A stretch of 64,000 nucleotides of DNA from a virus (taxonomy: Duplodnaviria > Caudoviricetes), in the IMG/VR virus record IMGVR_UViG_3300046615_000588, positions 37,396 to 101,395 of that record, one strand, 5' to 3'. This document shows positions 1 through 64,000 of this stretch, piece after piece; position 1 is the first letter of the stretch; the number at the start of each line of letters is the position of its first letter. The position numbers and the translations under genes were made by a program. The notes below the pieces were generated by a model. The model ran no database searches, had not been told where the DNA came from, and was given only the letters and a program-made list of their open reading frames with translations.

Positions 1-96
1 AGCCGCTGATATCCCACATTGAACAGCACCAGCGCATGCGTCCTGTATCAGGGCGCATGAGCGGGGATTGTCCCGATCACTGAAAGGAGGTACATC

Positions 97-567
97 ATGA
101 ACCCAGCACCCATTACCACCAGCGAACCCGCCACCCCGGCACCGTCGGCCACCGTGTATGAATGCCCCGACTGCGACTGGACCGGCACCCTGGACGACAT
201 GGACGGGCTGCACCACCTGCACCATATCCACGAACGCATCAGCGCTGGCGAACTGGTGCCCGCCGGGGTCTGCCCCGAGTGCCGCGCCATGATTTCGGTC
301 GATGATGCCGATGTGCCGCACGACACCTTGCAGACTGTCGCCTACATCATGCGGGCGCGCGGCTGGACCGTCAGCGCGCCGGACAGCCCGCCCAGCCAGT
401 CGCCTGACCCGGTCCGCAAGGACATCGCCGAGGCGCTGCGCGATGGCGTCGCCGCCGATATCTGGTACGACGCCCACCAATACGGCGACACCGACAAGGC
501 CACGCAGATTGAGGAAGTCCAGAACGCAATGGTCAACGCGGCGGCGCTACTGGACCCAAACACCTGA
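97..567 (+). CDS. Hypothetical protein with zinc ribbon
   Basis: AGGAGG SD; CPDC and CPEC motifs. Confidence 0.75.
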   Translation: MNPAPITTSEPATPAPSATVYECPDCDWTGTLDDMDGLHHLHHIHERISAGELVPAGVCPECRAMISVDDADVPHDTLQTVAYIMRARGWTVSAPDSPPSQSPDPVRKDIAEALRDGVAADIWYDAHQYGDTDKATQIEEVQNAMVNAAALLDPNT

Positions 568-626
568 CGGGGGATGGCTTAAAATCCCGCTTCTTGCACG
601 GAGCGCAACAGAACCAAGGAACCACT

Positions 627-812
627 ATGAGCGGACGCACATCAGCAGAAATGATCAAGGCGATGCAATTCGTGCGCGCCGGAATGAGCGGCTATGCGGC
701 GGCTAAGCACGTTGGCATCGCCCTGTCCACCCTTTACCGTTCGGCCCTGTGGAAACAGTATCAGGCCGAACTCGCCACCATCAAACAGGAGAACCAGCAT
801 GGTAACCCGTAA
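627..812 (+). CDS. Small HTH DNA-binding protein
   Basis: AAGGA SD; GMSGYAAAKHVGIALSTLYR HTH pattern. Confidence 0.7.
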   Translation: MSGRTSAEMIKAMQFVRAGMSGYAAAKHVGIALSTLYRSALWKQYQAELATIKQENQHGNP

Positions 813-1491
813 AACCCCCACCAAGTCGCAAGACGAGATCAAGCAGGAACTCAAGGATATGGGCCTGTTTCTGCCCGAGCCGCCCGAGACCTGCTATGTG
901 TTGCTCGAATTTGCCTGTGTCGTCGCAGGGGCCGCCGACATGACCGCCGCCTACGACAGCGCCGCCGCCCAGCTGCAAGCGCACCTGAACGAGCAAGCCT
1001 GCCCGCGCATGTCGCTGGTGAGCAAGGAGACCTATGAGCAATTCATGCGGGACCAGCTCCCCGATGACGAGGACGAGGACGATGATTACACCGAGGCCGA
1101 CCAGCATCCGCTATACGGACGGCGCTGTTTCTGGACCTTGCGCCGCAATAATTTCCCCGCTACGCCCGCCGCCTTGATCGACGCTGTCGCCCGCGACGAG
1201 GCGGACATGGCCAAGGACGACTCTGCCTACACCCCCTATGACACGCAGCGGCTGGCCATGCAGTCCGGCTTCACTGAAATGGATGTACGCTTTACCCACT
1301 TTTTCCAAGGCAAGCACAACGTCAAACGCATCGGCGACGGTTCGCACGACATGACCTACGCCGAAATTATCTGGCTGCTGCACCAATCAATCCTCCAGGA
1401 CCAGCTGGGCGACCACATTTTCTTCGAGGGCCTGAACCGCGTCGCCACCGATGGGGCGGTGCCGCTGTTCGATGTGTACATGGGGAGCTGA
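799..1491 (+). CDS. Hypothetical protein with acidic central stretch
   Basis: AGGAG SD before ATG at 799; native codon usage. Confidence 0.75.
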   Translation: MVTRKTPTKSQDEIKQELKDMGLFLPEPPETCYVLLEFACVVAGAADMTAAYDSAAAQLQAHLNEQACPRMSLVSKETYEQFMRDQLPDDEDEDDDYTEADQHPLYGRRCFWTLRRNNFPATPAALIDAVARDEADMAKDDSAYTPYDTQRLAMQSGFTEMDVRFTHFFQGKHNVKRIGDGSHDMTYAEIIWLLHQSILQDQLGDHIFFEGLNRVATDGAVPLFDVYMGS

Positions 1492-1493
1492 GC

Positions 1494-1934
1494 ATGCGCA
1501 AACTTGAAACCCCCGAGCAGATCATCGCCCGCGTTGGCTGGCTGGTGCAACTGGTCGGTGCCAGCGATCACGCGCCCAGCTTCGCCTACACCATCGGCCT
1601 GACCGACCTGCACCTGCCCGAACTGATCACCTTCTCGCTACCCTTCGAGGTCGCGGGCTTCGCCCTGAACACGCTGGCCCAGCGCATGAAGGACGGCGAA
1701 GTCCTGCCCGGCTACACGCGCCTGCAGGATGTGCTGGCCGCTGATGTGCAACTGATCCAGGCTGAGCGCTCCATGGCCGACCAGTTCATGTTCCAGGCGC
1801 TGTACCGCAATCCCAACTACCGCGCGCTGCAGGTGGTCTGGCCCGACCCGCAAAGCGGGGCCTTCCCTTGGGAGGACGGCTACGCCGACAAGTACCGCAC
1901 ACCGCAGCCGCTGCTATTACCCACCTTGCAGTAA
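1494..1934 (+). CDS. DUF4262-like protein
   Basis: FAYTIGL...LPEL and LQVVWPD...FPWE motifs. Confidence 0.75.
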   Translation: MRKLETPEQIIARVGWLVQLVGASDHAPSFAYTIGLTDLHLPELITFSLPFEVAGFALNTLAQRMKDGEVLPGYTRLQDVLAADVQLIQAERSMADQFMFQALYRNPNYRALQVVWPDPQSGAFPWEDGYADKYRTPQPLLLPTLQ

Positions 1935-1950
1935 TCACTAGGAGAACACC

Positions 1951-2346
1951 ATGCATGACTACAACCGCGCAGCAGAAACACCGGCTGCCAACATCACGCT
2001 GCTGGACTACTTCGCTGCCCGCGCACCGAAGGAAATCCCAGCTTGGTACATGGAAAATTTCTTCCCTTATGAGGGACCAGCACGACCAGTCATCCCCGCC
2101 GACGCATCGGAAAACGACCGCACGATGTTAGAGTCTTGGTGCAAGGATGGCATTTTCGACCTGCCACCAGAGTGGAGCTGGTTCGCCGACAAAATGAATG
2201 CCTACAATGAAGGCCTCCGTGAGCATCAGGAGGACTTTGAAATATACCGCTACTTTGAATGGCCGTGGTATTGGGCTAACCGCATGCTCATGTCACGCTA
2301 CAACCACAACGTCAGCAAAGCCAAAAGGGATGCGGCAGGCACTTAA
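1951..2346 (+). CDS. Phage hypothetical protein
   Basis: AGGAG SD; TLLDYFAARAP motif common in small phage proteins. Confidence 0.75.
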   Translation: MHDYNRAAETPAANITLLDYFAARAPKEIPAWYMENFFPYEGPARPVIPADASENDRTMLESWCKDGIFDLPPEWSWFADKMNAYNEGLREHQEDFEIYRYFEWPWYWANRMLMSRYNHNVSKAKRDAAGT

Positions 2347-2365
2347 AGACCAAACCGCCGCTGCC

Positions 2366-2391
2366 ACCGCCCTTTCGGGCGGTTTTCTTTT
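2366..2391 (+). terminator. Intrinsic terminator between convergent operons
   Basis: ACCGCCC-TTTC-GGGCGGT followed by TTTCTTTT. Confidence 0.75.
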
Positions 2392-2716
2392 AACTGTCGC
2401 GCACCCGCGCCACGCAATACACGGTCCATTTACCCAGCAAGCCAGCCCCCGCGTCCACCTCGATTTCCGCCGAATAACGCGCGTTGGGCTGCAAGTCCAG
2501 GCTGGCCGGGAGCATGGCGCGGTACACCCCCTTGCTGGCGGCCACGTAGGGCATGGGCTTAGGCCAGGTGTCGCCAGTGGTTTCCGCGCCGTCCGCGTCG
2601 TACAGCGTCACCTCCACCGTGGCGCTGTTGAGGTAGTCGCCCGTTAGTTCCTCCCGAACGTGGCACACTTCCAGGATGTTGTCGTTGTCGATATACAGTA
2701 CCGAGATTGTGCTCAT
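2390..2716 (-). CDS. Putative virion protein, Ig-like beta-sandwich (fibre anchor candidate)
   Basis: Last gene of the fibre operon, ATGA overlap with the upstream gene; beta-rich 108 aa. Confidence 0.7.
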   Translation of the reverse strand: MSTISVLYIDNDNILEVCHVREELTGDYLNSATVEVTLYDADGAETTGDTWPKPMPYVAASKGVYRAMLPASLDLQPNARYSAEIEVDAGAGLLGKWTVYCVARVRDS

Positions 2717-5109
2717 CGCGCGGGCCTCAAGATGGTGTCGCCAGCCAGTGCTGGCCTGAAACGGCTATGGGCCTGCACCGATGCCGCTATCCCGACATGC
2801 GCACTGACAGCATGGCGCACCCTGATCCGGTCCACATCGATGCACCCCTCGTGCAGCACATATTCGGCGAGACTGCCGCTGACCGACTGCCCGGCCTGGC
2901 CGGTGCCAACCACGGCATCCACCCCGACAACGATCAACCCCTGTGCGCGCTGCGCCTGTGCCGTGGCCGCAATGCTATCGACCGCCACGGCGGCGCTGAC
3001 GATGACCGTCTGGCCCTGCCAGGTCTGCACTGTGCACGCCGCCGACAACTCGCCGCTGGCCGCGACGCTCTGGCTGGCCTGGAAGGTCTGCGCGCCCGGT
3101 CCGTCGTTGAGCGCAAGCAGGTCGCCGCGCATGGTTTGCGCCTGCCCGGTGACGGCCTGCCCATCACTGCCCACCTGGGCGCTGGCCGCCACCAGCTGTG
3201 CCTGCGCGGTGCCGCCACTGGCATCCACCGACAACGCCGCATCCGCGCTGACCGATTGGGCCTGACTGGTATTAACCTGGGCGCTGAATTCCTCCTGCCC
3301 CTGCGCCTGCACGCTCTGGCCTTGCGCGGTGCCGACCAGCGCCGCCGCGGCCACTTCGCCGCTGGCCAACACGGTTTGCCCTTGGCTGGTGGCCGCGCTG
3401 CTGTCGAGCACCTGCGCCGAGCTGGCCAGCGTGGTTTGCGCCTGACTGGTGCCGGCTATCGCGTCCACCGCAATCTGGCCATCCGCGCTGGCACTCTGCG
3501 CCTGGGCCGTGGCGCTCACGGCGTCCACGCCGACCGCGCCGCTGGCGGCCGCACTTTGCGCCTGACTGGTGGCCACCCCGGCGGCGTCGCCGTTCAATGC
3601 CGTGGCCGCGACACTCTGGCCCTGGCTGGTGCTGCCGCTGGCCGCCGCGTCCACGGCGGCGCTGGCCGAGCTGGTTTGACCCTGGCTGGTGGCTACGTCA
3701 AGGACCGCTTGCAACGCGCCGCTGGCGGCTACCGATTGCGCCTGACTGGTGGCCGCGACAACGTCCAGCGACGGCGCCACGCTGGCCAACACCGATTGCG
3801 CCTGGCTGGTGCCGACCACGGCGTCGTTCGCCGAGGCCATGCTGGCCGTCGTGCTTTGCGCCTGACTGCTGCTGCTGCTGGCGTCCACGCCCACGCTGCC
3901 GCTCGCCGCTACCGTTTGCGCCTGCGCCGTGGCGCTCGCCGTTGACGAGGTTTCCGCCAGCACGGCAACGCTCTGGCCCTGGCTGGTGGCGACACTGGCC
4001 AGCGCCTCCAGCGCCGCGTTGGCCGTCGTCGTTTGCGCCTGGGCACTGGCACACACGGCGTCCACGGCAGCCGCGCCGCTGGCCGCCACCGTCTGCGCTT
4101 GCGCGCTGCCAATGACGGCATCGACGGCGACAATCCCGCTGGCGGTCAGCGTTTGCCCTTGACTGGTGGCCACGCTGGCGGACACGTCCAGCGCGCCAGT
4201 GGCGGCGATTGATTGCGCCTGAGCGGTGCCGATGGCGGCTTCGGCCACGAGCGCACCAGCTGCAGACAGCGTTTGCGCCTGCGCGGTGGCGCTTGTGGCG
4301 TCCACACCAAGCACGGCACTGCCCGCCACCGTCTGACCCTGGCTGCTTGTCGCCGTGGCGTTGACCGCCAACAGCCCGCTTGCGCTCACACTCTGCGCCT
4401 GGCTGGTGGCCACCACGCAGGTATTGTCCGGCTCGACAGCGATGAACGGTTCACCCTTGAAACCGATATCAAGCGTGCTGGTGATGATGCCGTGCTTACT
4501 CGTGACCTGGATAAATGGCTCGCCAGCAAACGCCAGATCAAGGCTGGCCAGTTCGGCGGCGCTCTTGAGCGTGCCGGTGTACGCGGCGACCGACTGCGCC
4601 TGGCTGGTAGCAATAGCGCAGGTGTTGGCCGCCTCGACGGCGACGAATGGTTCGCCCTTGAAGCCAATATCAAGCGTGCTGGTGGTGACGCCCGCCTTGG
4701 CCGTCACCTGCGCGAACGGCTCGCCGCCAAACGCCAGGTCTAAGCTGGCCAACGCAAGCGCGCTCTTGAGCGTGCGCGTGCATGCGGCGACGGATTGCGA
4801 CGCCTGGCCGGTGGCCACCACGGCCACCACGCCGGTTGATCCGGTGGCCAGCACGGTCTGGCCCTGCTGCGTGCTGCCGCTGGCGGCCACACCGACCGCG
4901 CCGCTGGCCGTGACGCTTTGCCCCTGGCGCGTCGCCACGGTGCCATCAATACTGCCAAGGGCCGCCTCCACCGCGAGGAAGGGCTGGCCTTGATAGCCGC
5001 TGTCCAGACTGGTGGTGGTGATGCCGTTCTTACCCGTCACCTGGACAAATGGCGCACCGTTGAACGCCAGATCAAGCGCGGCAAGTTCCAGGGCGGTCTT
5101 GAGCGTCAT
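2713..5109 (-). CDS. Fibre shaft/adaptor protein: three ~48-aa N-terminal modules plus ~30 20-aa repeats
   Basis: (T/S)SQ(A/G)Q(S/T)VAASG repeats with 60-bp periodicity; modules at aa 2-49, 113-160 and 180-227. Confidence 0.8.
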   Translation of the reverse strand: MTLKTALELAALDLAFNGAPFVQVTGKNGITTTSLDSGYQGQPFLAVEAALGSIDGTVATRQGQSVTASGAVGVAASGSTQQGQTVLATGSTGVVAVVATGQASQSVAACTRTLKSALALASLDLAFGGEPFAQVTAKAGVTTSTLDIGFKGEPFVAVEAANTCAIATSQAQSVAAYTGTLKSAAELASLDLAFAGEPFIQVTSKHGIITSTLDIGFKGEPFIAVEPDNTCVVATSQAQSVSASGLLAVNATATSSQGQTVAGSAVLGVDATSATAQAQTLSAAGALVAEAAIGTAQAQSIAATGALDVSASVATSQGQTLTASGIVAVDAVIGSAQAQTVAASGAAAVDAVCASAQAQTTTANAALEALASVATSQGQSVAVLAETSSTASATAQAQTVAASGSVGVDASSSSSQAQSTTASMASANDAVVGTSQAQSVLASVAPSLDVVAATSQAQSVAASGALQAVLDVATSQGQTSSASAAVDAAASGSTSQGQSVAATALNGDAAGVATSQAQSAAASGAVGVDAVSATAQAQSASADGQIAVDAIAGTSQAQTTLASSAQVLDSSAATSQGQTVLASGEVAAAALVGTAQGQSVQAQGQEEFSAQVNTSQAQSVSADAALSVDASGGTAQAQLVAASAQVGSDGQAVTGQAQTMRGDLLALNDGPGAQTFQASQSVAASGELSAACTVQTWQGQTVIVSAAVAVDSIAATAQAQRAQGLIVVGVDAVVGTGQAGQSVSGSLAEYVLHEGCIDVDRIRVRHAVSAHVGIAASVQAHSRFRPALAGDTILRPAR
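2880..4420 (-). repeat. Degenerate 60-bp coding tandem repeat, ~26 units
   Basis: gctggcc...gcgcctgactggt recurs in register every 60 nt, clearest at 3361-3960. Confidence 0.85.
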
Positions 5110-5111
5110 GG

Positions 5112-7952
5112 CTATGCCTGGGTGATGGAGATATCGTCAATCCAGAAATTGTTGCTCGTGCCGACGCCATCATAGACTTGGAACAGCACCTCGACCACGC
5201 CAGCCTCGCTCGGTGTGAAGGTCAAATTGCTCGATTGGGTCCAGGTGTTGATCGTTGGCGCACAGGCCACTGACACATCGCTGGGCACACCGGCGATCTG
5301 GCCGCCCTGCACCAGCAGCTTGCCGTTGATGTTGGTGTTATCGCGCCGCGTCCAGATGGACAGCGTGACCAGATTGTTTGCACTTAACGCGATCTTGGCC
5401 ACCGACAGGGTGAGTGGATAGACCGCTGTCCGGCTGGTGGCGGTTGGGCGGAATTTCCAGGCGATCCCGCTGCCCGTGTGGCGTTGATCGGTGGCTGAGA
5501 TTATCGTGCCGCCATCCGTGGTGATCACATGGCTGGTCGCCGTGCCACCATCTTTTTGCGAGTAGAGGTAGGCATTAACGCCGCTGGTCAATGGGGCATA
5601 CGCGGTCGTGTCGGTCAGCGAGCTATTGAACAGGATCAGCCCCGCGCTGGCATACGCCCCGGCGCTGACATTCGACGCCGTGACCAGCCGCGAAATTTTT
5701 ACGGGGAAAACCGGGCCACTCTGCGTGTAGAGGCCGTATGCGCCGCTGTTCTTCGCGGTGAAGTCCTGCATCATGCCCTGGCTGGATCCGCCGCCGAGGC
5801 TGATGTTTTGCGAAATATTGCTGTAGGCGGACAGGGCGCGCGCCTGCATCATGGTCGAACTAAGCAGTATCCCCAATGTGTCGCCATTGTGCGCGGCGAT
5901 GCCGAGAAACGAACTCGGTCCGGCGCTACCACTTGTCCCGGCGGTTGCGATCCCGCTGCTATTGGTATTATTGGCGTGGCAATTCTTGACGATGCAATAA
6001 GTAAATGAATACAGGTTCGAGAACCCGGTGTAGCATCGGACGCTGTTGAGGTTGTCAAACACCAGGTACGACGAGGTGTTGGCGTTGAAGCCGCTGTTGA
6101 AATACGCATCCTGGCCGTCGATCCAGGTTTCCCCGGTCTGCGTGGACATATCGGTCGTGTTCCAGCCGCCGCTATAGGTGATCGGGCTGCCGGACGTGCC
6201 GCCTTCCTGAACAATATTGAACGCGGTAAAGGCGCTGACCATCGCCTGCTTGATGGTTTCCCGCTTGTAGGTGGCCACCGTTTCCGTGCTGCCGCCGTAG
6301 CCGCGCCCCGCATTGCCCAGCGTCTGCGGGCCGTTGTCCAGCTTGACGGTGGTGCCGTTGATCGACTGGATGCCGTACCACGTATCCTCCAGGTCGTCGC
6401 AGGTCCAGGTCAGCGCGCCATCGGTGACGGTCGCGCCGATCTCCAGCGGCCAGGTCGGCTCCGTGCTGCCGGAATTGCCACCGCCACCCGCCGTGACCTT
6501 GTAACGGTAGCCGTTGCGGTTCGGCGGCGTCGGCTTGCGCAGATCGTTGCTGGCGTAGGCGGTCGATGCGGTCCAGTTCAGATTCCACACCTTGCCGATC
6601 AGCGAGGTCAGTGAGAGCGAGTCGGCGCTGCTGGACGCCTTGCAGGCGATGATGTTGTCCACCTGGACCGTGACCGCCGCGATGTCCACGTCCTGGTACA
6701 GCGCCACCGACTGAATGGCGCTGTTCATGTTCGTACCGAGATCGACCGTGACCGGCAACCACACCGACCCTTGGTTGGTGGGTGGCAGCGGGATCGTATG
6801 CACCGAGGTCGCGCCAGCGGTGTCGGTGCACAGGCGCAGCGACAGCGTGTTGGCGGTGATGGCGGCGGTGGCGTACACCCAAAAACTAACCTGCTGATAC
6901 CCGGACAGATTCAACGTGCCGGTGGCGAAGTAGGCGCACAGGCCGGTGGTGAACGCCCCGGCGATCACATGCTTGGCCGACTTGGTGTTTTCCTTGAACT
7001 GCGAAGTGTCGGCGGTGCTGGTGACGTTGGCACTGGCCGTCCATGCTGTTTCGCAGTCGCTGATATTCAGGGTGACAGCCGACGCCAGCGTGATGGTCTT
7101 GCTGTTCTGCGTCCAGGTGGCGTTGCCGATCGATGTCGGATTGGTCGAGGACATGATGCGGATCGTGTCACCCGGCGCGGTGCGCGCAGCGGTCGCGCCA
7201 CTGGCGAAGGTCTTCCAGCGGGTGCCGAACGCTGCGCCCGAGACCACTGTGTTCAAATGCGCCAGCAACACAACCGAAGCGAACGAGGCGTCACCGGCAC
7301 CGACACTGTCAGGGAAGGCGGCCGTGGGGGCGGTGAACGCCCCGGCATAGCGCGCGACACCTTTGGTAACACGCACCTCGTCCACCCAGCCATCGATCTT
7401 GCGGATGCCACGATCATCATTGCCGATCACCAGTTGCGCGGTGTTATTGATAAAAGTGGAGCCGACCGTGGCTGACCCTTTGACCACGCCATCAACGTAG
7501 ACCCGCAACACGTTCGACGCATCCCTATCGGCGGCGACGTGATACCAGGTGTTGGCCGAGGGAGTCCAGGCCACTGGCGTACCCAGCAGGTCCGATCCGG
7601 TGGTCGAGTAGTAGAAAACAATATGCGTACTATCGTCCATTCCGAAGTACCAGCCGAACTGCGGGCTATTGCCAAATTGCGAAATGAAGGAACACGCGCC
7701 CACGTTGTTGAACCGCACCCAGCCTTCGACAGTGAACTGCCCGGCCCCGAACAGCCAGTCAGCGCTGTCGTCGGCGCTGATGCCGGAGGTGGAACTGGCA
7801 GTGCTCAGGTCCAGGCAGGAGCCGCCGAATTTACTTTGAGCGCTCGTATAGCCTGCCGAGCCGACTGCGTTCAGCATACGCGCCGTCGTCGAGCTATCAA
7901 CGGCGATCGCCGTGTCGCTGCCCCCCACCAAATCCATGTAAAAAGTGGCCAT
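5112..7952 (-). CDS. Receptor-binding/adhesin paralog 3 (946 aa) with inserted LamG/ConA-like domain and beta-helix region
   Basis: Shares MATFYxDLxGG N-terminus and DGVGTxNNFWIDDISIxQ C-terminus with neighbours; insert has FTVEGWVRF, WYHVA, YVDG and DEVRVTKGVARY LamG motifs. Confidence 0.8.
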   Translation of the reverse strand: MATFYMDLVGGSDTAIAVDSSTTARMLNAVGSAGYTSAQSKFGGSCLDLSTASSTSGISADDSADWLFGAGQFTVEGWVRFNNVGACSFISQFGNSPQFGWYFGMDDSTHIVFYYSTTGSDLLGTPVAWTPSANTWYHVAADRDASNVLRVYVDGVVKGSATVGSTFINNTAQLVIGNDDRGIRKIDGWVDEVRVTKGVARYAGAFTAPTAAFPDSVGAGDASFASVVLLAHLNTVVSGAAFGTRWKTFASGATAARTAPGDTIRIMSSTNPTSIGNATWTQNSKTITLASAVTLNISDCETAWTASANVTSTADTSQFKENTKSAKHVIAGAFTTGLCAYFATGTLNLSGYQQVSFWVYATAAITANTLSLRLCTDTAGATSVHTIPLPPTNQGSVWLPVTVDLGTNMNSAIQSVALYQDVDIAAVTVQVDNIIACKASSSADSLSLTSLIGKVWNLNWTASTAYASNDLRKPTPPNRNGYRYKVTAGGGGNSGSTEPTWPLEIGATVTDGALTWTCDDLEDTWYGIQSINGTTVKLDNGPQTLGNAGRGYGGSTETVATYKRETIKQAMVSAFTAFNIVQEGGTSGSPITYSGGWNTTDMSTQTGETWIDGQDAYFNSGFNANTSSYLVFDNLNSVRCYTGFSNLYSFTYCIVKNCHANNTNSSGIATAGTSGSAGPSSFLGIAAHNGDTLGILLSSTMMQARALSAYSNISQNISLGGGSSQGMMQDFTAKNSGAYGLYTQSGPVFPVKISRLVTASNVSAGAYASAGLILFNSSLTDTTAYAPLTSGVNAYLYSQKDGGTATSHVITTDGGTIISATDQRHTGSGIAWKFRPTATSRTAVYPLTLSVAKIALSANNLVTLSIWTRRDNTNINGKLLVQGGQIAGVPSDVSVACAPTINTWTQSSNLTFTPSEAGVVEVLFQVYDGVGTSNNFWIDDISITQA

Positions 7953-7964
7953 GGAAGCAATCCC

Positions 7965-7987
7965 AAAAAAAGCCCAGCAGGACGGGC
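7965..7987 (-). terminator. Weak intrinsic terminator between adhesin paralogs 2 and 3
   Basis: GCCC-8nt-GGGC followed by T7 on the minus strand. Confidence 0.4.
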
Positions 7988-7994
7988 AAGGTGT

Positions 7995-10172
7995 CTACGA
8001 CTGGCTGATCGAAATGTCGTCAATCCAGAAATTGTTAGTTGTGCCCACCCCGTCCCATACCTGGAACAGCACTTCCACCACACCATCCTCGGTGGGGGCT
8101 AAGGTCAGGTTGCCCGACTGTGTCCAGGTATTGATCGAGGGCGCACAGCTTATCGACACGTCAGCGCCGACCCCGGCCAGCTGCCCGCCCCGCACCAGCA
8201 ACTGGCCGGCGATATCGGTGCTGTCGCGCCGCGTCCAGATGGAAATTGTCACCAGCGCGTTCGCGCTCACCGCCACCTTGGCCAGCGACAGGCGCAGCGG
8301 ATAGGCGCTGGTGCGCGTGGTGGAGGTGGGGCGGAATTTCCAGCTGATGCCGGAAGCGGTATGCCGCTGGTCGGTGGCCGAGACGATGCTGCCGCCGTCG
8401 GTCCAGATCAAATGGTTATCCGCCGTCTGGTCGTGCTTGTGCGAATAAATATAGGTGTTGTAATAATCTGGCAGAACGCCGAAGGCGGTGGCGCTCGACA
8501 GGCAATTGACCAGGTTGACGCGCGTGCAACCGACCGAGTTGGACGCCGTCAGGCTCGCCGTGCTATTGCCGCTGGCCACAAAACCGCTCAGCGACAGCTC
8601 GCGTGCGGAAGCATGATTGAACCCATAGCCGCCATTGCACTTGGCCCAGATATCACGGATCAAGGGGCCGGACAGGAACCCGCCATTGGCGGTGGAGTAC
8701 CCTGTTGCACAGCCATTGGCCTGGATCGCCAGCGCATCAAGAGTGACGTTGAAGGTCGAGAAAGCCGTGCCGGTGCCGCACATGCTGGTGACGACATTGC
8801 GCAAGGTTACAATCGCGTCCGCCGTATAGCTGAAACCCGTGCTGTCGTTGTTGTGGTGGCAGTTCTTGTAGCGCCAGTATTTATTGCCGTACTGCGTCCC
8901 AAAACTGAACCGCAGCGAATTGAAATTCTCCAGCGTGATGTAATCCATGCCGTTGCTGTGCAAGGCGACCCCCGCCCCGTTGCCGCCCGCCAGCCACGTC
9001 TCGCCAGTCTGCGTACTCATGTCGGTGCGGTTCCAACCACCCGAATACACAATAGGCTGCGTGCTGGTGCCGCTCTCCTGGGGCACGTTGAAGGTGCTGG
9101 TGGTGGTGGACAGCAGCGCCTGCGCCAGCGACTCGCGCTTGTAGGTGGCTATCGTTTCGCTAGCGTGCGGGTAGCGGCCAGTCGTCGAACTACTCGTGGT
9201 GCCAACAGGGCCATCGAGTTTGACGGTGGTGCCACTGATCGAAGCGATGCCGTACCACGTATCCTCCAAGCCCTCGCACAGCCAGGTCACGCCGCCATCG
9301 GTCACGCTCGCACCGATCTGCTGCGGCCAGCTCGGCTCACTGCTGCCAGTCGCCCCGGTCTGCGCCGTCACCTGATACTTGTAGCCGTTGCGGTTCGGTT
9401 GCGTCGGGCGGCGGATGTCGTTCACCGCGTAGCTGGTGGAGGCGATCCAGCTCAGGTTGTGCACCTTGCCGATCAAGGAATTCAAGGTCAGCGCGTCGGC
9501 GCTGGAAGACGCCTTGCAGGCAATAATGTGATCCAGGCGGATGGTGACGGTGCCGGGGTCCAGGTCGCAGTACAGGGCCACCGAATTGATGGACGAACTC
9601 AGGTTCGCGCCCAGGTCCAGCGTGACCGGCAACCAAGCCGACATGCCGGCCATCGGGATGGCCGGGATGGGGATGGTGTGCACGCTGGTCGCCCCGGCCG
9701 CGTCCGAACACAGGCGCAGCGAGCATGTCGATGCGGCGAGGGCCACACTCGTTGACACCCAAAACGACACTTGCTGGTAGCTCGACAAGTCCAGCGCGCC
9801 GGTGGCGAAGTAAGCGGCCAGGCCGGTGGTGAAGCCCGAGGCGATGTCGAGCTTGGCATATTTACTGCCCTCCTTCTGGAGGGAAGGGCCAGAACTGGCA
9901 GTGGCCGTCACGTTGGTCGAGGCGGTCCAGGCTGTCTCACAGTCGGCAATGTTGGCCGTCACCGCGCCGGGCAGCGTCACCGTGCGGCTGAGATTGGTCC
10001 AGCTGGCGTTGCCCACCAGCGTCGGATCAGGCGAGGCCATGATACGGATCGTGTCGCCGGGGGCGGTGCGTGCGGCGGTGGCGCCACTGGCGAAAGTCTT
10101 CCAGCGATTGGCGAACGTGGTCCCGTCGTTGCTGTCGTTGCCGCCGACCAGATCGAGGTAAAAAGTCGCCAT
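7995..10172 (-). CDS. Receptor-binding/adhesin paralog 2 (725 aa)
   Basis: Same conserved termini; CBM-like WxASTxY...EPxWP...DGGVTW insert; N/G/S-rich beta-helix-like centre. Confidence 0.8.
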   Translation of the reverse strand: MATFYLDLVGGNDSNDGTTFANRWKTFASGATAARTAPGDTIRIMASPDPTLVGNASWTNLSRTVTLPGAVTANIADCETAWTASTNVTATASSGPSLQKEGSKYAKLDIASGFTTGLAAYFATGALDLSSYQQVSFWVSTSVALAASTCSLRLCSDAAGATSVHTIPIPAIPMAGMSAWLPVTLDLGANLSSSINSVALYCDLDPGTVTIRLDHIIACKASSSADALTLNSLIGKVHNLSWIASTSYAVNDIRRPTQPNRNGYKYQVTAQTGATGSSEPSWPQQIGASVTDGGVTWLCEGLEDTWYGIASISGTTVKLDGPVGTTSSSTTGRYPHASETIATYKRESLAQALLSTTTSTFNVPQESGTSTQPIVYSGGWNRTDMSTQTGETWLAGGNGAGVALHSNGMDYITLENFNSLRFSFGTQYGNKYWRYKNCHHNNDSTGFSYTADAIVTLRNVVTSMCGTGTAFSTFNVTLDALAIQANGCATGYSTANGGFLSGPLIRDIWAKCNGGYGFNHASARELSLSGFVASGNSTASLTASNSVGCTRVNLVNCLSSATAFGVLPDYYNTYIYSHKHDQTADNHLIWTDGGSIVSATDQRHTASGISWKFRPTSTTRTSAYPLRLSLAKVAVSANALVTISIWTRRDSTDIAGQLLVRGGQLAGVGADVSISCAPSINTWTQSGNLTLAPTEDGVVEVLFQVWDGVGTTNNFWIDDISISQS

Positions 10173-10178
10173 GGATGT

Positions 10179-12350
10179 CTACGCCTGGGTAATCGAAATG
10201 TCGTCAATCCAGAAGTTATTTGACGTACCCACACCGTCCCACACCTGGAACAACACTTCGACCACGCCGGACTCGCTCGGCGTGAAAGTCAGGTTGCCCG
10301 ATTGCGTCCAGGTGTTGATCGACGGCGCGCAGCTCACCGACACATCGCTGGGCACGCCCGCGATCTGACCGCCCTGCACCAGCAGCTGGCCAGCGATGTT
10401 GCTGTTGTCACGCCGGGTCCAGATGGCGATCGTCACCAATGAATTGGCCAGCACCGCCACTTTCGCCACCGACAGGTGCAGCGGATAGTCGCTGGTGTGA
10501 TTGGTCGAGGTGGGGCGGAATTTCCAGCTGATGCCAGACGCCGTGTGGCGCTGATCGGTGGCGGAAATGATGCTGCCGCCATCGGTCCAGATCAGGTGGT
10601 TGCCGGCGGTCTGATCGTGTTTTTGCGAATAAATATAGGTGCCGCGAAAATCCGGCGGATCGACAAACTCGGTGCCGCTCAACAGGCTGTTGACCAGATT
10701 GACGCGCGTGCAGCCACCAGACGCCGCCAGGCAGGCGGTGCCATTGCCGCTGGCCACAAAACCTGTCAGCGACAGTTCGCGCACGGACAGGTGATTCAGC
10801 CCATAGGTGGCGTTGCCCTTGGCCCAGATATCGCGTACCGGGGGGCCGCACAATGCGCCGTTCGATGAGCTGGTAACGAACCCCGCCGCATTGTTGCCAT
10901 TGGCCTGGATCGCCAGCGCGTCAAAGTAGCCACCACCCTGCGAGAAATCCATGCCGACGCCGCTGCACATGCTGGTGATGACGTTGCGCAGTATGAGCGT
11001 ATTAAAACTCAACGACAACACCAAACCATTCGTCGCATTGTTGTGGTGGCAGTTCTTATGCTGCCAGGAAGTTCTCAGGAAATAAAAACCATACGAGTAG
11101 CGCACCGAATTGAAATTCTCGACGGTGATGTAATCCATGTTATTACCGTAAAAGGCGACCCCCAAGCCGTTGCCGCCCGTAATCCACGTCTCGCCGGTCT
11201 GCGTACTCATGTCGGTACGGTTCCAGCCGCCCGAATACACGATGGACTGCGTACTGGTGCCACTCTCCTGCACCCCGTTGAAGGTGTTGCTGCTGCTGGA
11301 CAGCTGCCCCTGCGCCAGCGGCTCGCGCTTGTAGGTGGCCACCGTTCCGGTGGCGTGCGGGTAGCCATACGCCGTCGCGGATGGCAGCGCATTGACATCG
11401 CCATCCAGCGTCACGCTGGTGCCGTTGATTGAGGCGATGGCGTACCAGGTATCTTCCAGCCCCTCGCACAGCCAGGTTACGCCCCCATCGATGACGCTCT
11501 GGCCGATGCCCTGCGGCCAGGCCGGCTCGCTGCTGCCGGTCGCGCCCGTCTGCGCCGTCACCTGATACTTGTAGCCGTTGCGGTTCGGTTGCGTGGGGCG
11601 ACGGATATCGTTTACCGCATACGTCGTGGAGGCCAGCCAGCTCAGGTTGTGCACCTTGCCGATCAAGGAATTCAAGGTCAGCGCATCGGCACTGGAAGAT
11701 GCCTTGCAAGCGATGATGTTGTCCAGGCGGATCTCGACGCTTCCAGTGTCCACCTCGCAGTACAGGGCGATGGAATTGATAGACGAACTCAGGTTGGTGC
11801 CGAGATCAACCGTTATCGGCACCCACTTACTGATGGATGTAAAAAATGGGATCGGTATCGTATGCACGCTGGTGAGGCCAGAAGTATCGCTGCACAGGCG
11901 CAGGGACAGGTTACCAGCGTTAATAAAGGAGTTGGAGTTCGCCCAAAACGACACCTGCTGGTAAGCGGACAAGTCCAGCGTGCCGGTGGCGAAGTAGGCG
12001 GCCAGGCCGGTGGTGAAGTCTGGTTGGATGGAGCAATAGATCGCTTGCGTACCATCCTTGTAGCTCGTGGTATAGGGGCCGGAAATGACATCGGCCGGGA
12101 CGCTCCAATTGTCGTCGCAATTGCAAATGGTCGCCGTCACCGCGCTGGCCAGCGTGACCGTGCGGCTGGCGTTGGTCCAGGTGGCATTGCCCACCAGCGT
12201 CTCATTCGGCGAAGCCATGATGCGGATGGTGTCGCCCGGCGCCGTGCGCGCGGCTGTCGCGCCACTGGCAAAGGTCTTCCAGCGATTGGCGAAGCTGGTG
12301 CCGTCATTGGCGTCGTTGCCGCCAATGAGGTCCATGTAAAAAGTCGCCAT
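10179..12350 (-). CDS. Receptor-binding/adhesin paralog 1 (723 aa)
   Basis: Same architecture; 47-48 bp blocks identical to paralog 2. Confidence 0.8.
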   Translation of the reverse strand: MATFYMDLIGGNDANDGTSFANRWKTFASGATAARTAPGDTIRIMASPNETLVGNATWTNASRTVTLASAVTATICNCDDNWSVPADVISGPYTTSYKDGTQAIYCSIQPDFTTGLAAYFATGTLDLSAYQQVSFWANSNSFINAGNLSLRLCSDTSGLTSVHTIPIPFFTSISKWVPITVDLGTNLSSSINSIALYCEVDTGSVEIRLDNIIACKASSSADALTLNSLIGKVHNLSWLASTTYAVNDIRRPTQPNRNGYKYQVTAQTGATGSSEPAWPQGIGQSVIDGGVTWLCEGLEDTWYAIASINGTSVTLDGDVNALPSATAYGYPHATGTVATYKREPLAQGQLSSSSNTFNGVQESGTSTQSIVYSGGWNRTDMSTQTGETWITGGNGLGVAFYGNNMDYITVENFNSVRYSYGFYFLRTSWQHKNCHHNNATNGLVLSLSFNTLILRNVITSMCSGVGMDFSQGGGYFDALAIQANGNNAAGFVTSSSNGALCGPPVRDIWAKGNATYGLNHLSVRELSLTGFVASGNGTACLAASGGCTRVNLVNSLLSGTEFVDPPDFRGTYIYSQKHDQTAGNHLIWTDGGSIISATDQRHTASGISWKFRPTSTNHTSDYPLHLSVAKVAVLANSLVTIAIWTRRDNSNIAGQLLVQGGQIAGVPSDVSVSCAPSINTWTQSGNLTFTPSESGVVEVLFQVWDGVGTSNNFWIDDISITQA

Positions 12351-12376
12351 GCCGCGCCCCTAGCGCCCGCGCCCGC

Positions 12377-12796
12377 TTACAGGCCCGAGGTGGCTTTGTT
12401 GAGCGTGTGCACGAAGGCCGAGCAGGACACCGTTTGCGCCGCCGTGATGGTGGTGGTGGCGATGTTCAGGTTGGCGCCCGAGGTGCCGACGGTGCCGTCC
12501 AGGATGGCAGTGGTGCCGTCCGATTTCAGCGCGCGGAACCAGGTCGCCGTGCCGCTGGCGTCAGCCGACGAATCGGCGGTGATGGCGTTGGCCGTCATCA
12601 CGCCGGCCGAGGTCGCGCCAAAGGCGGTAGCGCCAAAGCGCAGCTCGGCCAGCAGCGTGTTGCCCGACAGCGCCGTGTCGGCGGTGGCCGGTTTGGTGCC
12701 GCTGTAGAGGCGCAGGTAGCCATTGTTGAGCAGTGGCCCCAGGGCGTCACCCTCGGCGTTGACGGCGGCGTTGGACAGCTGGGTATCGAGAGCCAT
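12377..12796 (-). CDS. Small virion structural protein (fibre-associated)
   Basis: GGAG SD; LRLYSGTKPA...ADASGTATWFR...DGTVGTSG pattern typical of phage structural modules. Confidence 0.75.
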   Translation of the reverse strand: MALDTQLSNAAVNAEGDALGPLLNNGYLRLYSGTKPATADTALSGNTLLAELRFGATAFGATSAGVMTANAITADSSADASGTATWFRALKSDGTTAILDGTVGTSGANLNIATTTITAAQTVSCSAFVHTLNKATSGL

Positions 12797-12807
12797 GGTG
12801 TCACTCC

Positions 12808-12834
12808 AAAAAAAAAGCCCGCACTAGGCGGGCT
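12808..12834 (-). terminator. Intrinsic terminator directly upstream of the fibre genes
   Basis: AGCCCGC-CTAGT-GCGGGCT followed by a T tract on the minus strand. Confidence 0.8.
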
Positions 12835-12860
12835 GAACGTGGTGAACGTGGGTGTCAGGC

Positions 12861-13013
12861 TCAGCGCGAGCCTGGCGGGGAATTGTTGGGCAGCAGCCAC
12901 CAGCCGAGCTGGCGGCGGATCTCCACCGGCGTGCCAGGCGGCGTGGGCGCTTTGGCGCGCTCCTGCAGGTATTGACGGACAGCTTCTTTCGACGGCGGGA
13001 TCACGGTCGGCAT
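12861..13013 (-). CDS. 50-aa small protein not in the ORF track (MPTVIPPSKEAVRQYLQERAKAPTPPGTPVEIRRQLGWWLLPNNSPPGSR)
   Basis: AGGAGG SD; resembles a small Oxalobacteraceae family with PSKExVR...EIRRQLGW. Confidence 0.75.
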   Translation of the reverse strand: MPTVIPPSKEAVRQYLQERAKAPTPPGTPVEIRRQLGWWLLPNNSPPGSR

Positions 13014-13043
13014 GACATCCTCCTGCGGGGATATGTGCTGAAA

Positions 13044-13075
13044 CGGCCTGATTAGCTGCGCAGCTAATCAGGCCG
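13044..13075. repeat. Perfect 32-bp palindrome with no loop
   Basis: CGGCCTGATTAGCTGC|GCAGCTAATCAGGCCG; extra CAGCTAATCA copy at 13079-13088. Confidence 0.95.
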
Positions 13076-13095
13076 AATCAGCTAATCAAGCGTGC

Positions 13096-13341
13096 TTAGT
13101 CGGGCGCTGCAGTGAAAGTGACGTAATATTTTTTGCCCGGCTCGAAGAACACGGCGGCCGCCGCTTCGGCGTCGATCCCCATCTGGCAGCTGCCCCATGG
13201 GGTGTACCTGGTGAAATCGGCGTTTTCGCTCTTGTCGTTGGAGTAGACGCAGCCCAGGTCAACCCGCGTGACCGCGCCGCTGGGGGTGGGCTGGCTGGTA
13301 CTGTTGCAAACCATCTTGGCGCGCACGGAGGAAATCGTCAT
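13096..13341 (-). CDS. Conserved small phage protein
   Basis: AGGAG SD; VRAKM...EN..F..YTP.G...FEPGKKYYVTF pattern. Confidence 0.8.
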   Translation of the reverse strand: MTISSVRAKMVCNSTSQPTPSGAVTRVDLGCVYSNDKSENADFTRYTPWGSCQMGIDAEAAAAVFFEPGKKYYVTFTAAPD

Positions 13342-13422
13342 GGTGATGCTCCTATAGAGGCCCGATCGGGCGGGTATAGGGGTTGTGTCTTGCGTCTTGC
13401 GCCCCGAAAGCTGGAAACCAAT

Positions 13423-13461
13423 GCAACAAGCCCGCGCCGGGTAAGGGGGCGGGCTTGTTGC
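13423..13461 (-). terminator. 13-bp stem-loop in the late leader (tR'-like candidate)
   Basis: GCAACAAGCCCGC/GCGGGCTTGTTGC between the Q-like gene and the first late gene. Confidence 0.55.
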
Positions 13462-13653
13462 GAAAAGGGAAGTGCGAGGGTACGGGCGAACAAGGGCAGC
13501 AAGGGTCGCCGTCCTTTACCAACCGGCTGCTTGCGCCACCCGCAACAAGACGGGTGTTGCCCGAATTATGCGAAGCGGAAGGGCCAGTAACCAGCCACCA
13601 CAACCCAACACGCCTGCGCAGTGCGCACAGCTTAAATGTTTCGATTTTCAAAT

Positions 13654-14175
13654 TCAAGCCTTTTCGCGTGATGGCAGCTCGGCCTGCTGGCGCAGCCGCC
13701 GTTTGGCGCGCGCGCCCGCCTTGTGCTCGTCGGCATGCAGCTCCTCGACCATGTCGAGAATATAGTCGCGCAGCGCCGGGTGGCAGCGCAGCTCGACCTG
13801 GCCGCTGCCGTCGCACAGCGCGCAGTTCTTGGCCGACAGGACCGGCGTGTTGAACATCACCTCCTGCTTGCGCCCGGTGCAGGCCGGGCAGACACTGGAA
13901 ATCCAGCGCGTCAGCGACAGATAGGCCACGCTGCGGATGTCGATATGCTCCGGCCAGTTGCGGCGCCCGGCCTTGGCCGAGACGATCCAGGTCCATTGCG
14001 CCAGCAGGCGCCGGTAGCTGGCCGGGTCGTTGAAATACTTGGTACGGAACAGCAGCCCGCCATAGGTGGACGACAGCGCCATCGCCGCCAGCACATCGGT
14101 GTCGAAGTGGAATGCGTCCGAGCGGAGATTGCCCGACCCGACCGCGCGCACGTAGCGCTGTGCCAGTTGTGCCAT
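13654..14175 (-). CDS. Q-like late antitermination protein
   Basis: CPACTG...CALCDGSG zinc finger; last gene of the early operon, before terminator-guarded late genes. Confidence 0.65.
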   Translation of the reverse strand: MAQLAQRYVRAVGSGNLRSDAFHFDTDVLAAMALSSTYGGLLFRTKYFNDPASYRRLLAQWTWIVSAKAGRRNWPEHIDIRSVAYLSLTRWISSVCPACTGRKQEVMFNTPVLSAKNCALCDGSGQVELRCHPALRDYILDMVEELHADEHKAGARAKRRLRQQAELPSREKA

Positions 14176-14187
14176 ACGTCCTCCCGC

Positions 14188-14382
14188 TTACAGCTTGGCC
14201 ACGTAAGCCGCCAGCAGGTCCAGCGCCGCATCGAGCAGCGCGGGTGTCGGCTGATCGTCGCCCAGCAGCGGGTCCAGCCACTGGCGCGCCTGTTCCTGCT
14301 GTTCCTCGCTGGCGCACATCGCCCAGCGCAAGGCGCGGTAGCGCTGCGCGTCGAGATAGTCCTTGCTCGCTTGCTCGTCCAT
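14188..14382 (-). CDS. Phage hypothetical protein
   Basis: GGAG SD; DAQRYRALR motif. Confidence 0.7.
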   Translation of the reverse strand: MDEQASKDYLDAQRYRALRWAMCASEEQQEQARQWLDPLLGDDQPTPALLDAALDLLAAYVAKL

Positions 14383-14384
14383 GG

Positions 14385-14747
14385 TCAAGTCTCCAGAATG
14401 TCGATGTTGTAGAGCGCCTTCATGATGTGGCGCTTGATCTTGTAGACGCGCGTGAGCATGCCCTTGGTGTCCTCGATGACCGTCTTGCCGCTGGCGGTCA
14501 GCGTGTAGCCGAAGTCGGCCACGTAGCGCAGCGCCGGCGTGGCCCGCTTGGAACCAAGAAAGCGCACCGACGGCACCAGCTCGAACGACACCTGGCGGCG
14601 CAGATCGCTGATCTTGCCGCGCTGCTGCAGGCGCGCCAGCTCGACCCAGCGCGCCGCCTCGGCCTGCGAATCGAAGTGCTGGCCATTGATCTCGACCTTC
14701 CGGTTGCCGTATTTCGGGCGCTTGGGCAGGGAGCCGGGGCGTTTCAA
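14385..14747 (-). CDS. DUF1064-family PD-(D/E)XK nuclease (resolvase candidate)
   Basis: KYGNRK...FDSQAEA...YVADF.Y...IEDTKG; TTG start overlapping the upstream stop, GGAG SD. Confidence 0.85.
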   Translation of the reverse strand: MKRPGSLPKRPKYGNRKVEINGQHFDSQAEAARWVELARLQQRGKISDLRRQVSFELVPSVRFLGSKRATPALRYVADFGYTLTASGKTVIEDTKGMLTRVYKIKRHIMKALYNIDILET

Positions 14748-15226
14748 TTGGTGTCTCCGCCGCCACCTCCGCAGCTGTCGCTGCCGCCGCTGTCGCTGCT
14801 GGCCGCGCTGGACGCATCGCCGCCGGACGGAGCGCAGTCGTCGCTGCGCGAAGGCAAATGGTGGATCGGCACCAGATACTCCGGCATGCCCATATCGGAT
14901 GGCATGCTGTCGCTCGCTGCGCTGTCGCGCCTGGCTTGCGCAGCCGGCCGCGCGACCGGCTTGGCCTCGCGCTCGCGCTGCATGTCGCGTATCACGTTGC
15001 GCTCGAATGTCGCGCGCTCGCCTTGCTGCGCGCGCGCCGCCTCCCAGCTGCGCGTCCACGCCGCGTCGCGTGCCTGGCGCGCCGTGTCCTGCGCCGCCTG
15101 TTCGCGGGCGCGGCGCGCCCCGATCGCTGCCGCCATCGCCGCCGTGCGCTCGATCGCTGCCTCGATTTCCCGCTCGGCGCGCGCCTGGCGCGCCGCCGGT
15201 CCCCATTCTTTCAGCCATCCGAACAT
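14744..15226 (-). CDS. Hypothetical coiled-coil protein with S/D/G-rich tail
   Basis: GGGAG SD; in operon. Confidence 0.65.
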   Translation of the reverse strand: MFGWLKEWGPAARQARAEREIEAAIERTAAMAAAIGARRAREQAAQDTARQARDAAWTRSWEAARAQQGERATFERNVIRDMQREREAKPVARPAAQARRDSAASDSMPSDMGMPEYLVPIHHLPSRSDDCAPSGGDASSAASSDSGGSDSCGGGGGDTN

Positions 15227-15249
15227 GCTTTGCTCCCGGTAAAGTGAAC

Positions 15250-15633
15250 CTACTTTTTTTCCAGCTCGACGTACCTGCTCGGCACGGCGCGAAAGTCGTT
15301 GCTGCCCTCGCGGATGCCGCGCGTGGACAGGAAGTAGCGGCGGTCCAGCGACGGCGTGAAACGGTTCACCACGCGCGGCGGCACCAGCGGTGAGGCGGAC
15401 TTCGGCGGCGGGTCGTAATAAAACAGCAGCGCCTCGGTGACGCAGTAGCGCGACCCGAGCCGTTCCAGACAGCCCATCGTCACCAGTTCCTCGTACAGCT
15501 CGCCCATGTCGGCCAGCGTTATCTTGTTGAACGAGCCGTGCAGCTCGATCCCCTCCCGCAGCGTCACCGGCCCGCGCAGGCGCAGCGCCTGCAAGATGGC
15601 CATGGTGCGGGAGTTCTTCGGCGGCAGTTTCAT
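15250..15633 (-). CDS. Hypothetical protein, possible winged HTH
   Basis: AAGGAG SD; ATGA overlap. Confidence 0.65.
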   Translation of the reverse strand: MKLPPKNSRTMAILQALRLRGPVTLREGIELHGSFNKITLADMGELYEELVTMGCLERLGSRYCVTEALLFYYDPPPKSASPLVPPRVVNRFTPSLDRRYFLSTRGIREGSNDFRAVPSRYVELEKK

Positions 15634-15926
15634 GGCGCTTCTCCTTCGCTGTATTTGGTGATCGGGTCGCACCAGGTATCCAACAGCCACCGATTGAGGC
15701 GCACGTAGTTGTTCTCGGCGGTTTGCGTGTAGCCGTTGCGCAGTGCCATCGCCAGCGTGGCGATGTAATCCATCATCGGGCCGGGGCTGGCGCGCACCAG
15801 CTGGCGCCATTCCTCGGCCTCGGCCTCGCTCATGTCGTAAAACCAGACGACATAGCGGAAGTCGCCCGCAAATTCCTTGCTGACCCGAATCTTCGGGACG
15901 CGGGGCACCGCGGGCGGGCGTGCCAT
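15630..15926 (-). CDS. Hypothetical protein
   Basis: TAATG coupling to the vWA gene. Confidence 0.65.
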   Translation of the reverse strand: MARPPAVPRVPKIRVSKEFAGDFRYVVWFYDMSEAEAEEWRQLVRASPGPMMDYIATLAMALRNGYTQTAENNYVRLNRWLLDTWCDPITKYSEGEAP

Positions 15927-16603
15927 TACGGCGTCAACCAGTCAGCCACCGCATCGGGCAGCACGCCGGAAGGCTGCGACGGCGGCAGCGGCACGCTGGC
16001 AATCGCATCGGCCAGCGGCCTGGCTGGCGGCGCGCTCCCCGCACGCATGATGGTGGTGGACAGGCTGGCCGAGCCGTAGGCATCGCGCAGCCCGGCCGCG
16101 CTGGCGGTGAAGTTGCTGGTGGTGGCCGCGCTGATACCGTACTTGCCGCCGGCCGCGAAGGCGTCCTGGTTGGCCGCCTGGAACAGGAAGACCCAGCCCG
16201 CCTTGTCCTGCGCGTGGGTGATCATGGTCTTGACCTGCTCCAGCGTGTAATGGTGGCTGGCGTTTTCCTCGCCGTCGGTGTTGATGTGCACAATCACCAG
16301 CTCGGCCCAGCCCTCGTCGGCGATGCGCTTGGCCTGTGCTTCCAGCGTGCTGCCGATTGCGTCGAGCAGCGCCGTGCTGCCAGTGGGCAGATAGTCGGCA
16401 CCGCTCATGTCCTTGACCTCGGACATCGGCAGCGCCTGATACAAGGTGCGCACCGTGTCGTTGAACTGCACGCAGGTCATGCGCGCCTCGCCTTCGACCG
16501 CGCGCTGCTCGGCCAGGAAGGTGTTGTAGCCGCCCACGACGTCACGGTGCAGCGGCGACATCGAGCCGCTGCGGTCCTGGATGGCGATGATTTCCGTTTT
16601 CAT
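15926..16603 (-). CDS. vWA-domain protein
   Basis: MIDAS DRSGS, TALLDA and TDGEEN motifs. Confidence 0.85.
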   Translation of the reverse strand: MKTEIIAIQDRSGSMSPLHRDVVGGYNTFLAEQRAVEGEARMTCVQFNDTVRTLYQALPMSEVKDMSGADYLPTGSTALLDAIGSTLEAQAKRIADEGWAELVIVHINTDGEENASHHYTLEQVKTMITHAQDKAGWVFLFQAANQDAFAAGGKYGISAATTSNFTASAAGLRDAYGSASLSTTIMRAGSAPPARPLADAIASVPLPPSQPSGVLPDAVADWLTP

Positions 16604-16677
16604 AGTCGCGTCCTCTCTAAACTAACTACGCTGGTGGTCAGCGCCCCTTGTTACCGCGTGTCCCGCACGTTCTTCCT

Positions 16678-16859
16678 TGGTGGGCAGACGTAGCCTTCCC
16701 ACGTCTGCCTTTACGCACTTCTCCCCCGGAGCCGCACGACGCGACAGCCTTGCGATGCATGGGTGCTGTCTTCGCCGCCCATCGCCCCTGTTTCAGCATC
16801 CATCCCACAGTAGGGGCCTCACCACGTACCGCTGCCGTCTCTTGACCCGACCAGTACGC
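16678..16859 (-). ncRNA. Candidate structured RNA or ssDNA element downstream of the primase gene
   Basis: Six complementary pairings including a 9-bp hairpin and an H-type pseudoknot within ~180 nt of intergenic sequence. Confidence 0.45.
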
Positions 16860-16874
16860 TGCAATCAACTCAGC

Positions 16875-17735
16875 TCACGGCGGCGCCTGGCTGCGCGCGG
16901 CCATCATCAAGGCGCTCACCGCCATCAGGCCGGCGCGCACGTACAGGTCGTTGGCGTCCTCGCCTTCGACCGGGCTCATGCAGTGCGCCAGCTGCGCCTG
17001 TTCGACGGCGCGCTGGCCGGTGCCGCTCTTGTCGTGGTCGGCGAAGGCGAACTTGCGGCCCCGCACCTGCGCCGCCACATGGGTCAGGTTGCTGGCCGAA
17101 AAACAGATCAGCACCTGCGCCTGCATGCGCAGCTGGTGCAGTGCCAGCTCGACCGTCAGGCCGGTGGCGTAGCCCTCCACCAGCCAGGTTTCCGGCGCAC
17201 GCGGGTTCCCCAGCCGGAACACGGCGCCCTTGGCGCGGGTCCCGTAGATCATCTTTTTCTGCCACTCGCGTTCGTCCATCAGCCAGCGGATGACCTGCGC
17301 GCCGACCAGCTGGTTCGACTCCAGCGTGCGCATCGGCACGATCAGCTCGCGTTCGTCGTTGACCAGGCCGCGCACGTCGGGCAGCTGCTTGCTGCGCAGG
17401 TAGTTGTGCTCACCCGGCTTGCAGGCGGCCAGCATGGCCGCGGCGGTGCGCTCGGCCTGGCGGTGCACCTCGGCCTGGCGGCGTTCCTGTGCGCGCTTGC
17501 GCTCGCCCCAGGCCTTGCGGTCGGCGTCGGTGAAGCCCTTGGCGTCCGGGTTGTCGTACCAGTGAATCTCGGCGCCGTTCGACCAGTCCGACACCCAGCC
17601 CCGGCGGCCGTCCCAAAAATAGGCGCCGTCCTTGGTGCGCGGGTGTTGTTCAGTCGGGCAGCGGCGTACCCGCTCGCTGGGGTACAGGTCGGGCAGGATC
17701 AGACCGTACAGACCGGCGAATTGGGTGAATGTCAT
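16875..17735 (-). CDS. TOPRIM-domain DNA primase
   Basis: LVEGYATG and FADHD motifs; HNYLRSK; ATGA overlap with the helicase. Confidence 0.85.
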   Translation of the reverse strand: MTFTQFAGLYGLILPDLYPSERVRRCPTEQHPRTKDGAYFWDGRRGWVSDWSNGAEIHWYDNPDAKGFTDADRKAWGERKRAQERRQAEVHRQAERTAAAMLAACKPGEHNYLRSKQLPDVRGLVNDERELIVPMRTLESNQLVGAQVIRWLMDEREWQKKMIYGTRAKGAVFRLGNPRAPETWLVEGYATGLTVELALHQLRMQAQVLICFSASNLTHVAAQVRGRKFAFADHDKSGTGQRAVEQAQLAHCMSPVEGEDANDLYVRAGLMAVSALMMAARSQAPP

Positions 17736-19237
17736 CGCGCCCTCCGGTAGGCGATCAGGTTGGCGCTGTGCTTGTTGCGCACGCCGCGCGTGACGGGCAC
17801 GTCGGCGACCATGTGGAAGTCGGGCAGGTTGCGCGGGAAGACGCCAGTGATGCTCTTGAACAGGTGGGCGGCGCGCTGCGGCGCGGTCTCGGGCCTGTTG
17901 GTGCCTCGTTGCCGCATCAGGGTCACGCACTGCGCCCACACGCTGGCCTTGTCGCCGACCTTGGCCTTGCCGACGGTGAACTCAACCATCTTGCCGGCCT
18001 CGTGTTCAAGCAGGTTCTGCTTGATGAACTCGAAGCCACAGGACATGCAGCGCTTGCCGAACGGCTTGAAGTGGCATTTCGGGCAGCCGCTCGGTTCGCC
18101 GTCGTCGCGGTCCTTGCGCACCGCTTTGTCGAGCTTTTCGCCATTGTCGAGCGAGGCCAGACCGTCGTGGAACAGCGCCTCGAAGTCCTCGGCGAAGCGC
18201 ACGATGTTGCCGCTAAAGTCGAGCAACAGCAGCTCGGTCTTGCCGGTGTCGGGCGAGGCGCGCAGGCCGCGGCCCCACATCTGGATCGCCGTCGACAGCG
18301 ACTTGCGCAGCGGGCGCACGTCGCACACGCAGGCCACGTCCGGCACATCAAAACCCTTGGCCAGCGCCTCGACCGAGATCAGCACGCGCAGCAGCGCATC
18401 AGGGCCACGGAAGCTGGCCAGCAGGTCGGCGCGCGTGCTGTCGGTGGTCTCGGCGGTGAAGCAGGCGGCCAATACTCCAGCGGCGGTGAACTCGGCGCAC
18501 AGCGCCTCGCAGTGCGCGATGGTGGCGCCGAACACGATGGTCTTGCGGCCGTCGGCGTGGCGCAGCCACTCCTGCACCACGTCGCCGATGATCCGCATCC
18601 CGCGCGCGCCGGCCGCTTCGACCGTCCACTCGCCGCCGGCGGTTGCCGCGCCGCGCATGTCGACCTTGGTGCATGACAGCACCCGCATCGGCACCAGCAC
18701 GCCGGACTCGGTCAGCTCGGCCATGGTGGTGGCGTTGATCAGGTTGGAGAACAGCTTGCCCAGGCCGCTTGAAAACGGCGTGGCCGACAGACCAATGACG
18801 GCGGCGCGGCAGCTTGCGATATGCTCGGTCCACACCTTCATCTGCGTGTGCGCCTCGTCGATGATGATCAGGTCGGCATCCGGCCAGTCGCGCATGGCCA
18901 GGGTCTGTGCACTGGCGATCTGGAACGGCGCGTCCGGGTCGTAGCGCAGGCTGTCGGCCATCAGCACGCCATGCGACAGTCCCAGCGAATCGGCCACCTC
19001 GGAAGTCTGGTTAATCAGGGTGCGGCGGTCGGCAACAAAGATCACGCGCTTGCCGCGCGCCAGCGACTCGTTAATCAGGAACATGGCCAGGATGGTCTTG
19101 CCCGAGCCGGTCGGACTCATCACCATCTGGCAGCGGTGGCCGGCGGCGAACGCCTCGCGCAGCAGCACGCGCGCCGAGCGCTGGAACGGGCGCGGATCGG
19201 GGAACTTGTCGTTGACGTAGACGGCGGGCGCGAGCAT
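17732..19237 (-). CDS. SF2 DEAH-box helicase with C-terminal zinc finger
   Basis: PTGSGKT, DEAH, SAT, QMWGRGLR; CPKC/CMSC. Confidence 0.9.
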   Translation of the reverse strand: MLAPAVYVNDKFPDPRPFQRSARVLLREAFAAGHRCQMVMSPTGSGKTILAMFLINESLARGKRVIFVADRRTLINQTSEVADSLGLSHGVLMADSLRYDPDAPFQIASAQTLAMRDWPDADLIIIDEAHTQMKVWTEHIASCRAAVIGLSATPFSSGLGKLFSNLINATTMAELTESGVLVPMRVLSCTKVDMRGAATAGGEWTVEAAGARGMRIIGDVVQEWLRHADGRKTIVFGATIAHCEALCAEFTAAGVLAACFTAETTDSTRADLLASFRGPDALLRVLISVEALAKGFDVPDVACVCDVRPLRKSLSTAIQMWGRGLRASPDTGKTELLLLDFSGNIVRFAEDFEALFHDGLASLDNGEKLDKAVRKDRDDGEPSGCPKCHFKPFGKRCMSCGFEFIKQNLLEHEAGKMVEFTVGKAKVGDKASVWAQCVTLMRQRGTNRPETAPQRAAHLFKSITGVFPRNLPDFHMVADVPVTRGVRNKHSANLIAYRRAR

Positions 19238-19238
19238 G

Positions 19239-20150
19239 TCAGGCCGCCTTGCCCAGCAGGCGTTCGGCTTTCTCGGCGCGGTTCTTCCAGTAGGCGACGT
19301 TGCGCGCGCGTTCGATGAACTCGTGCGACTTGGCCGCCAGCGTGCGCTCGGCGTTGTCGGCCAGCGCACGCTGGCGCTTCGCCTCGTCCAGCGCCGCCTT
19401 AATCTTGTCGTCGGCATCGCACACGCGACCCAGCATTTCGTTGTCGGCCAGCGCGGCGGCCAACTCGGTTCGCAACTCGGCGACTTCTTCGCGCAGTGCG
19501 GCCAGCTCGGCTTCGGCCGGGCCGTCCGATTCGGCGGCGGCCAAGCGCCCTGGGATTTCTACAGGGCGACCCTTAGCCGGTATTTCGGTAGCAGGGCGCG
19601 CTACCGGCTCCTGGGTTTTGCCGATGTTGGCCGTGTTCTGCTCGTAGGTCTTACCGTTGCGCTCGACCGTGCGCGTCGTAGGCGCATCTTCGGAATTTCC
19701 GAAGATAGCCATGCGATGAGCGGCGACAGTCTTATCGCTTACCGCGCATGCCTTGGCGATGGCGCTGTCACTCCATGTCACCCACTCGGCATCGGCCAGC
19801 AGCGTTTCGACCGCGCGGCGCTTGTCGGCGTTGGTGCGGCGCAGGCCGTGGGCGGCGTTGGCGCCGACCGAAAACAGCACCGCGTCGCGCTTGGAGCCGG
19901 TGCGCACATCAGCCATCACCGCTTCCACGCCGGCGGCACGGTAGGCGTGGTAGCGGTGGAAACCGTCGGCCAGCCAGAAAACGGCGCCATCGTAGTACGC
20001 GATTAACGGCGGCAGCGTGGCGCCCTGGCGGATCGCCTCGCTATACTCGGCGATCGCGGCCTCGTCCATGGCCGCGCGCGATTGCGTGCCGCCATCCAGG
20101 CGCAGGCAGTGCAACGGGACGTTCGGGTCAAGCAAGTCGTTGTCGGTCAT
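19239..20150 (-). CDS. ParB/Srx N-terminal-domain protein with HTH and coiled coil
   Basis: LADGFHRY motif; WSDSAIAKACAVSDKTV HTH. Confidence 0.8.
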   Translation of the reverse strand: MTDNDLLDPNVPLHCLRLDGGTQSRAAMDEAAIAEYSEAIRQGATLPPLIAYYDGAVFWLADGFHRYHAYRAAGVEAVMADVRTGSKRDAVLFSVGANAAHGLRRTNADKRRAVETLLADAEWVTWSDSAIAKACAVSDKTVAAHRMAIFGNSEDAPTTRTVERNGKTYEQNTANIGKTQEPVARPATEIPAKGRPVEIPGRLAAAESDGPAEAELAALREEVAELRTELAAALADNEMLGRVCDADDKIKAALDEAKRQRALADNAERTLAAKSHEFIERARNVAYWKNRAEKAERLLGKAA

Positions 20151-20578
20151 GGGTGCATTCCAAGGATGGCGTGGATCATGTCGAGCAGTTCAAGCTGACT
20201 GCCGTACAGCTTTTCAAAGCGGGCTTTGTTCGGGTGCACCGCGACCAGGGTCTTGTCGTTGCCGGTGCCCTGCTGGTGGCAGCCGGCACACAGCGGCAGC
20301 ACCAGCAGGTGGCAACCGGGGCGGGTGCGCCCGTCGATGTGGTGGATTGACACGTACTCGCTGGTGGGGCGGCCCGCCACGCGGCAGGCGATGCAGCCGA
20401 TCTCGCTGGCCATGCGGTCCCACAACCGCTGTTCGGCGGCGCTGACCGGGCGCTCGTGGGAGGTCAGCTTGCGGGCCGCCTTCGGCTTGGCACCGTTGGC
20501 CGGCGCAGCCGCTTTCGACGGCGCCATCGGGCTGCGCTTCATCGGGGCGCTACGCTGGAGCGGGGCGCTGCGCTTCAT
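20147..20578 (-). CDS. Ref-like HNH nuclease
   Basis: GCIACR...IHHI...LPLCAGCH; basic N-terminal tail. Confidence 0.75.
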   Translation of the reverse strand: MKRSAPLQRSAPMKRSPMAPSKAAAPANGAKPKAARKLTSHERPVSAAEQRLWDRMASEIGCIACRVAGRPTSEYVSIHHIDGRTRPGCHLLVLPLCAGCHQQGTGNDKTLVAVHPNKARFEKLYGSQLELLDMIHAILGMHP

Positions 20579-21165
20579 GCGCCCTCCCCGGCGTGCATCA
20601 CCTCGAAGCCGAGGCACTTGGCGACCAGGTATTCAATGCGCGCGCCTTTCGAGCGGCGCCAGCCCGGCAGCAGGCAGATGGTGCTGCACCGCATCATCAG
20701 ACGCAGGTCGGCGCGCATGTAGTCGAACCAGGTGGGGTTGCCGTCCAGCGTGACCTCGGCCGGGCTGACCACGTTCAGGCCAGCGGCGCGCAGACGGGCC
20801 GCCTCGGCGTGGAAGGCGGGGTGGTTCAGCTCCGGGTAGCCGGTCATCGGTCCGGCGATATAGATTCGCGGCTCGTCGCCGGCACGGTAAATGTTATGCG
20901 CCTTGCGGTAGGGCCGCTGGTCCAGATCGCGGTAATCGTCGCGCAGCTGTTCGCACTGCACCTCGCCGCGCGTGAAGGTCTCCATCAGCGGGCAGTGTTC
21001 GAGCGGCACCCGGCTGGTGTACCAGTTCTGCACCGCCTGGTAGCTCACGTCGAGCATGGCGCCGAGTTTCGTTTTCGATCCCACGCGCTTGACGACGGTG
21101 TCCAGCGCGACCCACTCGCGGGAGCGGATGATGTCTTGTTGACGCTTGGATAATATCTTCTTCAT
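20575..21165 (-). CDS. cro: Cro/YdaS-like HTH fused to a DUF4406 (nucleoside deoxyribosyltransferase-like) domain
   Basis: Divergent from the repressor; HTH KLGAMLDVSYQAVQNW; C-terminal RIYIAGPMTG...LPGWRRSKGARIE. Confidence 0.75.
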   Translation of the reverse strand: MKKILSKRQQDIIRSREWVALDTVVKRVGSKTKLGAMLDVSYQAVQNWYTSRVPLEHCPLMETFTRGEVQCEQLRDDYRDLDQRPYRKAHNIYRAGDEPRIYIAGPMTGYPELNHPAFHAEAARLRAAGLNVVSPAEVTLDGNPTWFDYMRADLRLMMRCSTICLLPGWRRSKGARIEYLVAKCLGFEVMHAGEGA

Positions 21166-21178
21166 GGGGACCGATTTT

Positions 21179-21234
21179 GACAAGATTACATTGTCATGAC
21201 AAGTTAATCTTGCTCGCCACAAGCTCAGCTTGTG
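21179..21234. promoter_or_regulatory. Operator triplet with divergent PR/PRM-like promoters
   Basis: gaCAAGattacATTGtc 21179-95, gaCAAGttaatCTTGct 21198-214, caCAAGctcagCTTGtg 21218-34; TTGTCA-N17-CAAAAT (minus) and TG-A-TACAGT (plus). Confidence 0.85.
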
Positions 21235-21248
21235 ATACAGTTGCGTCC

Positions 21249-21890
21249 ATGGACATACATTCGAGAATTAAAGAGCGCCGCCTGGAGCTGAAAATGTCAC
21301 GCCAGACGTTGGCCGAGGCGGCCGACGTGTCGCGTGAAACGGTGCGCCTGTGGGAAACGCCAGACGCGCAAAATGGCACGGCGCCGGACCGTTTCAAAAC
21401 AAAAAAAGTGGCCGACGCATTAAAAACGTCGGTCGCATACTTGGTGCTTGGAATCGATGCTAACGTGGACCCCAACGACAAATATGCCTTCATACCCAGG
21501 TATGCCGAGGCGTCAAAAAAGGGTCCCACCGTGAACTACCATGATGAGGTCGTCGATCACCGCGACGACAAGGATACGTATGCGTACCGCAAGGATGTAC
21601 TGGCCGACCTGGGCGTGCGCGCCAGCGACTGCGTGGTCGTGATCTCCAATGACAGCAGCATGTCCATCGGCAACCAGCTGCTCGTCCACACCGCCGACAA
21701 GGCGCTGGTGTCGTCGAAAATCTATGCGCTGCAAGCGACCCACGGCCTGCTGGTGCGGCGCGTATTCAAGCTCGCCGACGGGCGCATCGAGCTGCGCACC
21801 GACCAGCCGGCGACGGCGCCCGAAACCTATCAGCCGGAACAGCTGCCGCCGGTCCTCGGCCGCGTGGTCAGCGGCAGCTGGTTCGACTGA
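21249..21890 (+). CDS. cI: CI-like repressor (XRE HTH plus degenerate S24 domain)
   Basis: RIKERRLELKMSRQTLAEAADVSRETVRLWE; S24-like DSSM...LVRRV; flanked by operator triplets. Confidence 0.85.
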   Translation: MDIHSRIKERRLELKMSRQTLAEAADVSRETVRLWETPDAQNGTAPDRFKTKKVADALKTSVAYLVLGIDANVDPNDKYAFIPRYAEASKKGPTVNYHDEVVDHRDDKDTYAYRKDVLADLGVRASDCVVVISNDSSMSIGNQLLVHTADKALVSSKIYALQATHGLLVRRVFKLADGRIELRTDQPATAPETYQPEQLPPVLGRVVSGSWFD

Positions 21891-21913
21891 CCGGCCCGCC
21901 CCCGCAGCCACCG

Positions 21914-21939
21914 ACCCCGCCACCGGCGGGGTTTTTTTT
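21914..21939 (+). terminator. Intrinsic terminator after the repressor
   Basis: ACCCCGCC-ACC-GGCGGGGT plus T tract. Confidence 0.85.
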
Positions 21940-22033
21940 CGCCCAACGCGCCCCGGCCATGGGCCGCCAGGCGCGCGCTGACGGCGAAAAGGCGGGGATT
22001 GCGGCGCAAGAAATAATATTTTAATAGCAATAT

Positions 22034-22095
22034 CACAAGGTAAACTTGTAGTTGCCAAGATTATCTTGCACAAACAAGTTTACCTTACGTACACT
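22034..22095 (+). promoter_or_regulatory. Second operator triplet with PL-like promoter
   Basis: caCAAGgtaaaCTTGta 22034-50, gcCAAGattatCTTGca 22054-70, aaCAAGtttacCTTAcg 22073-89; TTGCAC-N18-TACACT. Confidence 0.85.
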
Positions 22096-22129
22096 GTTTT
22101 CCATTGTCTCGATGAAAACAGGAGCACGG

Positions 22130-22549
22130 TTGAAAACTTCTCACACCTTGCAGCAGCTCGCCCTTGGGGTGTTCGCCGGCGACCTCCGTGGCGCATACGC
22201 CGAGCCGGTGGCGCTGCCGACCCTCACCGCCCCGGTCCAGCTGACCGTCGACTTCGACTACACGCCCGCCCGCCTGCCCACGCTCTACCTGCCCAATGGC
22301 GATCCCGGCGACGACCCCGGCGAACAGGAGTGCCTGGACATCGGCCGCATCGAGTCGGCGCGCTCGCTGCACTTCCTCGACAACGAGCGCGGCGTGCTGC
22401 TCACGCTGGTGGCCGGCAGCGGGTGCGACCTGCGCCCCTTCTTCACCGACAGCGCCCTGATCGCCTTGGAGCTGGCCCTGCTCAAGGAGGTGCGCGCCGC
22501 GGCCGACGAAGCCCGTCTCGACACCTATCTGGCCGGGGAGCGCGAATGA
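22130..22549 (+). CDS. Hypothetical protein, first gene of the PL-like operon
   Basis: AGGAG SD before TTG at 22130. Confidence 0.65.
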   Translation: MKTSHTLQQLALGVFAGDLRGAYAEPVALPTLTAPVQLTVDFDYTPARLPTLYLPNGDPGDDPGEQECLDIGRIESARSLHFLDNERGVLLTLVAGSGCDLRPFFTDSALIALELALLKEVRAAADEARLDTYLAGERE

Positions 22550-23049
22550 GCGACGCCGCCACCGCCATCAAAACCCACTGGAAGCAGCTGGCCGACCCGC
22601 GTTTCATCGGCGCCTACGCACTGCCCAACGGCGCCGACATGACCGTCACCATCAACTACGTGCAGAAGGAAACGATCACGATGATGGGCGGGAAGAAGGA
22701 AGACCACAGCCTGATGTACCTGGCCGGCCACAAGCCCATGATCCTCAACGTCACCAACCAGAAGACGCTGGAAAAGCTATACGGCCCCTACATCGAAGAT
22801 TGGGCGGGCCAGCGCATCACGCTGTACGCCAGCACCGCCAAGCTCGGCTCCGACATGGTCGAGTGCCTGCGCATCCGCGCGAAAATCCCGCCCCTGGAGA
22901 AGGAGCCGCTGGCCGCCGCTCGCTTCACCAAGGCGCTGGCCGGCATCAAGGCGGGCACCTATGCGGCGGCCACCCTGCGCGAGAAGTTCGCCCTGTCGCT
23001 GGCCCAGGAGGCCGAGCTGGCCGCCGTCGAAGCGGAGCCGGGCGCGTGA
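22546..23049 (+). CDS. Putative ssDNA-binding/annealing protein
   Basis: THWK...GAY.L...KPMILNVTN...IEDW.G..ITL phage family; sits in the recombinase slot before exonuclease and ssb. Confidence 0.6.
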   Translation: MSDAATAIKTHWKQLADPRFIGAYALPNGADMTVTINYVQKETITMMGGKKEDHSLMYLAGHKPMILNVTNQKTLEKLYGPYIEDWAGQRITLYASTAKLGSDMVECLRIRAKIPPLEKEPLAAARFTKALAGIKAGTYAAATLREKFALSLAQEAELAAVEAEPGA

Positions 23050-23786
23050 TCGTCCCCGAATTCCGCATGCGCTGCTCCAGCCTGGGCCAGCTGATGACCG
23101 ATCCGAAGGCGATCGACCCGGCCCTGCTCGATGAGAACACGGCCATCGTCGCCAGGAAGAAGGTCAAGACCGACGAGGAACAGGCCCAGCTGGCCGAGCT
23201 GTTCGACTACAGCCTCTCAGCCGGCGCCAAGACCTATCTGCGCAATTGGGCGCGTGAATTCATGCTCGACTTCCACGAGGTCATCACCAGCAAGTACCTG
23301 GAGAAGGGCCTGATAGTCGAGAACGAGGCCATCGCCCTCTACAACGCGCGCTTTTTCACCAGCTACGTCAAGAACACCGAGCGGCGCCAGAACGACTACA
23401 TCACCGGCGAGTGCGATATCTGGACCGGCCCGCCGGCCAAGAAGATCGTCGATACCAAGTCCAGCTGGTCGCGCGCCACCTTCCCGATGACGGCCGAGGA
23501 AGGCGAGGACCGCGACTATGAGTGGCAGATGCGCGGCTACATGTGGCTGTGGGATGCCGAGGCGGCCGAAGTGGCCTACTGCCTGGTTGACACGCCCGAG
23601 GAATTGATCCGCTACGAGCAGCGCGAGCTGCACGAAGTTGACGAGCTGCCCGAGCACCTGCGGGTCACCGTCGTGCACTACCGGCGCGACCGCGCGCTGG
23701 AACAAAAAATCATGCGCAAGGTGATCGCGGCGCGCCAGTACATCGCCGCCTATATCGAGCGCATTCACCTGGAACACCCTCTCTAA
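23046..23786 (+). CDS. YqaJ/lambda-exonuclease-like nuclease
   Basis: RCSSLG, KGLIVE, GECDI, DTKSS and YEWQMRGYM motifs. Confidence 0.8.
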
Positions 23787-23794
23787 GGAATCCC

Positions 23795-24334
23795 ATGGCA
23801 TCTGTCAACAAGGTCATCATCGTCGGCAACCTCGGGCGCGATCCCGAAATGCGCTACCTGCCCAGCGGCGACCCCATCGCCAACATCGCCGTCGCCACCT
23901 CGTACAAGAGCAAGGACAAGAACACCGGCGAGGCCAAGGAATCGACCGAATGGCACCGCATCAGCTTCTTCGGGCGCCTGGCCGAGATCGTCGGCCAGTA
24001 CCTGAAAAAGGGCTCGTCGGTGTATGTCGAAGGCCGCCTGCAGACGCGCAAGTACACCGACAAGGACGGCGTCGAAAAGTATGCCACCGACATTGTGGCC
24101 GAGTCCATGCAGATGCTGGGCGGACGCCCCGAGGGTGGCGGCCAGAGCGCGCCGCAGCCGCAGCGCCAGGCGCCGCCGGCACCAGCCCGCACCAGCGACT
24201 TCGCGGACGACGACATTCCATTCGGCCGGTCCATGAACACGCTCAACGACACCGCCGGCCATTCCAAGGCCCGGCTGCGCGCGCGCCAAGGCCGCACCCT
24301 GGCGCTGGCGCAACTGAACCAAGGAGAATTCTGA
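23795..24334 (+). CDS. ssb: Single-stranded DNA-binding protein with C-terminal extension
   Basis: [15 protein letters not shown]...TEWHR...[12 protein letters not shown]; DDDIPF followed by 36 more aa. Confidence 0.95.
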
Positions 24335-24816
24335 TGATCGACCCTCGCACCTGGCTTGACAAGCACATCGAGTTGCTGCGCCTCGAACACAACCCCAACG
24401 GCGACCCGGAGGTGGACGTGGTCAACTGCCTGTGGAACCTGGCCCAGGAAATCGGCGTGCAGCTGCGCGGCTGCAGCCACACGCATTTCGCCATGATCGT
24501 CCAGGCAATGGTGGAGGAATACACCGCGCCGCAGGCGCCTGCGGCAGCGGAGCCATCGGCGTCCTCGGCGCTGGTGGTCAACGGCGTCACCAGCACCCTC
24601 ACCCTGCCCCAGCTGAAAGGCGCCGAAGTGCGCTTCGGGCGCCAGGGCAAAAAAATGAAGCAGAACGACCTCGCCGAGATCGTCGACATCCCCAATTCCA
24701 CCATCAGCAGGTGGGAGAACGGCGAATTCATCCCGACCGACGCGCAAGTGAAAACCATGGGCGATGCGCTTGGCCTGCCATTGACCCCGATGCCCACCAA
24801 ACAACTGCCCCTGTGA
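24334..24816 (+). CDS. Protein with C-terminal XRE HTH
   Basis: MKQNDLAEIVDIPNSTISRWENG; AAGGAG SD. Confidence 0.8.
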   Translation: MIDPRTWLDKHIELLRLEHNPNGDPEVDVVNCLWNLAQEIGVQLRGCSHTHFAMIVQAMVEEYTAPQAPAAAEPSASSALVVNGVTSTLTLPQLKGAEVRFGRQGKKMKQNDLAEIVDIPNSTISRWENGEFIPTDAQVKTMGDALGLPLTPMPTKQLPL

Positions 24817-24824
24817 GAGTGCCC

Positions 24825-25160
24825 ATGACCGACCTGAACAAGCTGACCGACGCCGCCGACGACGCCGAACTGGACCTGCCGTTTCACTACGGCCCCGATA
24901 CGTCGATGCCCTGCTTTGCCTGCTTCGTCGAGAGCATGCTGTCAGCGCTCGATGACTGCGACACGCTCGCCGAAAAACAGCACGCCATGGACATCGCGTT
25001 GACGCAGATCGCCGACTGCATCGGCGCGCTGTTCCTGCAGCTGGCGCTCGACTCCGAAGGCGCCGTGAGCGTCTTCTCGGAGCGCATCCACGCACTGGTG
25101 GCCGCGAACAACGGCGCAGAGCCGGCGCCGGCAGCAGCGCCGGACAAGCACCAGCACTGA
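24825..25160 (+). CDS. Hypothetical protein
   Basis: In operon; TGATG coupling downstream. Confidence 0.65.
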   Translation: MTDLNKLTDAADDAELDLPFHYGPDTSMPCFACFVESMLSALDDCDTLAEKQHAMDIALTQIADCIGALFLQLALDSEGAVSVFSERIHALVAANNGAEPAPAAAPDKHQH

Positions 25161-25552
25161 TGCAGCGCCTGTTCGTCCTGCGCGAGGCGCAGCACCTTGC
25201 CAGTCTGGTCGCCTTCCTGACGGCCAACTGGCAGGTGTTCGCCCGCGAGGGCAAGTTCCTGGCCGTGACGGTCAGCTTCTACAAGTCCAAGCGCTCGCTG
25301 GAACAGAACCGGCGCTATTTCGGGCCGGCCGTGCTGGGCGCAATCGAGGAACAGGCCTGGTGCGACGGGCGCCGTTACGACAAGGAGAGCTGGCACGAAC
25401 ACCTCAAGCGCCGCTTTATCGGCGTGGTGGACGTGCCCGGCGGCGGCGTGCGGGCGATGTCCTCGACCGACCTGAACGTCGAAGAATTCAGCCAGTTCAT
25501 GCAGCAGGTAGAAGCCTATGCCGCCCAGGAGCTGGGCGTGCAATTCGATTGA
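25160..25552 (+). CDS. ninB: NinB-like recombination protein
   Basis: KRSLEQN, WHEHLK and SSTDLNVEEFSQFM motifs. Confidence 0.8.
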   Translation: MQRLFVLREAQHLASLVAFLTANWQVFAREGKFLAVTVSFYKSKRSLEQNRRYFGPAVLGAIEEQAWCDGRRYDKESWHEHLKRRFIGVVDVPGGGVRAMSSTDLNVEEFSQFMQQVEAYAAQELGVQFD

Positions 25553-25578
25553 TCTTTTCACCCATAAAGGACGTATCC

Positions 25579-25818
25579 ATGCCCCATAAAGCGCCGCAAA
25601 ACCCGAACCATTTCCTCGACAGCATCCTGATCATCATGCGCTTGAAGAACGACGCGGCCCTGTCGCGCGCCGTCAACGTGGCCGCGCCGGCGCTGTCCAA
25701 GCTGCGCCATGGCCGCCTGCCCGTCACGGCGGCGCTGCTTCTCAAGCTGCACGACTACACCGGCTTGACCATCGCCGAGCTGCGCAAGCTGCTGTACCAC
25801 CCAAACCGCAACAACTAA
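25579..25818 (+). CDS. Small HTH protein of an Oxalobacteraceae-type family
   Basis: LKNDAALSRAVNVAAPALSKLRHGRLP; AAGGA SD. Confidence 0.8.
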   Translation: MPHKAPQNPNHFLDSILIIMRLKNDAALSRAVNVAAPALSKLRHGRLPVTAALLLKLHDYTGLTIAELRKLLYHPNRNN

Positions 25819-25830
25819 GCGGAGGCGGCC

Positions 25831-26544
25831 TTGACACAGGAAATCACCGCCTATTTGTCCGACGATGGCCGCATCTTCCGCAACCGGGCCGACGCGCAGT
25901 TCGCCGACCACCTGGGCGCAATCGGCCAGCGCATCACCACCTTCCTCACCGAACCGGGGCGCGTGCTGCCGCTCGACCCGGCCGAACTGCTGCTGGCCTG
26001 GGAAGACTGGCGCGTTGGCGGCCCGGCAGGGTGGCAGGAAATGCAGCGGGCGCTGGCCCCGGTGCAAGCCGCCCTGCCGCTGGAGGTCCGGCCGGCGCCG
26101 GCCGCCGTGATGGTCTCGTCGCCGGCTCCGGCGCCTGAGCGTGCCAAACCTGGGCCGAAACCCAAGAGCAAGCCCGCCACGGCGATCTGCGACGCGCTCG
26201 AAGCGGCCCGCGTTGCGCAACAGCGTAAGCAGGCCGAGGACCGCTCCGGCGCCAAGACGCCGGCACCGTACCGCAAGCATGTCGCCGTCATCGGCCTGTT
26301 CAATATCCACCATGAGCATATCCAGCGCGAATTCGGCAACGAACTCAAGCTGACCATCTATGACGGCGACTGCGTGGCCAAACTGCATGGCCTGCGCGCT
26401 TGCCACAAGGTCATCGCCATGACGCGCTTCATCACTGGCAAGCACCTCGAACTGCTCAAGTCGATCGGACAGGAACCCCTGCTCGTGACGGGCGGATTGG
26501 ACAAACTCAAGGAAGCGCTGACCACCATCTATGTCAACAGCTAA
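25831..26544 (+). CDS. Protein with C-terminal DUF2325-like alpha/beta domain
   Basis: GGAGG SD, TTG start; VAVIG...CHKVIAMTRFI similar to the C-terminus of 36051-37436. Confidence 0.65.
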   Translation: MTQEITAYLSDDGRIFRNRADAQFADHLGAIGQRITTFLTEPGRVLPLDPAELLLAWEDWRVGGPAGWQEMQRALAPVQAALPLEVRPAPAAVMVSSPAPAPERAKPGPKPKSKPATAICDALEAARVAQQRKQAEDRSGAKTPAPYRKHVAVIGLFNIHHEHIQREFGNELKLTIYDGDCVAKLHGLRACHKVIAMTRFITGKHLELLKSIGQEPLLVTGGLDKLKEALTTIYVNS

Positions 26545-26770
26545 ACATACCAGCAAAACAAGGGACGTTAAGGCTATCTTCGGCGACAGCAGCGAGATTG
26601 CTGGGGTCCTTCGAGGCTGGGCATACGCCGATGGCGTCCCAACCGAGTTGAATTACTGGCTCATGGAGGCGGCCGACCACATCACCGGGCTGTATGCTGA
26701 CGCCTGCGACATGCAGAGACGGATCAAACGCTTGGAGGCGAAGCTGGCCGCGCTGACGCAACAACCGTAG
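26531..26770 (+). CDS. Hypothetical protein
   Basis: LMEAADHI...coiled-coil pattern of small phage proteins. Confidence 0.6.
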   Translation: MSTAKHTSKTRDVKAIFGDSSEIAGVLRGWAYADGVPTELNYWLMEAADHITGLYADACDMQRRIKRLEAKLAALTQQP

Positions 26771-26774
26771 CGAA

Positions 26775-27260
26775 CCGATTACTACGGCTGGCATTCATTG
26801 CATACCGACAAAATCCGATTTCAACCAAACAGTTGTACTTCCATCGAAATGATACCGTTTGATACTGGTTGATACTATTTATAATCAATCTAACTCGTTC
26901 TGTATCACACGATTTTAAATACTACCGTTTCAATCACTTAGATTTCGTTTCGTTTTAAACCAAATTATTAGATACGGATAAAAAGTGATTCATTCGGTTT
27001 TATTCCCATCCGATGTATTCGGTTTTTATCCGTATCCTTTCCTTGTAAATACTTCGATTATCAACCTTATCGTTGCAATCCGTTTCGTTCGATTTGATAG
27101 ATTACGGTATGCAAACGTTTAGTTTTTATACATACAAAACCGTATCAGTACATACAAAACCGTAGCCAACAAATCCGATTAGAATATTTCTTTTCATTCC
27201 TTACGGTATCCCATGGTACAAGTTTTACTTGTGCGTTATACTGACCCTATTTCTGACAGG
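26775..27260. promoter_or_regulatory. AT-rich repeat-rich region upstream of parA (centromere and promoter candidate)
   Basis: Sharp GC drop; many WWCCGWW-like and GATAC units; TACATACAAAACCGTA twice near 27129-27163. Confidence 0.6.
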
Positions 27261-27268
27261 GAGGCGCT

Positions 27269-27946
27269 ATGGCGATGCTGGTCATCGGGGGGGTAAAGGG
27301 CGGCGTGGGCAAGAGTACGCTGGCGGAAAACGCCGTCGTCATGCGGGCGATCACGCTCGCAGGCCGCAAGAGGAAGGGGCGAAAGAAGCCGATCCTGCTG
27401 GTCGATGCCGACCCCACGCGCAAGGGCGTCAACAAGTTCCACTTGCGCCGCAAAGAGGCTGGCCATGAACCAGCCATCCAGTGCGAGCTAATGCTTGGCA
27501 ACGGCATCTACCATGACCTGCGCGACCGCCTGGAAGACTACGAGGACATCATCGTTGACTGCGGCGGCCACGACTCGCCCGAGATTAGGGGCGCGCTGAT
27601 GCTGGCCAACCAGTGGATCATCCCGACCCGGCCCAACCAGACCGACCTCGACTCGTTTGAGGCGCTAGAGGAACTGGCCGCGCTGATGCTGGCGACCAAC
27701 CCGACAATGCGCAACCGCGTCATGCTCAGCCAGGTGCGCGACCGCACCATCGACAAGAAACGCGCCGAATGGGAAACCGAACTGGCGCCGTTCCCGCTGT
27801 GCGGCGAGCTGATGACGGTCGGCACCACGATGCGCTCCACCTACGAGCTGACCCGAGGGTCGGGCCTGGCGGTGGTCGAATTTGCCGCCAAGCGCGAGAT
27901 CGCGCTGCGCGAAATGCAGCAGCTTAACCTGGAGATTTGGAAATGA
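27269..27946 (+). CDS. parA: ParA-family partition ATPase (short type Ib)
   Basis: Deviant Walker A KGGVGKST, LVDADP, IIVDCGG; no N-terminal HTH. Confidence 0.9.
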   Translation: MAMLVIGGVKGGVGKSTLAENAVVMRAITLAGRKRKGRKKPILLVDADPTRKGVNKFHLRRKEAGHEPAIQCELMLGNGIYHDLRDRLEDYEDIIVDCGGHDSPEIRGALMLANQWIIPTRPNQTDLDSFEALEELAALMLATNPTMRNRVMLSQVRDRTIDKKRAEWETELAPFPLCGELMTVGTTMRSTYELTRGSGLAVVEFAAKREIALREMQQLNLEIWK

Positions 27947-28419
27947 AGACCGACCACGCCCCGGCCGTCGCAGTAAAACAGAAACGCCCGCAGCGCGGCC
28001 TGGTGCCAACCGCACCGAAGCTGTCCGACAGCGAGCGCGAAAAGATCATGCAGGGCGCCAACGAGCGCCCGGCCAAGATCGACCTGTCGGTCCCTGCCAC
28101 CAAGCCAGCCGAGCCGGCAGAGCCAGCGCAGCAGCCAGTCGCCAAGGCGCCGGCAGTCGTCCCCGAGGCCCCGGCAGTAGCGGCCGAGGCGAGCGACCCC
28201 AACGCGCTGCCGGCCGGCCCATGGGACCAGGCCGACCCGAACGGCAAGGATATCCCGTTCCTGCTGCGCCTGCCGCCGCCGCTGCACGCCAAGATGACGT
28301 TCCTGTCGGCCCATCTGGTGCCGCACAAGGCCAAGCACCGCATGAGCATCGATATCCTGTCGGCCCGCTTCGACGAGCTGATTCGGCAATACTACGCACG
28401 AACGAGTACAAATAAATAA
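27943..28419 (+). CDS. ParG-like centromere-binding protein with C-terminal ribbon-helix-helix
   Basis: Coupled to parA; disordered N-terminus; IPFLLRLPPPLHAKM RHH-like strand-helix. Confidence 0.6.
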   Translation: MKTDHAPAVAVKQKRPQRGLVPTAPKLSDSEREKIMQGANERPAKIDLSVPATKPAEPAEPAQQPVAKAPAVVPEAPAVAAEASDPNALPAGPWDQADPNGKDIPFLLRLPPPLHAKMTFLSAHLVPHKAKHRMSIDILSARFDELIRQYYARTSTNK

Positions 28420-28481
28420 AGTTGCACAAAGCGCCAATGTTGCCTAGTATGCTTGCTATTTTTTAAACCAAAAGTTGCGCC

Positions 28482-28730
28482 ATGCCCGATCCACACATCG
28501 TCACCGAACTGTATGCCTTCATCGCCACCGAGGATCAGGGGGAGGGGATACCGGCGGTCCAGCTGAGCGGCATGATGATGCCCTTGGTTGGGGCCGACGC
28601 CGCCCGCGTCGAAAGCCTACGCCAGCTGGCGCAGCAGGTCGCTGACAACACCGGCCGGACGCTGACGCTGGCGCGCTTCGCGGTGCGCGAGAACATGGCC
28701 ACCATCACGCCGCGGAAACCCACGCCATGA
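28482..28730 (+). CDS. Hypothetical protein
   Basis: Native codon usage; ATGA coupling. Confidence 0.7.
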   Translation: MPDPHIVTELYAFIATEDQGEGIPAVQLSGMMMPLVGADAARVESLRQLAQQVADNTGRTLTLARFAVRENMATITPRKPTP

Positions 28731-29572
28731 CCGACACCACCATCACGCCGCGCTACACCATCCTCGACGACGGCACGGCGATCAAGTGCCACTACTGCAA
28801 CCTGGTCAGCCACAACATCGACGACGTGCGCCAGCGCTATTGTGGCAACTGCATGCGCTTCCACGAAGACGAGCCGCTGCCGATCCCGCCCCACATCAAA
28901 GCCATCGCCGAGAACATAGCGATGACGGCGCGCACGGAGATTTGCCAGGGCAGGGAGTTGGCGCCACAGATTTTCGTGCTGAATACCGCCAAGGGGCTGA
29001 TGACGTCGCCGACGATGCGCATGGGCGCCCCGGAGGAACGCGAACGCATGGCGCAGGAAACCCGGCTGCTGGCCGACGACATGGATGCCGACATTGTCAT
29101 CCTGCTGTCGGAGGCGTGGGCGCAGGCGGTGGGCTCGCCGGCGAAAATGGCGGCGCTGCGGGCGCAGTACGGCGGCCGCATCGCCAACATGCCGGACCGG
29201 CAGGAAATCCTGCTGCTGACGGTTGAAACGGTCGATCACTACTGGCAGGGCAAGGCACAGATCACCGGCACCGGCCTCGACCGGCGCTGCGGCGATGTGC
29301 GGTACGTGCTGGGCGACGACGAACACGGCCGCTTCACGCACTTCCTGGCCAGCCCCGCCGACAAGGCCCAGCTCGCCACGACGCTGGCCAACGTGCGTGC
29401 GATCCTCGATGCCAAGGGCGTCAACCCGGACGCCAAGGTCAATTACGATGGCACCAAGCGCGGGCGGCTCGACATTTTGCGCAGCCTGATGATCAAGAAC
29501 GGCCAGTTCGGGACCACCGACTTGCGCCTGCAGCTGGTCGCCGGCTTCCTGGCGTCGCTGGCCGAGGCGTGA
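28727..29572 (+). CDS. Hypothetical protein with N-terminal zinc ribbon
   Basis: CHYC...YCGNC. Confidence 0.7.
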   Translation: MTDTTITPRYTILDDGTAIKCHYCNLVSHNIDDVRQRYCGNCMRFHEDEPLPIPPHIKAIAENIAMTARTEICQGRELAPQIFVLNTAKGLMTSPTMRMGAPEERERMAQETRLLADDMDADIVILLSEAWAQAVGSPAKMAALRAQYGGRIANMPDRQEILLLTVETVDHYWQGKAQITGTGLDRRCGDVRYVLGDDEHGRFTHFLASPADKAQLATTLANVRAILDAKGVNPDAKVNYDGTKRGRLDILRSLMIKNGQFGTTDLRLQLVAGFLASLAEA

Positions 29573-29823
29573 TGGGCCAGGTGACTGCGCACATGGACAA
29601 GAACAACGGGCTGGGCCAGACCATCAAGGCGCTGCGCAAGCTGCGCGGCATGACCCAGGCCCAGCTGGCCGAGCGGGCCGGGGTCGAGCGCACCAGCATC
29701 ACCAACATCGAGCGCGGCAACCAGACCTTGACCGTCGTGACGATCAACGCGATCGCCGCCGCGCTCGGCTACCAGGTGCGCGTGCAGTTCGTGCTGGCCA
29801 AGCCCACGGAGTCATGCGCATGA
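29572..29823 (+). CDS. XRE-family HTH regulator
   Basis: IKALRKLRGMTQAQLAERAGVERTSITNIERG. Confidence 0.85.
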   Translation: MGQVTAHMDKNNGLGQTIKALRKLRGMTQAQLAERAGVERTSITNIERGNQTLTVVTINAIAAALGYQVRVQFVLAKPTESCA

Positions 29824-30008
29824 GCCTTAGCCCGCTACGCCTGTTTGCCCGCTTCGCCTTGGTGATGCAGCACGCAACAGGCGCGTATGCCGCATATGGC
29901 GCGCTGGTGATGTTCAATGAAGGGAAACCGCTACTGGCGTTGCTGTGCCTGTGCGGGGTCGCTATAACGGCCGCCCAGGTTGTACCCAAGGTCCCCGACG
30001 ATGACTGA
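29820..30008 (+). CDS. Small membrane protein
   Basis: Two hydrophobic segments; ATGA overlap. Confidence 0.5.
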   Translation: MSLSPLRLFARFALVMQHATGAYAAYGALVMFNEGKPLLALLCLCGVAITAAQVVPKVPDDD

Positions 30009-30024
30009 TTTTTGCATAACAAAT

Positions 30025-30052
30025 GTTTCGCATAATCAACATTATGTCAAAT
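30025..30052 (+). other. dif: dif-like XerC/XerD recombination site
   Basis: GTTTCGCATAA-TCAACA-TTATGTCAAAT fits the 11-6-11 dif consensus; intergenic and AT-rich. Confidence 0.85.
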
Positions 30053-30068
30053 TGATAATATTATATTT

Positions 30069-30332
30069 ATGATAACTGATGACTTGGATGATGTCCCCTT
30101 GCCGCCGGATGGCCACCCCGACTTCGAGCGGCCCATCACCATTGCCATGATCCACTCGGCGAACCTGTACGCCACCTGGTCGCAGCCGACGGTCGGCTGC
30201 GGCGAGTTCCACATCAGCCTGAACAAGGACGGCTCGATCACGGCCGACACCGAAATGATGGGCCGCGAGTGGCTGCGCCGCGCGCTGCACGCCGCCGTCG
30301 ATGTGCTGGTGGACCAGGCGGCGATCGAATGA
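30069..30332 (+). CDS. Hypothetical protein
   Basis: ORF with native codon usage. Confidence 0.6.
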   Translation: MITDDLDDVPLPPDGHPDFERPITIAMIHSANLYATWSQPTVGCGEFHISLNKDGSITADTEMMGREWLRRALHAAVDVLVDQAAIE

Positions 30333-30592
30333 CGCCGGACCCCGACCTGGCTGCCGGCGACATCATGCAGCTCAACCCCGACCCGGACGTCACGCGCAAC
30401 GCCATGTTCTGCGCCTGCATGTTCGTCGTCACCGAGCCGAAGCAGTTTGGCGCGCAGGGCTACGTGCAGGCGCTGGGCGAGAACGGCGAGCGCGGCGGCC
30501 AGGCTTACTACCGTGCCACCTGGGACGAAATGGAACCGACCGGCGGGCGCGCGGAATGGGTCCGCTCACACGGAGAAAACGAAAATGACTGA
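30329..30592 (+). CDS. Phage hypothetical protein (SH3-like beta)
   Basis: GDIMQL...VVTEPK.FG.QGYV pattern; ATGA overlap. Confidence 0.7.
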   Translation: MTPDPDLAAGDIMQLNPDPDVTRNAMFCACMFVVTEPKQFGAQGYVQALGENGERGGQAYYRATWDEMEPTGGRAEWVRSHGENEND

Positions 30593-31100
30593 CCACGACA
30601 CCGTATCCGGCCTCTGGAAGACGCGCATCACCGAGGCCAGCGCAGCACTCGCAAATATGATCGAGGCGCCGCACCTGGCCGGCTCGCGCGCGGTGATCGA
30701 ACAGTTCTTTGGCGAGGTCGAGCAGCTGGCCGCGGAAAGCGAGGACGACGACACCCTGCGCGACCGGCTTGCCGCTCTGCTGACCGGCGTGGCCGCTGGT
30801 CTGAAAGGGCCGCCGCGGCCGGACACCTTGCACGACTGGTCCGACCTGCCCGCCAAAGCCGAGGCGGCCCGCAGCCGGATCGCCGAGCTGGAAGCGCAGC
30901 TCAAGGCCACCAAGGAACACACCAGTGGCTTCGCGTGCTGGTGGGCGATGGTCGAGGCGCAGGAAGAACTTGGCGGCACGCCGATCAAGGACGACGCGAC
31001 CGTCCTGTACTTCATGGGGTCCGGCGCATCGACCGCCGTGCAGGCGCACGAAATACGCCGCATGCTCGGCACCATCTACGGATTGAAAGGATCGAAATGA
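30585..31100 (+). CDS. Hypothetical protein
   Basis: GGAG SD; HDWSDLP motif. Confidence 0.7.
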   Translation: MTDHDTVSGLWKTRITEASAALANMIEAPHLAGSRAVIEQFFGEVEQLAAESEDDDTLRDRLAALLTGVAAGLKGPPRPDTLHDWSDLPAKAEAARSRIAELEAQLKATKEHTSGFACWWAMVEAQEELGGTPIKDDATVLYFMGSGASTAVQAHEIRRMLGTIYGLKGSK

Positions 31101-31312
31101 AATTGTGGGACCTGTCCAGGGGCAGCTACTTCAAGATTACTGGCGGGCTGCGCGTGCCGCTGGGTGCGCCGTCGGTTGACGTTGACACCGTCTACTGGCT
31201 GGGCAACCTGGACGGCATGTACTCGTACTGCACCGCGCCCGACGGCACCGTCGTGCATGTGTCGTGCGACGCCGATGTCATCCCGCAACCGAACCCGAAG
31301 GAACCAACTTGA
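31097..31312 (+). CDS. Hypothetical protein
   Basis: NLDGMYSYC motif; ATGA overlap. Confidence 0.7.
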   Translation: MKLWDLSRGSYFKITGGLRVPLGAPSVDVDTVYWLGNLDGMYSYCTAPDGTVVHVSCDADVIPQPNPKEPT

Positions 31313-31698
31313 CATTCCGCGTCCCCGAAAAATTCCGCCTGCGCACCGGCCCCTATGCCACCTCCGAAGCCGACGGCAACAACGGCGTGTTTTGGGTGCT
31401 GCTGCCGCGCAGCCAGAAGCTCAAGGTGCTTGCCTCCGACGGCGGCATGCCGGGCGAACGGGCGTGGGAGCACGTTTCGGTGTCGCGCAAAGACAGGTGC
31501 CCAACATGGGAAGAAATGTGTATCGTCAAATCGCTATTTTGGGACGACGACGACTGCGTGGTGCAGTACCACCCTCCCCGCGCTGATTGGATATCAAATC
31601 ATACCTATTGCTTGCACATGTGGCGCCCGGTCGGCATCGAGCTGCCGCGCCCGCCGTCGATGATGGTCGGCATCGCCGACCTGGGGACGCTGGTATGA
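31309..31698 (+). CDS. Conserved phage protein (WEHVSVS...PTWEEM...HxYCLHxW family)
   Basis: Recognisable motif set; AAGGA SD and TTG start. Confidence 0.8.
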   Translation: MTFRVPEKFRLRTGPYATSEADGNNGVFWVLLPRSQKLKVLASDGGMPGERAWEHVSVSRKDRCPTWEEMCIVKSLFWDDDDCVVQYHPPRADWISNHTYCLHMWRPVGIELPRPPSMMVGIADLGTLV

Positions 31699-31871
31699 AC
31701 GTGAAGCGCTGGTGCCTCGTCGGCGTCATCCTCAACCTGGGCTGCGCCGTCAACGACCTGTGCAACCCGGCCGGCTGGTGGTCGTACCTGTTCGGCGCGC
31801 TGTCACTTGGCTGCGCCGGCGTGTGCGCGTGGGCGTGGATCGCCGTCAGCTTACCCAAGGAGTCACCATGA
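31695..31871 (+). CDS. Small membrane protein
   Basis: Two hydrophobic helices; coupled on both sides. Confidence 0.6.
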   Translation: MNVKRWCLVGVILNLGCAVNDLCNPAGWWSYLFGALSLGCAGVCAWAWIAVSLPKESP

Positions 31872-32089
31872 ACGCCTCGCTTGCGCGCCGGCTGCGGTTC
31901 ATCGACTTCCAGCTCGACCACTACGGCAGTATCAATCGGGCTGCCCTGATGGACTATTTCGGCCTTAGCCCGGCGCAGGCGTCACGCGATATCAAGGCAT
32001 ACAAAGAGGCCGCACCCGGCAACATGACCTTCGACGAAGGCTCGAAAATCTACCTTCGCAGCCACGCTTACACCAGGAGCTTCCCATGA
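31868..32089 (+). CDS. Stand-alone CapW-like winged HTH without WYL domain, copy 1
   Basis: RLRFIDF.L...G.INR..LMDYFG.S..QASRD...Y...APGN..FD...K.Y; AAGGAG SD; 73 aa. Confidence 0.8.
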   Translation: MNASLARRLRFIDFQLDHYGSINRAALMDYFGLSPAQASRDIKAYKEAAPGNMTFDEGSKIYLRSHAYTRSFP

Positions 32090-32319
32090 CCGGCCCGCGC
32101 AACGCCGCCCAGCAGGCCCGCCTGCGCTTCATCGACTTCCTGCTCGACCGCTTCGGCATGGTGAACCGCACCGACATTACCGACTACTACGGCCTGTCGG
32201 AGCCGCAGGCATCGCTCGACTTGCGCGCCTATAACGAACAGGCACCGGCTAACATGCAGTTCGACAAAACGGACAGGTGCTACCGCCGCAGCGCCACCTT
32301 CACCAGGAGATTCCCATGA
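32086..32319 (+). CDS. Stand-alone CapW-like winged HTH without WYL domain, copy 2
   Basis: Paralog of copy 1; AGGAG SD; 77 aa. Confidence 0.8.
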   Translation: MTGPRNAAQQARLRFIDFLLDRFGMVNRTDITDYYGLSEPQASLDLRAYNEQAPANMQFDKTDRCYRRSATFTRRFP

Positions 32320-32651
32320 GCGACGACGATTCCCCCTTTGCCATCGGCTTCTTCGGCCCGGCCCACATGATGAAGGACTACGAGCGCCAAGTCGCGCCGC
32401 CGATCGGACAGGCCTGCCTGCTGTGCGAGGAAGCAATCGCCGAGAGTGACATCGGCACCATCAACCTGGCCGGCCAAGTGGCGCATTACGAGTGCGAAAT
32501 GCGCCTGGGCATCGGCTCGGTGGGCCACCAGTTGCGGCGCTGCAGCTGCTTCGGCGGCACCGAAGAAGACCCGCCCGGCATGTCCCGGCGCCAGGCCGCG
32601 CAAGCCGCGTGCGCGCTGTGGCTCCGCAACCAAGCGGCCGCCGCAAAATGA
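32316..32651 (+). CDS. Cys/His-rich hypothetical protein
   Basis: CLLC, HYEC, GH...CSC; AGGAG SD. Confidence 0.7.
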   Translation: MSDDDSPFAIGFFGPAHMMKDYERQVAPPIGQACLLCEEAIAESDIGTINLAGQVAHYECEMRLGIGSVGHQLRRCSCFGGTEEDPPGMSRRQAAQAACALWLRNQAAAAK

Positions 32652-32780
32652 GTCGCTGGCGGGGGAACCATTCCGACCCAACCGCGCGCGTCAAGCTGCT
32701 GCGCGGTGAAGCGGCACGCCAGGCGCAACAGGACTACCAACACATAGCTACACCAATCACACTAACCGAAGGACACACAC

Positions 32781-33026
32781 ATGCAAGTCGATTACCTCGC
32801 CCACTACCGCAAACTACGCGCCGAGATCGCCCGGCTGGAGGACGAGGCGCTGGACGCGCAACGGATGGCGCGCACCCAGGCCACCCAGCAAATACTGGCC
32901 CTGATGCAGGACGCCGGCATGACCCTGGCCGACCTTGAAGCGAAGCCGCGCGCGCCGTGGGGATCGAAAACACGCGGCGGTGTGCCAACGGCCGCCTTGG
33001 CAAATACGAATGAAAGCGCGGCATGA
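32781..33026 (+). CDS. Truncated H-NS-like protein (oligomerisation domain only)
   Basis: N-terminal coiled coil ending M...GMTLADL; lacks the TWxGxG DNA-binding motif. Confidence 0.65.
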   Translation: MQVDYLAHYRKLRAEIARLEDEALDAQRMARTQATQQILALMQDAGMTLADLEAKPRAPWGSKTRGGVPTAALANTNESAA

Positions 33027-33325
33027 GTACCGTCAGTGAAGTACAGCAAATTCAGAAGCAGATCGCCGACCTGCAAGCACGCGCGGCCCTGCTCATCATG
33101 GAGGGGCGCGACGACGCCATCGCGCAGATCAAGACCATGCTGGCCGACTACAGCATCGGCGCCAGCGACCTCGGCCTGGTGCTGAAAGCGCCGCCGCGCA
33201 TACGCCCGCCAAAGTTCCGTGACCCGGATTCGGGCGCCACTTGGACAGGCCAGGGAGTGGCGCCGAAGTGGATCGAAGGGAAGGACCGCGAGGCGTTCCG
33301 CATCGTCGAGGTGCCAGCCGCATGA
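33023..33325 (+). CDS. hns: H-NS family nucleoid protein
   Basis: PPKFRDPDSGATWTGQGVAPKWI. Confidence 0.85.
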   Translation: MSTVSEVQQIQKQIADLQARAALLIMEGRDDAIAQIKTMLADYSIGASDLGLVLKAPPRIRPPKFRDPDSGATWTGQGVAPKWIEGKDREAFRIVEVPAA

Positions 33326-33672
33326 ACAAGCCGCTGTGCGAGCTAACCCACGCGGAAGCGCTGGCGGCGCTGCAGGCGGCCGAGAGCAAAATCACCGAGC
33401 TGACGGCCGCGAAGGCGCCGGCGGCCCGGCGTGCGCGCAGCCTGCGCCGACCAGATGACGCCAATGCGCTGCCGCTGCCGCAGCTGTATCACGTCATCAT
33501 GAGCGAGATCAGCAGGCTGATGAGCCTGCCCGAAGCGGCGCTTACGCCAGCCGAGGAAGCGCTGCTCGATGCGCTGGTTGACGTGGTGATGGTGTACGAA
33601 CAGAGCCACTTGCCCGGCTGGCTGTTCCCCGCAGTTGCGGCTTCACCACCAGAGGATGACGCTAGAGGGTGA
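33322..33672 (+). CDS. Hypothetical protein with a HigA N-terminus-like segment
   Basis: ISRLM...TPAEEALLDALVDVVMVYEQSHLP; no HTH. Confidence 0.55.
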   Translation: MNKPLCELTHAEALAALQAAESKITELTAAKAPAARRARSLRRPDDANALPLPQLYHVIMSEISRLMSLPEAALTPAEEALLDALVDVVMVYEQSHLPGWLFPAVAASPPEDDARG

Positions 33673-33934
33673 TCTTCTCGGACCACCGCGCCGCAGCGCA
33701 CCAGGCGTCGAACTCGTCCCAATCGGCGGCGCGGGCGCGTGCCAGCCATGCGTCGAACGCCGGCCGGCTCTGTTGCGCGGCAGAGCCATCAACATGCCGG
33801 TGCGCCAGCGATGCGCACCAAATACTCCAGCCGGTAACGCGCGCCGTTTTTGGCAAGCTACGCCACTGATCGAAGGCGGTCTGTTCCTTGGCCGGCAGCG
33901 ATGCCAATTCTGGTGGAGGGTCGTCCTCGTCCAC
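33662..33934 (-). CDS. Hypothetical Trp-rich protein
   Basis: GTG 2 nt after the upstream stop; internal AFDxW repeat. Confidence 0.45.
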   Translation of the reverse strand: MDEDDPPPELASLPAKEQTAFDQWRSLPKTARVTGWSIWCASLAHRHVDGSAAQQSRPAFDAWLARARAADWDEFDAWCAAARWSEKITL

Positions 33935-33936
33935 CG

Positions 33937-34461
33937 CTATTGGCCAGGCCGGCGCATGCCGGCGATCTCGCCGATGGGCACGGCGTCGCAAACATTGAAG
34001 GTGACGCCCATCTTGCCGTCCAGCTCTTTGGCCAGGTCGCCGACGAAACAGATCACCGCGTTGACGTCGGCCGTCATACGAAACGCGGATATGACCTTGT
34101 CGCGCAACGGCGTCTTGCCCACGGCGATGCCGTGAAAGACCAAGGTGTGCAGAAACTCGCCGTCGGGGCCGTACAGGTAGGGCAGGCGCAGCAGCGCTTC
34201 GCACGCGCCAACGCCAGCCGGCGTCAGGTGCGGGACCGGGTGGCCCGACCCGTCGGGGTCGGGGATCAGCTCACCGCCAGACCAGCAGCAGTAGCGGATG
34301 GTGTTGTCAACCTCGACCTCGAACACGGTCATGGTTACGTCCAAGTCAGGCGCCCAGCCTTGCGCGATGCGCAGCTGCTGCTCCGTCTCGGGCGTTGGCG
34401 AGGCGCCGATGATGAGTTTCGATCTCAAGGCGCTGGCTGCGGGGGTACGTTTTGTTCTCAT
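33937..34461 (-). CDS. Hypothetical protein co-transcribed with rep
   Basis: ATGA overlap with the rep stop. Confidence 0.7.
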   Translation of the reverse strand: MRTKRTPAASALRSKLIIGASPTPETEQQLRIAQGWAPDLDVTMTVFEVEVDNTIRYCCWSGGELIPDPDGSGHPVPHLTPAGVGACEALLRLPYLYGPDGEFLHTLVFHGIAVGKTPLRDKVISAFRMTADVNAVICFVGDLAKELDGKMGVTFNVCDAVPIGEIAGMRRPGQ

Positions 34462-35093
34462 TCTTCTTCATCGGTGTCGGTGTGAGTAACAGCCTCAACA
34501 GGGCCTGGAGCAGGCGCCCGGTCCTGATCACGCAGGCGGTACTCCTGCACGAACGCCAGGCGATCGCCGTTCCAAATGAAATCGGGGTTCACAAAAAACC
34601 ATCCCTGCGTCACCATGGGGGCGATGAAATTCTTATCCTTCAACTCGCGCACGCCACGCGAAAAGGTCGCCGGACTCAAGTCGGGGAAAATCGCCTTGTC
34701 CAGATGCGTGTGGCTAAGGAAGATTTGATCCACACCCATCTGCTTCTGCATTTCCATGTAAAGGACACCGAACAACTTGGTCCCAGCGCTGGTCAAGTCG
34801 GCCAGGCCCTTGACGCCATTGATGTACAGCTTGATGAATTGCGTCTTATCGACTTGCTTGGTTTGCCAGAAACCGGCCCCGCCCAGCACCTCGCCGCTCT
34901 TTTCGCTAACGACGAGCATGCGATCGTTATCTTGGCTGGTGATACGCTTGACCCCGCGATTGGTATTGGCCACGGCCGTCTTCAGAAAGGGATTAGACTC
35001 GTACACGATATCGCCGCGTCGTGTCTTGAGAACGGCGGGCGCGGCAGGCGGGATAGGTTTCATGACAAGTTTGGAATTTGGAAACCTTTGCAT
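34458..35093 (-). CDS. RepL-type plasmid replication initiator (winged helix)
   Basis: NPF, VDKTQFIKLY, LTSAG.KLF, LS.ATFSRG..EL and VNPDFIWNGDRLAF motifs. Confidence 0.8.
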   Translation of the reverse strand: MQRFPNSKLVMKPIPPAAPAVLKTRRGDIVYESNPFLKTAVANTNRGVKRITSQDNDRMLVVSEKSGEVLGGAGFWQTKQVDKTQFIKLYINGVKGLADLTSAGTKLFGVLYMEMQKQMGVDQIFLSHTHLDKAIFPDLSPATFSRGVRELKDKNFIAPMVTQGWFFVNPDFIWNGDRLAFVQEYRLRDQDRAPAPGPVEAVTHTDTDEEE

Positions 35094-35099
35094 TAAACA

Positions 35100-35345
35100 A
35101 CATCACATCAGCATTGTCAATCAGAATGGTCGGTTTTTTGATGAATCATTTCTCACGAGATGAAAGATAATTCTTCAAAGAGTTCGATCAATTTGGATGA
35201 TTTTTTGAGGCGCGCTCTTTCACCGTTTGAAAGAACTTCGATCAAAAAAAACAGTAAACTGAAAGAGTAATTGCAGGAACTGAAAGTTTAGTTTCAGTTC
35301 CTGCAAATTGAAACATCGCAACGTATTGATTATATTCAATATTTT
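35100..35345. promoter_or_regulatory. AT-rich origin/promoter region of the replicon
   Basis: 15-bp inverted repeat TTGCAGGAACTGAAA-6nt-TTTCAGTTCCTGCAA at 35271-35306; TTCGATCAA twice. Confidence 0.65.
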
Positions 35346-35681
35346 ACCGCGCCCCTTCTTACGTATTGTCTTATACCCTCCCCAGCCGCCACTTCGGCAA
35401 TCTCACTGACGCGCGCGCTGCGCTTGTCGGCCCACCGATTTGCTGCGCAAACCGGCACGCCTGCTACGCGCCGGGGCCGCGAAAAAAAGGCCGACCCCGG
35501 CCTGCCCGCCGCGCCGTGCTGCACGCGGTCCTGGTGGGCGCGCGCCAGCGGGGCGGTCCTTCGCTTTAGCGCCCTGATCCCCGTTCAGGGGATCACGACC
35601 ACGCCACCCTGGCGGACCGGACGGCCGACCCGGCCGGGCCGACCAGCCAGCGGCCGGTGCGCACCGTCTTTTCTGCTTCTC

Positions 35682-35752
35682 CCCTATGGGCGCCAGCCCA
35701 TCACTTGTTGTTGTTCCTGGTGTTCCCTATGGGCGCCAGCCCATCACTTGTT
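35682..35752. repeat. 28-bp direct repeat, each copy containing a hairpin
   Basis: CCCTATGGGCGCCAGCCCATCACTTGTT at 35682-35709 and 35725-35752. Confidence 0.9.
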
Positions 35753-36050
35753 CCCTTTTTTCAGGGGCGCAGCCCCTGCGCGACGCGCGCCGCGCGGGGG
35801 ATTGGGCGCGCGCGCAGCTGGGTTTTGTCCCAAAATAGCAACTACTTGGTGAATACACAACATCTACACAAAATCACAATGCCCTGTACAATAGTTCGCT
35901 TTTTGCTTTGGGGCATCATTCATGCGCGCCGCGATGATTGTTACTTTATTATTAAAATTGGTATTTTCCTCAGTGTCTTTCATTTAATTTTGTGTGTATG
36001 GTTTGCTTTATGTCAATACACAACCCTTTTTCACACGCGAGTGGAACGCC

Positions 36051-37436
36051 ATGAGCAAGATTCATTGGACTGAGCAAGAATTCGACGCATTGGCGCAGGC
36101 CTTGCGGCAGCAATTCCCCGATCGGGCCGCCGCCCAGGTCGTGACACCGCAGCAGTTCGTGTTCACCACGCATGAAGTTGTCGTGGCCATGCACAGCACT
36201 TTCCCACGCGAACGGCAGCGGGCGCTCACGCGGGGCATGGTCAAGAAGCTGGCGGGCAAGCTGATCGAGGCCAGCGGCAGTGTTCCGCCCTCGGCCCATC
36301 AGCGCCGGAAAGCGCCCTACGCGGTGGTGCGCTGGACCCCGGAAGAATGGCGGCTGTATGCGCTGTCGCTGATGCAGCTGTTCCCGCAATTGGACCTGCT
36401 CAACTCGCCCGACCTGGCCCGCCTGCGACTCAACCACCTGAACAAGGCCTGCGCCACAATGACGCAGGACAGGCAGCGCACCTTCCACGCCCTTGGCGCC
36501 CCGATCGCGCGCCTGCGGGCGATCTACGCCGAGGCCAGGCGCTCGGGCGACGGCATGTTCACCGGCGCGCCCGCCACGGAGAAAACAGCGCCACCGGCCG
36601 CCCCGGCCACGCTGCGCCCGGTGGTCACGGAAAGCGCCGCCCAGGCTCCCAGCTGCAAGATATTCTGGACCAAGACCGAATGGGTCAAGGTCGCCGCCGA
36701 GCTGCATCGCCAGTACCCGCATGCCAAGTACCCCGAACGCAATAACCTGGGCGCCCTGAATGCGGCCGACGTGTACGGCGCGCAGATCGTGCTGCCCGAC
36801 GAGCGCCGCCGCAAGAACCTGAAACAGGTGGCCATGTCGATGCTGCGCGGGCCGCTGACCGAGGCGTTCAAGACGGTGCGCGCCATGCAGGCCGAGGAAA
36901 GCCAGCAGAAGATGGCGCTGGCGCAGCAGGCGCATAGCGAGCTGCTGGCGCGCGCCGCCGCCATCGCGGCCGAGCCGAACCCATGGGAAGTCGCCTTCAA
37001 GCCCTTCGTCGATCTGCTGGTGCGCGAGATCGGCGCGCAGCTGCTGCCGGCGCTGCTCGACGGCCTGGCAAAAGCGGCCCCGCCGCGGCCAACGCCACCG
37101 GCGCACCTGTCCCTCGCGCCAGCGACGCCGGCCCGCAAGGTCATGCGCATCGGCGTCGTCGGCAACCGCAGCGTGTACGCCGACGACCTTGAGCGGCGCT
37201 TCCAGTCGGTCGAATTCGAGTGCATCGAAAGCAGCAAGAAGATCGACAGCGTGCGCAACTGCGACAAGGTGATCGTGCTGGTCAAGTTCGTGTCGCATGA
37301 GCTGGCCAAGCATGCCCGCCGCGCGGCCGGCGAGCGCTACGTGCCGATCAACGGCAGCGTGACCGACATGTACCGGGTGATTGGCGGCTGGTTGACCGAT
37401 TCCGCGAAGGAAACCAGTGTAGCTGCAGTTGGCTAA
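36051..37436 (+). CDS. Protein with three WTxxE(W/F) helical repeats and a DUF2325-like C-terminal domain
   Basis: KIHWTEQEF, VVRWTPEEW, KIFWTKTEW; IGVVG...CDKVIVLVKFVSH. Confidence 0.75.
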   Translation: MSKIHWTEQEFDALAQALRQQFPDRAAAQVVTPQQFVFTTHEVVVAMHSTFPRERQRALTRGMVKKLAGKLIEASGSVPPSAHQRRKAPYAVVRWTPEEWRLYALSLMQLFPQLDLLNSPDLARLRLNHLNKACATMTQDRQRTFHALGAPIARLRAIYAEARRSGDGMFTGAPATEKTAPPAAPATLRPVVTESAAQAPSCKIFWTKTEWVKVAAELHRQYPHAKYPERNNLGALNAADVYGAQIVLPDERRRKNLKQVAMSMLRGPLTEAFKTVRAMQAEESQQKMALAQQAHSELLARAAAIAAEPNPWEVAFKPFVDLLVREIGAQLLPALLDGLAKAAPPRPTPPAHLSLAPATPARKVMRIGVVGNRSVYADDLERRFQSVEFECIESSKKIDSVRNCDKVIVLVKFVSHELAKHARRAAGERYVPINGSVTDMYRVIGGWLTDSAKETSVAAVG

Positions 37437-38164
37437 TGCACTGGTACGAACGTTGTGCCAGCACGTTGCTGGTGCCCGACCAGACGCTCGATGGCGCTCT
37501 GCGTGGCGCCGTCGCGCTGGCCAGCATGCTGGGCTTTGAACATTGCGGTTATACCCTGGAGACGATCTTGCCGGTGAGTGCCCCCCGTTCCCTGTTTTTG
37601 ACCAATCTGGACGGCGAATTGCAGACCAGAGTCGAGGCGCACCGCACGCAGTCGGTCTTGCCCACGGCACGGCATGTGCGCCGTTCCTCCAAACTGATGC
37701 TGTGGCCGATCGAGGGGAATTCGCCCGAACTGTTCTGGATGGACATGCGCCGGCTCGGCGTGCGCGCCGGCTGGACCCTGGCCGCCCCCGAGCGCAGCCA
37801 TGCCATTGGCCGCTTCTCGGCGTTGCGCACCAGCGGCCCGTTCAGTCAATACGAACATGTGGCCGAGCTGCCGCGCTGGATGGTGTTGACCGAAATGATG
37901 GACAAGGTGGTGCGTAAGCTGGTCTCCCCTACCCTGCTGATGGACGATACCGTTGCGCTGACACGCGAAGAAAAAGAAGTGCTGGCATGGACGGCCGATG
38001 GGGCCACGTCCAAGGAGACCGCACGTCGGATGGACATTGCGCTGCGGCGGGTGGACTACCTGCGCCGCCAGGCGGTCGACAAGCTCGGTTGCAACAACAT
38101 CACCGACGGCGTGGTCAAGGCGCTGACCCTCGGGCTGCTGACGCGGCCGGTGGTGCCGCTATGA
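37436..38164 (+). CDS. LuxR-solo-type regulator with degenerate autoinducer-binding domain
   Basis: C-terminal LTREEKEVLAWTADG...KLG HTH; N-terminal GFEHCGY...PT.RH...W...G.R.GW. Confidence 0.85.
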   Translation: MHWYERCASTLLVPDQTLDGALRGAVALASMLGFEHCGYTLETILPVSAPRSLFLTNLDGELQTRVEAHRTQSVLPTARHVRRSSKLMLWPIEGNSPELFWMDMRRLGVRAGWTLAAPERSHAIGRFSALRTSGPFSQYEHVAELPRWMVLTEMMDKVVRKLVSPTLLMDDTVALTREEKEVLAWTADGATSKETARRMDIALRRVDYLRRQAVDKLGCNNITDGVVKALTLGLLTRPVVPL

Positions 38165-38565
38165 GCTTGGACGGCTGGGTCGGCTTCTATACGATCGGCG
38201 CCGATCGCGTGCCGGTCCCCTGCTTCGACGTGATGGAGTGGGGGCTGTGGCACGCCAACAACCTGGCCGCCTGCCGGGTCGGCGACGACCGCACCGAACA
38301 TTATCGGGTCAGCACCGTGTTCCTCGCGCTCGATCATAACCACTTCCGGCAAGACGACCCGATCCTGTTCGAGACCATGGTGTTCTTCACCGACGGCGAG
38401 TATGGCGCCATGGAGCGCTATCGCACCTGGGCCGAGGCGGCGGCCGGCCACGAGCGCATCCGCTCGATGCTGGAGCGCGAGTACGCCGACGCCCACCAGC
38501 TGACACTGGCGACGCTGCGCGCATTGCTGGCGGCGCCCACCCACGCACAACCAGGAACAGCATGA
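38161..38565 (+). CDS. Conserved phage hypothetical protein
   Basis: VSTVFL.LDH...LFETMVF...RY.TW.EA..GH pattern. Confidence 0.75.
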   Translation: MSLDGWVGFYTIGADRVPVPCFDVMEWGLWHANNLAACRVGDDRTEHYRVSTVFLALDHNHFRQDDPILFETMVFFTDGEYGAMERYRTWAEAAAGHERIRSMLEREYADAHQLTLATLRALLAAPTHAQPGTA

Positions 38566-38789
38566 AAATGACGACGATCGGCCTGCCGATATGGGTGATC
38601 TACGCGCATCCCAAGGATTCCCCGGATGCCTTTGTGGCGCGGTTGTGGGATGGCATGACGGACCAGCCGACCGCCTCCTATCTGGTGGCCCCGACGTTGG
38701 CCGCGCTGCGCCTGCGTCTGCCGCCCGATCTGCACCGCCTGCAGCGCAACACGCAAGACGAACCCCACGTAATGGAGAGCTGGATATGA
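38562..38789 (+). CDS. Hypothetical protein
   Basis: AGGA SD; coupled. Confidence 0.7.
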   Translation: MKMTTIGLPIWVIYAHPKDSPDAFVARLWDGMTDQPTASYLVAPTLAALRLRLPPDLHRLQRNTQDEPHVMESWI

Positions 38790-39094
38790 CGCACGACTGC
38801 TACAAACCCATCGACACGCCGGATGGCATGCTGATCGAGCCGTGCCCCGTGTGCAATGCCCGCGCCAGCCTGTGGCGCCAAAGCGAAGCGCCGGATGCGC
38901 CCACCACCACCGCCGTCATGTGCAGCAACGGCAAACGCTTCGGCCCGCAGGACGGGCTGGTCAACGAGGGCTGCCTGCTGTACATGCCACCAGAGGACTT
39001 CCATCGCGGCACAATCCGCGAGGCGGTGCGCTACTGGAACGAGTACGCGCTGGCGTTGCGCGAACTGAGCTTGCAAAACCTCATCAACGCATGA
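38786..39094 (+). CDS. Zinc-binding hypothetical protein (Lar-like pattern)
   Basis: PCPVC...EAVRYWN. Confidence 0.6.
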   Translation: MTHDCYKPIDTPDGMLIEPCPVCNARASLWRQSEAPDAPTTTAVMCSNGKRFGPQDGLVNEGCLLYMPPEDFHRGTIREAVRYWNEYALALRELSLQNLINA

Positions 39095-39318
39095 GCGCGC
39101 CCTATTACATCGCCGTCTACGGCGGCTTTCTCGTCATCGAAACCTACCCGGATGGCGCCGGGCGTTACATCACCAAGGTCTACACGGTGCCCAACGTGCG
39201 CCATGCCACGCCCTGGCCGAACTTCCTGATCGCTGACTCCGCCGCCAAGTGGGCGGTCGGCCAGCTGTACCCGCCGGACCTGCGCTACTTCGCCATCCTG
39301 ACAGGAGCATTCGCATGA
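39091..39318 (+). CDS. Hypothetical protein
   Basis: ATGA-coupled. Confidence 0.6.
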   Translation: MSAPYYIAVYGGFLVIETYPDGAGRYITKVYTVPNVRHATPWPNFLIADSAAKWAVGQLYPPDLRYFAILTGAFA

Positions 39319-39569
39319 CCGTGACCGTAGCCGGCAACACCTATTCCGTAACCAGCACCCGCGGCTGCCGCGTCATCGACGGCTGGGTGCCAATCAGCGA
39401 CATGGCCGTGCTGATGCGCGCCTGGGCCGACAAGGGCCAGCACGCCGACGACGAATGGGTTGTCGATGGCCAGCTGTCGGAGCACCTGGGCGTGAACATG
39501 GTCTGCGGGCCGCGCTCGGCCACCACCGCATGGCGGGCAGCGCTTGGCCTGACGCCACCTACCCCTTAA
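39315..39569 (+). CDS. Hypothetical protein
   Basis: AGGAG SD; ATGA-coupled. Confidence 0.6.
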   Translation: MTVTVAGNTYSVTSTRGCRVIDGWVPISDMAVLMRAWADKGQHADDEWVVDGQLSEHLGVNMVCGPRSATTAWRAALGLTPPTP

Positions 39570-39581
39570 CGAAAGCAAAAC

Positions 39582-39944
39582 ATGGAAAACGACCAACAAC
39601 CGACCGACGACAGCGCTACCATGACCCCGGAGCGCGGCAACCAGGTGGCCTCGTTCGCCGCCTACCTGACCCAGCAAATGCTCGACGCCATCACCTCTGA
39701 CGACAACGTGCTGCGCTGGGAAGACGTGGTGCTCGCCGCCGCGATGGCCTGTCGCGCCATCGGCCAGGTGGGCACCATCATGGCCGCCAAGGAAACCGGC
39801 AAGGAACACGATCAGGAGGAAACCGACCAGCGCATCGCCGCCATACTGGCCAGAGCGCACGCAATCAAGATGGTCGCCGTCAAGGTTAACGACATACAAG
39901 AAGCCGGCGCCTACATGGACGGTGTCGCTAACGGGTTCCACTGA
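39582..39944 (+). CDS. Hypothetical protein
   Basis: Native codon usage. Confidence 0.65.
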   Translation: MENDQQPTDDSATMTPERGNQVASFAAYLTQQMLDAITSDDNVLRWEDVVLAAAMACRAIGQVGTIMAAKETGKEHDQEETDQRIAAILARAHAIKMVAVKVNDIQEAGAYMDGVANGFH

Positions 39945-40591
39945 TGGAGGGGGTGAAAATCTTCGATACCAGCAACGTGCGCGACTGCAGTGACGAGGTG
40001 ATCGCCGCGCCTGGCCGGCCGCGCATCATGCCGGCCGACTACTACCGCGCCACCAGCGTCGTGGAACGCGCCCTGCTGGGTGCCCGCAACGCACTGTACG
40101 GCTTGCCCACGACCGAGCTGGTGGGATGGGTCGGCAACGAGATCGGCGGACGCAGCGCGATCGAGATCGGCGCCGGGCACGGAGCGCTGGCCGGCGCGCT
40201 GGGCATTGCCGCTACCGACAGCTGGATGCAGCATGATCCGATCATCGCCGCGCTGTACGCGACCACAGGCCAGAGGGTCATCAGCTACGGCCCCAACGTG
40301 TTCAAGATGGCCGCCGACGAAGCCATCGACTACTACAAGCCGCAGGTGGTGGTGGCCTGCTGGGTCACGCACAAGTGGCGCGAGGACCGGCCCGAGGCGG
40401 GCGGCAACATGATCGGCGTGGACGAGGAAGCGCTGATCGACGCCTGCGAGAGCTACATTTTCATCGGCAACGAGCAGGTGCACCGCCACAAGTCGATCTG
40501 GAGCCGGCCGCACCGGATCATCTACCCGGACTGGCTGTATTCACGCGCACACAACGGCTCAAGGGATTTCATTGCGGTATGGGGCAAGTGA
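39944..40591 (+). CDS. SAM-dependent methyltransferase-like protein
   Basis: IEIGAGHG motif I. Confidence 0.65.
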   Translation: MEGVKIFDTSNVRDCSDEVIAAPGRPRIMPADYYRATSVVERALLGARNALYGLPTTELVGWVGNEIGGRSAIEIGAGHGALAGALGIAATDSWMQHDPIIAALYATTGQRVISYGPNVFKMAADEAIDYYKPQVVVACWVTHKWREDRPEAGGNMIGVDEEALIDACESYIFIGNEQVHRHKSIWSRPHRIIYPDWLYSRAHNGSRDFIAVWGK

Positions 40592-40926
40592 TGGACGACA
40601 AGATCGAGATCGAGCTGCGGCTGCCCGACGAGCTGGCGCGCAACCTGGCGCAATTCGCCCATGATGTGGGCCAGACCATGGACGAGCTGGTGGAGAACGC
40701 GCTGACGTGGGCGTTGCAACGGCGCGGCAGTCGCAACGGGCGCGAGGGGCGCTATGTCGGCAAGTTTCGCGGGCGCCACCTGCGCACGACCAAGCTGCTG
40801 TTCTACGGTGACGGGCGCATCGTGCCGGATGCCGATGTCGCCTGGGGTGAGGCCTCGCGCCGTGCCGGCGAACCGCTGCCAGTGCGCCGTCCACGCTATA
40901 TCACCAAGGGGTTGCGCAATGGCTGA
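40591..40926 (+). CDS. Ribbon-helix-helix (CopG-like) protein
   Basis: IELRLPDELARNL...GQTMDELVENAL. Confidence 0.6.
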   Translation: MDDKIEIELRLPDELARNLAQFAHDVGQTMDELVENALTWALQRRGSRNGREGRYVGKFRGRHLRTTKLLFYGDGRIVPDADVAWGEASRRAGEPLPVRRPRYITKGLRNG

Positions 40927-41536
40927 CATGGAAGCAATCCGCGCCCGCGGCGCCGATCCGGCCATGCTGGTCGAGGCGCAGAAACGCTCCGATGCGATCT
41001 ATGCGCGCATCGACACGGTGGCGGGGCAAAAGCTGGCCGAGCGGGCCAGGGCGGCCAACAGCAAGCAGGCCAAGGTGGTGCTGCTGCGCCAGCTGGCCGA
41101 CGGCGTGGTCAAGGCGTCGGCGGGGATTGCCCCATGCAAAAAGGGCTGCAACCACTGCTGCAAGATGGCCACGCTGGTGTCGGTGCAGGAGGCCGAAGTG
41201 ATCGCGCGCGAGACAGGCGCGAAGCTGACGATGCCCGCCAAGTTCAACCAGTTCGGCGGCGAATTGCAAAAGAAGTACGAGGGAGTGGCGTGCAGTTTTC
41301 TGACCGAACAGGGGTGCAGCATCTATGCGCAGCGGCCGTATGCCTGCCGGGTGCATGTGTCGGTCGATGCTGACGCCTTGCTGTGCGAGATCGTGCCGGG
41401 CGTGAAAATACGTTCGCCGAACTTCAATGCGACCAGCTACGACACGGCGTTCGTGCAGGCGTTTGGTGGGGCGTTGACGATGAAGTATGCGGATATCAGG
41501 GAGTTTTTCGTGCCGGGGGCCGGCAGGAAAGCGTAG
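40919..41536 (+). CDS. YkgJ-family cysteine-cluster protein
   Basis: CKKGCNHCC...CSFL...CSIYAQRPYACR. Confidence 0.85.
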   Translation: MADMEAIRARGADPAMLVEAQKRSDAIYARIDTVAGQKLAERARAANSKQAKVVLLRQLADGVVKASAGIAPCKKGCNHCCKMATLVSVQEAEVIARETGAKLTMPAKFNQFGGELQKKYEGVACSFLTEQGCSIYAQRPYACRVHVSVDADALLCEIVPGVKIRSPNFNATSYDTAFVQAFGGALTMKYADIREFFVPGAGRKA

Positions 41537-41580
41537 GACGCGACGCGGGCGAGCCGCGTGCTGGGAGAAAGGAGGCGCGC

Positions 41581-41934
41581 ATGACAGCGCGTAAACCATT
41601 GACTCTGACACTGGAAGAACAAAGCCACCAGTGGTGCCAGCTGATGGCGGGCACCATTATCCGCGCGCGCCGCGAGCGTCGCTGGTCGCAGCGCCAGCTC
41701 GGCGCCAAGGTGGGCCTGAGTCAATCGCAGATATCGGTGCTGGAGAGCGACCCCGACGCTATGCACGTCGGCCGCCTGTACGGCACCTTGCGCGCGCTCG
41801 GCATCGACCTGGTGATGCAGCCGCTGTCGCCAGCCGATGCGCAACTGGTGCGGCGCCGGCGCAGCGATCGGCTGGCGGTGCGTGAAACCAGCGCGGCGAA
41901 TGACCAGACCGGGGCACTCGGCCCGGCGGCTTGA
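41581..41934 (+). CDS. HipB-like XRE HTH protein (orphan)
   Basis: RARRERRWSQRQLGAKVGLSQSQISVLESDP; AAGGAGG SD. Confidence 0.75.
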   Translation: MTARKPLTLTLEEQSHQWCQLMAGTIIRARRERRWSQRQLGAKVGLSQSQISVLESDPDAMHVGRLYGTLRALGIDLVMQPLSPADAQLVRRRRSDRLAVRETSAANDQTGALGPAA

Positions 41935-41953
41935 ATGACACGGAGACCAGCAG

Positions 41954-42322
41954 ATGGCCGGCACGCGATTTTCCAAACCAGAGGGGATCAGGCGGTTGAA
42001 CCTGGTCGTCGAATATCTGATCGAGCATGGCGCCGCCAGCGACGAGCATATCGGCGCGCTGCTCGCTATCACACCGAAGTCGGCGCTGGTGTACCTGAAC
42101 CGGCTGCGCGCCGACGGCCGCGCGCACCGACGCGCCGGCACCCAGCTGTGGGAACCCGGCCCCGGCCAGACCTGGCTCAAGGCCGAACAAGGCGCACCCG
42201 ACACTGCGCCAACGCAGCGCAGTTGCGCCCACTGGCAAACCGGCCACGCGCGGCGCGACTACCTGGTCGAGGCGCTGTTCGGGCCGGCCGCCAACGCCGG
42301 TGTCAACGCGGTGCGCGCGTAG
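41954..42322 (+). CDS. Hypothetical winged-HTH protein
   Basis: GGAG SD; YLNRLRADG; RRDYLVEALFG motif. Confidence 0.6.
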   Translation: MAGTRFSKPEGIRRLNLVVEYLIEHGAASDEHIGALLAITPKSALVYLNRLRADGRAHRRAGTQLWEPGPGQTWLKAEQGAPDTAPTQRSCAHWQTGHARRDYLVEALFGPAANAGVNAVRA

Positions 42323-42613
42323 ATGGACAAGGATACCAAGAAGGTGGTCAAGGCCGCGTGCGAGCGGGGCTGGACCCTGTTGGGCGGCAACAAGCACCCG
42401 ATCCTGCAGCACATACTGTCGGGGCGCAAGGTGGCGGTCCCATCGTCGCCGTCGTGTCCGCATTCGTCCAAGAACACGCAGAAGGATATCGAGCGGGTCG
42501 AGCGCGAATACGCCGCCGGCAAGGATTTCTGTTCGCCCGACCAGTGCCTGTGCCGCGTGCTGGGCGAAGACCCGAGCAACTGTGCCATGGGCGTGCCCAG
42601 GAGCGCCACCTGA
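42323..42613 (+). CDS. HicA-like protein
   Basis: GW...GNKH.ILQH...G.KVAVP.SPS pattern. Confidence 0.6.
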   Translation: MDKDTKKVVKAACERGWTLLGGNKHPILQHILSGRKVAVPSSPSCPHSSKNTQKDIERVEREYAAGKDFCSPDQCLCRVLGEDPSNCAMGVPRSAT

Positions 42614-42972
42614 TGCGCATACTGGTGACGGGCGGGCGCGACTACACCGACCAGACCGAAGTGGACAACGCGCTCGACGCGGTGCACCGCAAGCATGGCA
42701 TCACGCTGCTGATAGAAGGCGGTGCGCGCGGCGCCGACCGGCTGGCGCGCAGCTGGGCCAGGCGCAACAACGTCCTGCTGTGCACCTTTGAAGCGGAATG
42801 GGGCAAGTACGGCAAGGCCGTCGCCGGGCCGCTGCGCAACGGGCGCATGCTCAGCGAGGGCCGCCCCGAGGCGGTGGTGGCCTTCCCCGGCGGCGCCGGG
42901 ACGGCCGACATGGTGGCGAAAGCCGAAGCGGCCAGGGTGCCGGTGTGGAAAACAGGAGGCTGGTCCAGATGA
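42613..42972 (+). CDS. YspA/SLOG-family (DUF2493-like) protein
   Basis: ILVTGGRDY, GGARGAD, AGPLRN and AFPGG.GTADM motifs. Confidence 0.85.
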   Translation: MRILVTGGRDYTDQTEVDNALDAVHRKHGITLLIEGGARGADRLARSWARRNNVLLCTFEAEWGKYGKAVAGPLRNGRMLSEGRPEAVVAFPGGAGTADMVAKAEAARVPVWKTGGWSR

Positions 42973-43568
42973 ACGACAAGAGTGTAGCCGAGGTCGTGAT
43001 GTTGATCATCGCCGCCTACGACGAGGAACTGACCATCATGCGCCGCGAACGCGACGAGGCCAAGTCGGCCGCGCGCCAGGCGGAGGCCAACGCGCGTCAC
43101 TGGCAATCGAACCATGCCGACCAAGTGGCGCGCTGTGCGCTGCTGCGCGAGCGCCCTGACCTGCCGGTCGATCGGATTCCGGCTTACAAGGAGCTGGTGC
43201 GCCTGCAGCAGGCACAGGCGCAGCAAGGCGAAGCCAAAACGCCAGCACCACTGTTTGACCGCAAGTTGGCCGATCTAGAGCAGCGCGGCTACGCAGTGAT
43301 CGGCCGCATCTTGCACAAGGACGGCCAGTACGCGCTGTTCGATAGCTCGTGCCGCTGGCTCACCAAGCCACAATATCAGCGACTGATGCACGAACAGGAC
43401 GGCTCGCTGTTTTCCGCACCCGCTGTTGCGGAGGGCTGGCGCGATCTGACGCAAGACGAAGTACGCAAAATATACAGAATGTGGGGTCACTGCCAGGAAA
43501 CGCCCATGGCACTGTTCAAACGATTCAAGGACGCGGCCTCCGCGCCGGCGCCGGAGGGCCAGCCATGA
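42969..43568 (+). CDS. Mosaic phage hypothetical protein
   Basis: AGGAGG SD; coiled coil; WRDLTQDE module. Confidence 0.65.
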   Translation: MNDKSVAEVVMLIIAAYDEELTIMRRERDEAKSAARQAEANARHWQSNHADQVARCALLRERPDLPVDRIPAYKELVRLQQAQAQQGEAKTPAPLFDRKLADLEQRGYAVIGRILHKDGQYALFDSSCRWLTKPQYQRLMHEQDGSLFSAPAVAEGWRDLTQDEVRKIYRMWGHCQETPMALFKRFKDAASAPAPEGQP

Positions 43569-44113
43569 GCGCAAAAATCGGAACGGTGCGCATGGAGCGC
43601 AACCGCGCTATCCAAGGCCAAAAGGATATGCGCCGACACAACCGCGAATTGGCCAAGGAAATCGCCGAACTCCGCGCAGCCAGCGAAAAACAAACTGGGC
43701 CGGGAAGCCCATCGGCACGGCTAAGCTGGTTGCTGGGTGAACTGGCCAGGTTGTTCCCGGACGCCACGAACCTGTATGGCGCCGCACCGCCGGAGATCGC
43801 GTACTTTGAAAAGCTGACACAACTTGCGAACCGCCAAGCGCAGCAGGTGGCAAAACAATGCCCGATTTGCGAAAGCCATAAGGTTAAGCAGTATCACGAG
43901 TGTAGTGACTGTGGCACCTACTACGCCGATGGTGATGACCTCGATGCCAACGCCGCTCGTGGCAAACAACTTGCGGCGCAGCAGGGCGATAAACCATTCT
44001 GCTACATGAGTGAAACTTACGAGGTTGCGCTACTTACCGAGCCGCCGAAGGCAGGTAGCCAGTATGCCGATATGTTCCCGGTGTATCGAAGGAAGCTAAA
44101 TGAAAACCAGTGA
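43565..44113 (+). CDS. Mosaic hypothetical protein with zinc ribbon
   Basis: CPIC...CSDC. Confidence 0.6.
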   Translation: MSAKIGTVRMERNRAIQGQKDMRRHNRELAKEIAELRAASEKQTGPGSPSARLSWLLGELARLFPDATNLYGAAPPEIAYFEKLTQLANRQAQQVAKQCPICESHKVKQYHECSDCGTYYADGDDLDANAARGKQLAAQQGDKPFCYMSETYEVALLTEPPKAGSQYADMFPVYRRKLNENQ

Positions 44114-44354
44114 CATCGTGCTGACCACCAATGTCAAACTGCGCAACCGGGTCGTCAAACCAACCATGCAGGCGACCTTTAAGTCCAATCCCGGCACAGC
44201 CATGTGCTTCCTGTATTGCGGCAGCGTCACACCGGACGAAGACCCGGTGCAGCGCGCCAAGCGCGTGCTGGAGTGGATGGGCTGGGTGCTGCCGCCGGCC
44301 GAGGGCGACGACGAGGGCATCGCCGCGGCGATGGCCGCCAGGGAGACACCATGA
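44100..44354 (+). CDS. Hypothetical protein
   Basis: AAGGA SD; coupled. Confidence 0.6.
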   Translation: MKTSDIVLTTNVKLRNRVVKPTMQATFKSNPGTAMCFLYCGSVTPDEDPVQRAKRVLEWMGWVLPPAEGDDEGIAAAMAARETP

Positions 44355-44455
44355 GCGACGAAGCCATCCGAATCATTGCCTATGACGCGCGCCTGCTCGG
44401 GTTTTTCGCGTTGGTAGGCTTCATCGTCTGGCTTTGCTCAAAAGACGGCACATAG
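44351..44455 (+). CDS. 34-aa single-TM peptide
   Basis: GGGAG SD; ATGA overlap; hydrophobic helix. Confidence 0.5.
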   Translation: MSDEAIRIIAYDARLLGFFALVGFIVWLCSKDGT

Positions 44456-44465
44456 GACATTCACC

Positions 44466-44837
44466 ATGAACGACGACAAGGTAGTACACGCCTTCCCCAG
44501 CGCCCAACTGCCAGAAAACCTGATCACGGTGGAGCCGCGCAATCCAGCGCTGCCTTACCACTGCGACCACCCGGCGCTGCGTTTGGACGAACACGAGCGC
44601 ACGGTGCATTGCGCCGCCTGCACTGCCACGCTGGACCCGTTCAACTTCCTGCTCAACAACGCCAGGACGTTGCAAACAGCCTGGCAGAACTATCGGTCCA
44701 CGCGCACCATGGTCGGCGAGCTGCAGGAGCGCGTCACGGTGTTGAAGAAAGAGGAAGCGCGCCTGCGCAGCGCCGTCAAACGCCTGCAGGCGAAAGTGCC
44801 CGCGCCGCTGGACGTGCGCGGCAACCCCACGCCATGA
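44466..44837 (+). CDS. Conserved phage protein (zinc-binding plus coiled coil)
   Basis: CDH...VHCAAC...LDPF pattern. Confidence 0.7.
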   Translation: MNDDKVVHAFPSAQLPENLITVEPRNPALPYHCDHPALRLDEHERTVHCAACTATLDPFNFLLNNARTLQTAWQNYRSTRTMVGELQERVTVLKKEEARLRSAVKRLQAKVPAPLDVRGNPTP

Positions 44838-44870
44838 GCGTGATATGTTCCCGGTGTATCGGAGGCGACC

Positions 44871-45236
44871 GTGAGTAAGCCAAAGCAGGGCCAGATCGTG
44901 CGCATGTTCCGCGCCGCGATCCCGACGTTCGAGTGTGTGCCGGGGTGCACCGACTGCTGCGGCCCGGTGCCGGCCAGCGAATGGGAACTGAAACGCCTAC
45001 CCAGGCTGGACCCGGCCACGCGCGTCGCCTGCTACACGGCCGATGGACTGTCCTGCCCGCACAAGGGGCCGCTTGGGTGCATGGTGTACGAGGAACGTCC
45101 GCTGGTGTGCCGCCTGTTCGGCACGGTTGAGAAACTGCCCTGCCCGCACGGCCGGCGCCCGGCAAAGCTGCTCGATCCACAGGTCGAGCGCGAAATCCTG
45201 CGCTACACCAGCGGCGTGAAGCACGAACTACTATAG
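44871..45236 (+). CDS. YkgJ-family cysteine-cluster protein, second copy
   Basis: CVPGCTDCCG...CPH...GCMVYEERPLVCRLFG; GGAGG SD. Confidence 0.85.
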   Translation: MSKPKQGQIVRMFRAAIPTFECVPGCTDCCGPVPASEWELKRLPRLDPATRVACYTADGLSCPHKGPLGCMVYEERPLVCRLFGTVEKLPCPHGRRPAKLLDPQVEREILRYTSGVKHELL

Positions 45237-45250
45237 AAGACTATAGAAGG

Positions 45251-45574
45251 ATGGCCAACATGAAAAACTATTGCGCCCCGTCGTCGAACGGGCAATGCAG
45301 CTGCCGCAAGTTCGGCGCCGATCCGAATAACTGCGAGCATGGCGCCAGGGGGGCAAGCGAAGTTATCGAACAGCTGCAAGAGCGGGAAATCGCCGCCCTC
45401 CGTGCAGTTCTCCAGGCGCAGCAGGACGCGCTGCAAAAAGCCATTCACGTTATCGAAGACATACTGATGGCCGACGACGGGCAAGCATGGAAAGAGGCAC
45501 GGCGCGTGCTACCTAAACTGAAATCCGTACTTGAAGTAATCAACCCCATAAGCAACCAAAAGGAGTCACCATGA
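45251..45574 (+). CDS. Hypothetical protein
   Basis: In-operon ORF. Confidence 0.55.
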   Translation: MANMKNYCAPSSNGQCSCRKFGADPNNCEHGARGASEVIEQLQEREIAALRAVLQAQQDALQKAIHVIEDILMADDGQAWKEARRVLPKLKSVLEVINPISNQKESP

Positions 45575-45759
45575 ACAAGAACGAATTTGACATGGAAAAG
45601 ATCGACGCACTGCCGGTCTTTGACCCGGCCGACCACCTCAGCAGTGATTCAGCTATCGTTGCGTTTCTGACCGATTTTGTTGGCGAGGAAAATCCGGTGC
45701 TACTGAGGGCTGCGATTGAAAACGTCGCTCGGGCGCTGGCGCAGCGCACGACTAAATGA
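45571..45759 (+). CDS. Truncated addiction-module antidote-like protein (no HTH)
   Basis: FDPADHLSSDSAIVAFL...NP.LL.AAI.NVARA then stop; AAGGAG SD. Confidence 0.7.
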   Translation: MNKNEFDMEKIDALPVFDPADHLSSDSAIVAFLTDFVGEENPVLLRAAIENVARALAQRTTK

Positions 45760-45971
45760 GCGCAGCAAGCCGGCTGCTCGAACCGGGCGCGATGGTGACC
45801 ACCGATTTCTCGGGGCGCGTCACCACCCACAAAATCATGTTGCGCTATGCGGGCCGTTGCCAGAGCGGTATCCTGTTCGAGGTGCACCCGCCGGTGCCCA
45901 AGTCGAATAACCGGGGCATCTGCGCCGACTGGTTCGAGCCGGCCGAGAGCGGCCAGGCCCCACTGTTTTAA
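45756..45971 (+). CDS. Hypothetical protein
   Basis: ATGA-coupled; CQSG...V.PPVP...I.ADWF pattern. Confidence 0.6.
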   Translation: MSAASRLLEPGAMVTTDFSGRVTTHKIMLRYAGRCQSGILFEVHPPVPKSNNRGICADWFEPAESGQAPLF

Positions 45972-46027
45972 CCAATTGCACACCCGCCGCCGCGCCGGGA
46001 GCAGCGCGGCACCACCAGGAGACCGCA

Positions 46028-46306
46028 ATGGAACAACAAGCACCAGCAACCCAGGCCAACAACCCCGGCGAGATCGACACCTTGGCCGAGATCGATGCCG
46101 TGGGCGCAACGCTGCTCGCGCTGCACGACAAGATCGACGCCGAATGCAACGACAACTACCAGGCGCTGGGCGGCTTTAACGCCAGCACCACGCCAGAGCT
46201 GGACACCGCCTACGCCGCCTGCGAAGCGATCAGCGAGGCCAAGCGCAACCTGCAAACCGGCCTGATGTGGCTCCGGCGCGCTGTGGTGAAACCTTCCGGC
46301 TTCTAA
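46028..46306 (+). CDS. Acb2-like anti-CBASS nucleotide sponge (divergent)
   Basis: EIDxxxxIxxxG helix and C-terminal AKRNLQTGLMWLRRAVVKPSGF; 92 aa; AGGAG SD. Confidence 0.7.
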   Translation: MEQQAPATQANNPGEIDTLAEIDAVGATLLALHDKIDAECNDNYQALGGFNASTTPELDTAYAACEAISEAKRNLQTGLMWLRRAVVKPSGF

Positions 46307-46744
46307 TCACCCTTCGGCCTCGAAGGTCTTGCGTTCCAGCGCGCGCCGAATCGTTAGGCCCTTGATCGGGCGCCCGCCTGCCTTGTTCCACTTCGGGAAT
46401 TCCGCGGCCGCCCCGTTCCAGTTGCGCGATCGGCACTTGCGGCGCAAGGTCGAGGCCGCAAGGGCGCCCAGCCCCAGGTTGTACGCAAACGAGGTGACGG
46501 CCGCCAGCCGGTGCGGGTACGGCGCCAGCTCGGGACACAACTGCAGCACGCGCAGCATGAAGCCGCCGGCCTCGCTCGCCAGCAGCAGGTCGCATTGCGA
46601 CTGCGTCTTGACCATGCCCGGCCTGACCCCCTTGGTCGAGCCGAAACAGATGGTCCACACGCCGACGATATCGCGGTAGGCCTTAAGTCGGCAGCCCTCG
46701 AAGGCGCGGATCAAGCGCAGCGCCAGTTCCAGCGCCCCCGTCAT
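46307..46744 (-). CDS. Endolysin, GH24 lysozyme
   Basis: FEG.RLKAYRD..GVWTI catalytic E/D/T; SFAYNLG; GL..RR..E. Confidence 0.92.
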   Translation of the reverse strand: MTGALELALRLIRAFEGCRLKAYRDIVGVWTICFGSTKGVRPGMVKTQSQCDLLLASEAGGFMLRVLQLCPELAPYPHRLAAVTSFAYNLGLGALAASTLRRKCRSRNWNGAAAEFPKWNKAGGRPIKGLTIRRALERKTFEAEG

Positions 46745-47226
46745 TTAATGTGCCCGTTCTGGCGGTCCAGCGTCCTTCCAACAAACCAAAAAGACAACAA
46801 ACCTGACAGTAGCGCGCGGTCTTCATCGTCATACACCTTGACGATCGCGTCCCAGCCGGACACGCCATGCTGCACTGCCAGCACGAACATGGCCACCTTT
46901 GACAGCGCGTACAGCATCAGCAGGAAGTAGGTCGTTACCGGCCGCACCAGGAAGTTGAGCGTGTCGACCAGCCTGTTGCCGGTGACCTGCATCTGGCCCT
47001 TGAGTGCTTCCGACAGCGCGTTCAGCTCGGCCACGTTCATGTCGGCCTGTCCCTGCGTGGTGATTTCCTCCTGGCGCATGGTCGAGCGGGTCTTCTCCAG
47101 CTCGGCCTGCTTGTCCAGCATCGCCAGCTCGTGCGCGTTATCCGTTCGTTTGTTGAAGAAGGCCACCACTTCCGGCAGCAGGCGCATCAGGCCGCCGCCC
47201 AAGCTCATCAAGAGGGTCAGGAACAT
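46741..47226 (-). CDS. Holin-like membrane protein
   Basis: Hydrophobic segments, VRP..TY and FWFVGR motifs; coupled to the lysozyme. Confidence 0.7.
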   Translation of the reverse strand: MFLTLLMSLGGGLMRLLPEVVAFFNKRTDNAHELAMLDKQAELEKTRSTMRQEEITTQGQADMNVAELNALSEALKGQMQVTGNRLVDTLNFLVRPVTTYFLLMLYALSKVAMFVLAVQHGVSGWDAIVKVYDDEDRALLSGLLSFWFVGRTLDRQNGHIK

Positions 47227-47246
47227 GCGATTTCTCCTTGGGCAGA

Positions 47247-47561
47247 TTATTTATTACGTTGTTCCACGCGCAGGCGTTCCAGCATGTCCAGACGCACCTG
47301 GATGCTGTCGATGCTGCGCTCGCAGATAAACAGCTTGTCGCGCATCGTGTCGATGCGGGTGTCGCGGTCGTCCAGGCGCTTTTCCGTCTTGGCGTTGGAG
47401 ACGATCAGCTGGTCCAATTTGCTGCTCTGCCCGGCAATATTCCACAGCGTCACAGCCAGGGTCAGCAGGATCGATCCGCCAGACGACAACAGCCAGTGCA
47501 ACGGCACGGCCATGCGCCGGTCACCATTGATACGAATTTCTTGCGATGGCGAATTGGGCAT
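47247..47561 (-). CDS. Single-TM coiled-coil protein (lysis-associated)
   Basis: AAGGAGG SD; one TM helix; precedes the holin. Confidence 0.65.
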   Translation of the reverse strand: MPNSPSQEIRINGDRRMAVPLHWLLSSGGSILLTLAVTLWNIAGQSSKLDQLIVSNAKTEKRLDDRDTRIDTMRDKLFICERSIDSIQVRLDMLERLRVEQRNK

Positions 47562-47628
47562 GACAATCCTCCTTGGAACGGGCAAAGCCCCCGTAGCACC
47601 GGGAGCGGGGATGCACCGGCGCGGCCGG

Positions 47629-50600
47629 TTACGGGGTCTCGTCGGCGAAGGCGCCGGCGGCGCGCGCATCGCGGCGCGACTTCGGCAAGAAGATGCCTTC
47701 CTTGGCCTGCGCCACATGCTGCATGTGCAGGCGCACGCTATGCTGCAGGTGCAGCGGCGCTATCATGCGGGTCGGGTGCAGCGCATTGAATGCCTGGATC
47801 GCCTGCAAGGTGGCCGCCGGGTCTTCCTGCCGCATGACGTGGTGCGCATACTCAGTCATCAGCTGCTGACGGCGCTGCTGCAAGGCCTTGTCGGTCTGGT
47901 AGATCGCGCTTTTCCCGGCCTGCGCCTCACGGCCGCGGCTCGGCGAAAAGCCGAGGAACTGGCCGGCATCCTCGGCCAGCGTGGTCTCGGGCAGCAGCTC
48001 GATGCCGGTGCGGTCCTTGATCCCCTCCTGGGCGTAGCGCAGGGTTTTCAACGGCCCGCGCAGGAACGCCGGCATCATTTCCTCCAGCCCGCGCTGCCAG
48101 TCGCCGTTGTGAGCAATGGTGTACATGCCCTTGGACGCATTCACGACCATGCCGGCTACCGGCCCCAGCAACCCGGTCATGTACGACTCGGCCAGCGGTG
48201 CACCGGCCAGCCCTTCCTGCACGTCCGGTAGCAGCAGCGAATTGAGCCCGACGCGCGCGGAAATGTCCCACGGCGTCAGGCGCGACAGGCCATGCGCCAG
48301 CACTTCGCCGGCCTTGTCGCCGAAGGCGTCGGCCATCAGGTTGCGCAGCGCGATCTCGGCGTCCCACGGCTCGTCGTCCGAACCGCCGATCATCGAAGCG
48401 GCGGCCAGCAACGTGCCCACCACCGGCAGGCCCAGCACGCCAGCGGCCAGCGCGTGGGTCGTCAGCAGGCCGGCGATGGTCTTGGCGGCCTGGCGATCGC
48501 CCTTGACCGCGCGCACCGCGTTGCGGGTGAAGGTGTAGATCATGTTCTGCGCGTATTGCTTAAATAGCAACACAACCCGCGCCACGTCTCCCTGCATCAC
48601 GCGCGCGCGATTGCCCGACGAATAATCGAAGTGCGCCGCGTTGGTGTCCTGCACCGAAGCAGCGTAGGCGGCGTCGTGGTCCATGCCCTGCTCGCGGGCC
48701 AGCCGGTATGACGCCAGCGCTGTGGCCTGGCGGTTGAAGCGTTCGGCGTGGTGGAACATGAACGACGCCGTTTTCAGCACCGTGCCCATGGCGCCGTGCA
48801 GCGCGCTGTCGTGGCCGGCGGCGATGCTGGTCAGGTCGTGCGCCAAGGTCACATCCACCAGCCCCGACTTGATCCAGCCCTCATAGGCGCGCAGCTCGTC
48901 GCCGGTAAGGACCTTGCCCATGTCGTTGTGGCCGCGCACCGCGTCCTGCGAGGCGGCGGTCAGCGCCGAGGCGGCCTTGCCGAAGCCGTAGCGCCCGCCC
49001 AGGATCGGATAGGCCACCAGCGCCGTCTGCGTTAGGTTGACCGCCGCCGACGCCGGCGACAGGCCGAGGTAGAACACGAAGCCGACCGAGGTCAGCCAGT
49101 TCGACAGCTTATTGTTTTTCGGGTTCAAATACAGGTCGTGGCGCTTGACCATTTCATCAACCACCTGCTGCGCCTTGACCGCATCGTAGCCGGCGTCCTG
49201 GTTGTGCGCGTTGACGTAGTGCTGCATGTCGTCGATCGCCTGTGCCAGCTGGTCGGCGTAGTTCAGCTTGGCCAGGTAGCGCGCGCCGTGGAACATGTGG
49301 TTGGCGAACGCGCGGCGTGCGTCCTGCGAGAAGCCGGGCGTGCCCTTGCGGTGGATGCCGTGCTTGGCCCACGACAGGTCAGGCAAGGACGTCAGGTACA
49401 GCTGGTTGATCGCGTCCTGCAGGGACGGGTCCATGCCGGTGGTCTTGAACAGATTGAACATTTGCTGCAGGAAGCCACGCCCCACCGAATCGCGCGCCGC
49501 GTTGTACTCGGCGCGCAGGGTCACCTGCGCCACCTGGTAGCCCCGCTCCGGCGGGTACTGCTTGATCAGCTCGGCGCGCAGGGCCTGCGCCTCGCCCATG
49601 GTTTCGGCGAAGTGGATCGCCTCGCGCGCCTGCCCCATGGCCGGGTTCGGGTTGACCCCGCGCCAGTTCACCTGCACCATGTAGTCGCCGAAGCGCGCCA
49701 GCGGGAAGTAGATGCCCTTGATCTTGCCGAAGAACTCAGCATCCATGCGCGCCAGCATCGCGGCGCGGTTCGGGTTGCCGGCCAGGGCGCGGTCGATGCG
49801 CTGGTGCACGGCTTCCCGCACCGCGGCGTAGTGCTTCTCATAGGCGTTGGAGGCCTCGGTGAAGACCGCCTTGGCGCCCGGTGACAGCGCCTCGTAGCGG
49901 GCGCGCAGTTCGGTGTAGTTGGTCTTGATGTCGCCCATCACGTACTTCTTGCGCGGGTCGATCTGGTACAGGGTCGCGTCGTGCATCAGTTCGGCCAGCG
50001 CCTGGTGGTCCTTCAGCTTGCCCCAATCGGTGGCGATGGTGTCGGCCTGCGCGCTGGTGTCGTGTTTCTCGGCGTCCATCCGCATGGCCAGCTTGTTGTA
50101 CAGCGCCATCAGGTTGTCCTTGATCCCTTGCGGGAACAGGTGGCCGTACACCTCGACCAGCTGCTGGCGGCCGAGGAACTGCAACGCTATCCGGCCGTAA
50201 TCGACCAGTTTGTTCTTGATGCTGGTGACGGTCAGTGCTTTGATGGTTGATCCCACCTGGCGCGAGATATCGGACGGGCTGCGCGAGAACAGGATATTCG
50301 GGTTGGTCGGGTCGAAGTTGCCATTGTTGCCGGTGGCGGATTTTATCTGCCCTGGCTCGAAGGCGATAAAGACATCGCCTTCGAGCTTGTCGATCTTGTC
50401 GCCGTAGATGGCAACGCCGTCGTACCCCTCATCGAGGGCCGCCTGACGGAATTGCTCTACCCCGCCCTCTCGTTCAACGGCAGCGCGGAAAGCCTTGATC
50501 GCACCCTGTTGTTCATCACCTTGGAAGGTAATCGGGCGCTGGATTGACAAGTAGGAGGGCATAATAGTACTGCCGTACTTGCTGGCCGAGTCAGCATTGC

Positions 50601-53600
50601 TGCTGAACCAGCTGCCAATGGTGTCGAGTTTCAGCCCGCCCCTGTTGTCGGCCTCCTGCCCCCGGTCGAACACATTGAAATCTCGGTAAGTGCCGTGATA
50701 CACCACCAGCGGCTTGCCGTTCCCGTCCACCACCTTGCTGTCGCGGAACCAGCGCTGGAAGGCGTCCGTGTCCTGTTGCTGGCGCGCGAACAGCGGCAGG
50801 CCGGCCTGCGCCTTCTCGCGCAGGGAGTCGCTGATGGCGAAGCCGGGTTGCTCGGTGGTCCCGTATCCCGGCTGAAGCATGCCAAGCCGGCGCGCGCGCT
50901 CGATTCCAGGGCGTTCGGCATCGCTGGCGGTATCAACACGGATGGTCCCGACCTTGCCGCCGCCGAGCTTTTTCAGCACGTCGTTGACCACGTTCGGCAC
51001 GATCTGGTCGTAGAAAGTTTTCATGCCTTCGCCGCCGACGCGCAGATCGGCACCGCTATAGGTCTGGTCCACCGGCTCATCGAGAACCGCCTTGCTCAGC
51101 GGCTTACCGTCCGGCACCACCTGCATGTCATACGCGCGGGCAATCTCCTGTGCCATCCGAAGCTGGTATTTTTTGCCGTCAAACGGCATGCCATCGGCGG
51201 ACTGCACGCGGTACATTTGCACGCCAGCCCGCTTGGCCGCATCCTTGGCCGCCAGGTCGGCGACGGCGCGCTGCCCCAGCTCCTGGCCAATGAAGTCCGC
51301 CAGCCCGGCGGCGTCAACACCGGCGCGCTCGGTCAGACGCTGCGGGGATTCGTCGTCAACCGCGCCGAATACGCTGTAACGACCGTCAGGGCGCAGCAGC
51401 ACGCGGATCTCACGCACATGCTTTTCAAGGCTATAGCGCTCGACCGACTGCTGGCCGTTGACGAAGGCCACCTTGTCGTAGCCGTTTTGCGCCGCGTAGG
51501 CGATCATGCGCTTGACCGCCAGCGACAGCCACGCCTCGGTCTTGCCGACGAACGGGGCGCGTTTGATGCCCTTGTCCTTGGCCGCCAGGGCTTCCTGCGC
51601 GCTGTTCGCGGCGATCAGCGCGTCGCTGGCGGCCCCGACCACTTGTAGCTGGGCGCTTTTATGATCCAGCGCCTCGTTGAGATACTTGTTGGCACTGGCC
51701 AGCCTGCCCTGCTCGGTGCGCGGGTCGCGCTCCAGCTTGGCCAGTTGCTCGTTCCAGTGCCGCACGTCGCCCTCGTATTTGGCCAGCATTGAGCGCGCCG
51801 CGTCCAGCGCCAGATCGGCCTCGTTGGCGGCGTCGGCCGCCGCACGCAATTCCTGCGCCGTTGCCGGTGGCCCGGCGAAACCCTTGCGCTTGCCCTGCTG
51901 CCCCCAATCGGACTGCATTTCCTCGATGAACAGCACGCGCTTGCCGTCGGCATCGGTGCGGTCGTTAAAGCGGATATGCGCCAGCACGTTCGGCTCGTTC
52001 CAATGGGCCGAAACGAACATCGGCTGTTTGCGCTTCTCGTCGCGCAGTTCGCTCAGTTGCGCCCGCTCGCCCGGCGTCAGCTGGTCTTCGGTCCAGTTCG
52101 GGTAGGTGATGTTGTTCACAGTATGGGTGCCGTACTTTTCGCTCAACGCATCAATATAGTCGTCAATGGCGAAGTACGACTCCTTGATTGGCAGGGTCAG
52201 CAGCAGCTCGCGGTAGTTGGCGCCGCCCGGCAGCTGGTATTGACCAAACTGGCTGGGTGGCGTGGTATCGGCCGGCAGGCGGTAGGCATCGTTCGCCGCG
52301 CGGTCGCGCTCGGTCATCAATTCCTCCATCTCGTCGCGCGCCTCGTCGTTTTCACGATTGGACAGCGTATGGTCCCAGGCGCGCTGGTTCGCCGCATCGA
52401 TGCGGGGCTGGTACTGGTCGAACACGGCCTTGCGCTGGGCCAAACCTTCCTCGCTGGCCGGTGCCGGTTCGCCCTGCATGGTTTCGCTCACGCGCACGCC
52501 GTTCTCGGCCAGGTAGTTTTGCAGCTGCGCCTTGTCCACCTTTTTCACGCCGGCCTGCGCCTGCAGCAGCAGCCAGTCCAGCACGCCGGACCACTGGATT
52601 TCGTCCTGCTTGACGCCCTGCTGCGAAAACGCGGTGCCCATGATGGTTTCACCCCAATGCAGCGGCGAGGCCGTCTTCATCACCGTCTTGTCGATCTGGC
52701 GCGCCAGCGTCGAGTAGAACACCGGCGCGTGCGCCTCGTCGCGGGCGAACACCGGCATCGCCGGGCCTGCCTCGCCGGTGGCCTTCGCGGCCAGGCTCCT
52801 GCGCGCCTCAGCCAGCAGGTGCGCCAGGTCGGTGTTGCCGTACTCGGCCAGCTTGGCGAAGCCGTGCGCGCGCAGCCAGGCGCGCACCGCGCCGATGAAC
52901 TCGTTGATCTTCTGGCGCAGCACGGTCTTCTTCTCGGCCAGGTGCGCCAGCAGCTCGTCCATCATGATGGCGCGGCGCTGCTCGTCGGTCAGGCTGGTGT
53001 CGGCTTGCAGGCCGGCGGCGTAGTCGTGCAGGTCGATCTTGTTGGCGGCGGCCAGCCGGTACAGGCCGGCACCGCCGCCGATGGCTTTCAGCAGTGCATT
53101 CTGCTTGGCCAGCCACTCGCCGCCAAACAGGCTGGCGGTGGCGGCGTGGCCGTATAATTCGTGGAATATCGTCCTTTCCACTTCCTCCGCCGTGCCATGG
53201 GCCTGCTGCACCACATATACGGTGTTCTCAAAATACACACCCTTGCCAAGATCAAGCTGCTGGCGACGCGCCGCCTCCTGCAAGGCCGGCGGCAAGTCTT
53301 CCATCCCCCGCACTGGCTGGATGGCGATGGGCAGAGCGGCGCCCGCGCGCCGGGCGAAGGCGGCCTGGATGCGCTTGACGACGGCATCCATGGCGCGGTC
53401 GCTGATCGGCTCTGCGTGCTGCGCGACGGCCCCCGCCTGGCCATTCTTGGCACGCGCAAATAGCGGGTCCTCGGCGCGGCGCTTGCGGTCCTCGGCGCGC
53501 CGTTGCAGGCGTGGTTGCGGTTCCGGTCCCGGCTCCCGATCGCCGGTCAAGGTCAATTCCGGGACCGCCGGGGCGCTATTGGCCGCGGCGGCCTGCGGTT

Positions 53601-56600
53601 TTGCCGACAGCTGCCGGATCACTTCTTCCAGGCGCGCCATCTTCTCGTCCAGCTCGGCCTGATGCGCGAATGGCACATCGCGCTTGGGCAGCAATTCAGG
53701 CAACGTTTTTTCGGCGTCGGCGATGCGCTCCTTGGCGGAATGAATGCCGCGGGTGAAGTAATCCGGGCTGGCCCCCTTTTCCAGCTCGATCAATGGCGCG
53801 GCCAGCAACGCAGTGCTGAATTGGCCGTCCTTGCCGTCGCCGGATGCCCCCGCGGCCAGCGTGCTGCCGTCGGCCCGCTGCAAGGCCAAGGTGGCGCCGT
53901 AGAAGCTAAAGTATTGGCTACGACCGACCGTCAATTCGAGCGGCATGCCCAGCATGGTGCCCAGCATGACGCTCTTTTGCTGGCCCTTGGCCAGTCCGTT
54001 GGCCAGATCGGTGGCGCGTTCGGCCGCTACCCGCTGCAGGGCAACCCGCTGCACCAGCGTCTGGCCGTCAACACTGGCCTCGAACATGTCGCCCAGCGCC
54101 GCGTTGACGGCGTCATGCGCGCCGTTCATCGAGGTGGCGCGCTTGGCGCCTACCTTGATGGTGAACTTGGCATTCTCGTCGCCAGCCTGTTGCGCCTGCA
54201 CCGAAGCGCGCACGGCGTCCATCGCCTCCTTGTAGGTTGCATAGGCTTTGCCTTCAACCTGGACCGTGCGCTGGTCCACCGCCGCATGCAGCTCGGCCCA
54301 GGCCTTGTCCAGCGCGTCGACGTCGCGCTGGTAGCTGGCGATGGTCGCCGGCATGGTCTTGAGGGCCTTTTCGGCGTCCTCGATCTGGCTGACCACGCCC
54401 CATTGCTTGCGCGTGTACTGGCGCCGCAGCAGCTCCAGGCGGTCGATGTCGGCCATCAGCTTGACCCGCTCCAGCAGCAGCGGGTCGCCCGAGGCCAGCG
54501 CGGCCAGCTCGGCCATGGATACCGAATCGGCGTCCTCGAACTCCATCGAGAACGCGCCGTCGTAGTTGCGGATGCCGTTGATCGTGCGCAGCTTGGTCGC
54601 GTTCAGGTTCCACATTTTGGCGTCGATGGTGCGCTCGGTGGCATAGGCGAGGATTTCCACCTCGAACTTGTCCATGCCGTACTTCTCCAGCAGCGCGTTG
54701 CCCTGCCGGATGATGCGCCCTTCGCGCTGCTCGATGTCGGACGGCTTCCACGTCACGTCGGCATGGTGCAGCCCCACCAGCCGCTCCTGCACGTTGGTGC
54801 CGGCGCCCATGCGCTGGGTCGAGCCGATCAGCACCCGCACGCGGCCGTCGTTGACGGCATCGAACAGGGCCTGCTTCTGCTCGTCGTTGTTGGCTTCCTG
54901 CACGAAACGGATTTCATTGGCCGGGATGCCGCGCGCGATCAGGTTGTCCTTGATCTGCTGGTAGGCGTTCCAGCCGCCGGCCAGCGCTTGCCGCAGCGCG
55001 TCCATTTCATCCGGGTCGAATGCCTCCAGCTTCTCGCCGATGCGGCGCTGGGCGTCCTCGTCGTCGTCCAGCAGCGCCTGCTCCTGGGCGGCCAGCAGCG
55101 TGTCGTACTCCTTGACCAGCTTGTCGTCGCCCTTCGATTTCGGCACCGAACGGTCGAGGAACACCAACTGCGTGCCGAGATCCGCGTCCCACTTCTTATA
55201 CAGGCGCGTCACCTCGTCGGCGATCTTTTCCAGCTTGCCGCCTGCCTCCTTGCTCGGGTTGCGCGGGTCGATCGCGCGCACATCGAGCGAGACCTTGCGC
55301 GCCCGGTCCATCAGGCGCAGGCGTTCCTTGTTACGGTCATACGGGTCGGCGATGTTCGGCAGACCATCAAACGCGGCCATGATGTGGTCCAGCATGGCCT
55401 GCTGCGCCGCGGTCGGCTGGATCACCACCGACTGGCGGTCGCCGCCCTTGACGCGCGGGATGGGGAATTCGGCGCCGTCGTTGTCCTCGCGGTAGGACTT
55501 CTTGATGTCGTCGTTGCTGACCGCGTCGGTGAAGCCGTAGTACAGGTCCATCAGCGAGCGCATGTTCGACCAGGTGCGCCCCAGCCGGTTGACCTCTTTC
55601 AGGCGGCCGGTCTCGTTCGGTTCCCAGGCGGTGTCGTTCGAGACGTACTGCGCGCGCCAGGCGTCGAAGTGTTCCAGCCCCAGGTCGCGCAGCTCGTCGG
55701 CGGCCAGGTAGCGCATCATGGTGTACATTTCCACCGCGCTGTTGGAGATCGGCGTGCCGGTCATGAAGGTGACGGCGCCCTTGGGCGACTCGCGCAGCAC
55801 GCGCACCTTGTTGTACAGGTCAAAGGCCTTTTGCGAACCGGCCTTGTTGCCCATTCCCTTAACATTTGTTAAACGTGATGAATAAAACAAGTTTTTCATC
55901 TCGTGAGCTTCGTCCACGGTCAGGTCATCGACCCCCATCTGCTCGAAGGTGAGCAACTTGTCCTTGTTTTGGTTGCCCCTGATCTTATCCATGCGCGCGG
56001 TGATCTTGTCGCGCAGGCGTTCGGCTTCCTTGACGCCGAACGGCTTGCGCGTGCTGCCTTGCTGGCTGGGGTCGTCGTCGGCGGCCTGTTGCGCCTCGAT
56101 GATGGCCGCCTCGGCCGTTTCCAGCTCCCGCTCCAGGTAGCGCAGTTCGGTATCGGGGGCGATGCCGATGAAGCCGAACGACGAATGCGGCACGATGATG
56201 ATGTCGTAGTCGCCAGTGGCGATCTTGGCGAACAGCTTGCGGCGGCGGCTTTTTTCAAAATCCTTGTTGCCGGCCGCCAGCACCTTGGCGCCGGGGTACA
56301 GGCGGTAGGTGTCGGCGGTGAACTGCCGGACCATGTGGTTGGGCACCACGATCATCGGCTTTTTCGCCAGCCCCATGCGGCGCCGCTCCATCGCCCGCGC
56401 GATGGCCGTATAGGTTTTCCCAGCTCCGACCGCGTGGTCGATCAGCATGAAGCGCTCGACGATGCCGCGCCAGACGGCGTTCTTCTGGTGGCGCCGCATG
56501 CGGATCACCGCATCGGGCACCTTGCCCGGCAGGACCAGGTGGGAGCCGTCATGCTGGCGTCCGACGCGGGTGTTGAATTTCTCGTTGAAGGTCTCGACCA

Positions 56601-59600
56601 GCAACTTGCGCCGCTCGCCGTCGGCGAACATCCAATCGCCGAACTCGTTATTGATGGCGCGCGCCTTGAGCAGGGCCAGCTTGGTGCGTTCGTCGTCCAC
56701 CACCATCTTGTTGTCGAAGGTGCGCATCATGATCTTGATGGCGCGGCTATTGAGTATGTCGCTGATGATGCTGGCGGCGCTGATGCCGTCCGAGCCCCAT
56801 TCTTCCTCTTTGGCGCGCACCTCCGGCCCGGCCGACACGGTAAAGCTGTTGGTGGCGCGCTGGAACGACACGCGCGCGGCGCTGCCGGTGATGTGCTGCA
56901 GGAAGTCCTGATAGACCGAAGTTGGCACCCAGGTCGAGCCAAGCAGCGCGGTGACGTTTTCGGCGCCCCATTGCTCGGGCAGCACGCTTTCCAGCTCGCT
57001 GGCGTTCTTGCCCAGGCCGGCCGCGCGCGCGGCGGCCAGCTTGCGCTTGACCGCCCCGGTCAGGTAGTCGTTGCGCGTGACCCAGCCCTGCGTTTCCGGG
57101 TCGAGGAACAGCAGCGGGTGCTCCGCCTGCTCGATCTCGGCGACCGCCTCGTCCTCGCTCTTGCCCAGCAGCGAGGCGATCCGCTCGATATCGACGTTGC
57201 CCGATTCGGCCGTCTGGATCGCAATGGCGTCGGCCAGCGAATCGGCCGAGGTGGGCGGCACGTACTTGACGATGACGCGCTCGGACAGGATCGCCGCCGG
57301 TTTGGCCGACGCGGCGCGCACCGGCTCGCCGGTGGCGGCGGCCTTCTTGGCGTCAATCGCCTTGCGGTAGCCCGATTCGAGCGCCTGCACCAGCGCGCCG
57401 TCCGGCATGTTCGACACCAGCGATGAATTGGCCGGTTCGCTAATCAGGCCGTGCGCGGCGACGAAAGCGTTGTAGGCCTTGGCCAGCTCCTTGCGGTTGC
57501 CCTCGATCTGCTGCTCGGGGGCGTCTTCCGCTTCCAGGTTCAGCTGGTCCACCAGCGTATCACGCAGCGCGACCAGCTTGCGCAGGCGGGTGTATTTGGC
57601 TTCACCCAGGCGCAGCGAGGACGGCACCTGCGACTCATCGGCATACACATGCCGCTCGTACACGTTGAATTTGGTGGCCTTGTCGCCGTTCATGACCTTG
57701 AGCGACTTGCCATTCTCGCCTTTCACCGCCTCGACTTTGTACCACCTGCCATGATTGTCCATCTGCAGCTGCTCGGACCACGGCGAATCTGGCGTCAGGG
57801 TGCGCCGCGTCAGCTCGTACTGGCCGTTCGGCGTTTCGCGCTCGGTCACCTGCTGCAGACTGCCGTCGTTGTGCAGGCGGATTGATCCCGCCTCATGCCC
57901 GGCCAGGGCGATTTGCAGCGCGTCGGCCAGGTTCGCATAGCGTTCCAGCGCGATATCGACGGCGCTGGGCTCTTGCACCATGACATTCTGCGGCAGGCGC
58001 GCGATGGCGTCGGACAGCTGCGCGGCCAGCGGGCGCGATTCGTCTGGGCGCACCGTGATGTCATTCTTGAACTGCATTTTGCCCGAGCGTTCCAGCGTGC
58101 CCAGGATCATGTGCGGGTTGGCGGCGAAATACTGGCTGGTCGGCATGGCGTCGCCGCCCAGCGGGTCCTTGACACGCGCCACCTCGATCCATGCCGGCAC
58201 CTGCGCGGCCAGTGCTTGACGTTCGCGTTCGGCCTCGGCGGTCTTGCCCTGTTTGCCGCCGTGCGCCAGGAAGGCTGCCTCCATGGCCGCTTCCTCGAAA
58301 GCGGTGTGGCGCTGCAGGAAAACGATGTCGGTGACCACGCTGGTGCGGGCGTTTTCCTTGAAGGCGGTATCCGGCAGGCGGATCGCCCCCAGCAGCTTGG
58401 CACGCTTGGCCAGCTCGATGCGGGCCGACGGGTCTTGCGCATCCATCAGGTAGCGCGAGACCACCTGGATTTGCAGCCCGCCCGGCTTGACGGCGTCAAG
58501 CGAGGCGAGGAAGAACTGGTTGTGGATGGAAAAGCGGTTCAGTTCCGGTTTGAACTGGAAACGCAGGTGCTGCTCGCCGAATGGCGGGTTGCCGATGGCC
58601 AGGTCGAACTGGCCATCGGGCAGCGGCACGTTCTGGAAGCCGCTGTGCAGGATGGTTTCCTGCGGATACAGCAGGCCGGCGATGCGCGCCGTCAGGCTGT
58701 CGTACTCGACGCCGATGAAGCGCGTGCGCGCGCCCAGGTCGGCCGGCATCAGGCCGAGGAAGTTGCCGGCGCCGACCGACGATTCGAGCGCCAGACCGCC
58801 CTGATAGCCGAGGCGCTGCGCGGCCTGCCACATGCCGGCGACCACGGTTTCGGAGGTGTAGTGCGCGTCCAGCGTCGAGCGGCGCGCGAGGGCGTATTCC
58901 TTTTTCGACAACAATGCTTCAAGGTCGGCGCCGCGCTGCGCCCAGCCGTCGCGGAATTTGCCCGTTTCCGGGTTGGGGAAGGAGGCGGCCAGGCCGCCCC
59001 AGCCGACATAGCGCGCCAGCAGCGCCTGTTCGGCGGGCGTGGCGCGGCGGTTTTCCGCCTCGATGGTCTTGAGGGTGCGGATTGCCGCCAGATTGTCGTT
59101 GAATTTTTCGGTCTCGCCGCCCTGGCCGAGTCGCAGGGCGGCGCTGATGCGGAAGTTCAGCGCCGGGATGGTGGGCGCCGGCGGGGTCAGTTCTCCGGGT
59201 TCTCCACGAACGGCCGCATCGTTTTTTGATACTGTCTTTCCTTCGCTGCCAGTTCCCTTGACTCCCAATCGTCCTTTGGCTCCGGCTTGAGCAGGATGAA
59301 CTTCGGCAGCACCACTTCCTCCGCCTCGTGCTCCTGATACCCCTGCATCATCAGGTCGGCGATTTCCCGCTGCGCTTTCAGCGCCGCCGTCTGGATTGCC
59401 TGATTGAATTCCCCCGCCGCTTTCAAATCCTGCGTTTTCTTCGGCAGCCATTCCTCCCAATGCTTGCGGGCCTTGATCGCCAATGAAGTCCTGTCCATGG
59501 TCTGCCTCCTTGTTGGATGATGCTTTATTATCACCCTTTTCGGCGGCGGCGGTCATCGCGCTGATGCTGTCGTTGCTAAAATCGTTGACCGTGGCCTCGC

Positions 59601-62600
59601 TGTCGGTGCCGCCATGGAACTCGGCCACCGCGTTGTAGGCCGCCTTCCACTGGCGCGGCGTGATCTGGTCCACGAACGACGCAGTCTTGTCATTGGCGCG
59701 CATGGCGCGCGCGGCCATGCCGATGGCCTGCTGGAACGAGCGCAGGCCCTTGCGGATCAACAGTTCAACCACCTTCGACAGGGCCGGCAGCAGTTCGCCG
59801 GCGCTGCGCTGCGGCCCACTCATCTTCTTGACGCCGCCGAACACATCGCCCAGCACATCGCCCAGGTCCGACAGCGCCGCCTTTAGTTCATCGTCCAGCA
59901 GCGCGTCCAGGTCGGTGGTCTGCTCGGCACTGGCCGCGGCTTGCGCATCCTTGGCAGCTTTCGCGTCCTGCATCTTTTTCAGGCCCGGCTTGTCTCCGGC
60001 CGCTTGGCGGGCGCGCTCCTTTTCGACTTCGCGGGCGATACGCTGCGCTTGCACGCCGTCCTCGATGTAGTCCAGCGTCGGGCCGCCGGTCTTCTCGCTC
60101 ACCGATATCTTGTTCTTACCGATGAAAGTCGCAAAGAAACCGGCGTCGTTCAGCCAGGCGCGCAGCGCCTTGTTGTCGGTCTCGGAAAACGCCTTGCCAA
60201 CGGGCGGAACCAGATACATTTGCTGGCCGCGGGTGGTCAAACGGTAGTCCAGCGTTGGCGGCTCTGGCACGTCGAATTTTTCAACCTGCTGCTGCGATTC
60301 GTTGGTGCGGTCCTCGTCCTCGTCACTGGCATAGTCGCCGGTGCCCTCTTTCAGCGCCGTCACTTCCTCGATCAGCGCATCGCGGGCTTCCTCGGGGTCG
60401 CCGTTCTCGTAGGTTTCCCCCATCAGCTCGCGGATGCGGTCTTCCGGCACGCCGGCTTGCAGGGCGGTGGCGATCGCACCCGACGCTTCCGGGTAGTCGC
60501 CGGTCAGGCGCTGTTCGGGTGACAGGTCGGCGTAGTTGTTGGCCATGAAGAAGGCCGCGGCGAAACCGCGCGGGGTTTCCGAACGGGCGTTCTTGGTCTC
60601 CTGGCTGCTGCCGCCGAACTTCTGGTGCATCTTGCTGCCCAGGACAGGATCGACCGGCGAGAGCGGCAGGTCGGTCTGGAAATTACCCCACAGCATGGTC
60701 TTCTTGGTGTACGCATGGCCGAAATTGTTCGGGTTGAAGCTCATGCGCGCCGGCGGCAGGCCGGTCAGATTTTCGATGCGGCTGACCGGGTTTTCCAGCG
60801 CCCAAAACTTCGGCCGCAATTCCTGGACCAGCGACAAGGACGCGAACACCAGCTCCTTGCTGGCCTCGGTGCGCCCGTCCGCATCCTTGGCGGCGAAATG
60901 CTTGGCGCCGGCCACGGCAAAGTCGGTGCAGGGCACGGCAATGAGCATGCCGTGAATGTCCCCCTCGACCCCCATGTTGTCGTACAGGTATTCGGCATTC
61001 AGGTCGTGCACGTCGATGCCGTTCTGGATATCGATCGGGATCACGTTATAGCCGGCGTCAGCCCACGGCTGGCCCCACTCGCCGGTATAGTCGAACAGCG
61101 ACAGGATGACCTTCTGGCTGTTTTCCGCATGGATCGCTTCGTTTTCTTTCTGTTCGATGGCGTGGTCAATCCATTTGTCCTGGTCAAGGATGGCCGATTC
61201 CAGCTCCAGCCACATCGCCTTCATTTCGGCGACCCCGCCCGCCAGCCCCTGCTTGGTGCCGACCCGGCCCGAGTCGCGTCCCTCCTTGCTCTCACGCTGC
61301 TCGCCGGCCATCACGGCGCCCTGCGTCATTGGCGCGGAGTCGTAGCGGTTGGTGTAGTTCGAGGTGATGCGGAAGTGGCGCTTGCCCTCCTTTTTGCTGC
61401 GCGCATCGGTGTCTTCCACCATGGTGATGAGCGGCTGCGCTGGCACGTTCTCGACATCCTTGAGCGCGGCCAGGGTCGCCGGCGACGGCGCCATGGTCCA
61501 CTTACCGATGCCAGCCGGCTTCGGCTCGGGAGCGTGCCGCACCGTGGCCGGATCGACCCGCTTGTCGGTCTGGACGTACTTGTCCGGCGCGGCGAACAGC
61601 GCGGCGAATTCGTTGGTGATCTCGGCAAACTGGTCGGCGTGCATTTCCAGCGGCACCAGTCCCGCATTGACCGGCGCCATTTCCTTCACCGGGCCGTTGT
61701 CAAACGGCGCGAATTTGTTGTCCGGGTTGAGCGGCTTGCCTTCGTTGCGGGCGTGTTCCGGCGCGGTGCCGTTGTCGGGTTTGCCGGCGGCGGCGTTGGC
61801 GCGCGCCTCGATCAGGTCCTGCAGCTCGCCGTCCTCGCCGTCGTTCAGGCGCTCGTCGGCGGCGATCTGCTCGGCCATGCCTTCGCTGGCCTGGCCCGCC
61901 TCGATGGCCTTGCGGTAGCGCTGGTACTGCTCGCTGTGGGCGCCCTGCTGCGGCACGTCGATGACGCCGCCATCCTTGAGGTACACGCTGCCGTTGGCAT
62001 CAACGTGCGCGGCCGGGTCGCGTTTGAGAATGTCGATTAGTGGGCGAGCCGGTTTGAAAAGATTATTTACTTGCAGGTTTTCCGCCCCGAGTTGGCCGCC
62101 CAGGTCACGCTTGAATTGCTCCCAGCTTACCCCGTCCGGGTTGAAGGTGCGGGCCTTGCCATCGGCGGTCTTCAATTTCAGCGTCTTGCCGGTGATCGAT
62201 TCGACCGTGTGTTGCTGGCCATTCATCTTGAAGGTGTCACCCACCCGCATGTTGGCCGCCGCGATGTTGGCCCAGGCGTGTTCGTTGTATTCGTCCTGCG
62301 GATCGGTCCTGGCATGCTGGAAGCCCAGCTGGCGGTTCGGGTAGTTGACCTCCCCGCTTCCCGCCGCTCCCCGCTTTTCCCCGTTGCGGGAATTACCGGG
62401 CGTGGTGGTGCCTGGCGGGGTCACCACCCCCTGGCCAAGAGTGATGCGGTGCTCGGTATTGACACCGGGATGGGCGCGCGTGTCGATGCCGAGGACGGCG
62501 CTGGCGGCGTCTTCCTCGCGCTCGATGGCATCCGGGTTGACGTTCTTGTGTTCGCGCTCGACCTGATAGCGGCGCGGCGCCAGGCCGTTCAGGACGTTGC

Positions 62601-63999
62601 TGATGGCCTTGAGCTGCTTTTGCAGCTCGCGTGCCTCGGGCGAGTGGCGCGCGTCGACCTCGCCATCCTTGAAGCCGAGCGCGGCCAGCTTGGGCGCGAT
62701 CTCGTTCCAGCGCGCCACCGCGGCCTCGCCGATGGCACGCGGCAAGGCGGGGATCGTGTTGATCTTCTCGGCCAGACTGTCGTAGGTTTCCGGTTCGATG
62801 GCGACCGGCACCGGCGGCTTGCCCTCGCCAGCCTTGGTGTTGATGGCGACGCGCGCCTTTTCCTCGCGGAAGGCGATATTCTGTTCGTTTAGCCGGCCCT
62901 GCTTGGCGTCCAGCTCGACACCCGCCTCGATAGCGTTGTGCATGCCTAAATCGCCCGCCTGTTGCAAGCTATTGAGCATGCTGCGGATGCGCGGGGCGAA
63001 CGGCGAGTCGTGCCAGGCGCGCGGCACCATTGCGCCGACGGGCGCGGCGCTGCCTGCCGGGGTAACAGGCGCTGCCGCTTGCTGCGTCGCCTTCGCATCG
63101 CGGGCGCGCTGGTAATCCGCCTGTTCCGCTTCGGCCTTCTTGATCAAGCCGTCATACACCCAGGCGTTGCCAACGGCTTCGGCGTCCTTTTGCTGCTGGC
63201 GCAATTCCGCCAGGTGCTCATCCAGGTGGACAAGGCGCGCATCGAGATTGGCCAAGGCGTCGTCCTGCTTGGCGACGGGGGCTGGCTCGGCCCCGGACAC
63301 GCTGGCCGACTTGACCGGGATTTCGGCCGGCGCCGTTTCCAGCGTATAGCCGTTAGCCTTGGCGAAAGCCTCGGCCGCTGCAGCGGTGTCGAAGCGGCGC
63401 GGTGAGCCGTCACCATTGCCGCTGACAATACTCTCGTCACTTTCCAGCGTGAACTTGCCGTCCGTGCCGGGCGTGGCGCGATAGCGTTCGTTGTCGTTCG
63501 GGGCGGCGGCGGGCGTGGTGGTGCCTGTTGGCGCTGCGCCGGCAGCATCCGCGAACTCGCGTTTCATGTCGCCGTTCTTCAGCCAGTCCTTCAGCTGGTC
63601 CGGCGTGGTCTCGGTGACGGCCTTGGCGCCGGCCCAGCCAGCGGCGTAGTTGTCCTGGTACAGCTGACGCGCGTCTTGCGCGCTGTCCACGCCGGCGATG
63701 ACCTTGTGTTCATCAAACTTGCCGGTCTTCGGATCGATCTGGTCAACGACAAACACCTTCTGGCTGTCCGGGTTGTCGCCGACAAACACGTCCACCGGCG
63801 CGCCATCGGCGCCTACGGTGCCGGTGAAGCGGCCGTAGTGCGCCGTCATCAGCGACTCCCATGGGTTGTCGCTGTCCTTGCTGCGGCGGGTCGATCCCTT
63901 CGGGTTCTCGATGCCGACCGGCAGGCCGAACAGGGTCGGGTGGCCCAGCTTGGCGTTGTCGGCGTCGATCTGTGCCTGGCTGGCCGGCGTGCGGTCGTT
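47629..63999 (-). CDS. Giant DarB-like polyvalent protein (>5,450 aa, 5' end outside the window): pyrophosphatase-like, C5-MTase-like, N6A-MTase, SNF2 helicase, zincin peptidase, ART-like and PLxRFG domains
   Basis: Frame open to the window edge; IENPKG/HYG/DVF, LSLFDYTG/PC/ENP, NPPF (58579-90), HAVGAGKT, DEAH (55903-14), HELYGH (53146-63), VVYHGT, YFPLARFG. Confidence 0.9.
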   Translation of the reverse strand, partial: NDRTPASQAQIDADNAKLGHPTLFGLPVGIENPKGSTRRSKDSDNPWESLMTAHYGRFTGTVGADGAPVDVFVGDNPDSQKVFVVDQIDPKTGKFDEHKVIAGVDSAQDARQLYQDNYAAGWAGAKAVTETTPDQLKDWLKNGDMKREFADAAGAAPTGTTTPAAAPNDNERYRATPGTDGKFTLESDESIVSGNGDGSPRRFDTAAAAEAFAKANGYTLETAPAEIPVKSASVSGAEPAPVAKQDDALANLDARLVHLDEHLAELRQQQKDAEAVGNAWVYDGLIKKAEAEQADYQRARDAKATQQAAAPVTPAGSAAPVGAMVPRAWHDSPFAPRIRSMLNSLQQAGDLGMHNAIEAGVELDAKQGRLNEQNIAFREEKARVAINTKAGEGKPPVPVAIEPETYDSLAEKINTIPALPRAIGEAAVARWNEIAPKLAALGFKDGEVDARHSPEARELQKQLKAISNVLNGLAPRRYQVEREHKNVNPDAIEREEDAASAVLGIDTRAHPGVNTEHRITLGQGVVTPPGTTTPGNSRNGEKRGAAGSGEVNYPNRQLGFQHARTDPQDEYNEHAWANIAAANMRVGDTFKMNGQQHTVESITGKTLKLKTADGKARTFNPDGVSWEQFKRDLGGQLGAENLQVNNLFKPARPLIDILKRDPAAHVDANGSVYLKDGGVIDVPQQGAHSEQYQRYRKAIEAGQASEGMAEQIAADERLNDGEDGELQDLIEARANAAAGKPDNGTAPEHARNEGKPLNPDNKFAPFDNGPVKEMAPVNAGLVPLEMHADQFAEITNEFAALFAAPDKYVQTDKRVDPATVRHAPEPKPAGIGKWTMAPSPATLAALKDVENVPAQPLITMVEDTDARSKKEGKRHFRITSNYTNRYDSAPMTQGAVMAGEQRESKEGRDSGRVGTKQGLAGGVAEMKAMWLELESAILDQDKWIDHAIEQKENEAIHAENSQKVILSLFDYTGEWGQPWADAGYNVIPIDIQNGIDVHDLNAEYLYDNMGVEGDIHGMLIAVPCTDFAVAGAKHFAAKDADGRTEASKELVFASLSLVQELRPKFWALENPVSRIENLTGLPPARMSFNPNNFGHAYTKKTMLWGNFQTDLPLSPVDPVLGSKMHQKFGGSSQETKNARSETPRGFAAAFFMANNYADLSPEQRLTGDYPEASGAIATALQAGVPEDRIRELMGETYENGDPEEARDALIEEVTALKEGTGDYASDEDEDRTNESQQQVEKFDVPEPPTLDYRLTTRGQQMYLVPPVGKAFSETDNKALRAWLNDAGFFATFIGKNKISVSEKTGGPTLDYIEDGVQAQRIAREVEKERARQAAGDKPGLKKMQDAKAAKDAQAAASAEQTTDLDALLDDELKAALSDLGDVLGDVFGGVKKMSGPQRSAGELLPALSKVVELLIRKGLRSFQQAIGMAARAMRANDKTASFVDQITPRQWKAAYNAVAEFHGGTDSEATVNDFSNDSISAMTAAAEKGDNKASSNKEADHGQDFIGDQGPQALGGMAAEENAGFESGGGIQSGNPDGGAESAAGNRRPDDAGVSGARGGGSGAAEVHPAQAGAKGRLGVKGTGSEGKTVSKNDAAVRGEPGELTPPAPTIPALNFRISAALRLGQGGETEKFNDNLAAIRTLKTIEAENRRATPAEQALLARYVGWGGLAASFPNPETGKFRDGWAQRGADLEALLSKKEYALARRSTLDAHYTSETVVAGMWQAAQRLGYQGGLALESSVGAGNFLGLMPADLGARTRFIGVEYDSLTARIAGLLYPQETILHSGFQNVPLPDGQFDLAIGNPPFGEQHLRFQFKPELNRFSIHNQFFLASLDAVKPGGLQIQVVSRYLMDAQDPSARIELAKRAKLLGAIRLPDTAFKENARTSVVTDIVFLQRHTAFEEAAMEAAFLAHGGKQGKTAEAERERQALAAQVPAWIEVARVKDPLGGDAMPTSQYFAANPHMILGTLERSGKMQFKNDITVRPDESRPLAAQLSDAIARLPQNVMVQEPSAVDIALERYANLADALQIALAGHEAGSIRLHNDGSLQQVTERETPNGQYELTRRTLTPDSPWSEQLQMDNHGRWYKVEAVKGENGKSLKVMNGDKATKFNVYERHVYADESQVPSSLRLGEAKYTRLRKLVALRDTLVDQLNLEAEDAPEQQIEGNRKELAKAYNAFVAAHGLISEPANSSLVSNMPDGALVQALESGYRKAIDAKKAAATGEPVRAASAKPAAILSERVIVKYVPPTSADSLADAIAIQTAESGNVDIERIASLLGKSEDEAVAEIEQAEHPLLFLDPETQGWVTRNDYLTGAVKRKLAAARAAGLGKNASELESVLPEQWGAENVTALLGSTWVPTSVYQDFLQHITGSAARVSFQRATNSFTVSAGPEVRAKEEEWGSDGISAASIISDILNSRAIKIMMRTFDNKMVVDDERTKLALLKARAINNEFGDWMFADGERRKLLVETFNEKFNTRVGRQHDGSHLVLPGKVPDAVIRMRRHQKNAVWRGIVERFMLIDHAVGAGKTYTAIARAMERRRMGLAKKPMIVVPNHMVRQFTADTYRLYPGAKVLAAGNKDFEKSRRRKLFAKIATGDYDIIIVPHSSFGFIGIAPDTELRYLERELETAEAAIIEAQQAADDDPSQQGSTRKPFGVKEAERLRDKITARMDKIRGNQNKDKLLTFEQMGVDDLTVDEAHEMKNLFYSSRLTNVKGMGNKAGSQKAFDLYNKVRVLRESPKGAVTFMTGTPISNSAVEMYTMMRYLAADELRDLGLEHFDAWRAQYVSNDTAWEPNETGRLKEVNRLGRTWSNMRSLMDLYYGFTDAVSNDDIKKSYREDNDGAEFPIPRVKGGDRQSVVIQPTAAQQAMLDHIMAAFDGLPNIADPYDRNKERLRLMDRARKVSLDVRAIDPRNPSKEAGGKLEKIADEVTRLYKKWDADLGTQLVFLDRSVPKSKGDDKLVKEYDTLLAAQEQALLDDDEDAQRRIGEKLEAFDPDEMDALRQALAGGWNAYQQIKDNLIARGIPANEIRFVQEANNDEQKQALFDAVNDGRVRVLIGSTQRMGAGTNVQERLVGLHHADVTWKPSDIEQREGRIIRQGNALLEKYGMDKFEVEILAYATERTIDAKMWNLNATKLRTINGIRNYDGAFSMEFEDADSVSMAELAALASGDPLLLERVKLMADIDRLELLRRQYTRKQWGVVSQIEDAEKALKTMPATIASYQRDVDALDKAWAELHAAVDQRTVQVEGKAYATYKEAMDAVRASVQAQQAGDENAKFTIKVGAKRATSMNGAHDAVNAALGDMFEASVDGQTLVQRVALQRVAAERATDLANGLAKGQQKSVMLGTMLGMPLELTVGRSQYFSFYGATLALQRADGSTLAAGASGDGKDGQFSTALLAAPLIELEKGASPDYFTRGIHSAKERIADAEKTLPELLPKRDVPFAHQAELDEKMARLEEVIRQLSAKPQAAAANSAPAVPELTLTGDREPGPEPQPRLQRRAEDRKRRAEDPLFARAKNGQAGAVAQHAEPISDRAMDAVVKRIQAAFARRAGAALPIAIQPVRGMEDLPPALQEAARRQQLDLGKGVYFENTVYVVQQAHGTAEEVERTIFHELYGHAATASLFGGEWLAKQNALLKAIGGGAGLYRLAAANKIDLHDYAAGLQADTSLTDEQRRAIMMDELLAHLAEKKTVLRQKINEFIGAVRAWLRAHGFAKLAEYGNTDLAHLLAEARRSLAAKATGEAGPAMPVFARDEAHAPVFYSTLARQIDKTVMKTASPLHWGETIMGTAFSQQGVKQDEIQWSGVLDWLLLQAQAGVKKVDKAQLQNYLAENGVRVSETMQGEPAPASEEGLAQRKAVFDQYQPRIDAANQRAWDHTLSNRENDEARDEMEELMTERDRAANDAYRLPADTTPPSQFGQYQLPGGANYRELLLTLPIKESYFAIDDYIDALSEKYGTHTVNNITYPNWTEDQLTPGERAQLSELRDEKRKQPMFVSAHWNEPNVLAHIRFNDRTDADGKRVLFIEEMQSDWGQQGKRKGFAGPPATAQELRAAADAANEADLALDAARSMLAKYEGDVRHWNEQLAKLERDPRTEQGRLASANKYLNEALDHKSAQLQVVGAASDALIAANSAQEALAAKDKGIKRAPFVGKTEAWLSLAVKRMIAYAAQNGYDKVAFVNGQQSVERYSLEKHVREIRVLLRPDGRYSVFGAVDDESPQRLTERAGVDAAGLADFIGQELGQRAVADLAAKDAAKRAGVQMYRVQSADGMPFDGKKYQLRMAQEIARAYDMQVVPDGKPLSKAVLDEPVDQTYSGADLRVGGEGMKTFYDQIVPNVVNDVLKKLGGGKVGTIRVDTASDAERPGIERARRLGMLQPGYGTTEQPGFAISDSLREKAQAGLPLFARQQQDTDAFQRWFRDSKVVDGNGKPLVVYHGTYRDFNVFDRGQEADNRGGLKLDTIGSWFSSNADSASKYGSTIMPSYLSIQRPITFQGDEQQGAIKAFRAAVEREGGVEQFRQAALDEGYDGVAIYGDKIDKLEGDVFIAFEPGQIKSATGNNGNFDPTNPNILFSRSPSDISRQVGSTIKALTVTSIKNKLVDYGRIALQFLGRQQLVEVYGHLFPQGIKDNLMALYNKLAMRMDAEKHDTSAQADTIATDWGKLKDHQALAELMHDATLYQIDPRKKYVMGDIKTNYTELRARYEALSPGAKAVFTEASNAYEKHYAAVREAVHQRIDRALAGNPNRAAMLARMDAEFFGKIKGIYFPLARFGDYMVQVNWRGVNPNPAMGQAREAIHFAETMGEAQALRAELIKQYPPERGYQVAQVTLRAEYNAARDSVGRGFLQQMFNLFKTTGMDPSLQDAINQLYLTSLPDLSWAKHGIHRKGTPGFSQDARRAFANHMFHGARYLAKLNYADQLAQAIDDMQHYVNAHNQDAGYDAVKAQQVVDEMVKRHDLYLNPKNNKLSNWLTSVGFVFYLGLSPASAAVNLTQTALVAYPILGGRYGFGKAASALTAASQDAVRGHNDMGKVLTGDELRAYEGWIKSGLVDVTLAHDLTSIAAGHDSALHGAMGTVLKTASFMFHHAERFNRQATALASYRLAREQGMDHDAAYAASVQDTNAAHFDYSSGNRARVMQGDVARVVLLFKQYAQNMIYTFTRNAVRAVKGDRQAAKTIAGLLTTHALAAGVLGLPVVGTLLAAASMIGGSDDEPWDAEIALRNLMADAFGDKAGEVLAHGLSRLTPWDISARVGLNSLLLPDVQEGLAGAPLAESYMTGLLGPVAGMVVNASKGMYTIAHNGDWQRGLEEMMPAFLRGPLKTLRYAQEGIKDRTGIELLPETTLAEDAGQFLGFSPSRGREAQAGKSAIYQTDKALQQRRQQLMTEYAHHVMRQEDPAATLQAIQAFNALHPTRMIAPLHLQHSVRLHMQHVAQAKEGIFLPKSRRDARAAGAFADETP
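59187..59498 (-). CDS. Nested out-of-frame gene (103 aa) inside the giant ORF, TnpV-like helical protein
   Basis: AAGGAGG 6 nt before ATG; GC3-rich codons; ATGACC-N18-GATAAT upstream; host frame here is a G/A/S-rich linker. Confidence 0.7.
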   Translation of the reverse strand: MDRTSLAIKARKHWEEWLPKKTQDLKAAGEFNQAIQTAALKAQREIADLMMQGYQEHEAEEVVLPKFILLKPEPKDDWESRELAAKERQYQKTMRPFVENPEN

Positions 64000-64000
64000 G

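Follow-up and report, generated by a model that had tools for sequence, protein, structure and literature searches.

The window, by which we mean the whole 64,000-nt stretch of DNA that was analysed, carries on its minus strand an operon in which the small protein P0005 is followed by three adhesin paralogs, the repeat/fibre protein P0001, and the small protein P0006 (Table 1). A preliminary description had placed three paralogous adhesins with conserved termini and divergent centres directly upstream of a 798-aa protein on the same strand, and we found this to hold: the adhesins, of 723, 725, and 946 aa, are conserved over ~320 aa at the N-terminus and ~150 aa at the C-terminus and diverge at aa ~400-560. 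When the whole region was compared by megablast with 50,697 phage genomes, no match was returned.

Table 1. Features of the adhesin and repeat-protein locus, in the order of transcription (positions in the window)
Feature	Position	Strand	Evidence
Terminator-like hairpin with T-run, immediately ahead of P0005 and closing the replication operon upstream	12816..12834	-	consensus scan, weak
P0005, 139 aa; opens the operon; small lectin-like virion protein	12377..12796	-	phrog_3758; PDB matches
Adhesin paralog 1, P0004, 723 aa	10179..12350	-	translation; adN and adC profile matches
Adhesin paralog 2, P0003, 725 aa; beta-helix, CBM-like domains, C-terminal jelly-roll	7995..10172	-	AF2, Foldseek
Terminator-like hairpin within the 42 nt separating adhesins 2 and 3	7972..7987	-	consensus scan, weak
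Adhesin paralog 3, P0002, 946 aa, with LamG/ConA-like insertion	5112..7952	-	PF13385; alignment
P0001, 798-aa repeat/fibre protein carrying three modules	2713..5109	-	translation
Module 1, aa 2-49 of P0001	4963..5106	-	regex; module profile E 8e-18
Module 2, aa 113-160 of P0001	4630..4773	-	regex; module profile E 5e-18
Module 3, aa 180-227 of P0001	4429..4572	-	regex; module profile E 7e-17
Main 20-aa repeat run, roughly 24 copies	2905..4428	-	Q[GA]Q landmarks, 20-aa spacing
Conserved C-terminal ~95 aa of P0001, candidate attachment end	2716..3000	-	phmmer
P0006, 108 aa, Ig-like beta-sandwich	2390..2716	-	AF2
GC-rich hairpin between convergent operons, just beyond the end of P0006	2366..2383	+	consensus scan, weak

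The adhesin paralogs are 57-71% identical to one another, with P0004 and P0003 at 71%, and we rejected recent gene conversion between them since their DNA blocks are only 63-85% identical. P0002 differs by an insertion at aa 57-197 (about nt 7362-7784) that matches PF13385 Laminin_G_3 (E 6e-20) and sits just past the N-terminal FYxD strand, which in the alignment is also the site of a different insertion in the homolog of MetMV, a metagenome-derived virus. A PHROG match of P0002 to 'baseplate wedge subunit' (aa 9-213) was set aside, since it coincides with this LamG insertion and is absent from P0003 and P0004. The AF2 model of P0003 (pLDDT 92.1, pTM 0.87) is a beta-helix with CBM-like domains and contains the right-handed parallel beta-helix core of the tailspike/depolymerase class. 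Since residues 1-10 are modelled as a strand within the compact fold (pLDDT 95), the adhesin appears to have neither a free N-terminal anchor nor a separate particle-binding domain. Foldseek matched P0003 in the PDB to the tailspike depolymerases 6TKU, 8IQ5, 5W6H, and 6W4Q and to GH87 (prob ~1.0, with whole-chain TM of only 0.15-0.24 because of the extra domains), as well as to CBM16/CBM61. Its best match in BFVD is a 783-aa protein, equal in length to the MetMV homolog, followed by pectate-lyase and tail-fibre proteins; by sequence, P0003 matched nothing significant in the PDB.

The start codon of P0001 lies 2 nt past the stop of adhesin paralog 3. Searching its translation with the regex TLK[ST]A...LDLAFxGxPF...LDxG[YF]xGxPFxAVE, we recovered exactly three ~48-aa modules, in agreement with the earlier count and placement, each made of two half-motifs (LD.[AG][FY].G.PF..V) about 23 aa apart. 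A profile made from 60 modules found at other loci matches all three at E ~1e-17, and a six-frame profile search of the complete 101,395-bp genome found exactly three modules and exactly three adhesins. The Q[GA]Q landmark occurs 29 times in P0001 at 20-aa spacing, which amounts to about 27 repeats with a consensus of about xATSQAQSVxASGxxxVDAx. The ~26 repeats counted earlier thus stand in number but not in position, as they had all been placed after the modules, and we found two or three separating module 1 from module 2 and a single one separating module 2 from module 3. TRF detected a 201-nt tandem duplication with 78% identity (4393-4799) whose members are the [repeat+module] units of modules 3 and 2, and module 2, together with the repeat before it, matches the sole module of the closest relative, locus L010.

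Searches of Pfam and PHROG assigned P0001 to no family, and its aa 1-240 matched nothing significant in the PDB by sequence. Orthologs are present in 12 loci, which have the repeats and the conserved C-terminal ~95 aa in common; this C-terminal piece is kept in L010, L020, L015, L052, and L011 and also in L045, L050, L072, and L013 (phmmer E 1e-44 to 2e-4). Relatives of P0001 have the same type of 20-aa repeat, broken up by globular domains, and bear LamG, discoidin, and other globular domains of their own, sometimes N-terminal to the module, as in L011, L013, and L020, where discoidin or LamG domains precede it. Since its relatives carry such domains, the repeat protein is probably a binding fibre in its own right and not the passive shaft for which it had been taken.

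The proteins of 139 and 108 aa that flank this gene set had been proposed as anchors, and neither assignment gained support. P0005 belongs to phrog_3758 'virion structural protein' (E 4e-32) and is homologous over aa 8-127 (phmmer E 6.3e-8) to a small structural protein, 141 aa long, from the tail-fibre complex of phage 7-7-1 (PDB 9RKV chain A), in addition to matching PDB 44nx_B (phmmer E 3.4e-10). In phage 7-7-1, the small garland protein gp014 is encoded beside the long fibre gp015 and forms a homodimer on the distal parts of the tail fibres in the virion (PMC12796354); judging from its size and this description, 9RKV chain A is probably gp014. We found P0005 homologs just upstream of the adhesin in 18 loci. 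P0006 is predicted to be a generic Ig-like sandwich (AF2 pLDDT 87.6, pTM 0.80), matching only generic Ig/FN3/CopC/pilus-chaperone folds at TM 0.45-0.57 and nothing significant in the PDB by sequence. Its gene and that of the repeat protein are inherited together in 12 loci, and since the P0006 start overlaps the P0001 stop, the two genes are likely translationally coupled. A consensus scan gave one promoter-like and nine terminator-like sites, which is not more than in shuffled sequence.

The module proved to belong to a large family. A profile search of 1.84 billion representatives matched 957 protein clusters (50% identity) at E<=1e-3, which argues that the module is not a chance pattern, and the family has no Pfam or PHROG model. 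Its signature is a doubled LDxA[FY]xGQPF, with half-motifs 20-25 aa apart, after an (A/S)LPxxxDL lead. Most members stand alone as proteins of 60-100 aa, so the proposed shaft with docking sites is better read as a derived special case. A large structural protein (229-1824 aa) that has tail-protein domains or fibre repeats instead bears the module at its N-terminus in roughly 40% of non-redundant loci. The carrier of L049 has Rcc01698_C and phrog_4271 'tail protein' at its end, and that of MetMV ends in phrog_26502/12240, families that also form the C-terminus of the 943-aa tail protein of this phage; the module carriers thus appear to be virion tail proteins. Multi-module proteins include P0014 with six modules, P0010 and P0011 with four each, and P0019, P0020, P0053, and P0158 with three each; a search for P0010, P0011, P0014, and P0020 in viral contigs found none of them. 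A free-standing module protein was modelled in the ESM Atlas with low confidence (pLDDT 0.32, pTM 0.10), which fits a peptide that folds upon binding, and an ESM Atlas feature search gave no usable match. Tblastn with the module matched MetMV only, and we found no cultured phage with a module besides this metagenome-derived virus; a free-standing module protein matched cultured phages through its unrelated tail only (E 0.07). Variovorax phage VPv81, which is cultured but whose record is unverified, was considered as a model and rejected, as it has a diverged adhesin-like gene across the record junction and no module.

From collections of viruses, metagenomes, and genomes, we gathered 90 non-redundant informative loci that contain an adhesin homolog, and a module adjoins the adhesin in 81 of them. 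The gap from adhesin stop to module has a median of 178 nt and is at most 300 nt for 67 of 83 modules, and no module was found away from an adhesin within the 90 loci. Sampling from the module side, with two degenerate DNA patterns for the motif run on viral contigs, gave an adhesin homolog directly adjacent in 14/14 contigs hit. Among the nine module-less loci, seven have no detected motif and two have a fused half-motif. Natural fusions occur as well: P0083 is a direct fusion of the adhesin C-domain with a full module, and a fused half-motif, GGNPxLxNM[DN]YxFQAQPxVM, closes the adhesins of L063/L160, L146, and L150.

The coupling concerns the C-terminal part of the adhesin in particular. The adhesin C-domain scores 108 bits in module-less loci versus 159 in loci with a module (p 0.008), the N-domain scores equally in both (p 0.45), and adhesins with the N-domain only have no module. 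Distances between modules correlate with those between C-domains at r 0.71 (partial 0.59) versus 0.52 (partial 0.23) for N-domains, which suggests that module divergence tracks the adhesin C-terminal domain, although both this co-divergence and the adjacency could stem from tight linkage rather than contact. Complex prediction for the adhesin P0003 with module 2 scored 0.09, where the mark to be reached was 0.32, and this result weighs on neither side of the question of binding.

Copy numbers of the two partners tend to match. Adhesin:module counts are 1:1 in 72 loci, 2:2 in one, 3:3 in two, 1:2 in five, and 2:1 in one, and multi-adhesin and multi-module loci are associated (Fisher p 0.0018, or 0.029 without the weak L017 module, phylogeny ignored). 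The expectation that module number follows the number of adjacent adhesins is therefore borne out as an association but not as a strict 1:1 rule, and the statistics are fragile because only four loci in the sample have multiple adhesins, two of which are phylogenetically related. In the clade defined by having P0005, the repeat protein, and P0006 in common, L010, L011, L012, L013, L015, L020, L045/50/72, and L052 have one adhesin and one module, and L017 has two of each. L025, which is unrelated to this phage, has three adhesins and three modules, and its relatives L026-28 and L037 have fewer of both.

We consider the module-adhesin partnership to be well supported by genomics, and we infer from it physical binding, for which the site, the stoichiometry, and the location of the assembly on the virion would be as follows. 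The adhesin would be a self-contained beta-helix/CBM protein, its N-terminus within the fold, held by a doubled LDxA[FY]xGQPF motif that another polypeptide supplies. This motif is probably unfolded alone and would order on binding, most likely against the C-terminal jelly-roll domain of the adhesin. Most viruses would supply it as a free 60-100-aa protein or as the N-terminus of a tail/fibre protein. In this phage, the orthologous fibre protein would have gained two extra [20-aa repeat + module] units and the adhesin gene would have triplicated alongside, and therefore one P0001 chain may carry as many as three different adhesins and so form a branched receptor-binding structure that is multivalent. 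That a single shaft holds three adhesins is plausible, and we give about an even chance to the joint proposal that the ~48-aa unit is a portable adhesin partner peptide and that one P0001 chain can hold up to three adhesins. Several features speak against it, besides the departures from 1:1 counts and the seven loci in which no motif was detected: a free tiny module alone cannot tether anything unless its short variable tail is the anchor, a position behind N-terminal discoidin/LamG domains (L011, L013, L020) is odd for a simple shaft, and only 19 aa separate modules 2 and 3 of P0001, leaving little room if each were to hold a trimeric spike. A further-reaching version, in which the doubled motif is a universal transferable plug that locks the adhesin C-terminal jelly-roll onto any carrier, perhaps by strand complementation, seems to us possible but somewhat doubtful.

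The polarity could also be the opposite, with the adhesins fixed to the tail otherwise and P0001 acting as an accessory fibre or tie-bar that cross-links three adhesins through its modules, comparable to the 7-7-1 garland proteins that tie fibres; in that case a free-standing module would serve the adhesin as a small cap or clamp. The absence of an obvious anchor on most modules would fit this arrangement, as would the P0001 relatives with LamG and discoidin domains, which look more like cargo than scaffold, and the homology of the first gene of the operon to a small 7-7-1 tail-fibre-complex protein. However, the adhesin model lacks a separate N-terminal attachment domain and several carriers end in tail/hub-type domains, suggesting that the carrier and not the adhesin is built into the tail, and we regard this polarity as unlikely.

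We think it rather improbable that the module is an assembly factor, which would aid folding or oligomerisation of the adhesin C-terminal domain, with three copies for three paralogs, and need not stay in the virion. Its small size, its position immediately downstream of a fibre-like gene, its predicted disorder alone, and its tracking of the C-terminal domain would suit such a role, but the module forms the N-terminus of structural proteins in many loci, three chaperone units fused into a structural fibre would be unusual, and there is no match to Caudo_TAP or a known Tfa/gp38 family. That module and adhesin make no contact, the module binding a virion socket, itself, or a host surface component as a mobile-cassette companion of the adhesin, with P0001 an independent fourth fibre and 3:3 a coincidence of local duplication, is quite unlikely despite the exceptions to 1:1 and a cis-fused half-motif that could anchor the adhesin to a third partner, since the carriers span genomes of 30 kb to over 300 kb on contigs assigned to Proteobacteria, candidate-phyla bacteria, and methanogenic archaea, three independent lineages raised adhesin and module counts together, and no other gene is conserved across the loci (P0005-like genes occur in 18 only), so that only the adhesin is conserved enough to match a 40-50% identical peptide.

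How several receptor-binding proteins are mounted sets the host range of a phage and is central to engineering chosen specificities, and what is known of such mounts (gp10-like domains, N-terminal anchor peptides, and the SP6-type adaptor) was learned from a few cultured enterobacterial phages. The present family of peptides, about a thousand clusters at 50% identity, lacks annotation and is tied to a single adhesin family in diverse viruses and hosts, and this phage would be a natural case of three plugs for three adhesins. If the binding is real, the 48-aa tag and its ~150-aa socket would form a compact, portable docking pair. If the plug reading is true, viruses infecting bacteria, candidate-phyla bacteria, and methanogenic archaea would tune receptor-binding valency and composition by the numbers of plugs and adhesin genes, through a docking principle distinct from gp10-like and N-terminal-peptide systems and usable in modular phage engineering. 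Even if the branched-fibre picture is wrong, the adhesin and module form a conserved two-gene cassette overlooked by annotation, and the module provides a simple marker of receptor-binding genes in metagenomic viruses.

The systems closest in layout are those of CBA120 (TSP1-4) and G7C (gp66/gp63.1), in which docking proceeds through folded T4 gp10-like domains at the spike N-termini; branched tailspike complexes of this type were reportedly treated by Plattner et al. in 2019. The present locus resembles them in its single gene cluster of several beta-helix receptor-binding proteins with distinct central domains, which in those phages are mounted together by dedicated docking elements, so that a single virion gains several specificities. 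However, a Pfam search detected no gp10-like domain in the adhesins or P0001; the docking candidate here, a doubled linear motif of ~48 aa, belongs to another polypeptide than the adhesin, and it seems tied to the adhesin C-terminal domain. In SP6/K1-5 (gp37 adaptor) and Klebsiella KP32-type phages, a small adaptor or short conserved peptide attaches exchangeable depolymerase spikes to an invariant tail, with the conserved peptide at the N-terminus of the second spike. The motif described here is unlike these, having no sequence relation to them, lying on a carrier or free-standing, being repeated within one chain, and being spread far beyond one phage family.

The genes for the Tfa proteins of lambda, Mu, and P2 and for T4 gp38 directly follow the fibre gene, and their products act on the C-terminal tip of the fibre, with some staying bound. 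The module gene likewise lies immediately downstream of the adhesin, but the module is much shorter, is often fused N-terminally to large tail/fibre proteins, and can be multi-copy, and neither P0001 nor eight free-standing module proteins belong to any Pfam or PHROG family, Tfa/Caudo_TAP and gp38 included. In chaperone-usher pili, the beta-sandwich of one partner is completed, in trans or in cis, by a short peptide whose hydrophobic residues alternate and which on its own is disordered, and we liken the module to this donor-strand complementation as a mechanistic analogy only. Phage 7-7-1 is a myovirus, whereas a scan of the large ORFs of this phage revealed neither sheath nor tube genes. On the other hand, P0005 and the 7-7-1 protein are alike in size, at 139 and 141 aa, and both are encoded beside a beta-helix/jelly-roll fibre gene.

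P0001, the 798-aa repeat protein, carries three modules of ~48 aa, each built from two half-motifs (LD.[AG][FY].G.PF..V), at exactly the positions that the preliminary description had assigned to them. Counted over the full genome, modules and adhesins number exactly three each. P0001 also has about 27 repeats of 20 aa, most of them after the modules and a few in between; a 201-nt tandem duplication comprises modules 2 and 3 together with the repeat ahead of each. Searches of Pfam and PHROGs matched P0001 to no family. The virus record is complete at 101,395 bp with 127-bp direct terminal repeats; the window spans its bases 37,396-101,395, and the main virion module (terminase, a 1082-aa portal, major head protein, head-closure protein, a 265-aa protein, and a 943-aa tail protein) lies outside the window. 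The P0001 region is a separate minus-strand operon, preceded by replication genes (primase, helicase, and resolvase) and a terminator-like hairpin, with the gene order P0005 (139 aa), the adhesins P0004, P0003, and P0002, P0001, and P0006 (108 aa) and with tight or overlapping junctions throughout.

Among 50,697 phage genomes, the only match to P0001 was Methanosarcina virus MetMV, in which, 14 nt beyond a single adhesin homolog (40% identity), lies the gene of a 466-aa protein that opens with one module. The adhesin alignment served to gather homologous loci (80 viral, 12 genomic, and 80 metagenomic), which we scored with profiles for the module, the adhesin N-domain, and the adhesin C-domain; this left 115 informative loci in 90 non-redundant clusters. 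At least one module was present in 81 of these 90, starting a median of 178 nt past the adhesin stop (no more than 300 nt for 67 of 83 modules), while seven modules lay just upstream of the adhesin instead. In the converse sampling, the motif was sought with two degenerate DNA patterns, which matched 14 viral contigs, and the module adjoins an adhesin in all 14. The module profile also retrieved 957 clusters from 1.84 billion representative proteins at E ≤ 1e-3, the majority being proteins of 58-100 aa that consist of the module and a short variable tail, and a minority having two, three, four, or six modules; these proteins have no Pfam domain and no name beyond "hypothetical protein." Cassette-bearing contigs come, among other sources, from a Variovorax paradoxus genome and from bins labelled Methanoperedens, Patescibacteria, and Desulfobacterota. 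At loci L089, L092, L093, and L095, the contigs fall into bins of Methanoperedens, Moraniibacteriota, other Patescibacteria, and Doudnabacteria, which, taking the bins as given, is an uncommonly wide range for a single receptor-binding cassette.

We found one adhesin with one module at 72 of the non-redundant loci, one adhesin with no module at nine, one with two at five, two with one at two, and three with three at two. One locus tabulated as 2:1 (L017) has a second module that is weaker (E 6e-3) but visually clear at the N-terminus of a 1047-aa carrier and is therefore really 2:2. Within the clade that combines a P0005-like gene, a repeat protein, and a P0006-like gene, every single-adhesin locus has one module, L017 has two adhesins and two modules, and the phage under study has three of each. 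The single module of its closest relative, L010, is the counterpart of module 2 of P0001, preceding repeat included. Between its adhesin and the repeat protein, L010 also encodes an ORF of 329 aa whose N-terminus (VKESTTTTGTGAITL) is typically fibre-like and which has no counterpart within the 64-kb window. In an unrelated clade (L026-28, L037), one adhesin accompanied by a protein with two modules is the base state, and L025 has two additional adhesins and a downstream protein that gained a module, giving 3:3. Multiple adhesins and multiple modules were significantly associated, as the preliminary description had anticipated (Fisher p 0.0018, rising to 0.029 when the weak L017 module is left out, from four multi-adhesin loci and ignoring kinship among loci), but a strict rule of one module per adhesin fails in places, with 1:2 and 2:1 exceptions.

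On the most economical reading of these sequences, the module would act as partner peptide of the adhesin, since the viruses carrying it differ so widely that they have no other conserved component in common. For a peptide to stay at 40-50% identity, a surface conserved to the same degree is required, and the adhesin alone offers one; P0005-like genes occur at 18 loci only. The partner on the adhesin is probably its C-terminal jelly-roll, to which four kinds of observation point. First, the C-domain is weaker at module-less loci (median 108 vs 159 bits, p 0.008), while the N-domain is no worse than at module-bearing loci (p 0.45). Second, the module is absent beside three adhesin homologs that retain only the N-domain. 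Third, of the nine "module-less" clusters, two have a single half-motif fused to the adhesin's own C-terminus, as does one further locus, and in P0083, a metagenomic protein of 808 aa, the adhesin C-domain runs straight into a full module, followed by a further 200-aa domain. Fourth, divergence of the module, compared over 74 non-redundant 1:1 pairs, correlated with that of the C-domain at r 0.71 (partial 0.59) and with that of the N-domain at r 0.52 (partial 0.23), for which closer genetic linkage of module and C-domain is an alternative reading. In three lineages (L063/L160, L146, and L150), the adhesin C-terminus reads GGNPxLxNM[DN]YxFQAQPxVM followed by a Gly-rich tail, and there is no separate module gene.

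At ~40% of non-redundant loci, the module is the N-terminus of a large protein, whose C-terminal end matches Rcc01698_C and phrog_4271 ("tail protein") in L049 and phrog_26502/12240 in MetMV. In relatives of P0001, the same 20-aa repeats are broken up by globular domains, LamG and discoidin-like ones among them, some of which lie ahead of the module. Since carriers end in tail-protein families and the repeats of relatives hold globular domains, P0001 is best seen as a probable fibre with binding potential of its own rather than as the bare shaft first proposed. A free-standing module protein is essentially disordered in its ESM Atlas model (pLDDT 0.32), which fits a linear motif that may become ordered on binding. 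Many free-standing proteins (P0024, P0059, P0114, P0067, and others) continue into a Pro- or Gly-rich linker and a short, strongly hydrophobic C-terminus (...RVIFIS, ...NFFLFFN, ...IFFGINF), which might be a second, carrier-specific anchor strand. In this phage, the partner peptide would have tripled in step with the adhesin, and this joint tripling supports the proposed multivalent assembly on one chain, although we only infer physical contact between module and adhesin, as we do its site, the tail-fixed element (carrier or adhesin), the stoichiometry, and presence in the virion.

We give the docking-fibre model as originally stated about an even chance. The same binding with reversed polarity, in which the adhesin would be fixed to the tail, is unlikely: tail-protein families were found on carriers, and in the AF2 model of P0003 (pLDDT 92, pTM 0.87; a single compact multi-domain protein) the first strand (aa 3-6) is part of the fold, so that the adhesin is predicted to have no separate N-terminal particle-binding domain. 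Less likely still is a role for the module in assembly. Equally improbable is a module that makes no contact with the adhesin.

Under the docking-fibre model, the system has functional parallels in CBA120 and G7C, with their branched receptor-binding complexes, and in the adaptors used by SP6- and KP32-type phages. Since Pfam and PHROG searches found no gp10-like domain, the defining feature of these docking families, it falls outside them. It also differs in that docking would rely on a short, repeated linear motif carried by a different chain from the adhesin, contact is likely with the adhesin C-terminal domain, and the module is spread over very diverse viruses. On this reading it would be a case of multi-adhesin docking that uses a module family not annotated before.

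The three adhesins are mutually 57-71% identical, with the N-terminal ~320 aa and C-terminal ~150 aa conserved and aa ~400-560 divergent; assembly artefacts or recent gene conversions are ruled out by a DNA identity of 63-85%. Alignment A1 places an insertion hot spot after the FYxD strand, occupied by LamG in P0002 and by a different ~85-aa insert in MetMV, and many relatives of 953-1060 aa have other inserts there, seen as split N-domain profile matches. Foldseek matched P0003 to beta-helix tailspike depolymerases (KP32gp38 6TKU, K2-2 TSP, CBA120 TSP2, and CBA120 TSP4), GH87 glucanases, and CBM16/CBM61 modules; among viral models, a 783-aa protein of MetMV length came first, followed by pectate-lyase and tail-fibre proteins.

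P0005, a member of phrog_3758, has a homolog (E 6e-8) in the 141-aa chain of the Agrobacterium phage 7-7-1 tail-fibre complex (PDB 9RKV), in which a small garland protein, whose gene adjoins that of the long fibre, binds distal fibre parts (PMC12796354). P0006 is modelled confidently as a generic Ig-like sandwich. The C-terminal half of the 265-aa protein is a P0005 paralog (phrog_3758), and the adjoining 943-aa tail protein has the same C-terminal PHROGs as the MetMV carrier (phrog_26502/12240), so the phage may have two parallel sets of a small lectin-like protein and a fibre.

Positions of features in the window, the virus genome, and related loci
Feature	Position	Remark
P0001 module 1	aa 2-49	
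P0001 module 2	aa 113-160	
P0001 module 3	aa 180-227	
P0002 LamG insertion	window 7362-7784 (P0002 aa 57-197)	right after N-terminal FYxD strand
Giant 5406-aa ORF	window 47629-63849 (minus)	matches to DarB-like antirestriction and helicase PHROGs over the C-terminal 1500 aa
265-aa protein (L004)	genome 13388-14185 (minus)	outside window; directly upstream of 943-aa tail protein
943-aa tail protein (L004)	genome 10541-13372 (minus)	
329-aa ORF	L010:12188-13174	
Variovorax paradoxus ISL-3 adhesin (L088)	JAGGNU010000066.1, 9998-12163	56% identity; module in 57-aa frame just upstream, not downstream

The Variovorax paradoxus adhesin is the closest homolog in a cellular genome, which, with a G+C content of 64%, is a hint that the phage may infect Comamonadaceae.

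Follow-up and report, generated by a model that had tools for sequence, protein, structure and literature searches.

Many bacteria control their CBASS, BREX, restriction-modification and other defence islands through regulators of the CapW/BrxR type. Induced expression of the defences under this control matters both in stopping prophage induction and in priming the cell for subsequent attacks. The regulators are repressors that occupy promoter palindromes of approximately 20–25 bp and are released by single-stranded DNA (ssDNA) via the WYL domain (PMC11662680, PMC9122589, PMC9122601). CapW and BrxR are domain-swapped homodimers held together by the linker helices, WYL and WCX, and when ssDNA is bound by the WYL domain, the two winged helices move apart and the palindromic operator is released. 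Mutagenesis of S. maltophilia CapW identified R32, and the triple S42/Q45/S47, as each required for DNA binding (bioRxiv 10.1101/2022.01.04.474952). The phage locus described here holds two tandem genes, A and B, that code for winged helices of this type. As judged from sequence and predicted structure, both products are intact, folded single-domain winged helices and belong to a WYL-less branch of the CapW/BrxR winged helix-turn-helix (wHTH) family.

Tandem winged-helix genes in a small-gene block

The window analysed here is a stretch of 64,000 nucleotides that spans bases 37396–101395 of an IMG/VR virus record; the record is 101,395 bp long and has direct terminal repeats of 127 bp. Gene A (31868–32089, + strand; ORF list, phmmer and AlphaFold2) encodes a predicted 73-aa single-domain CapW/BrxR-type winged helix and is an accessory copy, while gene B (32086–32319, + strand; ORF list, phmmer, AlphaFold2 and Foldseek) encodes a 77-aa protein of the same type and is the copy conserved in related phages. 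A Shine-Dalgarno sequence AAGGAG lies 5 nt 5′ of the ATG of gene A at 31868 (31857–31862, + strand), and a second one, AGGAG (32075–32079, + strand), lies within the last codons of A, 6 nt 5′ of the start of B. Both proteins terminate with F-P, followed by a TGA stop codon. Overlaps of start and stop codons at ATGA chain four genes, in the order of an upstream 58-aa hydrophobic small membrane protein (31695–31871, + strand), A, B, and a downstream conserved neighbour encoding a 111-aa Cys-rich protein (32316–32651, + strand). The GC content at third codon positions is 0.77 in A and 0.87 in B in a genome of 65% GC, which fits coding sequence, and the two products are 54% identical over 72 residues (E = 7e-29). 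The sequence-only reading, which had proposed two tandem, translationally coupled paralogs of 73 and 77 residues, each with its own Shine-Dalgarno sequence and a stop after F-P, is thus borne out in every one of these details.

The pair resides in a gene block that adjoins partition and H-NS genes. An AT-rich, repeat-filled stretch (26780–27260) precedes a ParA-like gene (27269–27946), which is followed by small genes that include an XRE-type HTH gene (29569–29823) and then by an AT-rich gap. Beyond this gap, about eleven small co-directional genes extend up to 33672, and they include A, B and two H-NS-like genes (32781–33325, + strand; Histone_HNS_N at E = 2e-4 and 21.5 bits, below the Pfam cut-off, and Histone_HNS at E = 5e-13). 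No defence operon is divergent from A and B, which are embedded among small phage genes that run in the same direction. Sigma-70-like promoter matches at 30036–30073 (+ strand; consensus scan only) could drive the genes from 30069 to 33672, and within this interval there is no convincing terminator-like site on the + strand. The phage looks temperate and plasmid-like from its gene content. A DNA similarity search against cultured phages and plasmids returned no match; a search of the H-NS atlas pointed to Pseudomonadota, with no finer placement, and the nearest relative of the phage helicase is from an Acidovorax phage (58%). Approximately 14 kb from A and B, the genome also carries a gene of the Acb2/Tad1-hairpin family, an anti-CBASS sponge family (46028–46306, + strand). 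Its match to PF24729 reaches 28.1 bits with a cut-off of 27, so that the Acb2-like gene assigned earlier from the letters is supported just above the Pfam threshold.

A comparison with related phages helps to explain how the tandem arrangement may have arisen. In the close relative L003, which is about 88% identical in nucleotide sequence, and in the somewhat more distant L018, the order of a DUF7694 gene, the small membrane gene, the winged-helix gene, the Cys-rich gene and two H-NS-like genes is kept, and H-NS-like neighbours are likewise found in L004. Both L003 and L018 contain a B-type gene only, placed directly after the membrane gene, and A is absent. The membrane protein is 76% identical in L003 and L018, the Cys-rich protein is 88%, 69% and 67% identical in L003, L018 and L020, respectively, and B is 95% identical in L003 and 75% identical in L018 (P0004). 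Between B and its L003 orthologue there are four synonymous and four non-synonymous changes in 231 nt, a small sample that is consistent with constraint. The nearest homologue of A is the L004 protein (62%) and not B, and the ACCAGGAG-N-TTCCCATGA junction found at the end of A recurs at the end of B (32303–32319). Since A is closer to the L004 gene and the same junction follows A and B, gene A looks like an accessory cassette that was gained or lost at a conserved gene boundary. From the same gene content, an obligatory A–B heterodimer is excluded for the family, because close relatives carry B alone.

A stand-alone branch of the CapW/BrxR winged helix

When compared with PDB sequences by phmmer, B matches CapW of P. 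aeruginosa (7tb5, E = 4e-14), R. leguminosarum (9c5g, 1.6e-9) and S. maltophilia (7tb6, 7e-9), as well as BrxR of E. fergusonii (7qfz, 8e-5) and Acinetobacter (7t8k, 0.05). The list of matches is the same for A, led by 7tb5 (6e-12) and 7tb6 (2e-10). The alignments involve only the N-terminal 70–90 or so of about 300 residues and reach the last residue of the phage proteins, and at the sequence level this likeness to CapW and BrxR is far above chance. AlphaFold2 predicts, with mean pLDDT values of 94 for B and 97 for A, an H-H-H-E-E winged helix composed of three helices and a two-stranded wing. The top Foldseek matches are CapW and BrxR chains (TM 0.83–0.92, rmsd 0.5–1.1 Å), the next best being unrelated winged helices with TM scores of only 0.5–0.6, and the model of B superposes on P. 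aeruginosa CapW with an rmsd of 0.6 Å and a TM score of 0.89. Precomputed annotation assigns the Pfam family PF26109 (WHD_BrxR) to B and its homologues, while neither A nor B had a significant match in PHROGs, NCBIfam, PADLOC or a copy of Pfam that does not include PF26109.

The residues that contact DNA in CapW are retained in both phage proteins. In sequence alignments, R32, S42, Q45 and S47 of S. maltophilia CapW correspond to the identical residues R28, S38, Q41 and S43 in B and R24, S34, Q37 and S39 in A. The match to the N-terminal winged HTH of CapW-type regulators, on which the sequence-only reading was built, therefore holds in sequence, in predicted fold and at these contact residues. 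The recognition helix itself reads SPAQASRD-IK in A and SEPQASLD-LR in B, compared with SVPQASLD in P. aeruginosa CapW. Because the two helices of the phage differ at positions that are variable in the family, A and B probably recognise different DNA sites, as far as sequence can tell.

Beyond the DNA-binding head, neither the sensor nor the dimerisation parts could be found, as had been claimed from the open reading frames. A and B end at the wHTH boundary. Across the complete 101-kb record, the WYL domain model PF13280 gives no match at E ≤ 1, in a search that gave matches in 9 of 14 control genomes, and a linker-WYL-WCX profile built from 41 full-length relatives reaches E = 1.5 at best in the six frames of the phage. 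The corresponding wHTH profile finds exactly two copies. A split gene, in which the 111-aa gene 3′ of B would be a remnant of the linker and WYL, was considered and rejected, since the linker-WYL-WCX profile has no six-frame match in the phage and hence none in that gene.

To place the two proteins, we searched 1.8 billion representative proteins with HMMER (E ≤ 1e-3), which gave 659 relatives. Among the best 150 of these 659 together with close homologues, approximately 50 proteins of 72–115 aa end at F-x-R-x-[FW]-P, 41 are full-length (about 300 aa), and the rest are mostly fragments of full-length genes on short contigs. With 70–90 residues, an F-x-R-x-[FW]-P end and no further domain, A and B fit the format of the stand-alone proteins. 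A quick maximum-likelihood tree of the domain contains a clan of 106 rows that includes all 41 full-length rows and nearly all fragments, and the stand-alone rows, including A and B, fall outside it. The labels change seven times on this tree as against 45.6 times in shuffles; the tree is based on 79 columns, a quick search and hits biased to the query, and the separating branch has an SH-aLRT of 86, which is moderate support.

The two groups also differ in the residues that they conserve. Positions corresponding to the CapW DNA contacts are more than 70% conserved in stand-alone and full-length groups alike. In contrast, at six positions on or near helix 1, the residues that full-length proteins strongly retain (W, R, W, E/D, D and P) have given way to others in the stand-alone group. 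The latter has a signature of its own at profile columns 16 (R), 21 (L), 25 (Y/F), 70 (R/K) and 76 (R), where full-length proteins have E, R, E/D, A and P, and three of these five positions are among the six lost from the full-length set. All five signature residues are present in B and four in A, which has Q at column 21. We infer that the lost residues faced the linker and the WYL domain, and the basic residues gained may add DNA contacts. Recent captures or truncations of host regulators would be another source of such short genes, and both the separate clan on the tree and the group's own conserved residues speak against it. The stand-alone proteins look, on these same grounds, like an old, selected and distinct branch that is borne by phages and plasmids.

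Consistent with such a branch, all stand-alone genes whose context we examined are located in arrays of small genes in phages or plasmids. Stand-alone homologues occur in nine IMG/VR contigs, in Stenotrophomonas phage Sonora, where gp088 lies within a long chain of coupled small genes, and on metagenomic contigs with integrases, primases, Mor, CI-type repressors or ParA. Among predicted viral structures, a 97-aa protein of Pantoea phage LIET2 is the sole strong match. Two scans of representative bacterial genomes gave no close relative in the first and two MAG contigs in the second. Matches among PLSDB plasmids are full-length WYL regulators, and all four that were inspected adjoin CBASS-type or other defence-like genes. 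Similarly, the closest full-length relatives, which are capW genes of Burkholderiaceae, are divergent from CBASS genes with a ATACGCATA-N7-TATGCGTAT palindrome in between. Two natural fusions extend the range of architectures. In the phage protein P0010, an XRE-type HTH is fused to WHD_BrxR, and in P0043, two WHD_BrxR domains form one chain whose gene is divergent from tra genes; both fit a DNA-binding regulator with two DNA-reading heads that act together. A weak likeness between the N-terminal extension of P0012 and the 171-aa upstream protein of the window (40% over 47 aa) was set aside.

Our literature search found no paper that describes WYL-less phage copies of this domain, and in this respect the earlier statement that such proteins were not described stands; the domain itself has been catalogued, as it has the Pfam model mentioned above. 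Our analysis adds to this the separate clan with its signature residues, the finding that the tandem pair extends a single conserved copy, two natural fusions, a setting beside plasmid-partition and H-NS genes, and a conserved DNA element ahead of the operon.

Candidate operator and possible targets

We consider it likely, on the strength of sequence and models, that A and B are constitutive, sequence-specific DNA-binding regulators. Their source would be the small-gene block beside the partition and H-NS genes of a phage that we read as temperate and plasmid-like, and each would use helix 3 and the wing to bind DNA at a specific site. Since the ssDNA-sensing WYL domain is missing, a signal of DNA damage or infection would not be able to release this binding, and the proteins would act as non-inducible transcription regulators, most simply as repressors. 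The dimers of CapW and BrxR are held by parts that are missing here, so a lone wHTH may bind DNA weakly unless it self-associates. With regard to the targets, the phage's own promoters are a plausible choice that falls short of an even chance, host operators of the CapW/BrxR type are a tentative one, and other host or mobile-element sites make up the rest.

The AT-rich gap ahead of the operon contains a candidate operator, the palindrome GCATAAT-CAAC-ATTATGT (30030–30047, no strand assigned), which occurs only once in the genome and overlaps predicted −35 elements. The palindrome sits in a 36-nt island that is 100% conserved in L003, with flanks that diverge. Of this element, L020 keeps 27 of 29 nt and L009 keeps the 15-mer TTCGCATAATCAACA, an exact match for which 6e-4 would be expected by chance in the DNA searched. 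The proteins of L020 and L009 are distant from those of this phage (27–67% identical). Few proteins are common to all three lineages, and the winged helix is among them. In both L020 and L009, the gap that contains the element has a parA-led block before it and the block with the winged-helix gene after it, and the L009 protein shares with A the unusual recognition-helix start PAQA-x-RD. Conservation across L003, L020 and L009 marks the palindrome, at the level of sequence comparison, as a real conserved cis-element. It could equally be a partition site, given its position just downstream of the parA-led gene block, an IHF site or simply part of a promoter. No recurrent operator-like motif emerged when the region and the whole genome were scanned for inverted repeats. 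A full operator of the CapW type is likewise absent from the phage, which is neutral with respect to a role at host operators. A GCATA core is common to the CapW operators of Burkholderiaceae and the phage palindrome, and we considered a recognition rule based on it; the rule was dropped because an unbiased cluster test over 14 loci showed no enrichment and because full-length proteins have near-identical recognition helices despite apparently different operators.

The palindrome brings forward the possibility that B, and A with it, control the early or maintenance operon of the phage-plasmid itself, for instance through 30030–30047, with no role in host defence. We hold this to be a reasonable candidate, though one that we would not put at even chances. 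Its placement over the −35 elements, its invariance in L003, its recurrence before the winged-helix block in L020 and L009 and the recognition-helix start shared by A and the L009 protein all favour it, and the double-domain P0043, divergent from a tra operon, is placed like a local regulator. However, L003 keeps the palindrome without A, and other loci with stand-alone genes show no enrichment of GCATA half-site clusters. In L009, the copy of the element agrees with the IHF consensus WATCAANNNNTTR, and other small, unassigned proteins of the module are shared among the lineages in the same way as the winged helix. The location downstream of a parA-led block also suits a centromere-like site. 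Partition sites can lie downstream of such a block, as in the case of P1 parS.

A role at host promoters is another reading, and it is possible, although we regard it as improbable. Ligand-blind A, B or both would occupy host CapW/BrxR operators of CBASS, BREX or other systems and block the derepression that DNA damage or infection would otherwise bring about, the two paralogues serving two operator types. The recognition helix and DNA-contact residues are near those of CapW, particularly in B, and uninducible WYL mutants of CapW strongly compromise CBASS protection against lambda prophage induction (PMC11662680). A ligand-blind competitor produced by a temperate phage would have just this effect, and the present phage looks temperate and plasmid-like. 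The Acb2/Tad1-family gene in the same genome suggests that this phage probably meets CBASS, the cassette-like presence and absence of A resembles that of accessory host-interaction genes, and the closest full-length relatives are divergent from CBASS genes with a palindrome in between, as described above. In contrast, the stand-alone proteins form an old clan apart from the host regulators, and nothing points to repeated capture or to mimicry matched to a host; the Sonora copy is no closer to CapW of S. maltophilia than to that of P. aeruginosa. A protein that lacks the dimerising domains would be a doubtful competitor for a dimeric host repressor, the phage's own regulatory DNA offers a conserved candidate site, and a first lytic infection can be countered without derepression (bioRxiv 10.1101/2022.01.04.474952). 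A generalised form of this reading, in which stand-alone WHD_BrxR proteins are ligand-blind competitive repressors that hold host CapW/BrxR defence operons shut against a boost by DNA damage or prophage induction, two divergent copies widen the range of operators, and with it of hosts or systems, open to silencing by this phage-plasmid, and the whole amounts to mimicry of a defence transcription factor, is more doubtful still.

Two further readings dispense with DNA binding by the phage proteins. In CapW, each wHTH packs on the WYL domain of the other protomer, and a free winged helix might therefore dock on host CapW or BrxR and alter regulation at the level of protein without binding DNA itself. 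We find this very improbable, as the stand-alone clan has replaced exactly those full-length-only residues that would face the linker and the WYL domain, all while keeping the DNA-contact ones. That A and B are decaying, functionless remnants of a captured regulator is an explanation to which we give next to no credence: the truncated architecture would fit it, and nothing else does, given the intact frames, the Shine-Dalgarno sites, the high GC content at third positions, the confident models, the dozens of diverse stand-alone homologues that share the C-terminal motif, and the changes between B and its L003 orthologue, which are consistent with constraint. Constitutive regulators that read DNA remain our preferred reading of A and B.

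Comparison with known systems

The stand-alone WHD_BrxR family is common in uncultured phages, and its significance depends on which targets it has. For a mobile element, no simpler means of holding defence operons off can be conceived than a DNA-binding head that is deaf to the inducing signal, and if A and B act in this way, they would represent a new class of counter-defence that acts at transcription and not at defence proteins or signals. If they regulate phage genes instead, the family shows where the DNA-binding module of defence regulators circulates, and it would also offer a minimal, monomer-sized model of how the winged helix reads DNA.

CapW (7TB5, 7TB6 and 9C5G) has the same winged-helix domain as A and B. 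The winged helices of A and B are 36–43% identical to those of CapW and superpose with rmsd values of 0.5–0.8 Å and TM scores of 0.86–0.89, and they share the R, S, Q and S contact residues as well as the C-terminal F-x-x-x-F-P that bounds the domain. In contrast to CapW, A and B are without linker helices, WYL and WCX, and hence would form no domain-swapped dimer and sense no ssDNA; they also belong to a phage operon of small genes, whereas CapW is divergent from its defence operon. BrxR (7QFZ and 7T8K/7T8L) belongs to the same PF26109 family and resembles A and B at TM scores of 0.83–0.92, and the wing positions (K/R and Y) through which Acinetobacter BrxR contacts DNA are conserved. The identity to BrxR is lower, however, at 28–30%, the CapW-like S-x-P-Q-A-S stands where Acinetobacter BrxR has its SRQQ base-contact motif, and here too A and B are without the WYL and WCX parts.

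Small DNA-binding proteins encoded among the early or accessory genes of phages also include Aca proteins and Cro, which repress promoters. Their fold family is unrelated to that of A and B, and A and B are not beside a recognised anti-defence gene, the Acb2-like gene being 14 kb away. A survey of Aca families makes no mention of WYL, BrxR, CapW or winged-helix types. The other stand-alone WHD_BrxR proteins (Sonora gp088, the 97-aa LIET2 protein and those of IMG/VR contigs) share with A and B the length, the end point and the setting among coupled small phage genes, and form the family to which the two belong. Those examined occur as one copy each, whereas this phage carries two divergent copies in tandem.

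Genes carried with the winged-helix pair

The 111-aa Cys-rich protein encoded at 32316-32651, which matches no family, is carried in the same module as the stand-alone CapW/BrxR-type winged helix and is better conserved than the winged helix itself, with identities of 88% in the close relative L003, 69% in the somewhat more distant L018, and 67% in the phage locus L020. Two adjoining H-NS-like genes lie at 32781-33325. One encodes only an N-terminal oligomerisation-type region (a weak match), and the other contains the DNA-binding domain typical of the C-terminus. Both L003 and L018 have this pair after their winged-helix gene, and L020 and a further compared locus, L004, have an H-NS gene near theirs.

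CxxCxxCC (PF03692) proteins are repeatedly present in phages with the stand-alone winged helix, as in the window (44871-45236), L014 (1193-1795 and 7107-7466), and L020 (6970-7572), and in some loci the gene is positioned two genes downstream of it. The 92-aa protein at 46028-46306 matches the Acb2_Tad1_hairpin family barely over the Pfam curated threshold, and also matches PHROG 717.

Candidate cis-acting sites around the parA block

Immediately upstream of the ParA-like gene, an AT-rich stretch of ~480 bp (26780-27260) contrasts with the 65% GC genome and is dense in short repeats, such as ATACAAAACCGTA, present in two copies; it probably constitutes the iterons or centromere of the plasmid prophage. 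A conserved element, TTTC-G/T-CATAAT-C/T-AACATTATGTCAAATT, occupies the gap separating the parA-led gene block from the small-gene block that follows it in the window (30010-30075), L003 (560-625), L020 (about 2990-3035), and L009 (4395-4420). The proteins common to the phage-plasmid modules bearing this element are only 27-67% identical. It may serve as an operator, in partition, or as a binding site for IHF.

Natural fusions and a putative CapW operator

WHD_BrxR domains also occur in natural fusions. P0010 (145 aa; L017 4863-5300) joins an XRE/CI-type HTH to this domain and is encoded by a phage that also has integrases, a primase, and Mor. P0043 (195 aa; L021 6001-6588) contains two tandem WHD_BrxR domains without WYL, and its gene is divergent from the TraL/TraE/TrbI genes of a conjugative element. 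P0043 represents a naturally occurring 'covalent dimer' of this stand-alone domain.

A near-perfect palindrome, ATACGCATA-N7-TATGCGTAT, which we did not encounter in the literature as a CapW operator, is common to L024 (2395-2425) and L013 (5820-5845). In both, it is located in the intergenic region where Burkholderiaceae CapW genes diverge from CBASS genes, and it is likely to be an operator of CapW.

Follow-up and report, generated by a model that had tools for sequence, protein, structure and literature searches.

A plasmid-like tailed phage encodes a LuxR-family regulator with a ligand pocket predicted to be AHL-blind

[quoted passage not shown] The protein is probably active without the usual signal, together with a phage-only partner protein. 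The stretch of DNA analysed (the window, 64,000 nucleotides) belongs to a complete tailed-phage genome of 101,395 bp. The gene and its two domains are as follows:
37436 to 38164, plus strand: luxR-type gene, 242 aa, read as AHL-blind (open reading frame, Autoind_bind and GerE matches, AF2 model, Foldseek match, dN/dS)
37499 to 37849, plus strand: autoinducer-binding-type domain, Pfam residues 22–138, with the fold covering about residues 1–165 (Pfam, secondary structure)
37955 to 38119, plus strand: GerE/LuxR-type helix-turn-helix, residues 174–228, with E179, L183 and G189 kept and an atypical, variable recognition helix (residues 203–216)

The 242-aa LuxR-type reading frame proposed in the initial annotation was found as described, both in the list of open reading frames and by Pfam and fold matches. 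Its composition is of the coding type (GC3 0.81). Pfam assigned Autoind_bind (PF03472) to residues 22–138 (E 4e-11, 43 bits, cut-off 23) and GerE (PF00196) to residues 174–228 (E 1e-9, 38 bits, cut-off 23.5), and the two-domain LuxR architecture, an N-terminal autoinducer-binding domain and a C-terminal GerE helix-turn-helix, is present. The AF2 model (pLDDT 94, pTM 0.85) matched the full-length structures of QscR and RhlR in Foldseek with TM 0.84–0.88. On these matches and this model, the phage protein is a genuine LuxR-family regulator with the full two-domain fold. The gene is under purifying selection, with a pairwise dN/dS of 0.44–0.55 that is below 1 in both domains and exceeds that of most neighbouring genes.

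Thirteen metagenomic proteins and one odd relative make up a single well-supported clade, set apart in the tree by a branch with an SH-aLRT of 99. At least 13 sequences, down to 36% identity, keep an uninterrupted reading frame, and the pocket pattern and the full-length ligand domain are retained over the range of 36–100% identity. The clade members are all rare metagenomic singletons. When species-representative bacterial genomes were searched for clade members, one weak partial match and no clade member was obtained. Metagenome contigs searched for more members gave only canonical LuxRs (≤30% identity), and the phage and plasmid collections gave no match above 34% identity. None of the cellular LuxRs found exceeded about 34% identity to the phage protein, the nearest cellular homologues being betaproteobacterial AHL-type LuxRs.

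Residues of the ligand pocket were mapped by HMMER alignments of the phage LuxR to QscR, engineered RhlR, and native RhlR. The pocket codons are:
37559 to 37561, plus strand: codon E42, equivalent to RhlR R48, an interior-facing pocket position; a clade-specific acidic residue
37607 to 37660, plus strand: codons L58, L62, V66 and L75, replacing the AHL-contacting TraR residues Y53, W57, Y61 and D70 (RhlR and QscR alignments, column statistics)
37745 to 37747, plus strand: codon M104, equivalent to TraR A105 and RhlR A111; a bulky residue at the lactone site
37811 to 37819, plus strand: codons R126, F127 and S128, of which R126 is equivalent to RhlR V133 and LasR A127, the third RhlR* position

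The initial annotation had placed L, V and L at W57, Y61 and D70 (TraR numbering), with P71, W85 and G113 kept; the RhlR and QscR alignments and the columns of a 159-sequence alignment agree with this assignment. In the alignment to native RhlR, L58, L62, V66 and L75 correspond to Y64, W68, Y72 and D81, and all four are aliphatic. Three of the six conserved ligand-domain residues (PMC4338825) are lost (W57, Y61, D70), and three are kept (P71, W85 and G113, which are P76, W90 and G112 in the phage protein). As the canonical W, Y and D occupy these columns of the 159-sequence alignment in 129, 126 and 129 sequences, respectively, the residue assignment is independent of any single pairwise alignment. 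At the changed columns, the canonical pocket residues occur in 75–93% of 119 other LuxRs. Four clade pocket residues beyond those annotated earlier are T40, E42, M104 and R126; the polar pair E42/R126 is clade-specific and occurs in 0 of the 119 canonical LuxRs.

RhlR forms hydrogen bonds to its ligand through Y64, W68, D81 and S135 (PMC9715718). Three of these four AHL hydrogen-bonding side chains are aliphatic in the phage LuxR, and S128, the counterpart of S135, is the sole canonical polar contact kept (S/T128 across the clade). In addition, a bulky Met occupies the lactone site; bulky substitutions of TraR A105 block the lactone pocket (PMC8546723). The RhlR mutants W68A, Y72A and D81A are stable and unresponsive to C4-HSL, and RhlR R48 points into the interior of the ligand-binding domain (PMC6176596). 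The engineered RhlR* (Y64F W68F V133F) needs no ligand for full activity (PMC6564026), and its three positions are all altered in the clade (L/F58, L62, R126). Because the RhlR* positions are altered and the three alanine mutants of RhlR lose the C4-HSL response, we read the phage LuxR, from its sequence and by analogy, as AHL-blind; AHL binding and response are predicted to be absent.

The match to the RhlR* positions adds weight to ligand independence, which we regard as most likely, the sensing of a non-AHL ligand being less likely. The changed RhlR* positions would probably leave the pocket self-satisfied, so that the protein could fold, dimerise and bind DNA free of a signal. The phage LuxR would then be a natural counterpart of RhlR*, and control might be exerted through transcription of the operon, possibly also through the partner protein. 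The RhlR* substitutions leave LasR ligand-dependent (PMC6564026), so the analogy to the phage LuxR need not hold. The initial annotation had offered three options, namely a non-AHL signal, ligand independence, or poisoning of host LuxR dimers; the pocket cannot form the canonical AHL hydrogen bonds, and the first two are the appropriate options to weigh, the RhlR* match favouring the second.

Sensing of a non-AHL small molecule, from the host or the environment, is a possible alternative, in which the re-lined pocket would switch DNA binding, as in PluR, PauR, and the plant-signal solos. This is the usual reading for bacterial solos with substituted invariant residues (PMC4338825; PMC8546723), and the retention of the full-length ligand domain throughout the clade fits it. 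Sequence entropy is lower at pocket-lining positions than at the other structured ones (0.42 vs 0.69), although core residues are generally more conserved regardless of function. The size of the aliphatic pocket residues varies among the relatives at 58 (L/F), 66 (V/I/A/L), 104 (M/V/I) and 130 (L/V/I/G), a pattern known from receptors that differ in ligand preference. A rough tally of side-chain volumes over the aligned pocket positions, some of them taken from LasR, gave roughly no net filling, so a cavity may persist. The polar set E42, R126, S/T128 and T40 could just as well recognise another ligand; on the other hand, the E42/R126 pair could form an internal salt bridge. Pfam and PHROGs scans of the neighbouring genes revealed no candidate ligand or synthase gene, and the change of all three RhlR* positions favours ligand independence.

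The initial annotation had also stated that the helix-turn-helix residues are kept. This is true of the three classic invariants, TraR E178, L182 and G188, which are E179, L183 and G189 in the phage protein and are invariant in the 10-member clade. It is not true of the recognition helix, which departs from near-invariant residues of canonical quorum-sensing LuxRs, with R205 in place of T, L/V209 in place of H and I222 in place of K. Since the recognition helix is atypical and variable between close relatives, co-evolving phage promoters would be likelier targets than canonical host lux boxes. In the long dimer helix, the most conserved residues have given way to W148 (canonically L), V150 (W), D156 (H) and R160 (S/A). 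A genome-wide lux-box search for palindromes of 16–28 bp gave about 100 matches; these were mostly GC-rich chance matches, and consequently no target site was assigned. A perfect, conserved inverted repeat (15+15 nt, 35271–35306) was rejected as a lux box. It lies among TGAAAG repeats and is interpreted as part of the neighbouring replicon, either its origin or iteron DNA. The 13-mer ATCTACACAAAAT, common to the operon promoter and genome position 37208, was also rejected as a target candidate, the latter copy being within coding sequence.

These features bear on an anti-quorum-sensing role, which we consider unlikely. The phage protein would form inactive heterodimers with a host LuxR, or compete at host lux boxes, and so lock quorum-controlled genes (e.g., defences). 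Such a role has precedents in TrlR with TraR, QscR heterodimers and phage Aqs1 (PMC13043044), and the nearest cellular homologues are AHL-type LuxRs. However, the helix-turn-helix is intact and conserved, unlike in truncated TrlR, the dimer helix is replaced at four positions, the recognition helix is non-canonical and varies within the clade, and the cellular LuxRs found are no closer than about 34% identity. The dimer-poisoning option is thus weakly disfavoured by the intact helix-turn-helix, the changed dimer helix and the distance to cellular LuxRs.

The luxR gene stands second in a long plus-strand operon whose genes are tightly packed, and cI/cro lie about 14 kb away. Its surroundings are:
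35845 to 35993, plus strand: operon control region, AT-rich and conserved, with a promoter-like site at 35863–35892 (-10 TACAAT) and ACACAA repeats on either side
36054 to 37436, plus strand: partner gene, 460 aa from ATG (alternative GTG start at 35994), co-inherited, its stop overlapping the luxR start (TAATG)
38161 to 38565, plus strand: downstream gene, 134 aa, its start overlapping the luxR stop (ATGA), strongly conserved (dN/dS 0.14–0.21)

The control region is conserved as DNA and not as a reading frame. A counter-oriented 39-aa ORF within it (35864–35983, minus strand) was rejected as a gene: its ATG is lost in one relative (L002), and in another (L003) a 2-nt indel leads to a premature stop. 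With the stop and start overlapping, luxR is translationally coupled to the phage-specific partner, and the coupling is conserved. Homologues of the partner occur on contigs of the same lengths as the contigs carrying LuxR clade members. The partner protein combines three copies of a W-T-x-x-E-W repeat with a helical linker and, at its C-terminus, an alpha/beta domain. The sole Pfam match (DUF2325) was below threshold, and PHROGs gave nothing; its ESM Atlas score of 0.80 is a lead only, and its AF2 model (pLDDT 75) matched no PDB structure at E ≤ 0.001. It is conceivable, if doubtful, that a signal-independent phage LuxR forms a two-protein module with this repeat protein, uncoupled from host density, or that the module is gated either by the partner or, via Glu42/Arg126, by a new class of ligand.

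ParA (27269–27946) and ParB (19239–20150), which mark the genome as plasmid-like, are encoded 10–17 kb from luxR; a position of luxR close to the par locus is one feature of the Apop and ARM81ld modules. A search for LuxI (PF00765) across the complete 101,395-bp genome found none, bearing out the earlier remark that luxI is missing, and only one Autoind_bind domain is present. The telN gene (PF16684) is absent from the genome. No XRE partner lies upstream of luxR, the 460-aa upstream gene being without an HTH family match or fold match, and there is no conserved counter-oriented small ORF upstream of the operon. The CI-like repressor looks atypical, with an S24 match below the Pfam cut-off, and its cleavability was judged by eye alone. 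The suggestion that luxR provides the induction route for this repressor found no support, given the distance of about 14 kb and the absence of an XRE partner, a conserved small ORF and telN.

Some of these observations weigh against a phage LuxR that still responds to AHL through non-canonical contacts and triggers lysis through an antirepressor, on the model of Apop and ARM81ld, two Aeromonas phages. That phage LuxRs bind C4-HSL and drive a small-ORF antirepressor is established (PMC6456758; PMC10432266), and the kept S/T128 (RhlR S135), the plasmid-like genome with ParA and ParB, and the weak S24 match of the CI-like repressor are in keeping with this scheme. We nevertheless judge it improbable: of the four hydrogen-bonding residues just one remains, Met occupies the lactone site, alanine at these RhlR positions abolishes the C4-HSL response (PMC6176596), neither an XRE partner nor telN is present, and the counter-oriented 39-aa ORF loses its start in one relative and is frameshifted in another.

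It is highly improbable that the gene is merely a host luxR that was captured and is now decaying without a function. Although dN/dS is above that of most neighbours and the members are rare metagenomic singletons, at least 13 sequences have an uninterrupted frame, both domains show a dN/dS below 1, the residues that took the canonical places are conserved in their turn (L62 invariantly so), the fold is predicted with high confidence, and translational coupling is conserved.

The phage LuxR adds to two known kinds of protein, the phage LuxRs and the non-AHL LuxR solos. To our knowledge, the experimentally studied phage LuxR receptors so far bind host AHLs or prophage-made autoinducers. If our reading is true, this would be a second phage use of the LuxR family, namely a stable regulator that works free of a signal or is gated in another way; structural study of ligand-free folding would gain a natural LuxR-type protein that is probably soluble, and there would be a new partner protein to set against PqsE–RhlR and XRE–LuxR. 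If signal-independent, a LuxR-type circuit would be run by the phage uncoupled from host cell density. If a new ligand is bound instead, phage 'eavesdropping' would extend past known autoinducers.

Among known systems, the ARM81ld and Apop LuxRs (Silpe & Bassler 2019; Silpe et al. 2023) likewise belong to plasmid-like temperate phages, with an upstream operon partner and no phage luxI. Those receptors bind C4-HSL, need XRE and activate a counter-oriented small-ORF antirepressor, in telN-type linear plasmid phages. In contrast, the protein described here has lost the AHL contacts, its partner is a 460-aa repeat protein without an HTH match, and neither a conserved small ORF nor the telN of VP882- and ARM81ld-type phages is present; its tblastn similarity to ARM81ld is confined to the HTH. 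The LuxI/LuxR systems of Phaeobacter inhibens prophages (2026 preprint, PMC13345283) likewise involve a phage LuxR in life-cycle control; they reportedly come with a prophage-encoded synthase and autoinducer, whereas the present phage has no luxI and a pocket predicted to be AHL-blind.

The non-AHL solos (PluR/PauR of Photorhabdus, OryR/XccR/PipR, and pseudomonad subgroups D–I) likewise combine Autoind_bind with an HTH, no synthase and substituted invariant pocket residues. The phage pattern of L, V/I/L and L/M at W57, Y61 and D70, with E42 and R126, matches no listed non-AHL solo group. The plant-signal (PAB) solos OryR/XccR/PipR have W57M and Y61W, keep D70 and lie next to a proline iminopeptidase gene, while the phage LuxR has L, V and L and its scanned neighbours gave no peptidase family match. 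The clade further differs from these bacterial solos in being phage-borne, as seen for members other than the distant P0011–P0013 and P0015. Dominant negatives of the TrlR/TraS type are ligand domains without a DNA-binding domain, whereas the phage LuxR keeps the full conserved GerE HTH.

QscR of Pseudomonas aeruginosa, an orphan receptor, is the best structural match (TM 0.84–0.88) and aligns without gaps over residues 28–93; it keeps Y58, W62, Y66 and D75 and binds 3-oxo-C12-HSL, where the phage LuxR has L, L, V and L. Among solved structures, RhlR of the same species comes closest in sequence (E 3.8e-20 engineered, 6.8e-13 native), with a full-length fold match (TM about 0.86) at an identity of only about 25%. 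The same three positions are altered in RhlR* and the phage LuxR, but to Phe in the former and to Leu and Arg in the latter; RhlR* keeps Y72 and D81, both of which the phage LuxR loses, and ligand independence, measured for RhlR*, is deduced for the phage protein. RhlR acts with its partner PqsE, and the phage LuxR has a co-translated partner of its own, unrelated to PqsE.

The open reading frame at 37436-38164 (plus strand, 242 aa) has a coding-type composition (GC3 0.81), and its product scored above the curated Pfam cut-offs for two families, Autoind_bind over residues 22-138 and GerE over residues 174-228. Its best solved relatives were RhlR and QscR. The AlphaFold model (pLDDT 94, pTM 0.85; input alignment of 132 sequences) superposes on full-length QscR and RhlR with TM scores of 0.84-0.88. 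Residue equivalences were taken from a HMMER alignment to native RhlR. RhlR Y64, W68, Y72 and D81 (TraR Y53, W57, Y61 and D70) correspond to phage L58, L62, V66 and L75. The replacement of W57, Y61 and D70 by L, V and L, as read in the initial annotation, was thus borne out, and Y53 is likewise L. The retention claimed for TraR P71, W85 and G113 also held, these being phage P76, W90 and G112 (RhlR P82, W96 and G119); RhlR S135 is matched by S128. Among 159 aligned LuxRs, W, Y and D occupy the three replaced columns in 129, 126 and 129 sequences, respectively.

Nine close relatives were found (62-88% identity), all metagenomic singletons and several on ~100-kb contigs, as were three related syntenic IMG/VR loci at 85-90% nucleotide identity. 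An exhaustive HMMER search added three further proteins (36-40% identity); all remaining hits were canonical LuxRs, none more than 36% identical. The 13 rewired proteins and an odd relative, P0015, which also lacks the W, Y and D, grouped on one side of a branch with an SH-aLRT of 99 and a stem length of 0.65 in a 132-sequence tree. The clade was absent from the species-representative genomes searched. Within it, position 62 is invariably L, while positions 58, 66 and 75 are L/F/A, V/I/L/A and L/M. The change exceeds the loss of W, Y and D: other pocket-facing positions are also altered and conserved clade-wide:

Pocket positions in the clade and in other LuxRs
40: T in the clade, G in others
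42: E in the clade, R in others
71: A/T/G in the clade, Y in others
78: A in the clade, V in others
104: M in the clade, A in others
115: L in the clade, Q in others
126: R in the clade, M/L in others

The long helix bears the clade residues W148, V150, D156 and R160.

RhlR structures show hydrogen bonds from the lactone to W68 and from the amide to Y64, D81 and S135 (PMC9715718); of these residues, the S135 equivalent alone is retained in the phage protein. RhlR W68A, Y72A and D81A are stable, but their C4-HSL response is gone (PMC6176596). Bulky side chains at TraR A105 have been described as blocking the lactone site (PMC8546723); in the clade this position holds Met, Val or Ile. On these grounds, by analogy with RhlR and TraR, we call the phage LuxR putatively AHL-blind.

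RhlR* (Y64F W68F V133F), an engineered RhlR obtained from a genetic screen, is stable and fully active without ligand. The authors propose a pocket filled and stabilised by hydrophobic side chains, and they equate the mutated positions with LasR Y56, W60 and A127 (PMC6564026). In our alignment to native RhlR these are phage residues 58, 62 and 126. Because none of the three keeps its usual residue anywhere in the clade (58 to L/F/A; 62 to L; 126 to R, with K in one member and S in another), ligand independence is our first-choice reading. At position 126, neither R nor K occurs in any canonical LuxR of the alignment. RhlR R48 points into the pocket interior (PMC6176596) and its phage equivalent is E42, so a Glu-Arg pair with R126 within the pocket is plausible. 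It is possible, on the other hand, that the pocket retains a cavity for another ligand, since side-chain volumes at the aligned pocket positions, roughly counted by hand, gave no clear net filling. The same triple change leaves LasR ligand-dependent (PMC6564026). Conservation was somewhat higher at pocket positions (entropy 0.42) than at the other structured positions (0.69), which would fit ligand independence and another ligand alike.

The HTH residues had been described as kept. This was true of the three classic invariants (E179, L183 and G189; TraR E178, L182 and G188), which do not vary within the clade, but not of the recognition helix, where R replaces T at 205 (T in 92% of other LuxRs), L/V replaces H at 209 (H in 98%) and I replaces K at 222. 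Since this helix varies more than any other part of the LuxR (entropy 1.03), it suggests that the targets may co-evolve with each phage, rather than being a fixed host lux box.

luxR is the second gene of a long, tightly packed plus-strand string (~35994-46306), which includes:

36054-37436, plus strand: phage-specific partner, 460 aa
40916-41536, plus strand: CxxCxxCC zinc/iron-chelating domain protein, accessory
41578-41934, plus strand: XRE-type HTH protein, accessory
42610-42972, plus strand: YspA/SLOG-family (YAcAr) protein, accessory

The partner's stop overlaps the luxR start (TAATG, 37434-37438), as does the luxR stop with the start of the gene that follows (ATGA, 38161-38164). Only eight partner homologues were found; as their contigs match in size those carrying clade members, partner and luxR look like a conserved module. 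The partner is built of three ~75-aa W-T-x-x-E-W repeats (W-T-x-x-E-W ... P-x-x-R-(Q/R)-R), a helical linker of some length and, at its C terminus, an alpha/beta domain of flavodoxin/CheY-like type with a weak DUF2325 match. It gave no family assignment in Pfam or PHROGs and no PDB fold match. luxR had a pairwise dN/dS of 0.44-0.55, against ~0.31 in the partner and 0.14-0.21 in the downstream gene. Elsewhere in the operon, a weak Lar-like zinc-ribbon match lies at 38786-39094, and the gene at 39582-39944 (plus strand, 120 aa) changes very rapidly, with pairwise dN/dS of 0.77 and 1.22 against two relatives (neighbours, 0.14-0.33), and may be under diversifying selection.

In the conserved operon control region (35845-36025), ACACAA-type repeats flank the -10 TACAAT on both sides (copies at 35854, 35865 and 36017; inverted copy at ~35987-36005), which suggests several operator sites for some repressor. 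Farther upstream, a perfect AT-rich inverted repeat of 15+15 nt (35271-35306; TTGCAGGAACTGAAA / TTTCAGTTCCTGCAA) lies amid TGAAAG repeats, adjoins a promoter-like site (35308-35336) and is fully conserved in two relatives; it probably belongs to the origin or iterons of the neighbouring replicon. On the minus strand, 34458-35093 matched no Pfam or PHROGs family and 33937-34461 no PHROGs family at the thresholds used.

The virus record (101,395 bp, 127-bp direct terminal repeats, estimated completeness 100%), of which the window is the final 64 kb, is a genuine tailed phage. Its first 37 kb encode a major head protein, portal, large terminase and head-closure protein, and the window encodes baseplate-like proteins, a primase, a helicase, ParA-like and ParB-like proteins and a CI-like repressor. 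One open reading frame, 5,406 aa long, spans 47629-63849 on the minus strand. With a GC content of ~64%, nearest cellular LuxRs in Burkholderia, Ralstonia and Variovorax (32-34% identity) and a helicase sharing 58% identity with one from an Acidovorax phage, a Burkholderiales host may reasonably be inferred.

The proposal that LuxR provides the induction route for a non-cleavable CI was not supported. Known phage modules have an xre-luxR operon, C4-HSL dependence, a telN-type linear plasmid phage and a counter-oriented smORF antirepressor ~150 nt upstream (PMC10432266), and this phage shows none of these features: C4-HSL dependence is predicted to be absent, its LuxR lacks an XRE partner, and no protelomerase gene (telN) was found in its genome. 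The sole counter-oriented upstream ORF (35864-35983, 39 aa) was rejected as a smORF, its start being lost in one related locus (L002) and its frame shifted and truncated in another (L003). The DNA stays conserved among loci while the frame breaks, and this stretch is taken to be promoter or operator DNA. The repressor locus comprises:

20575-21222, minus strand: Cro/YdaS HTH fused to DUF4406, divergent neighbour
21177-21890, plus strand: CI-like repressor, HTH_3, with Peptidase_S24 sub-threshold (20.7 vs Pfam cut-off 23.3 bits)

By eye, the CI-like protein keeps the DSSM Ser motif and seemingly has Arg at the LexA catalytic Lys position (VRRVF); it is plausibly non-cleavable. Nothing connects it to LuxR, and no LuxI domain was found in the complete genome, as had been stated for luxI.

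Bacterial LuxR solos with replaced 'invariant' residues are common and usually taken as non-AHL sensors (PMC4338825, PMC8546723); the phage clade shares such replacements and adds the changes at RhlR* positions and the partner. AHL-binding phage LuxRs are already established (PMC6456758, PMC10432266); this clade has lost the three classic AHL contacts. What seems new is a phage-specific clade without all three contacts, with every RhlR* position altered and with its own partner. It extends the known phage LuxRs and substituted LuxR solos rather than founding a separate kind.
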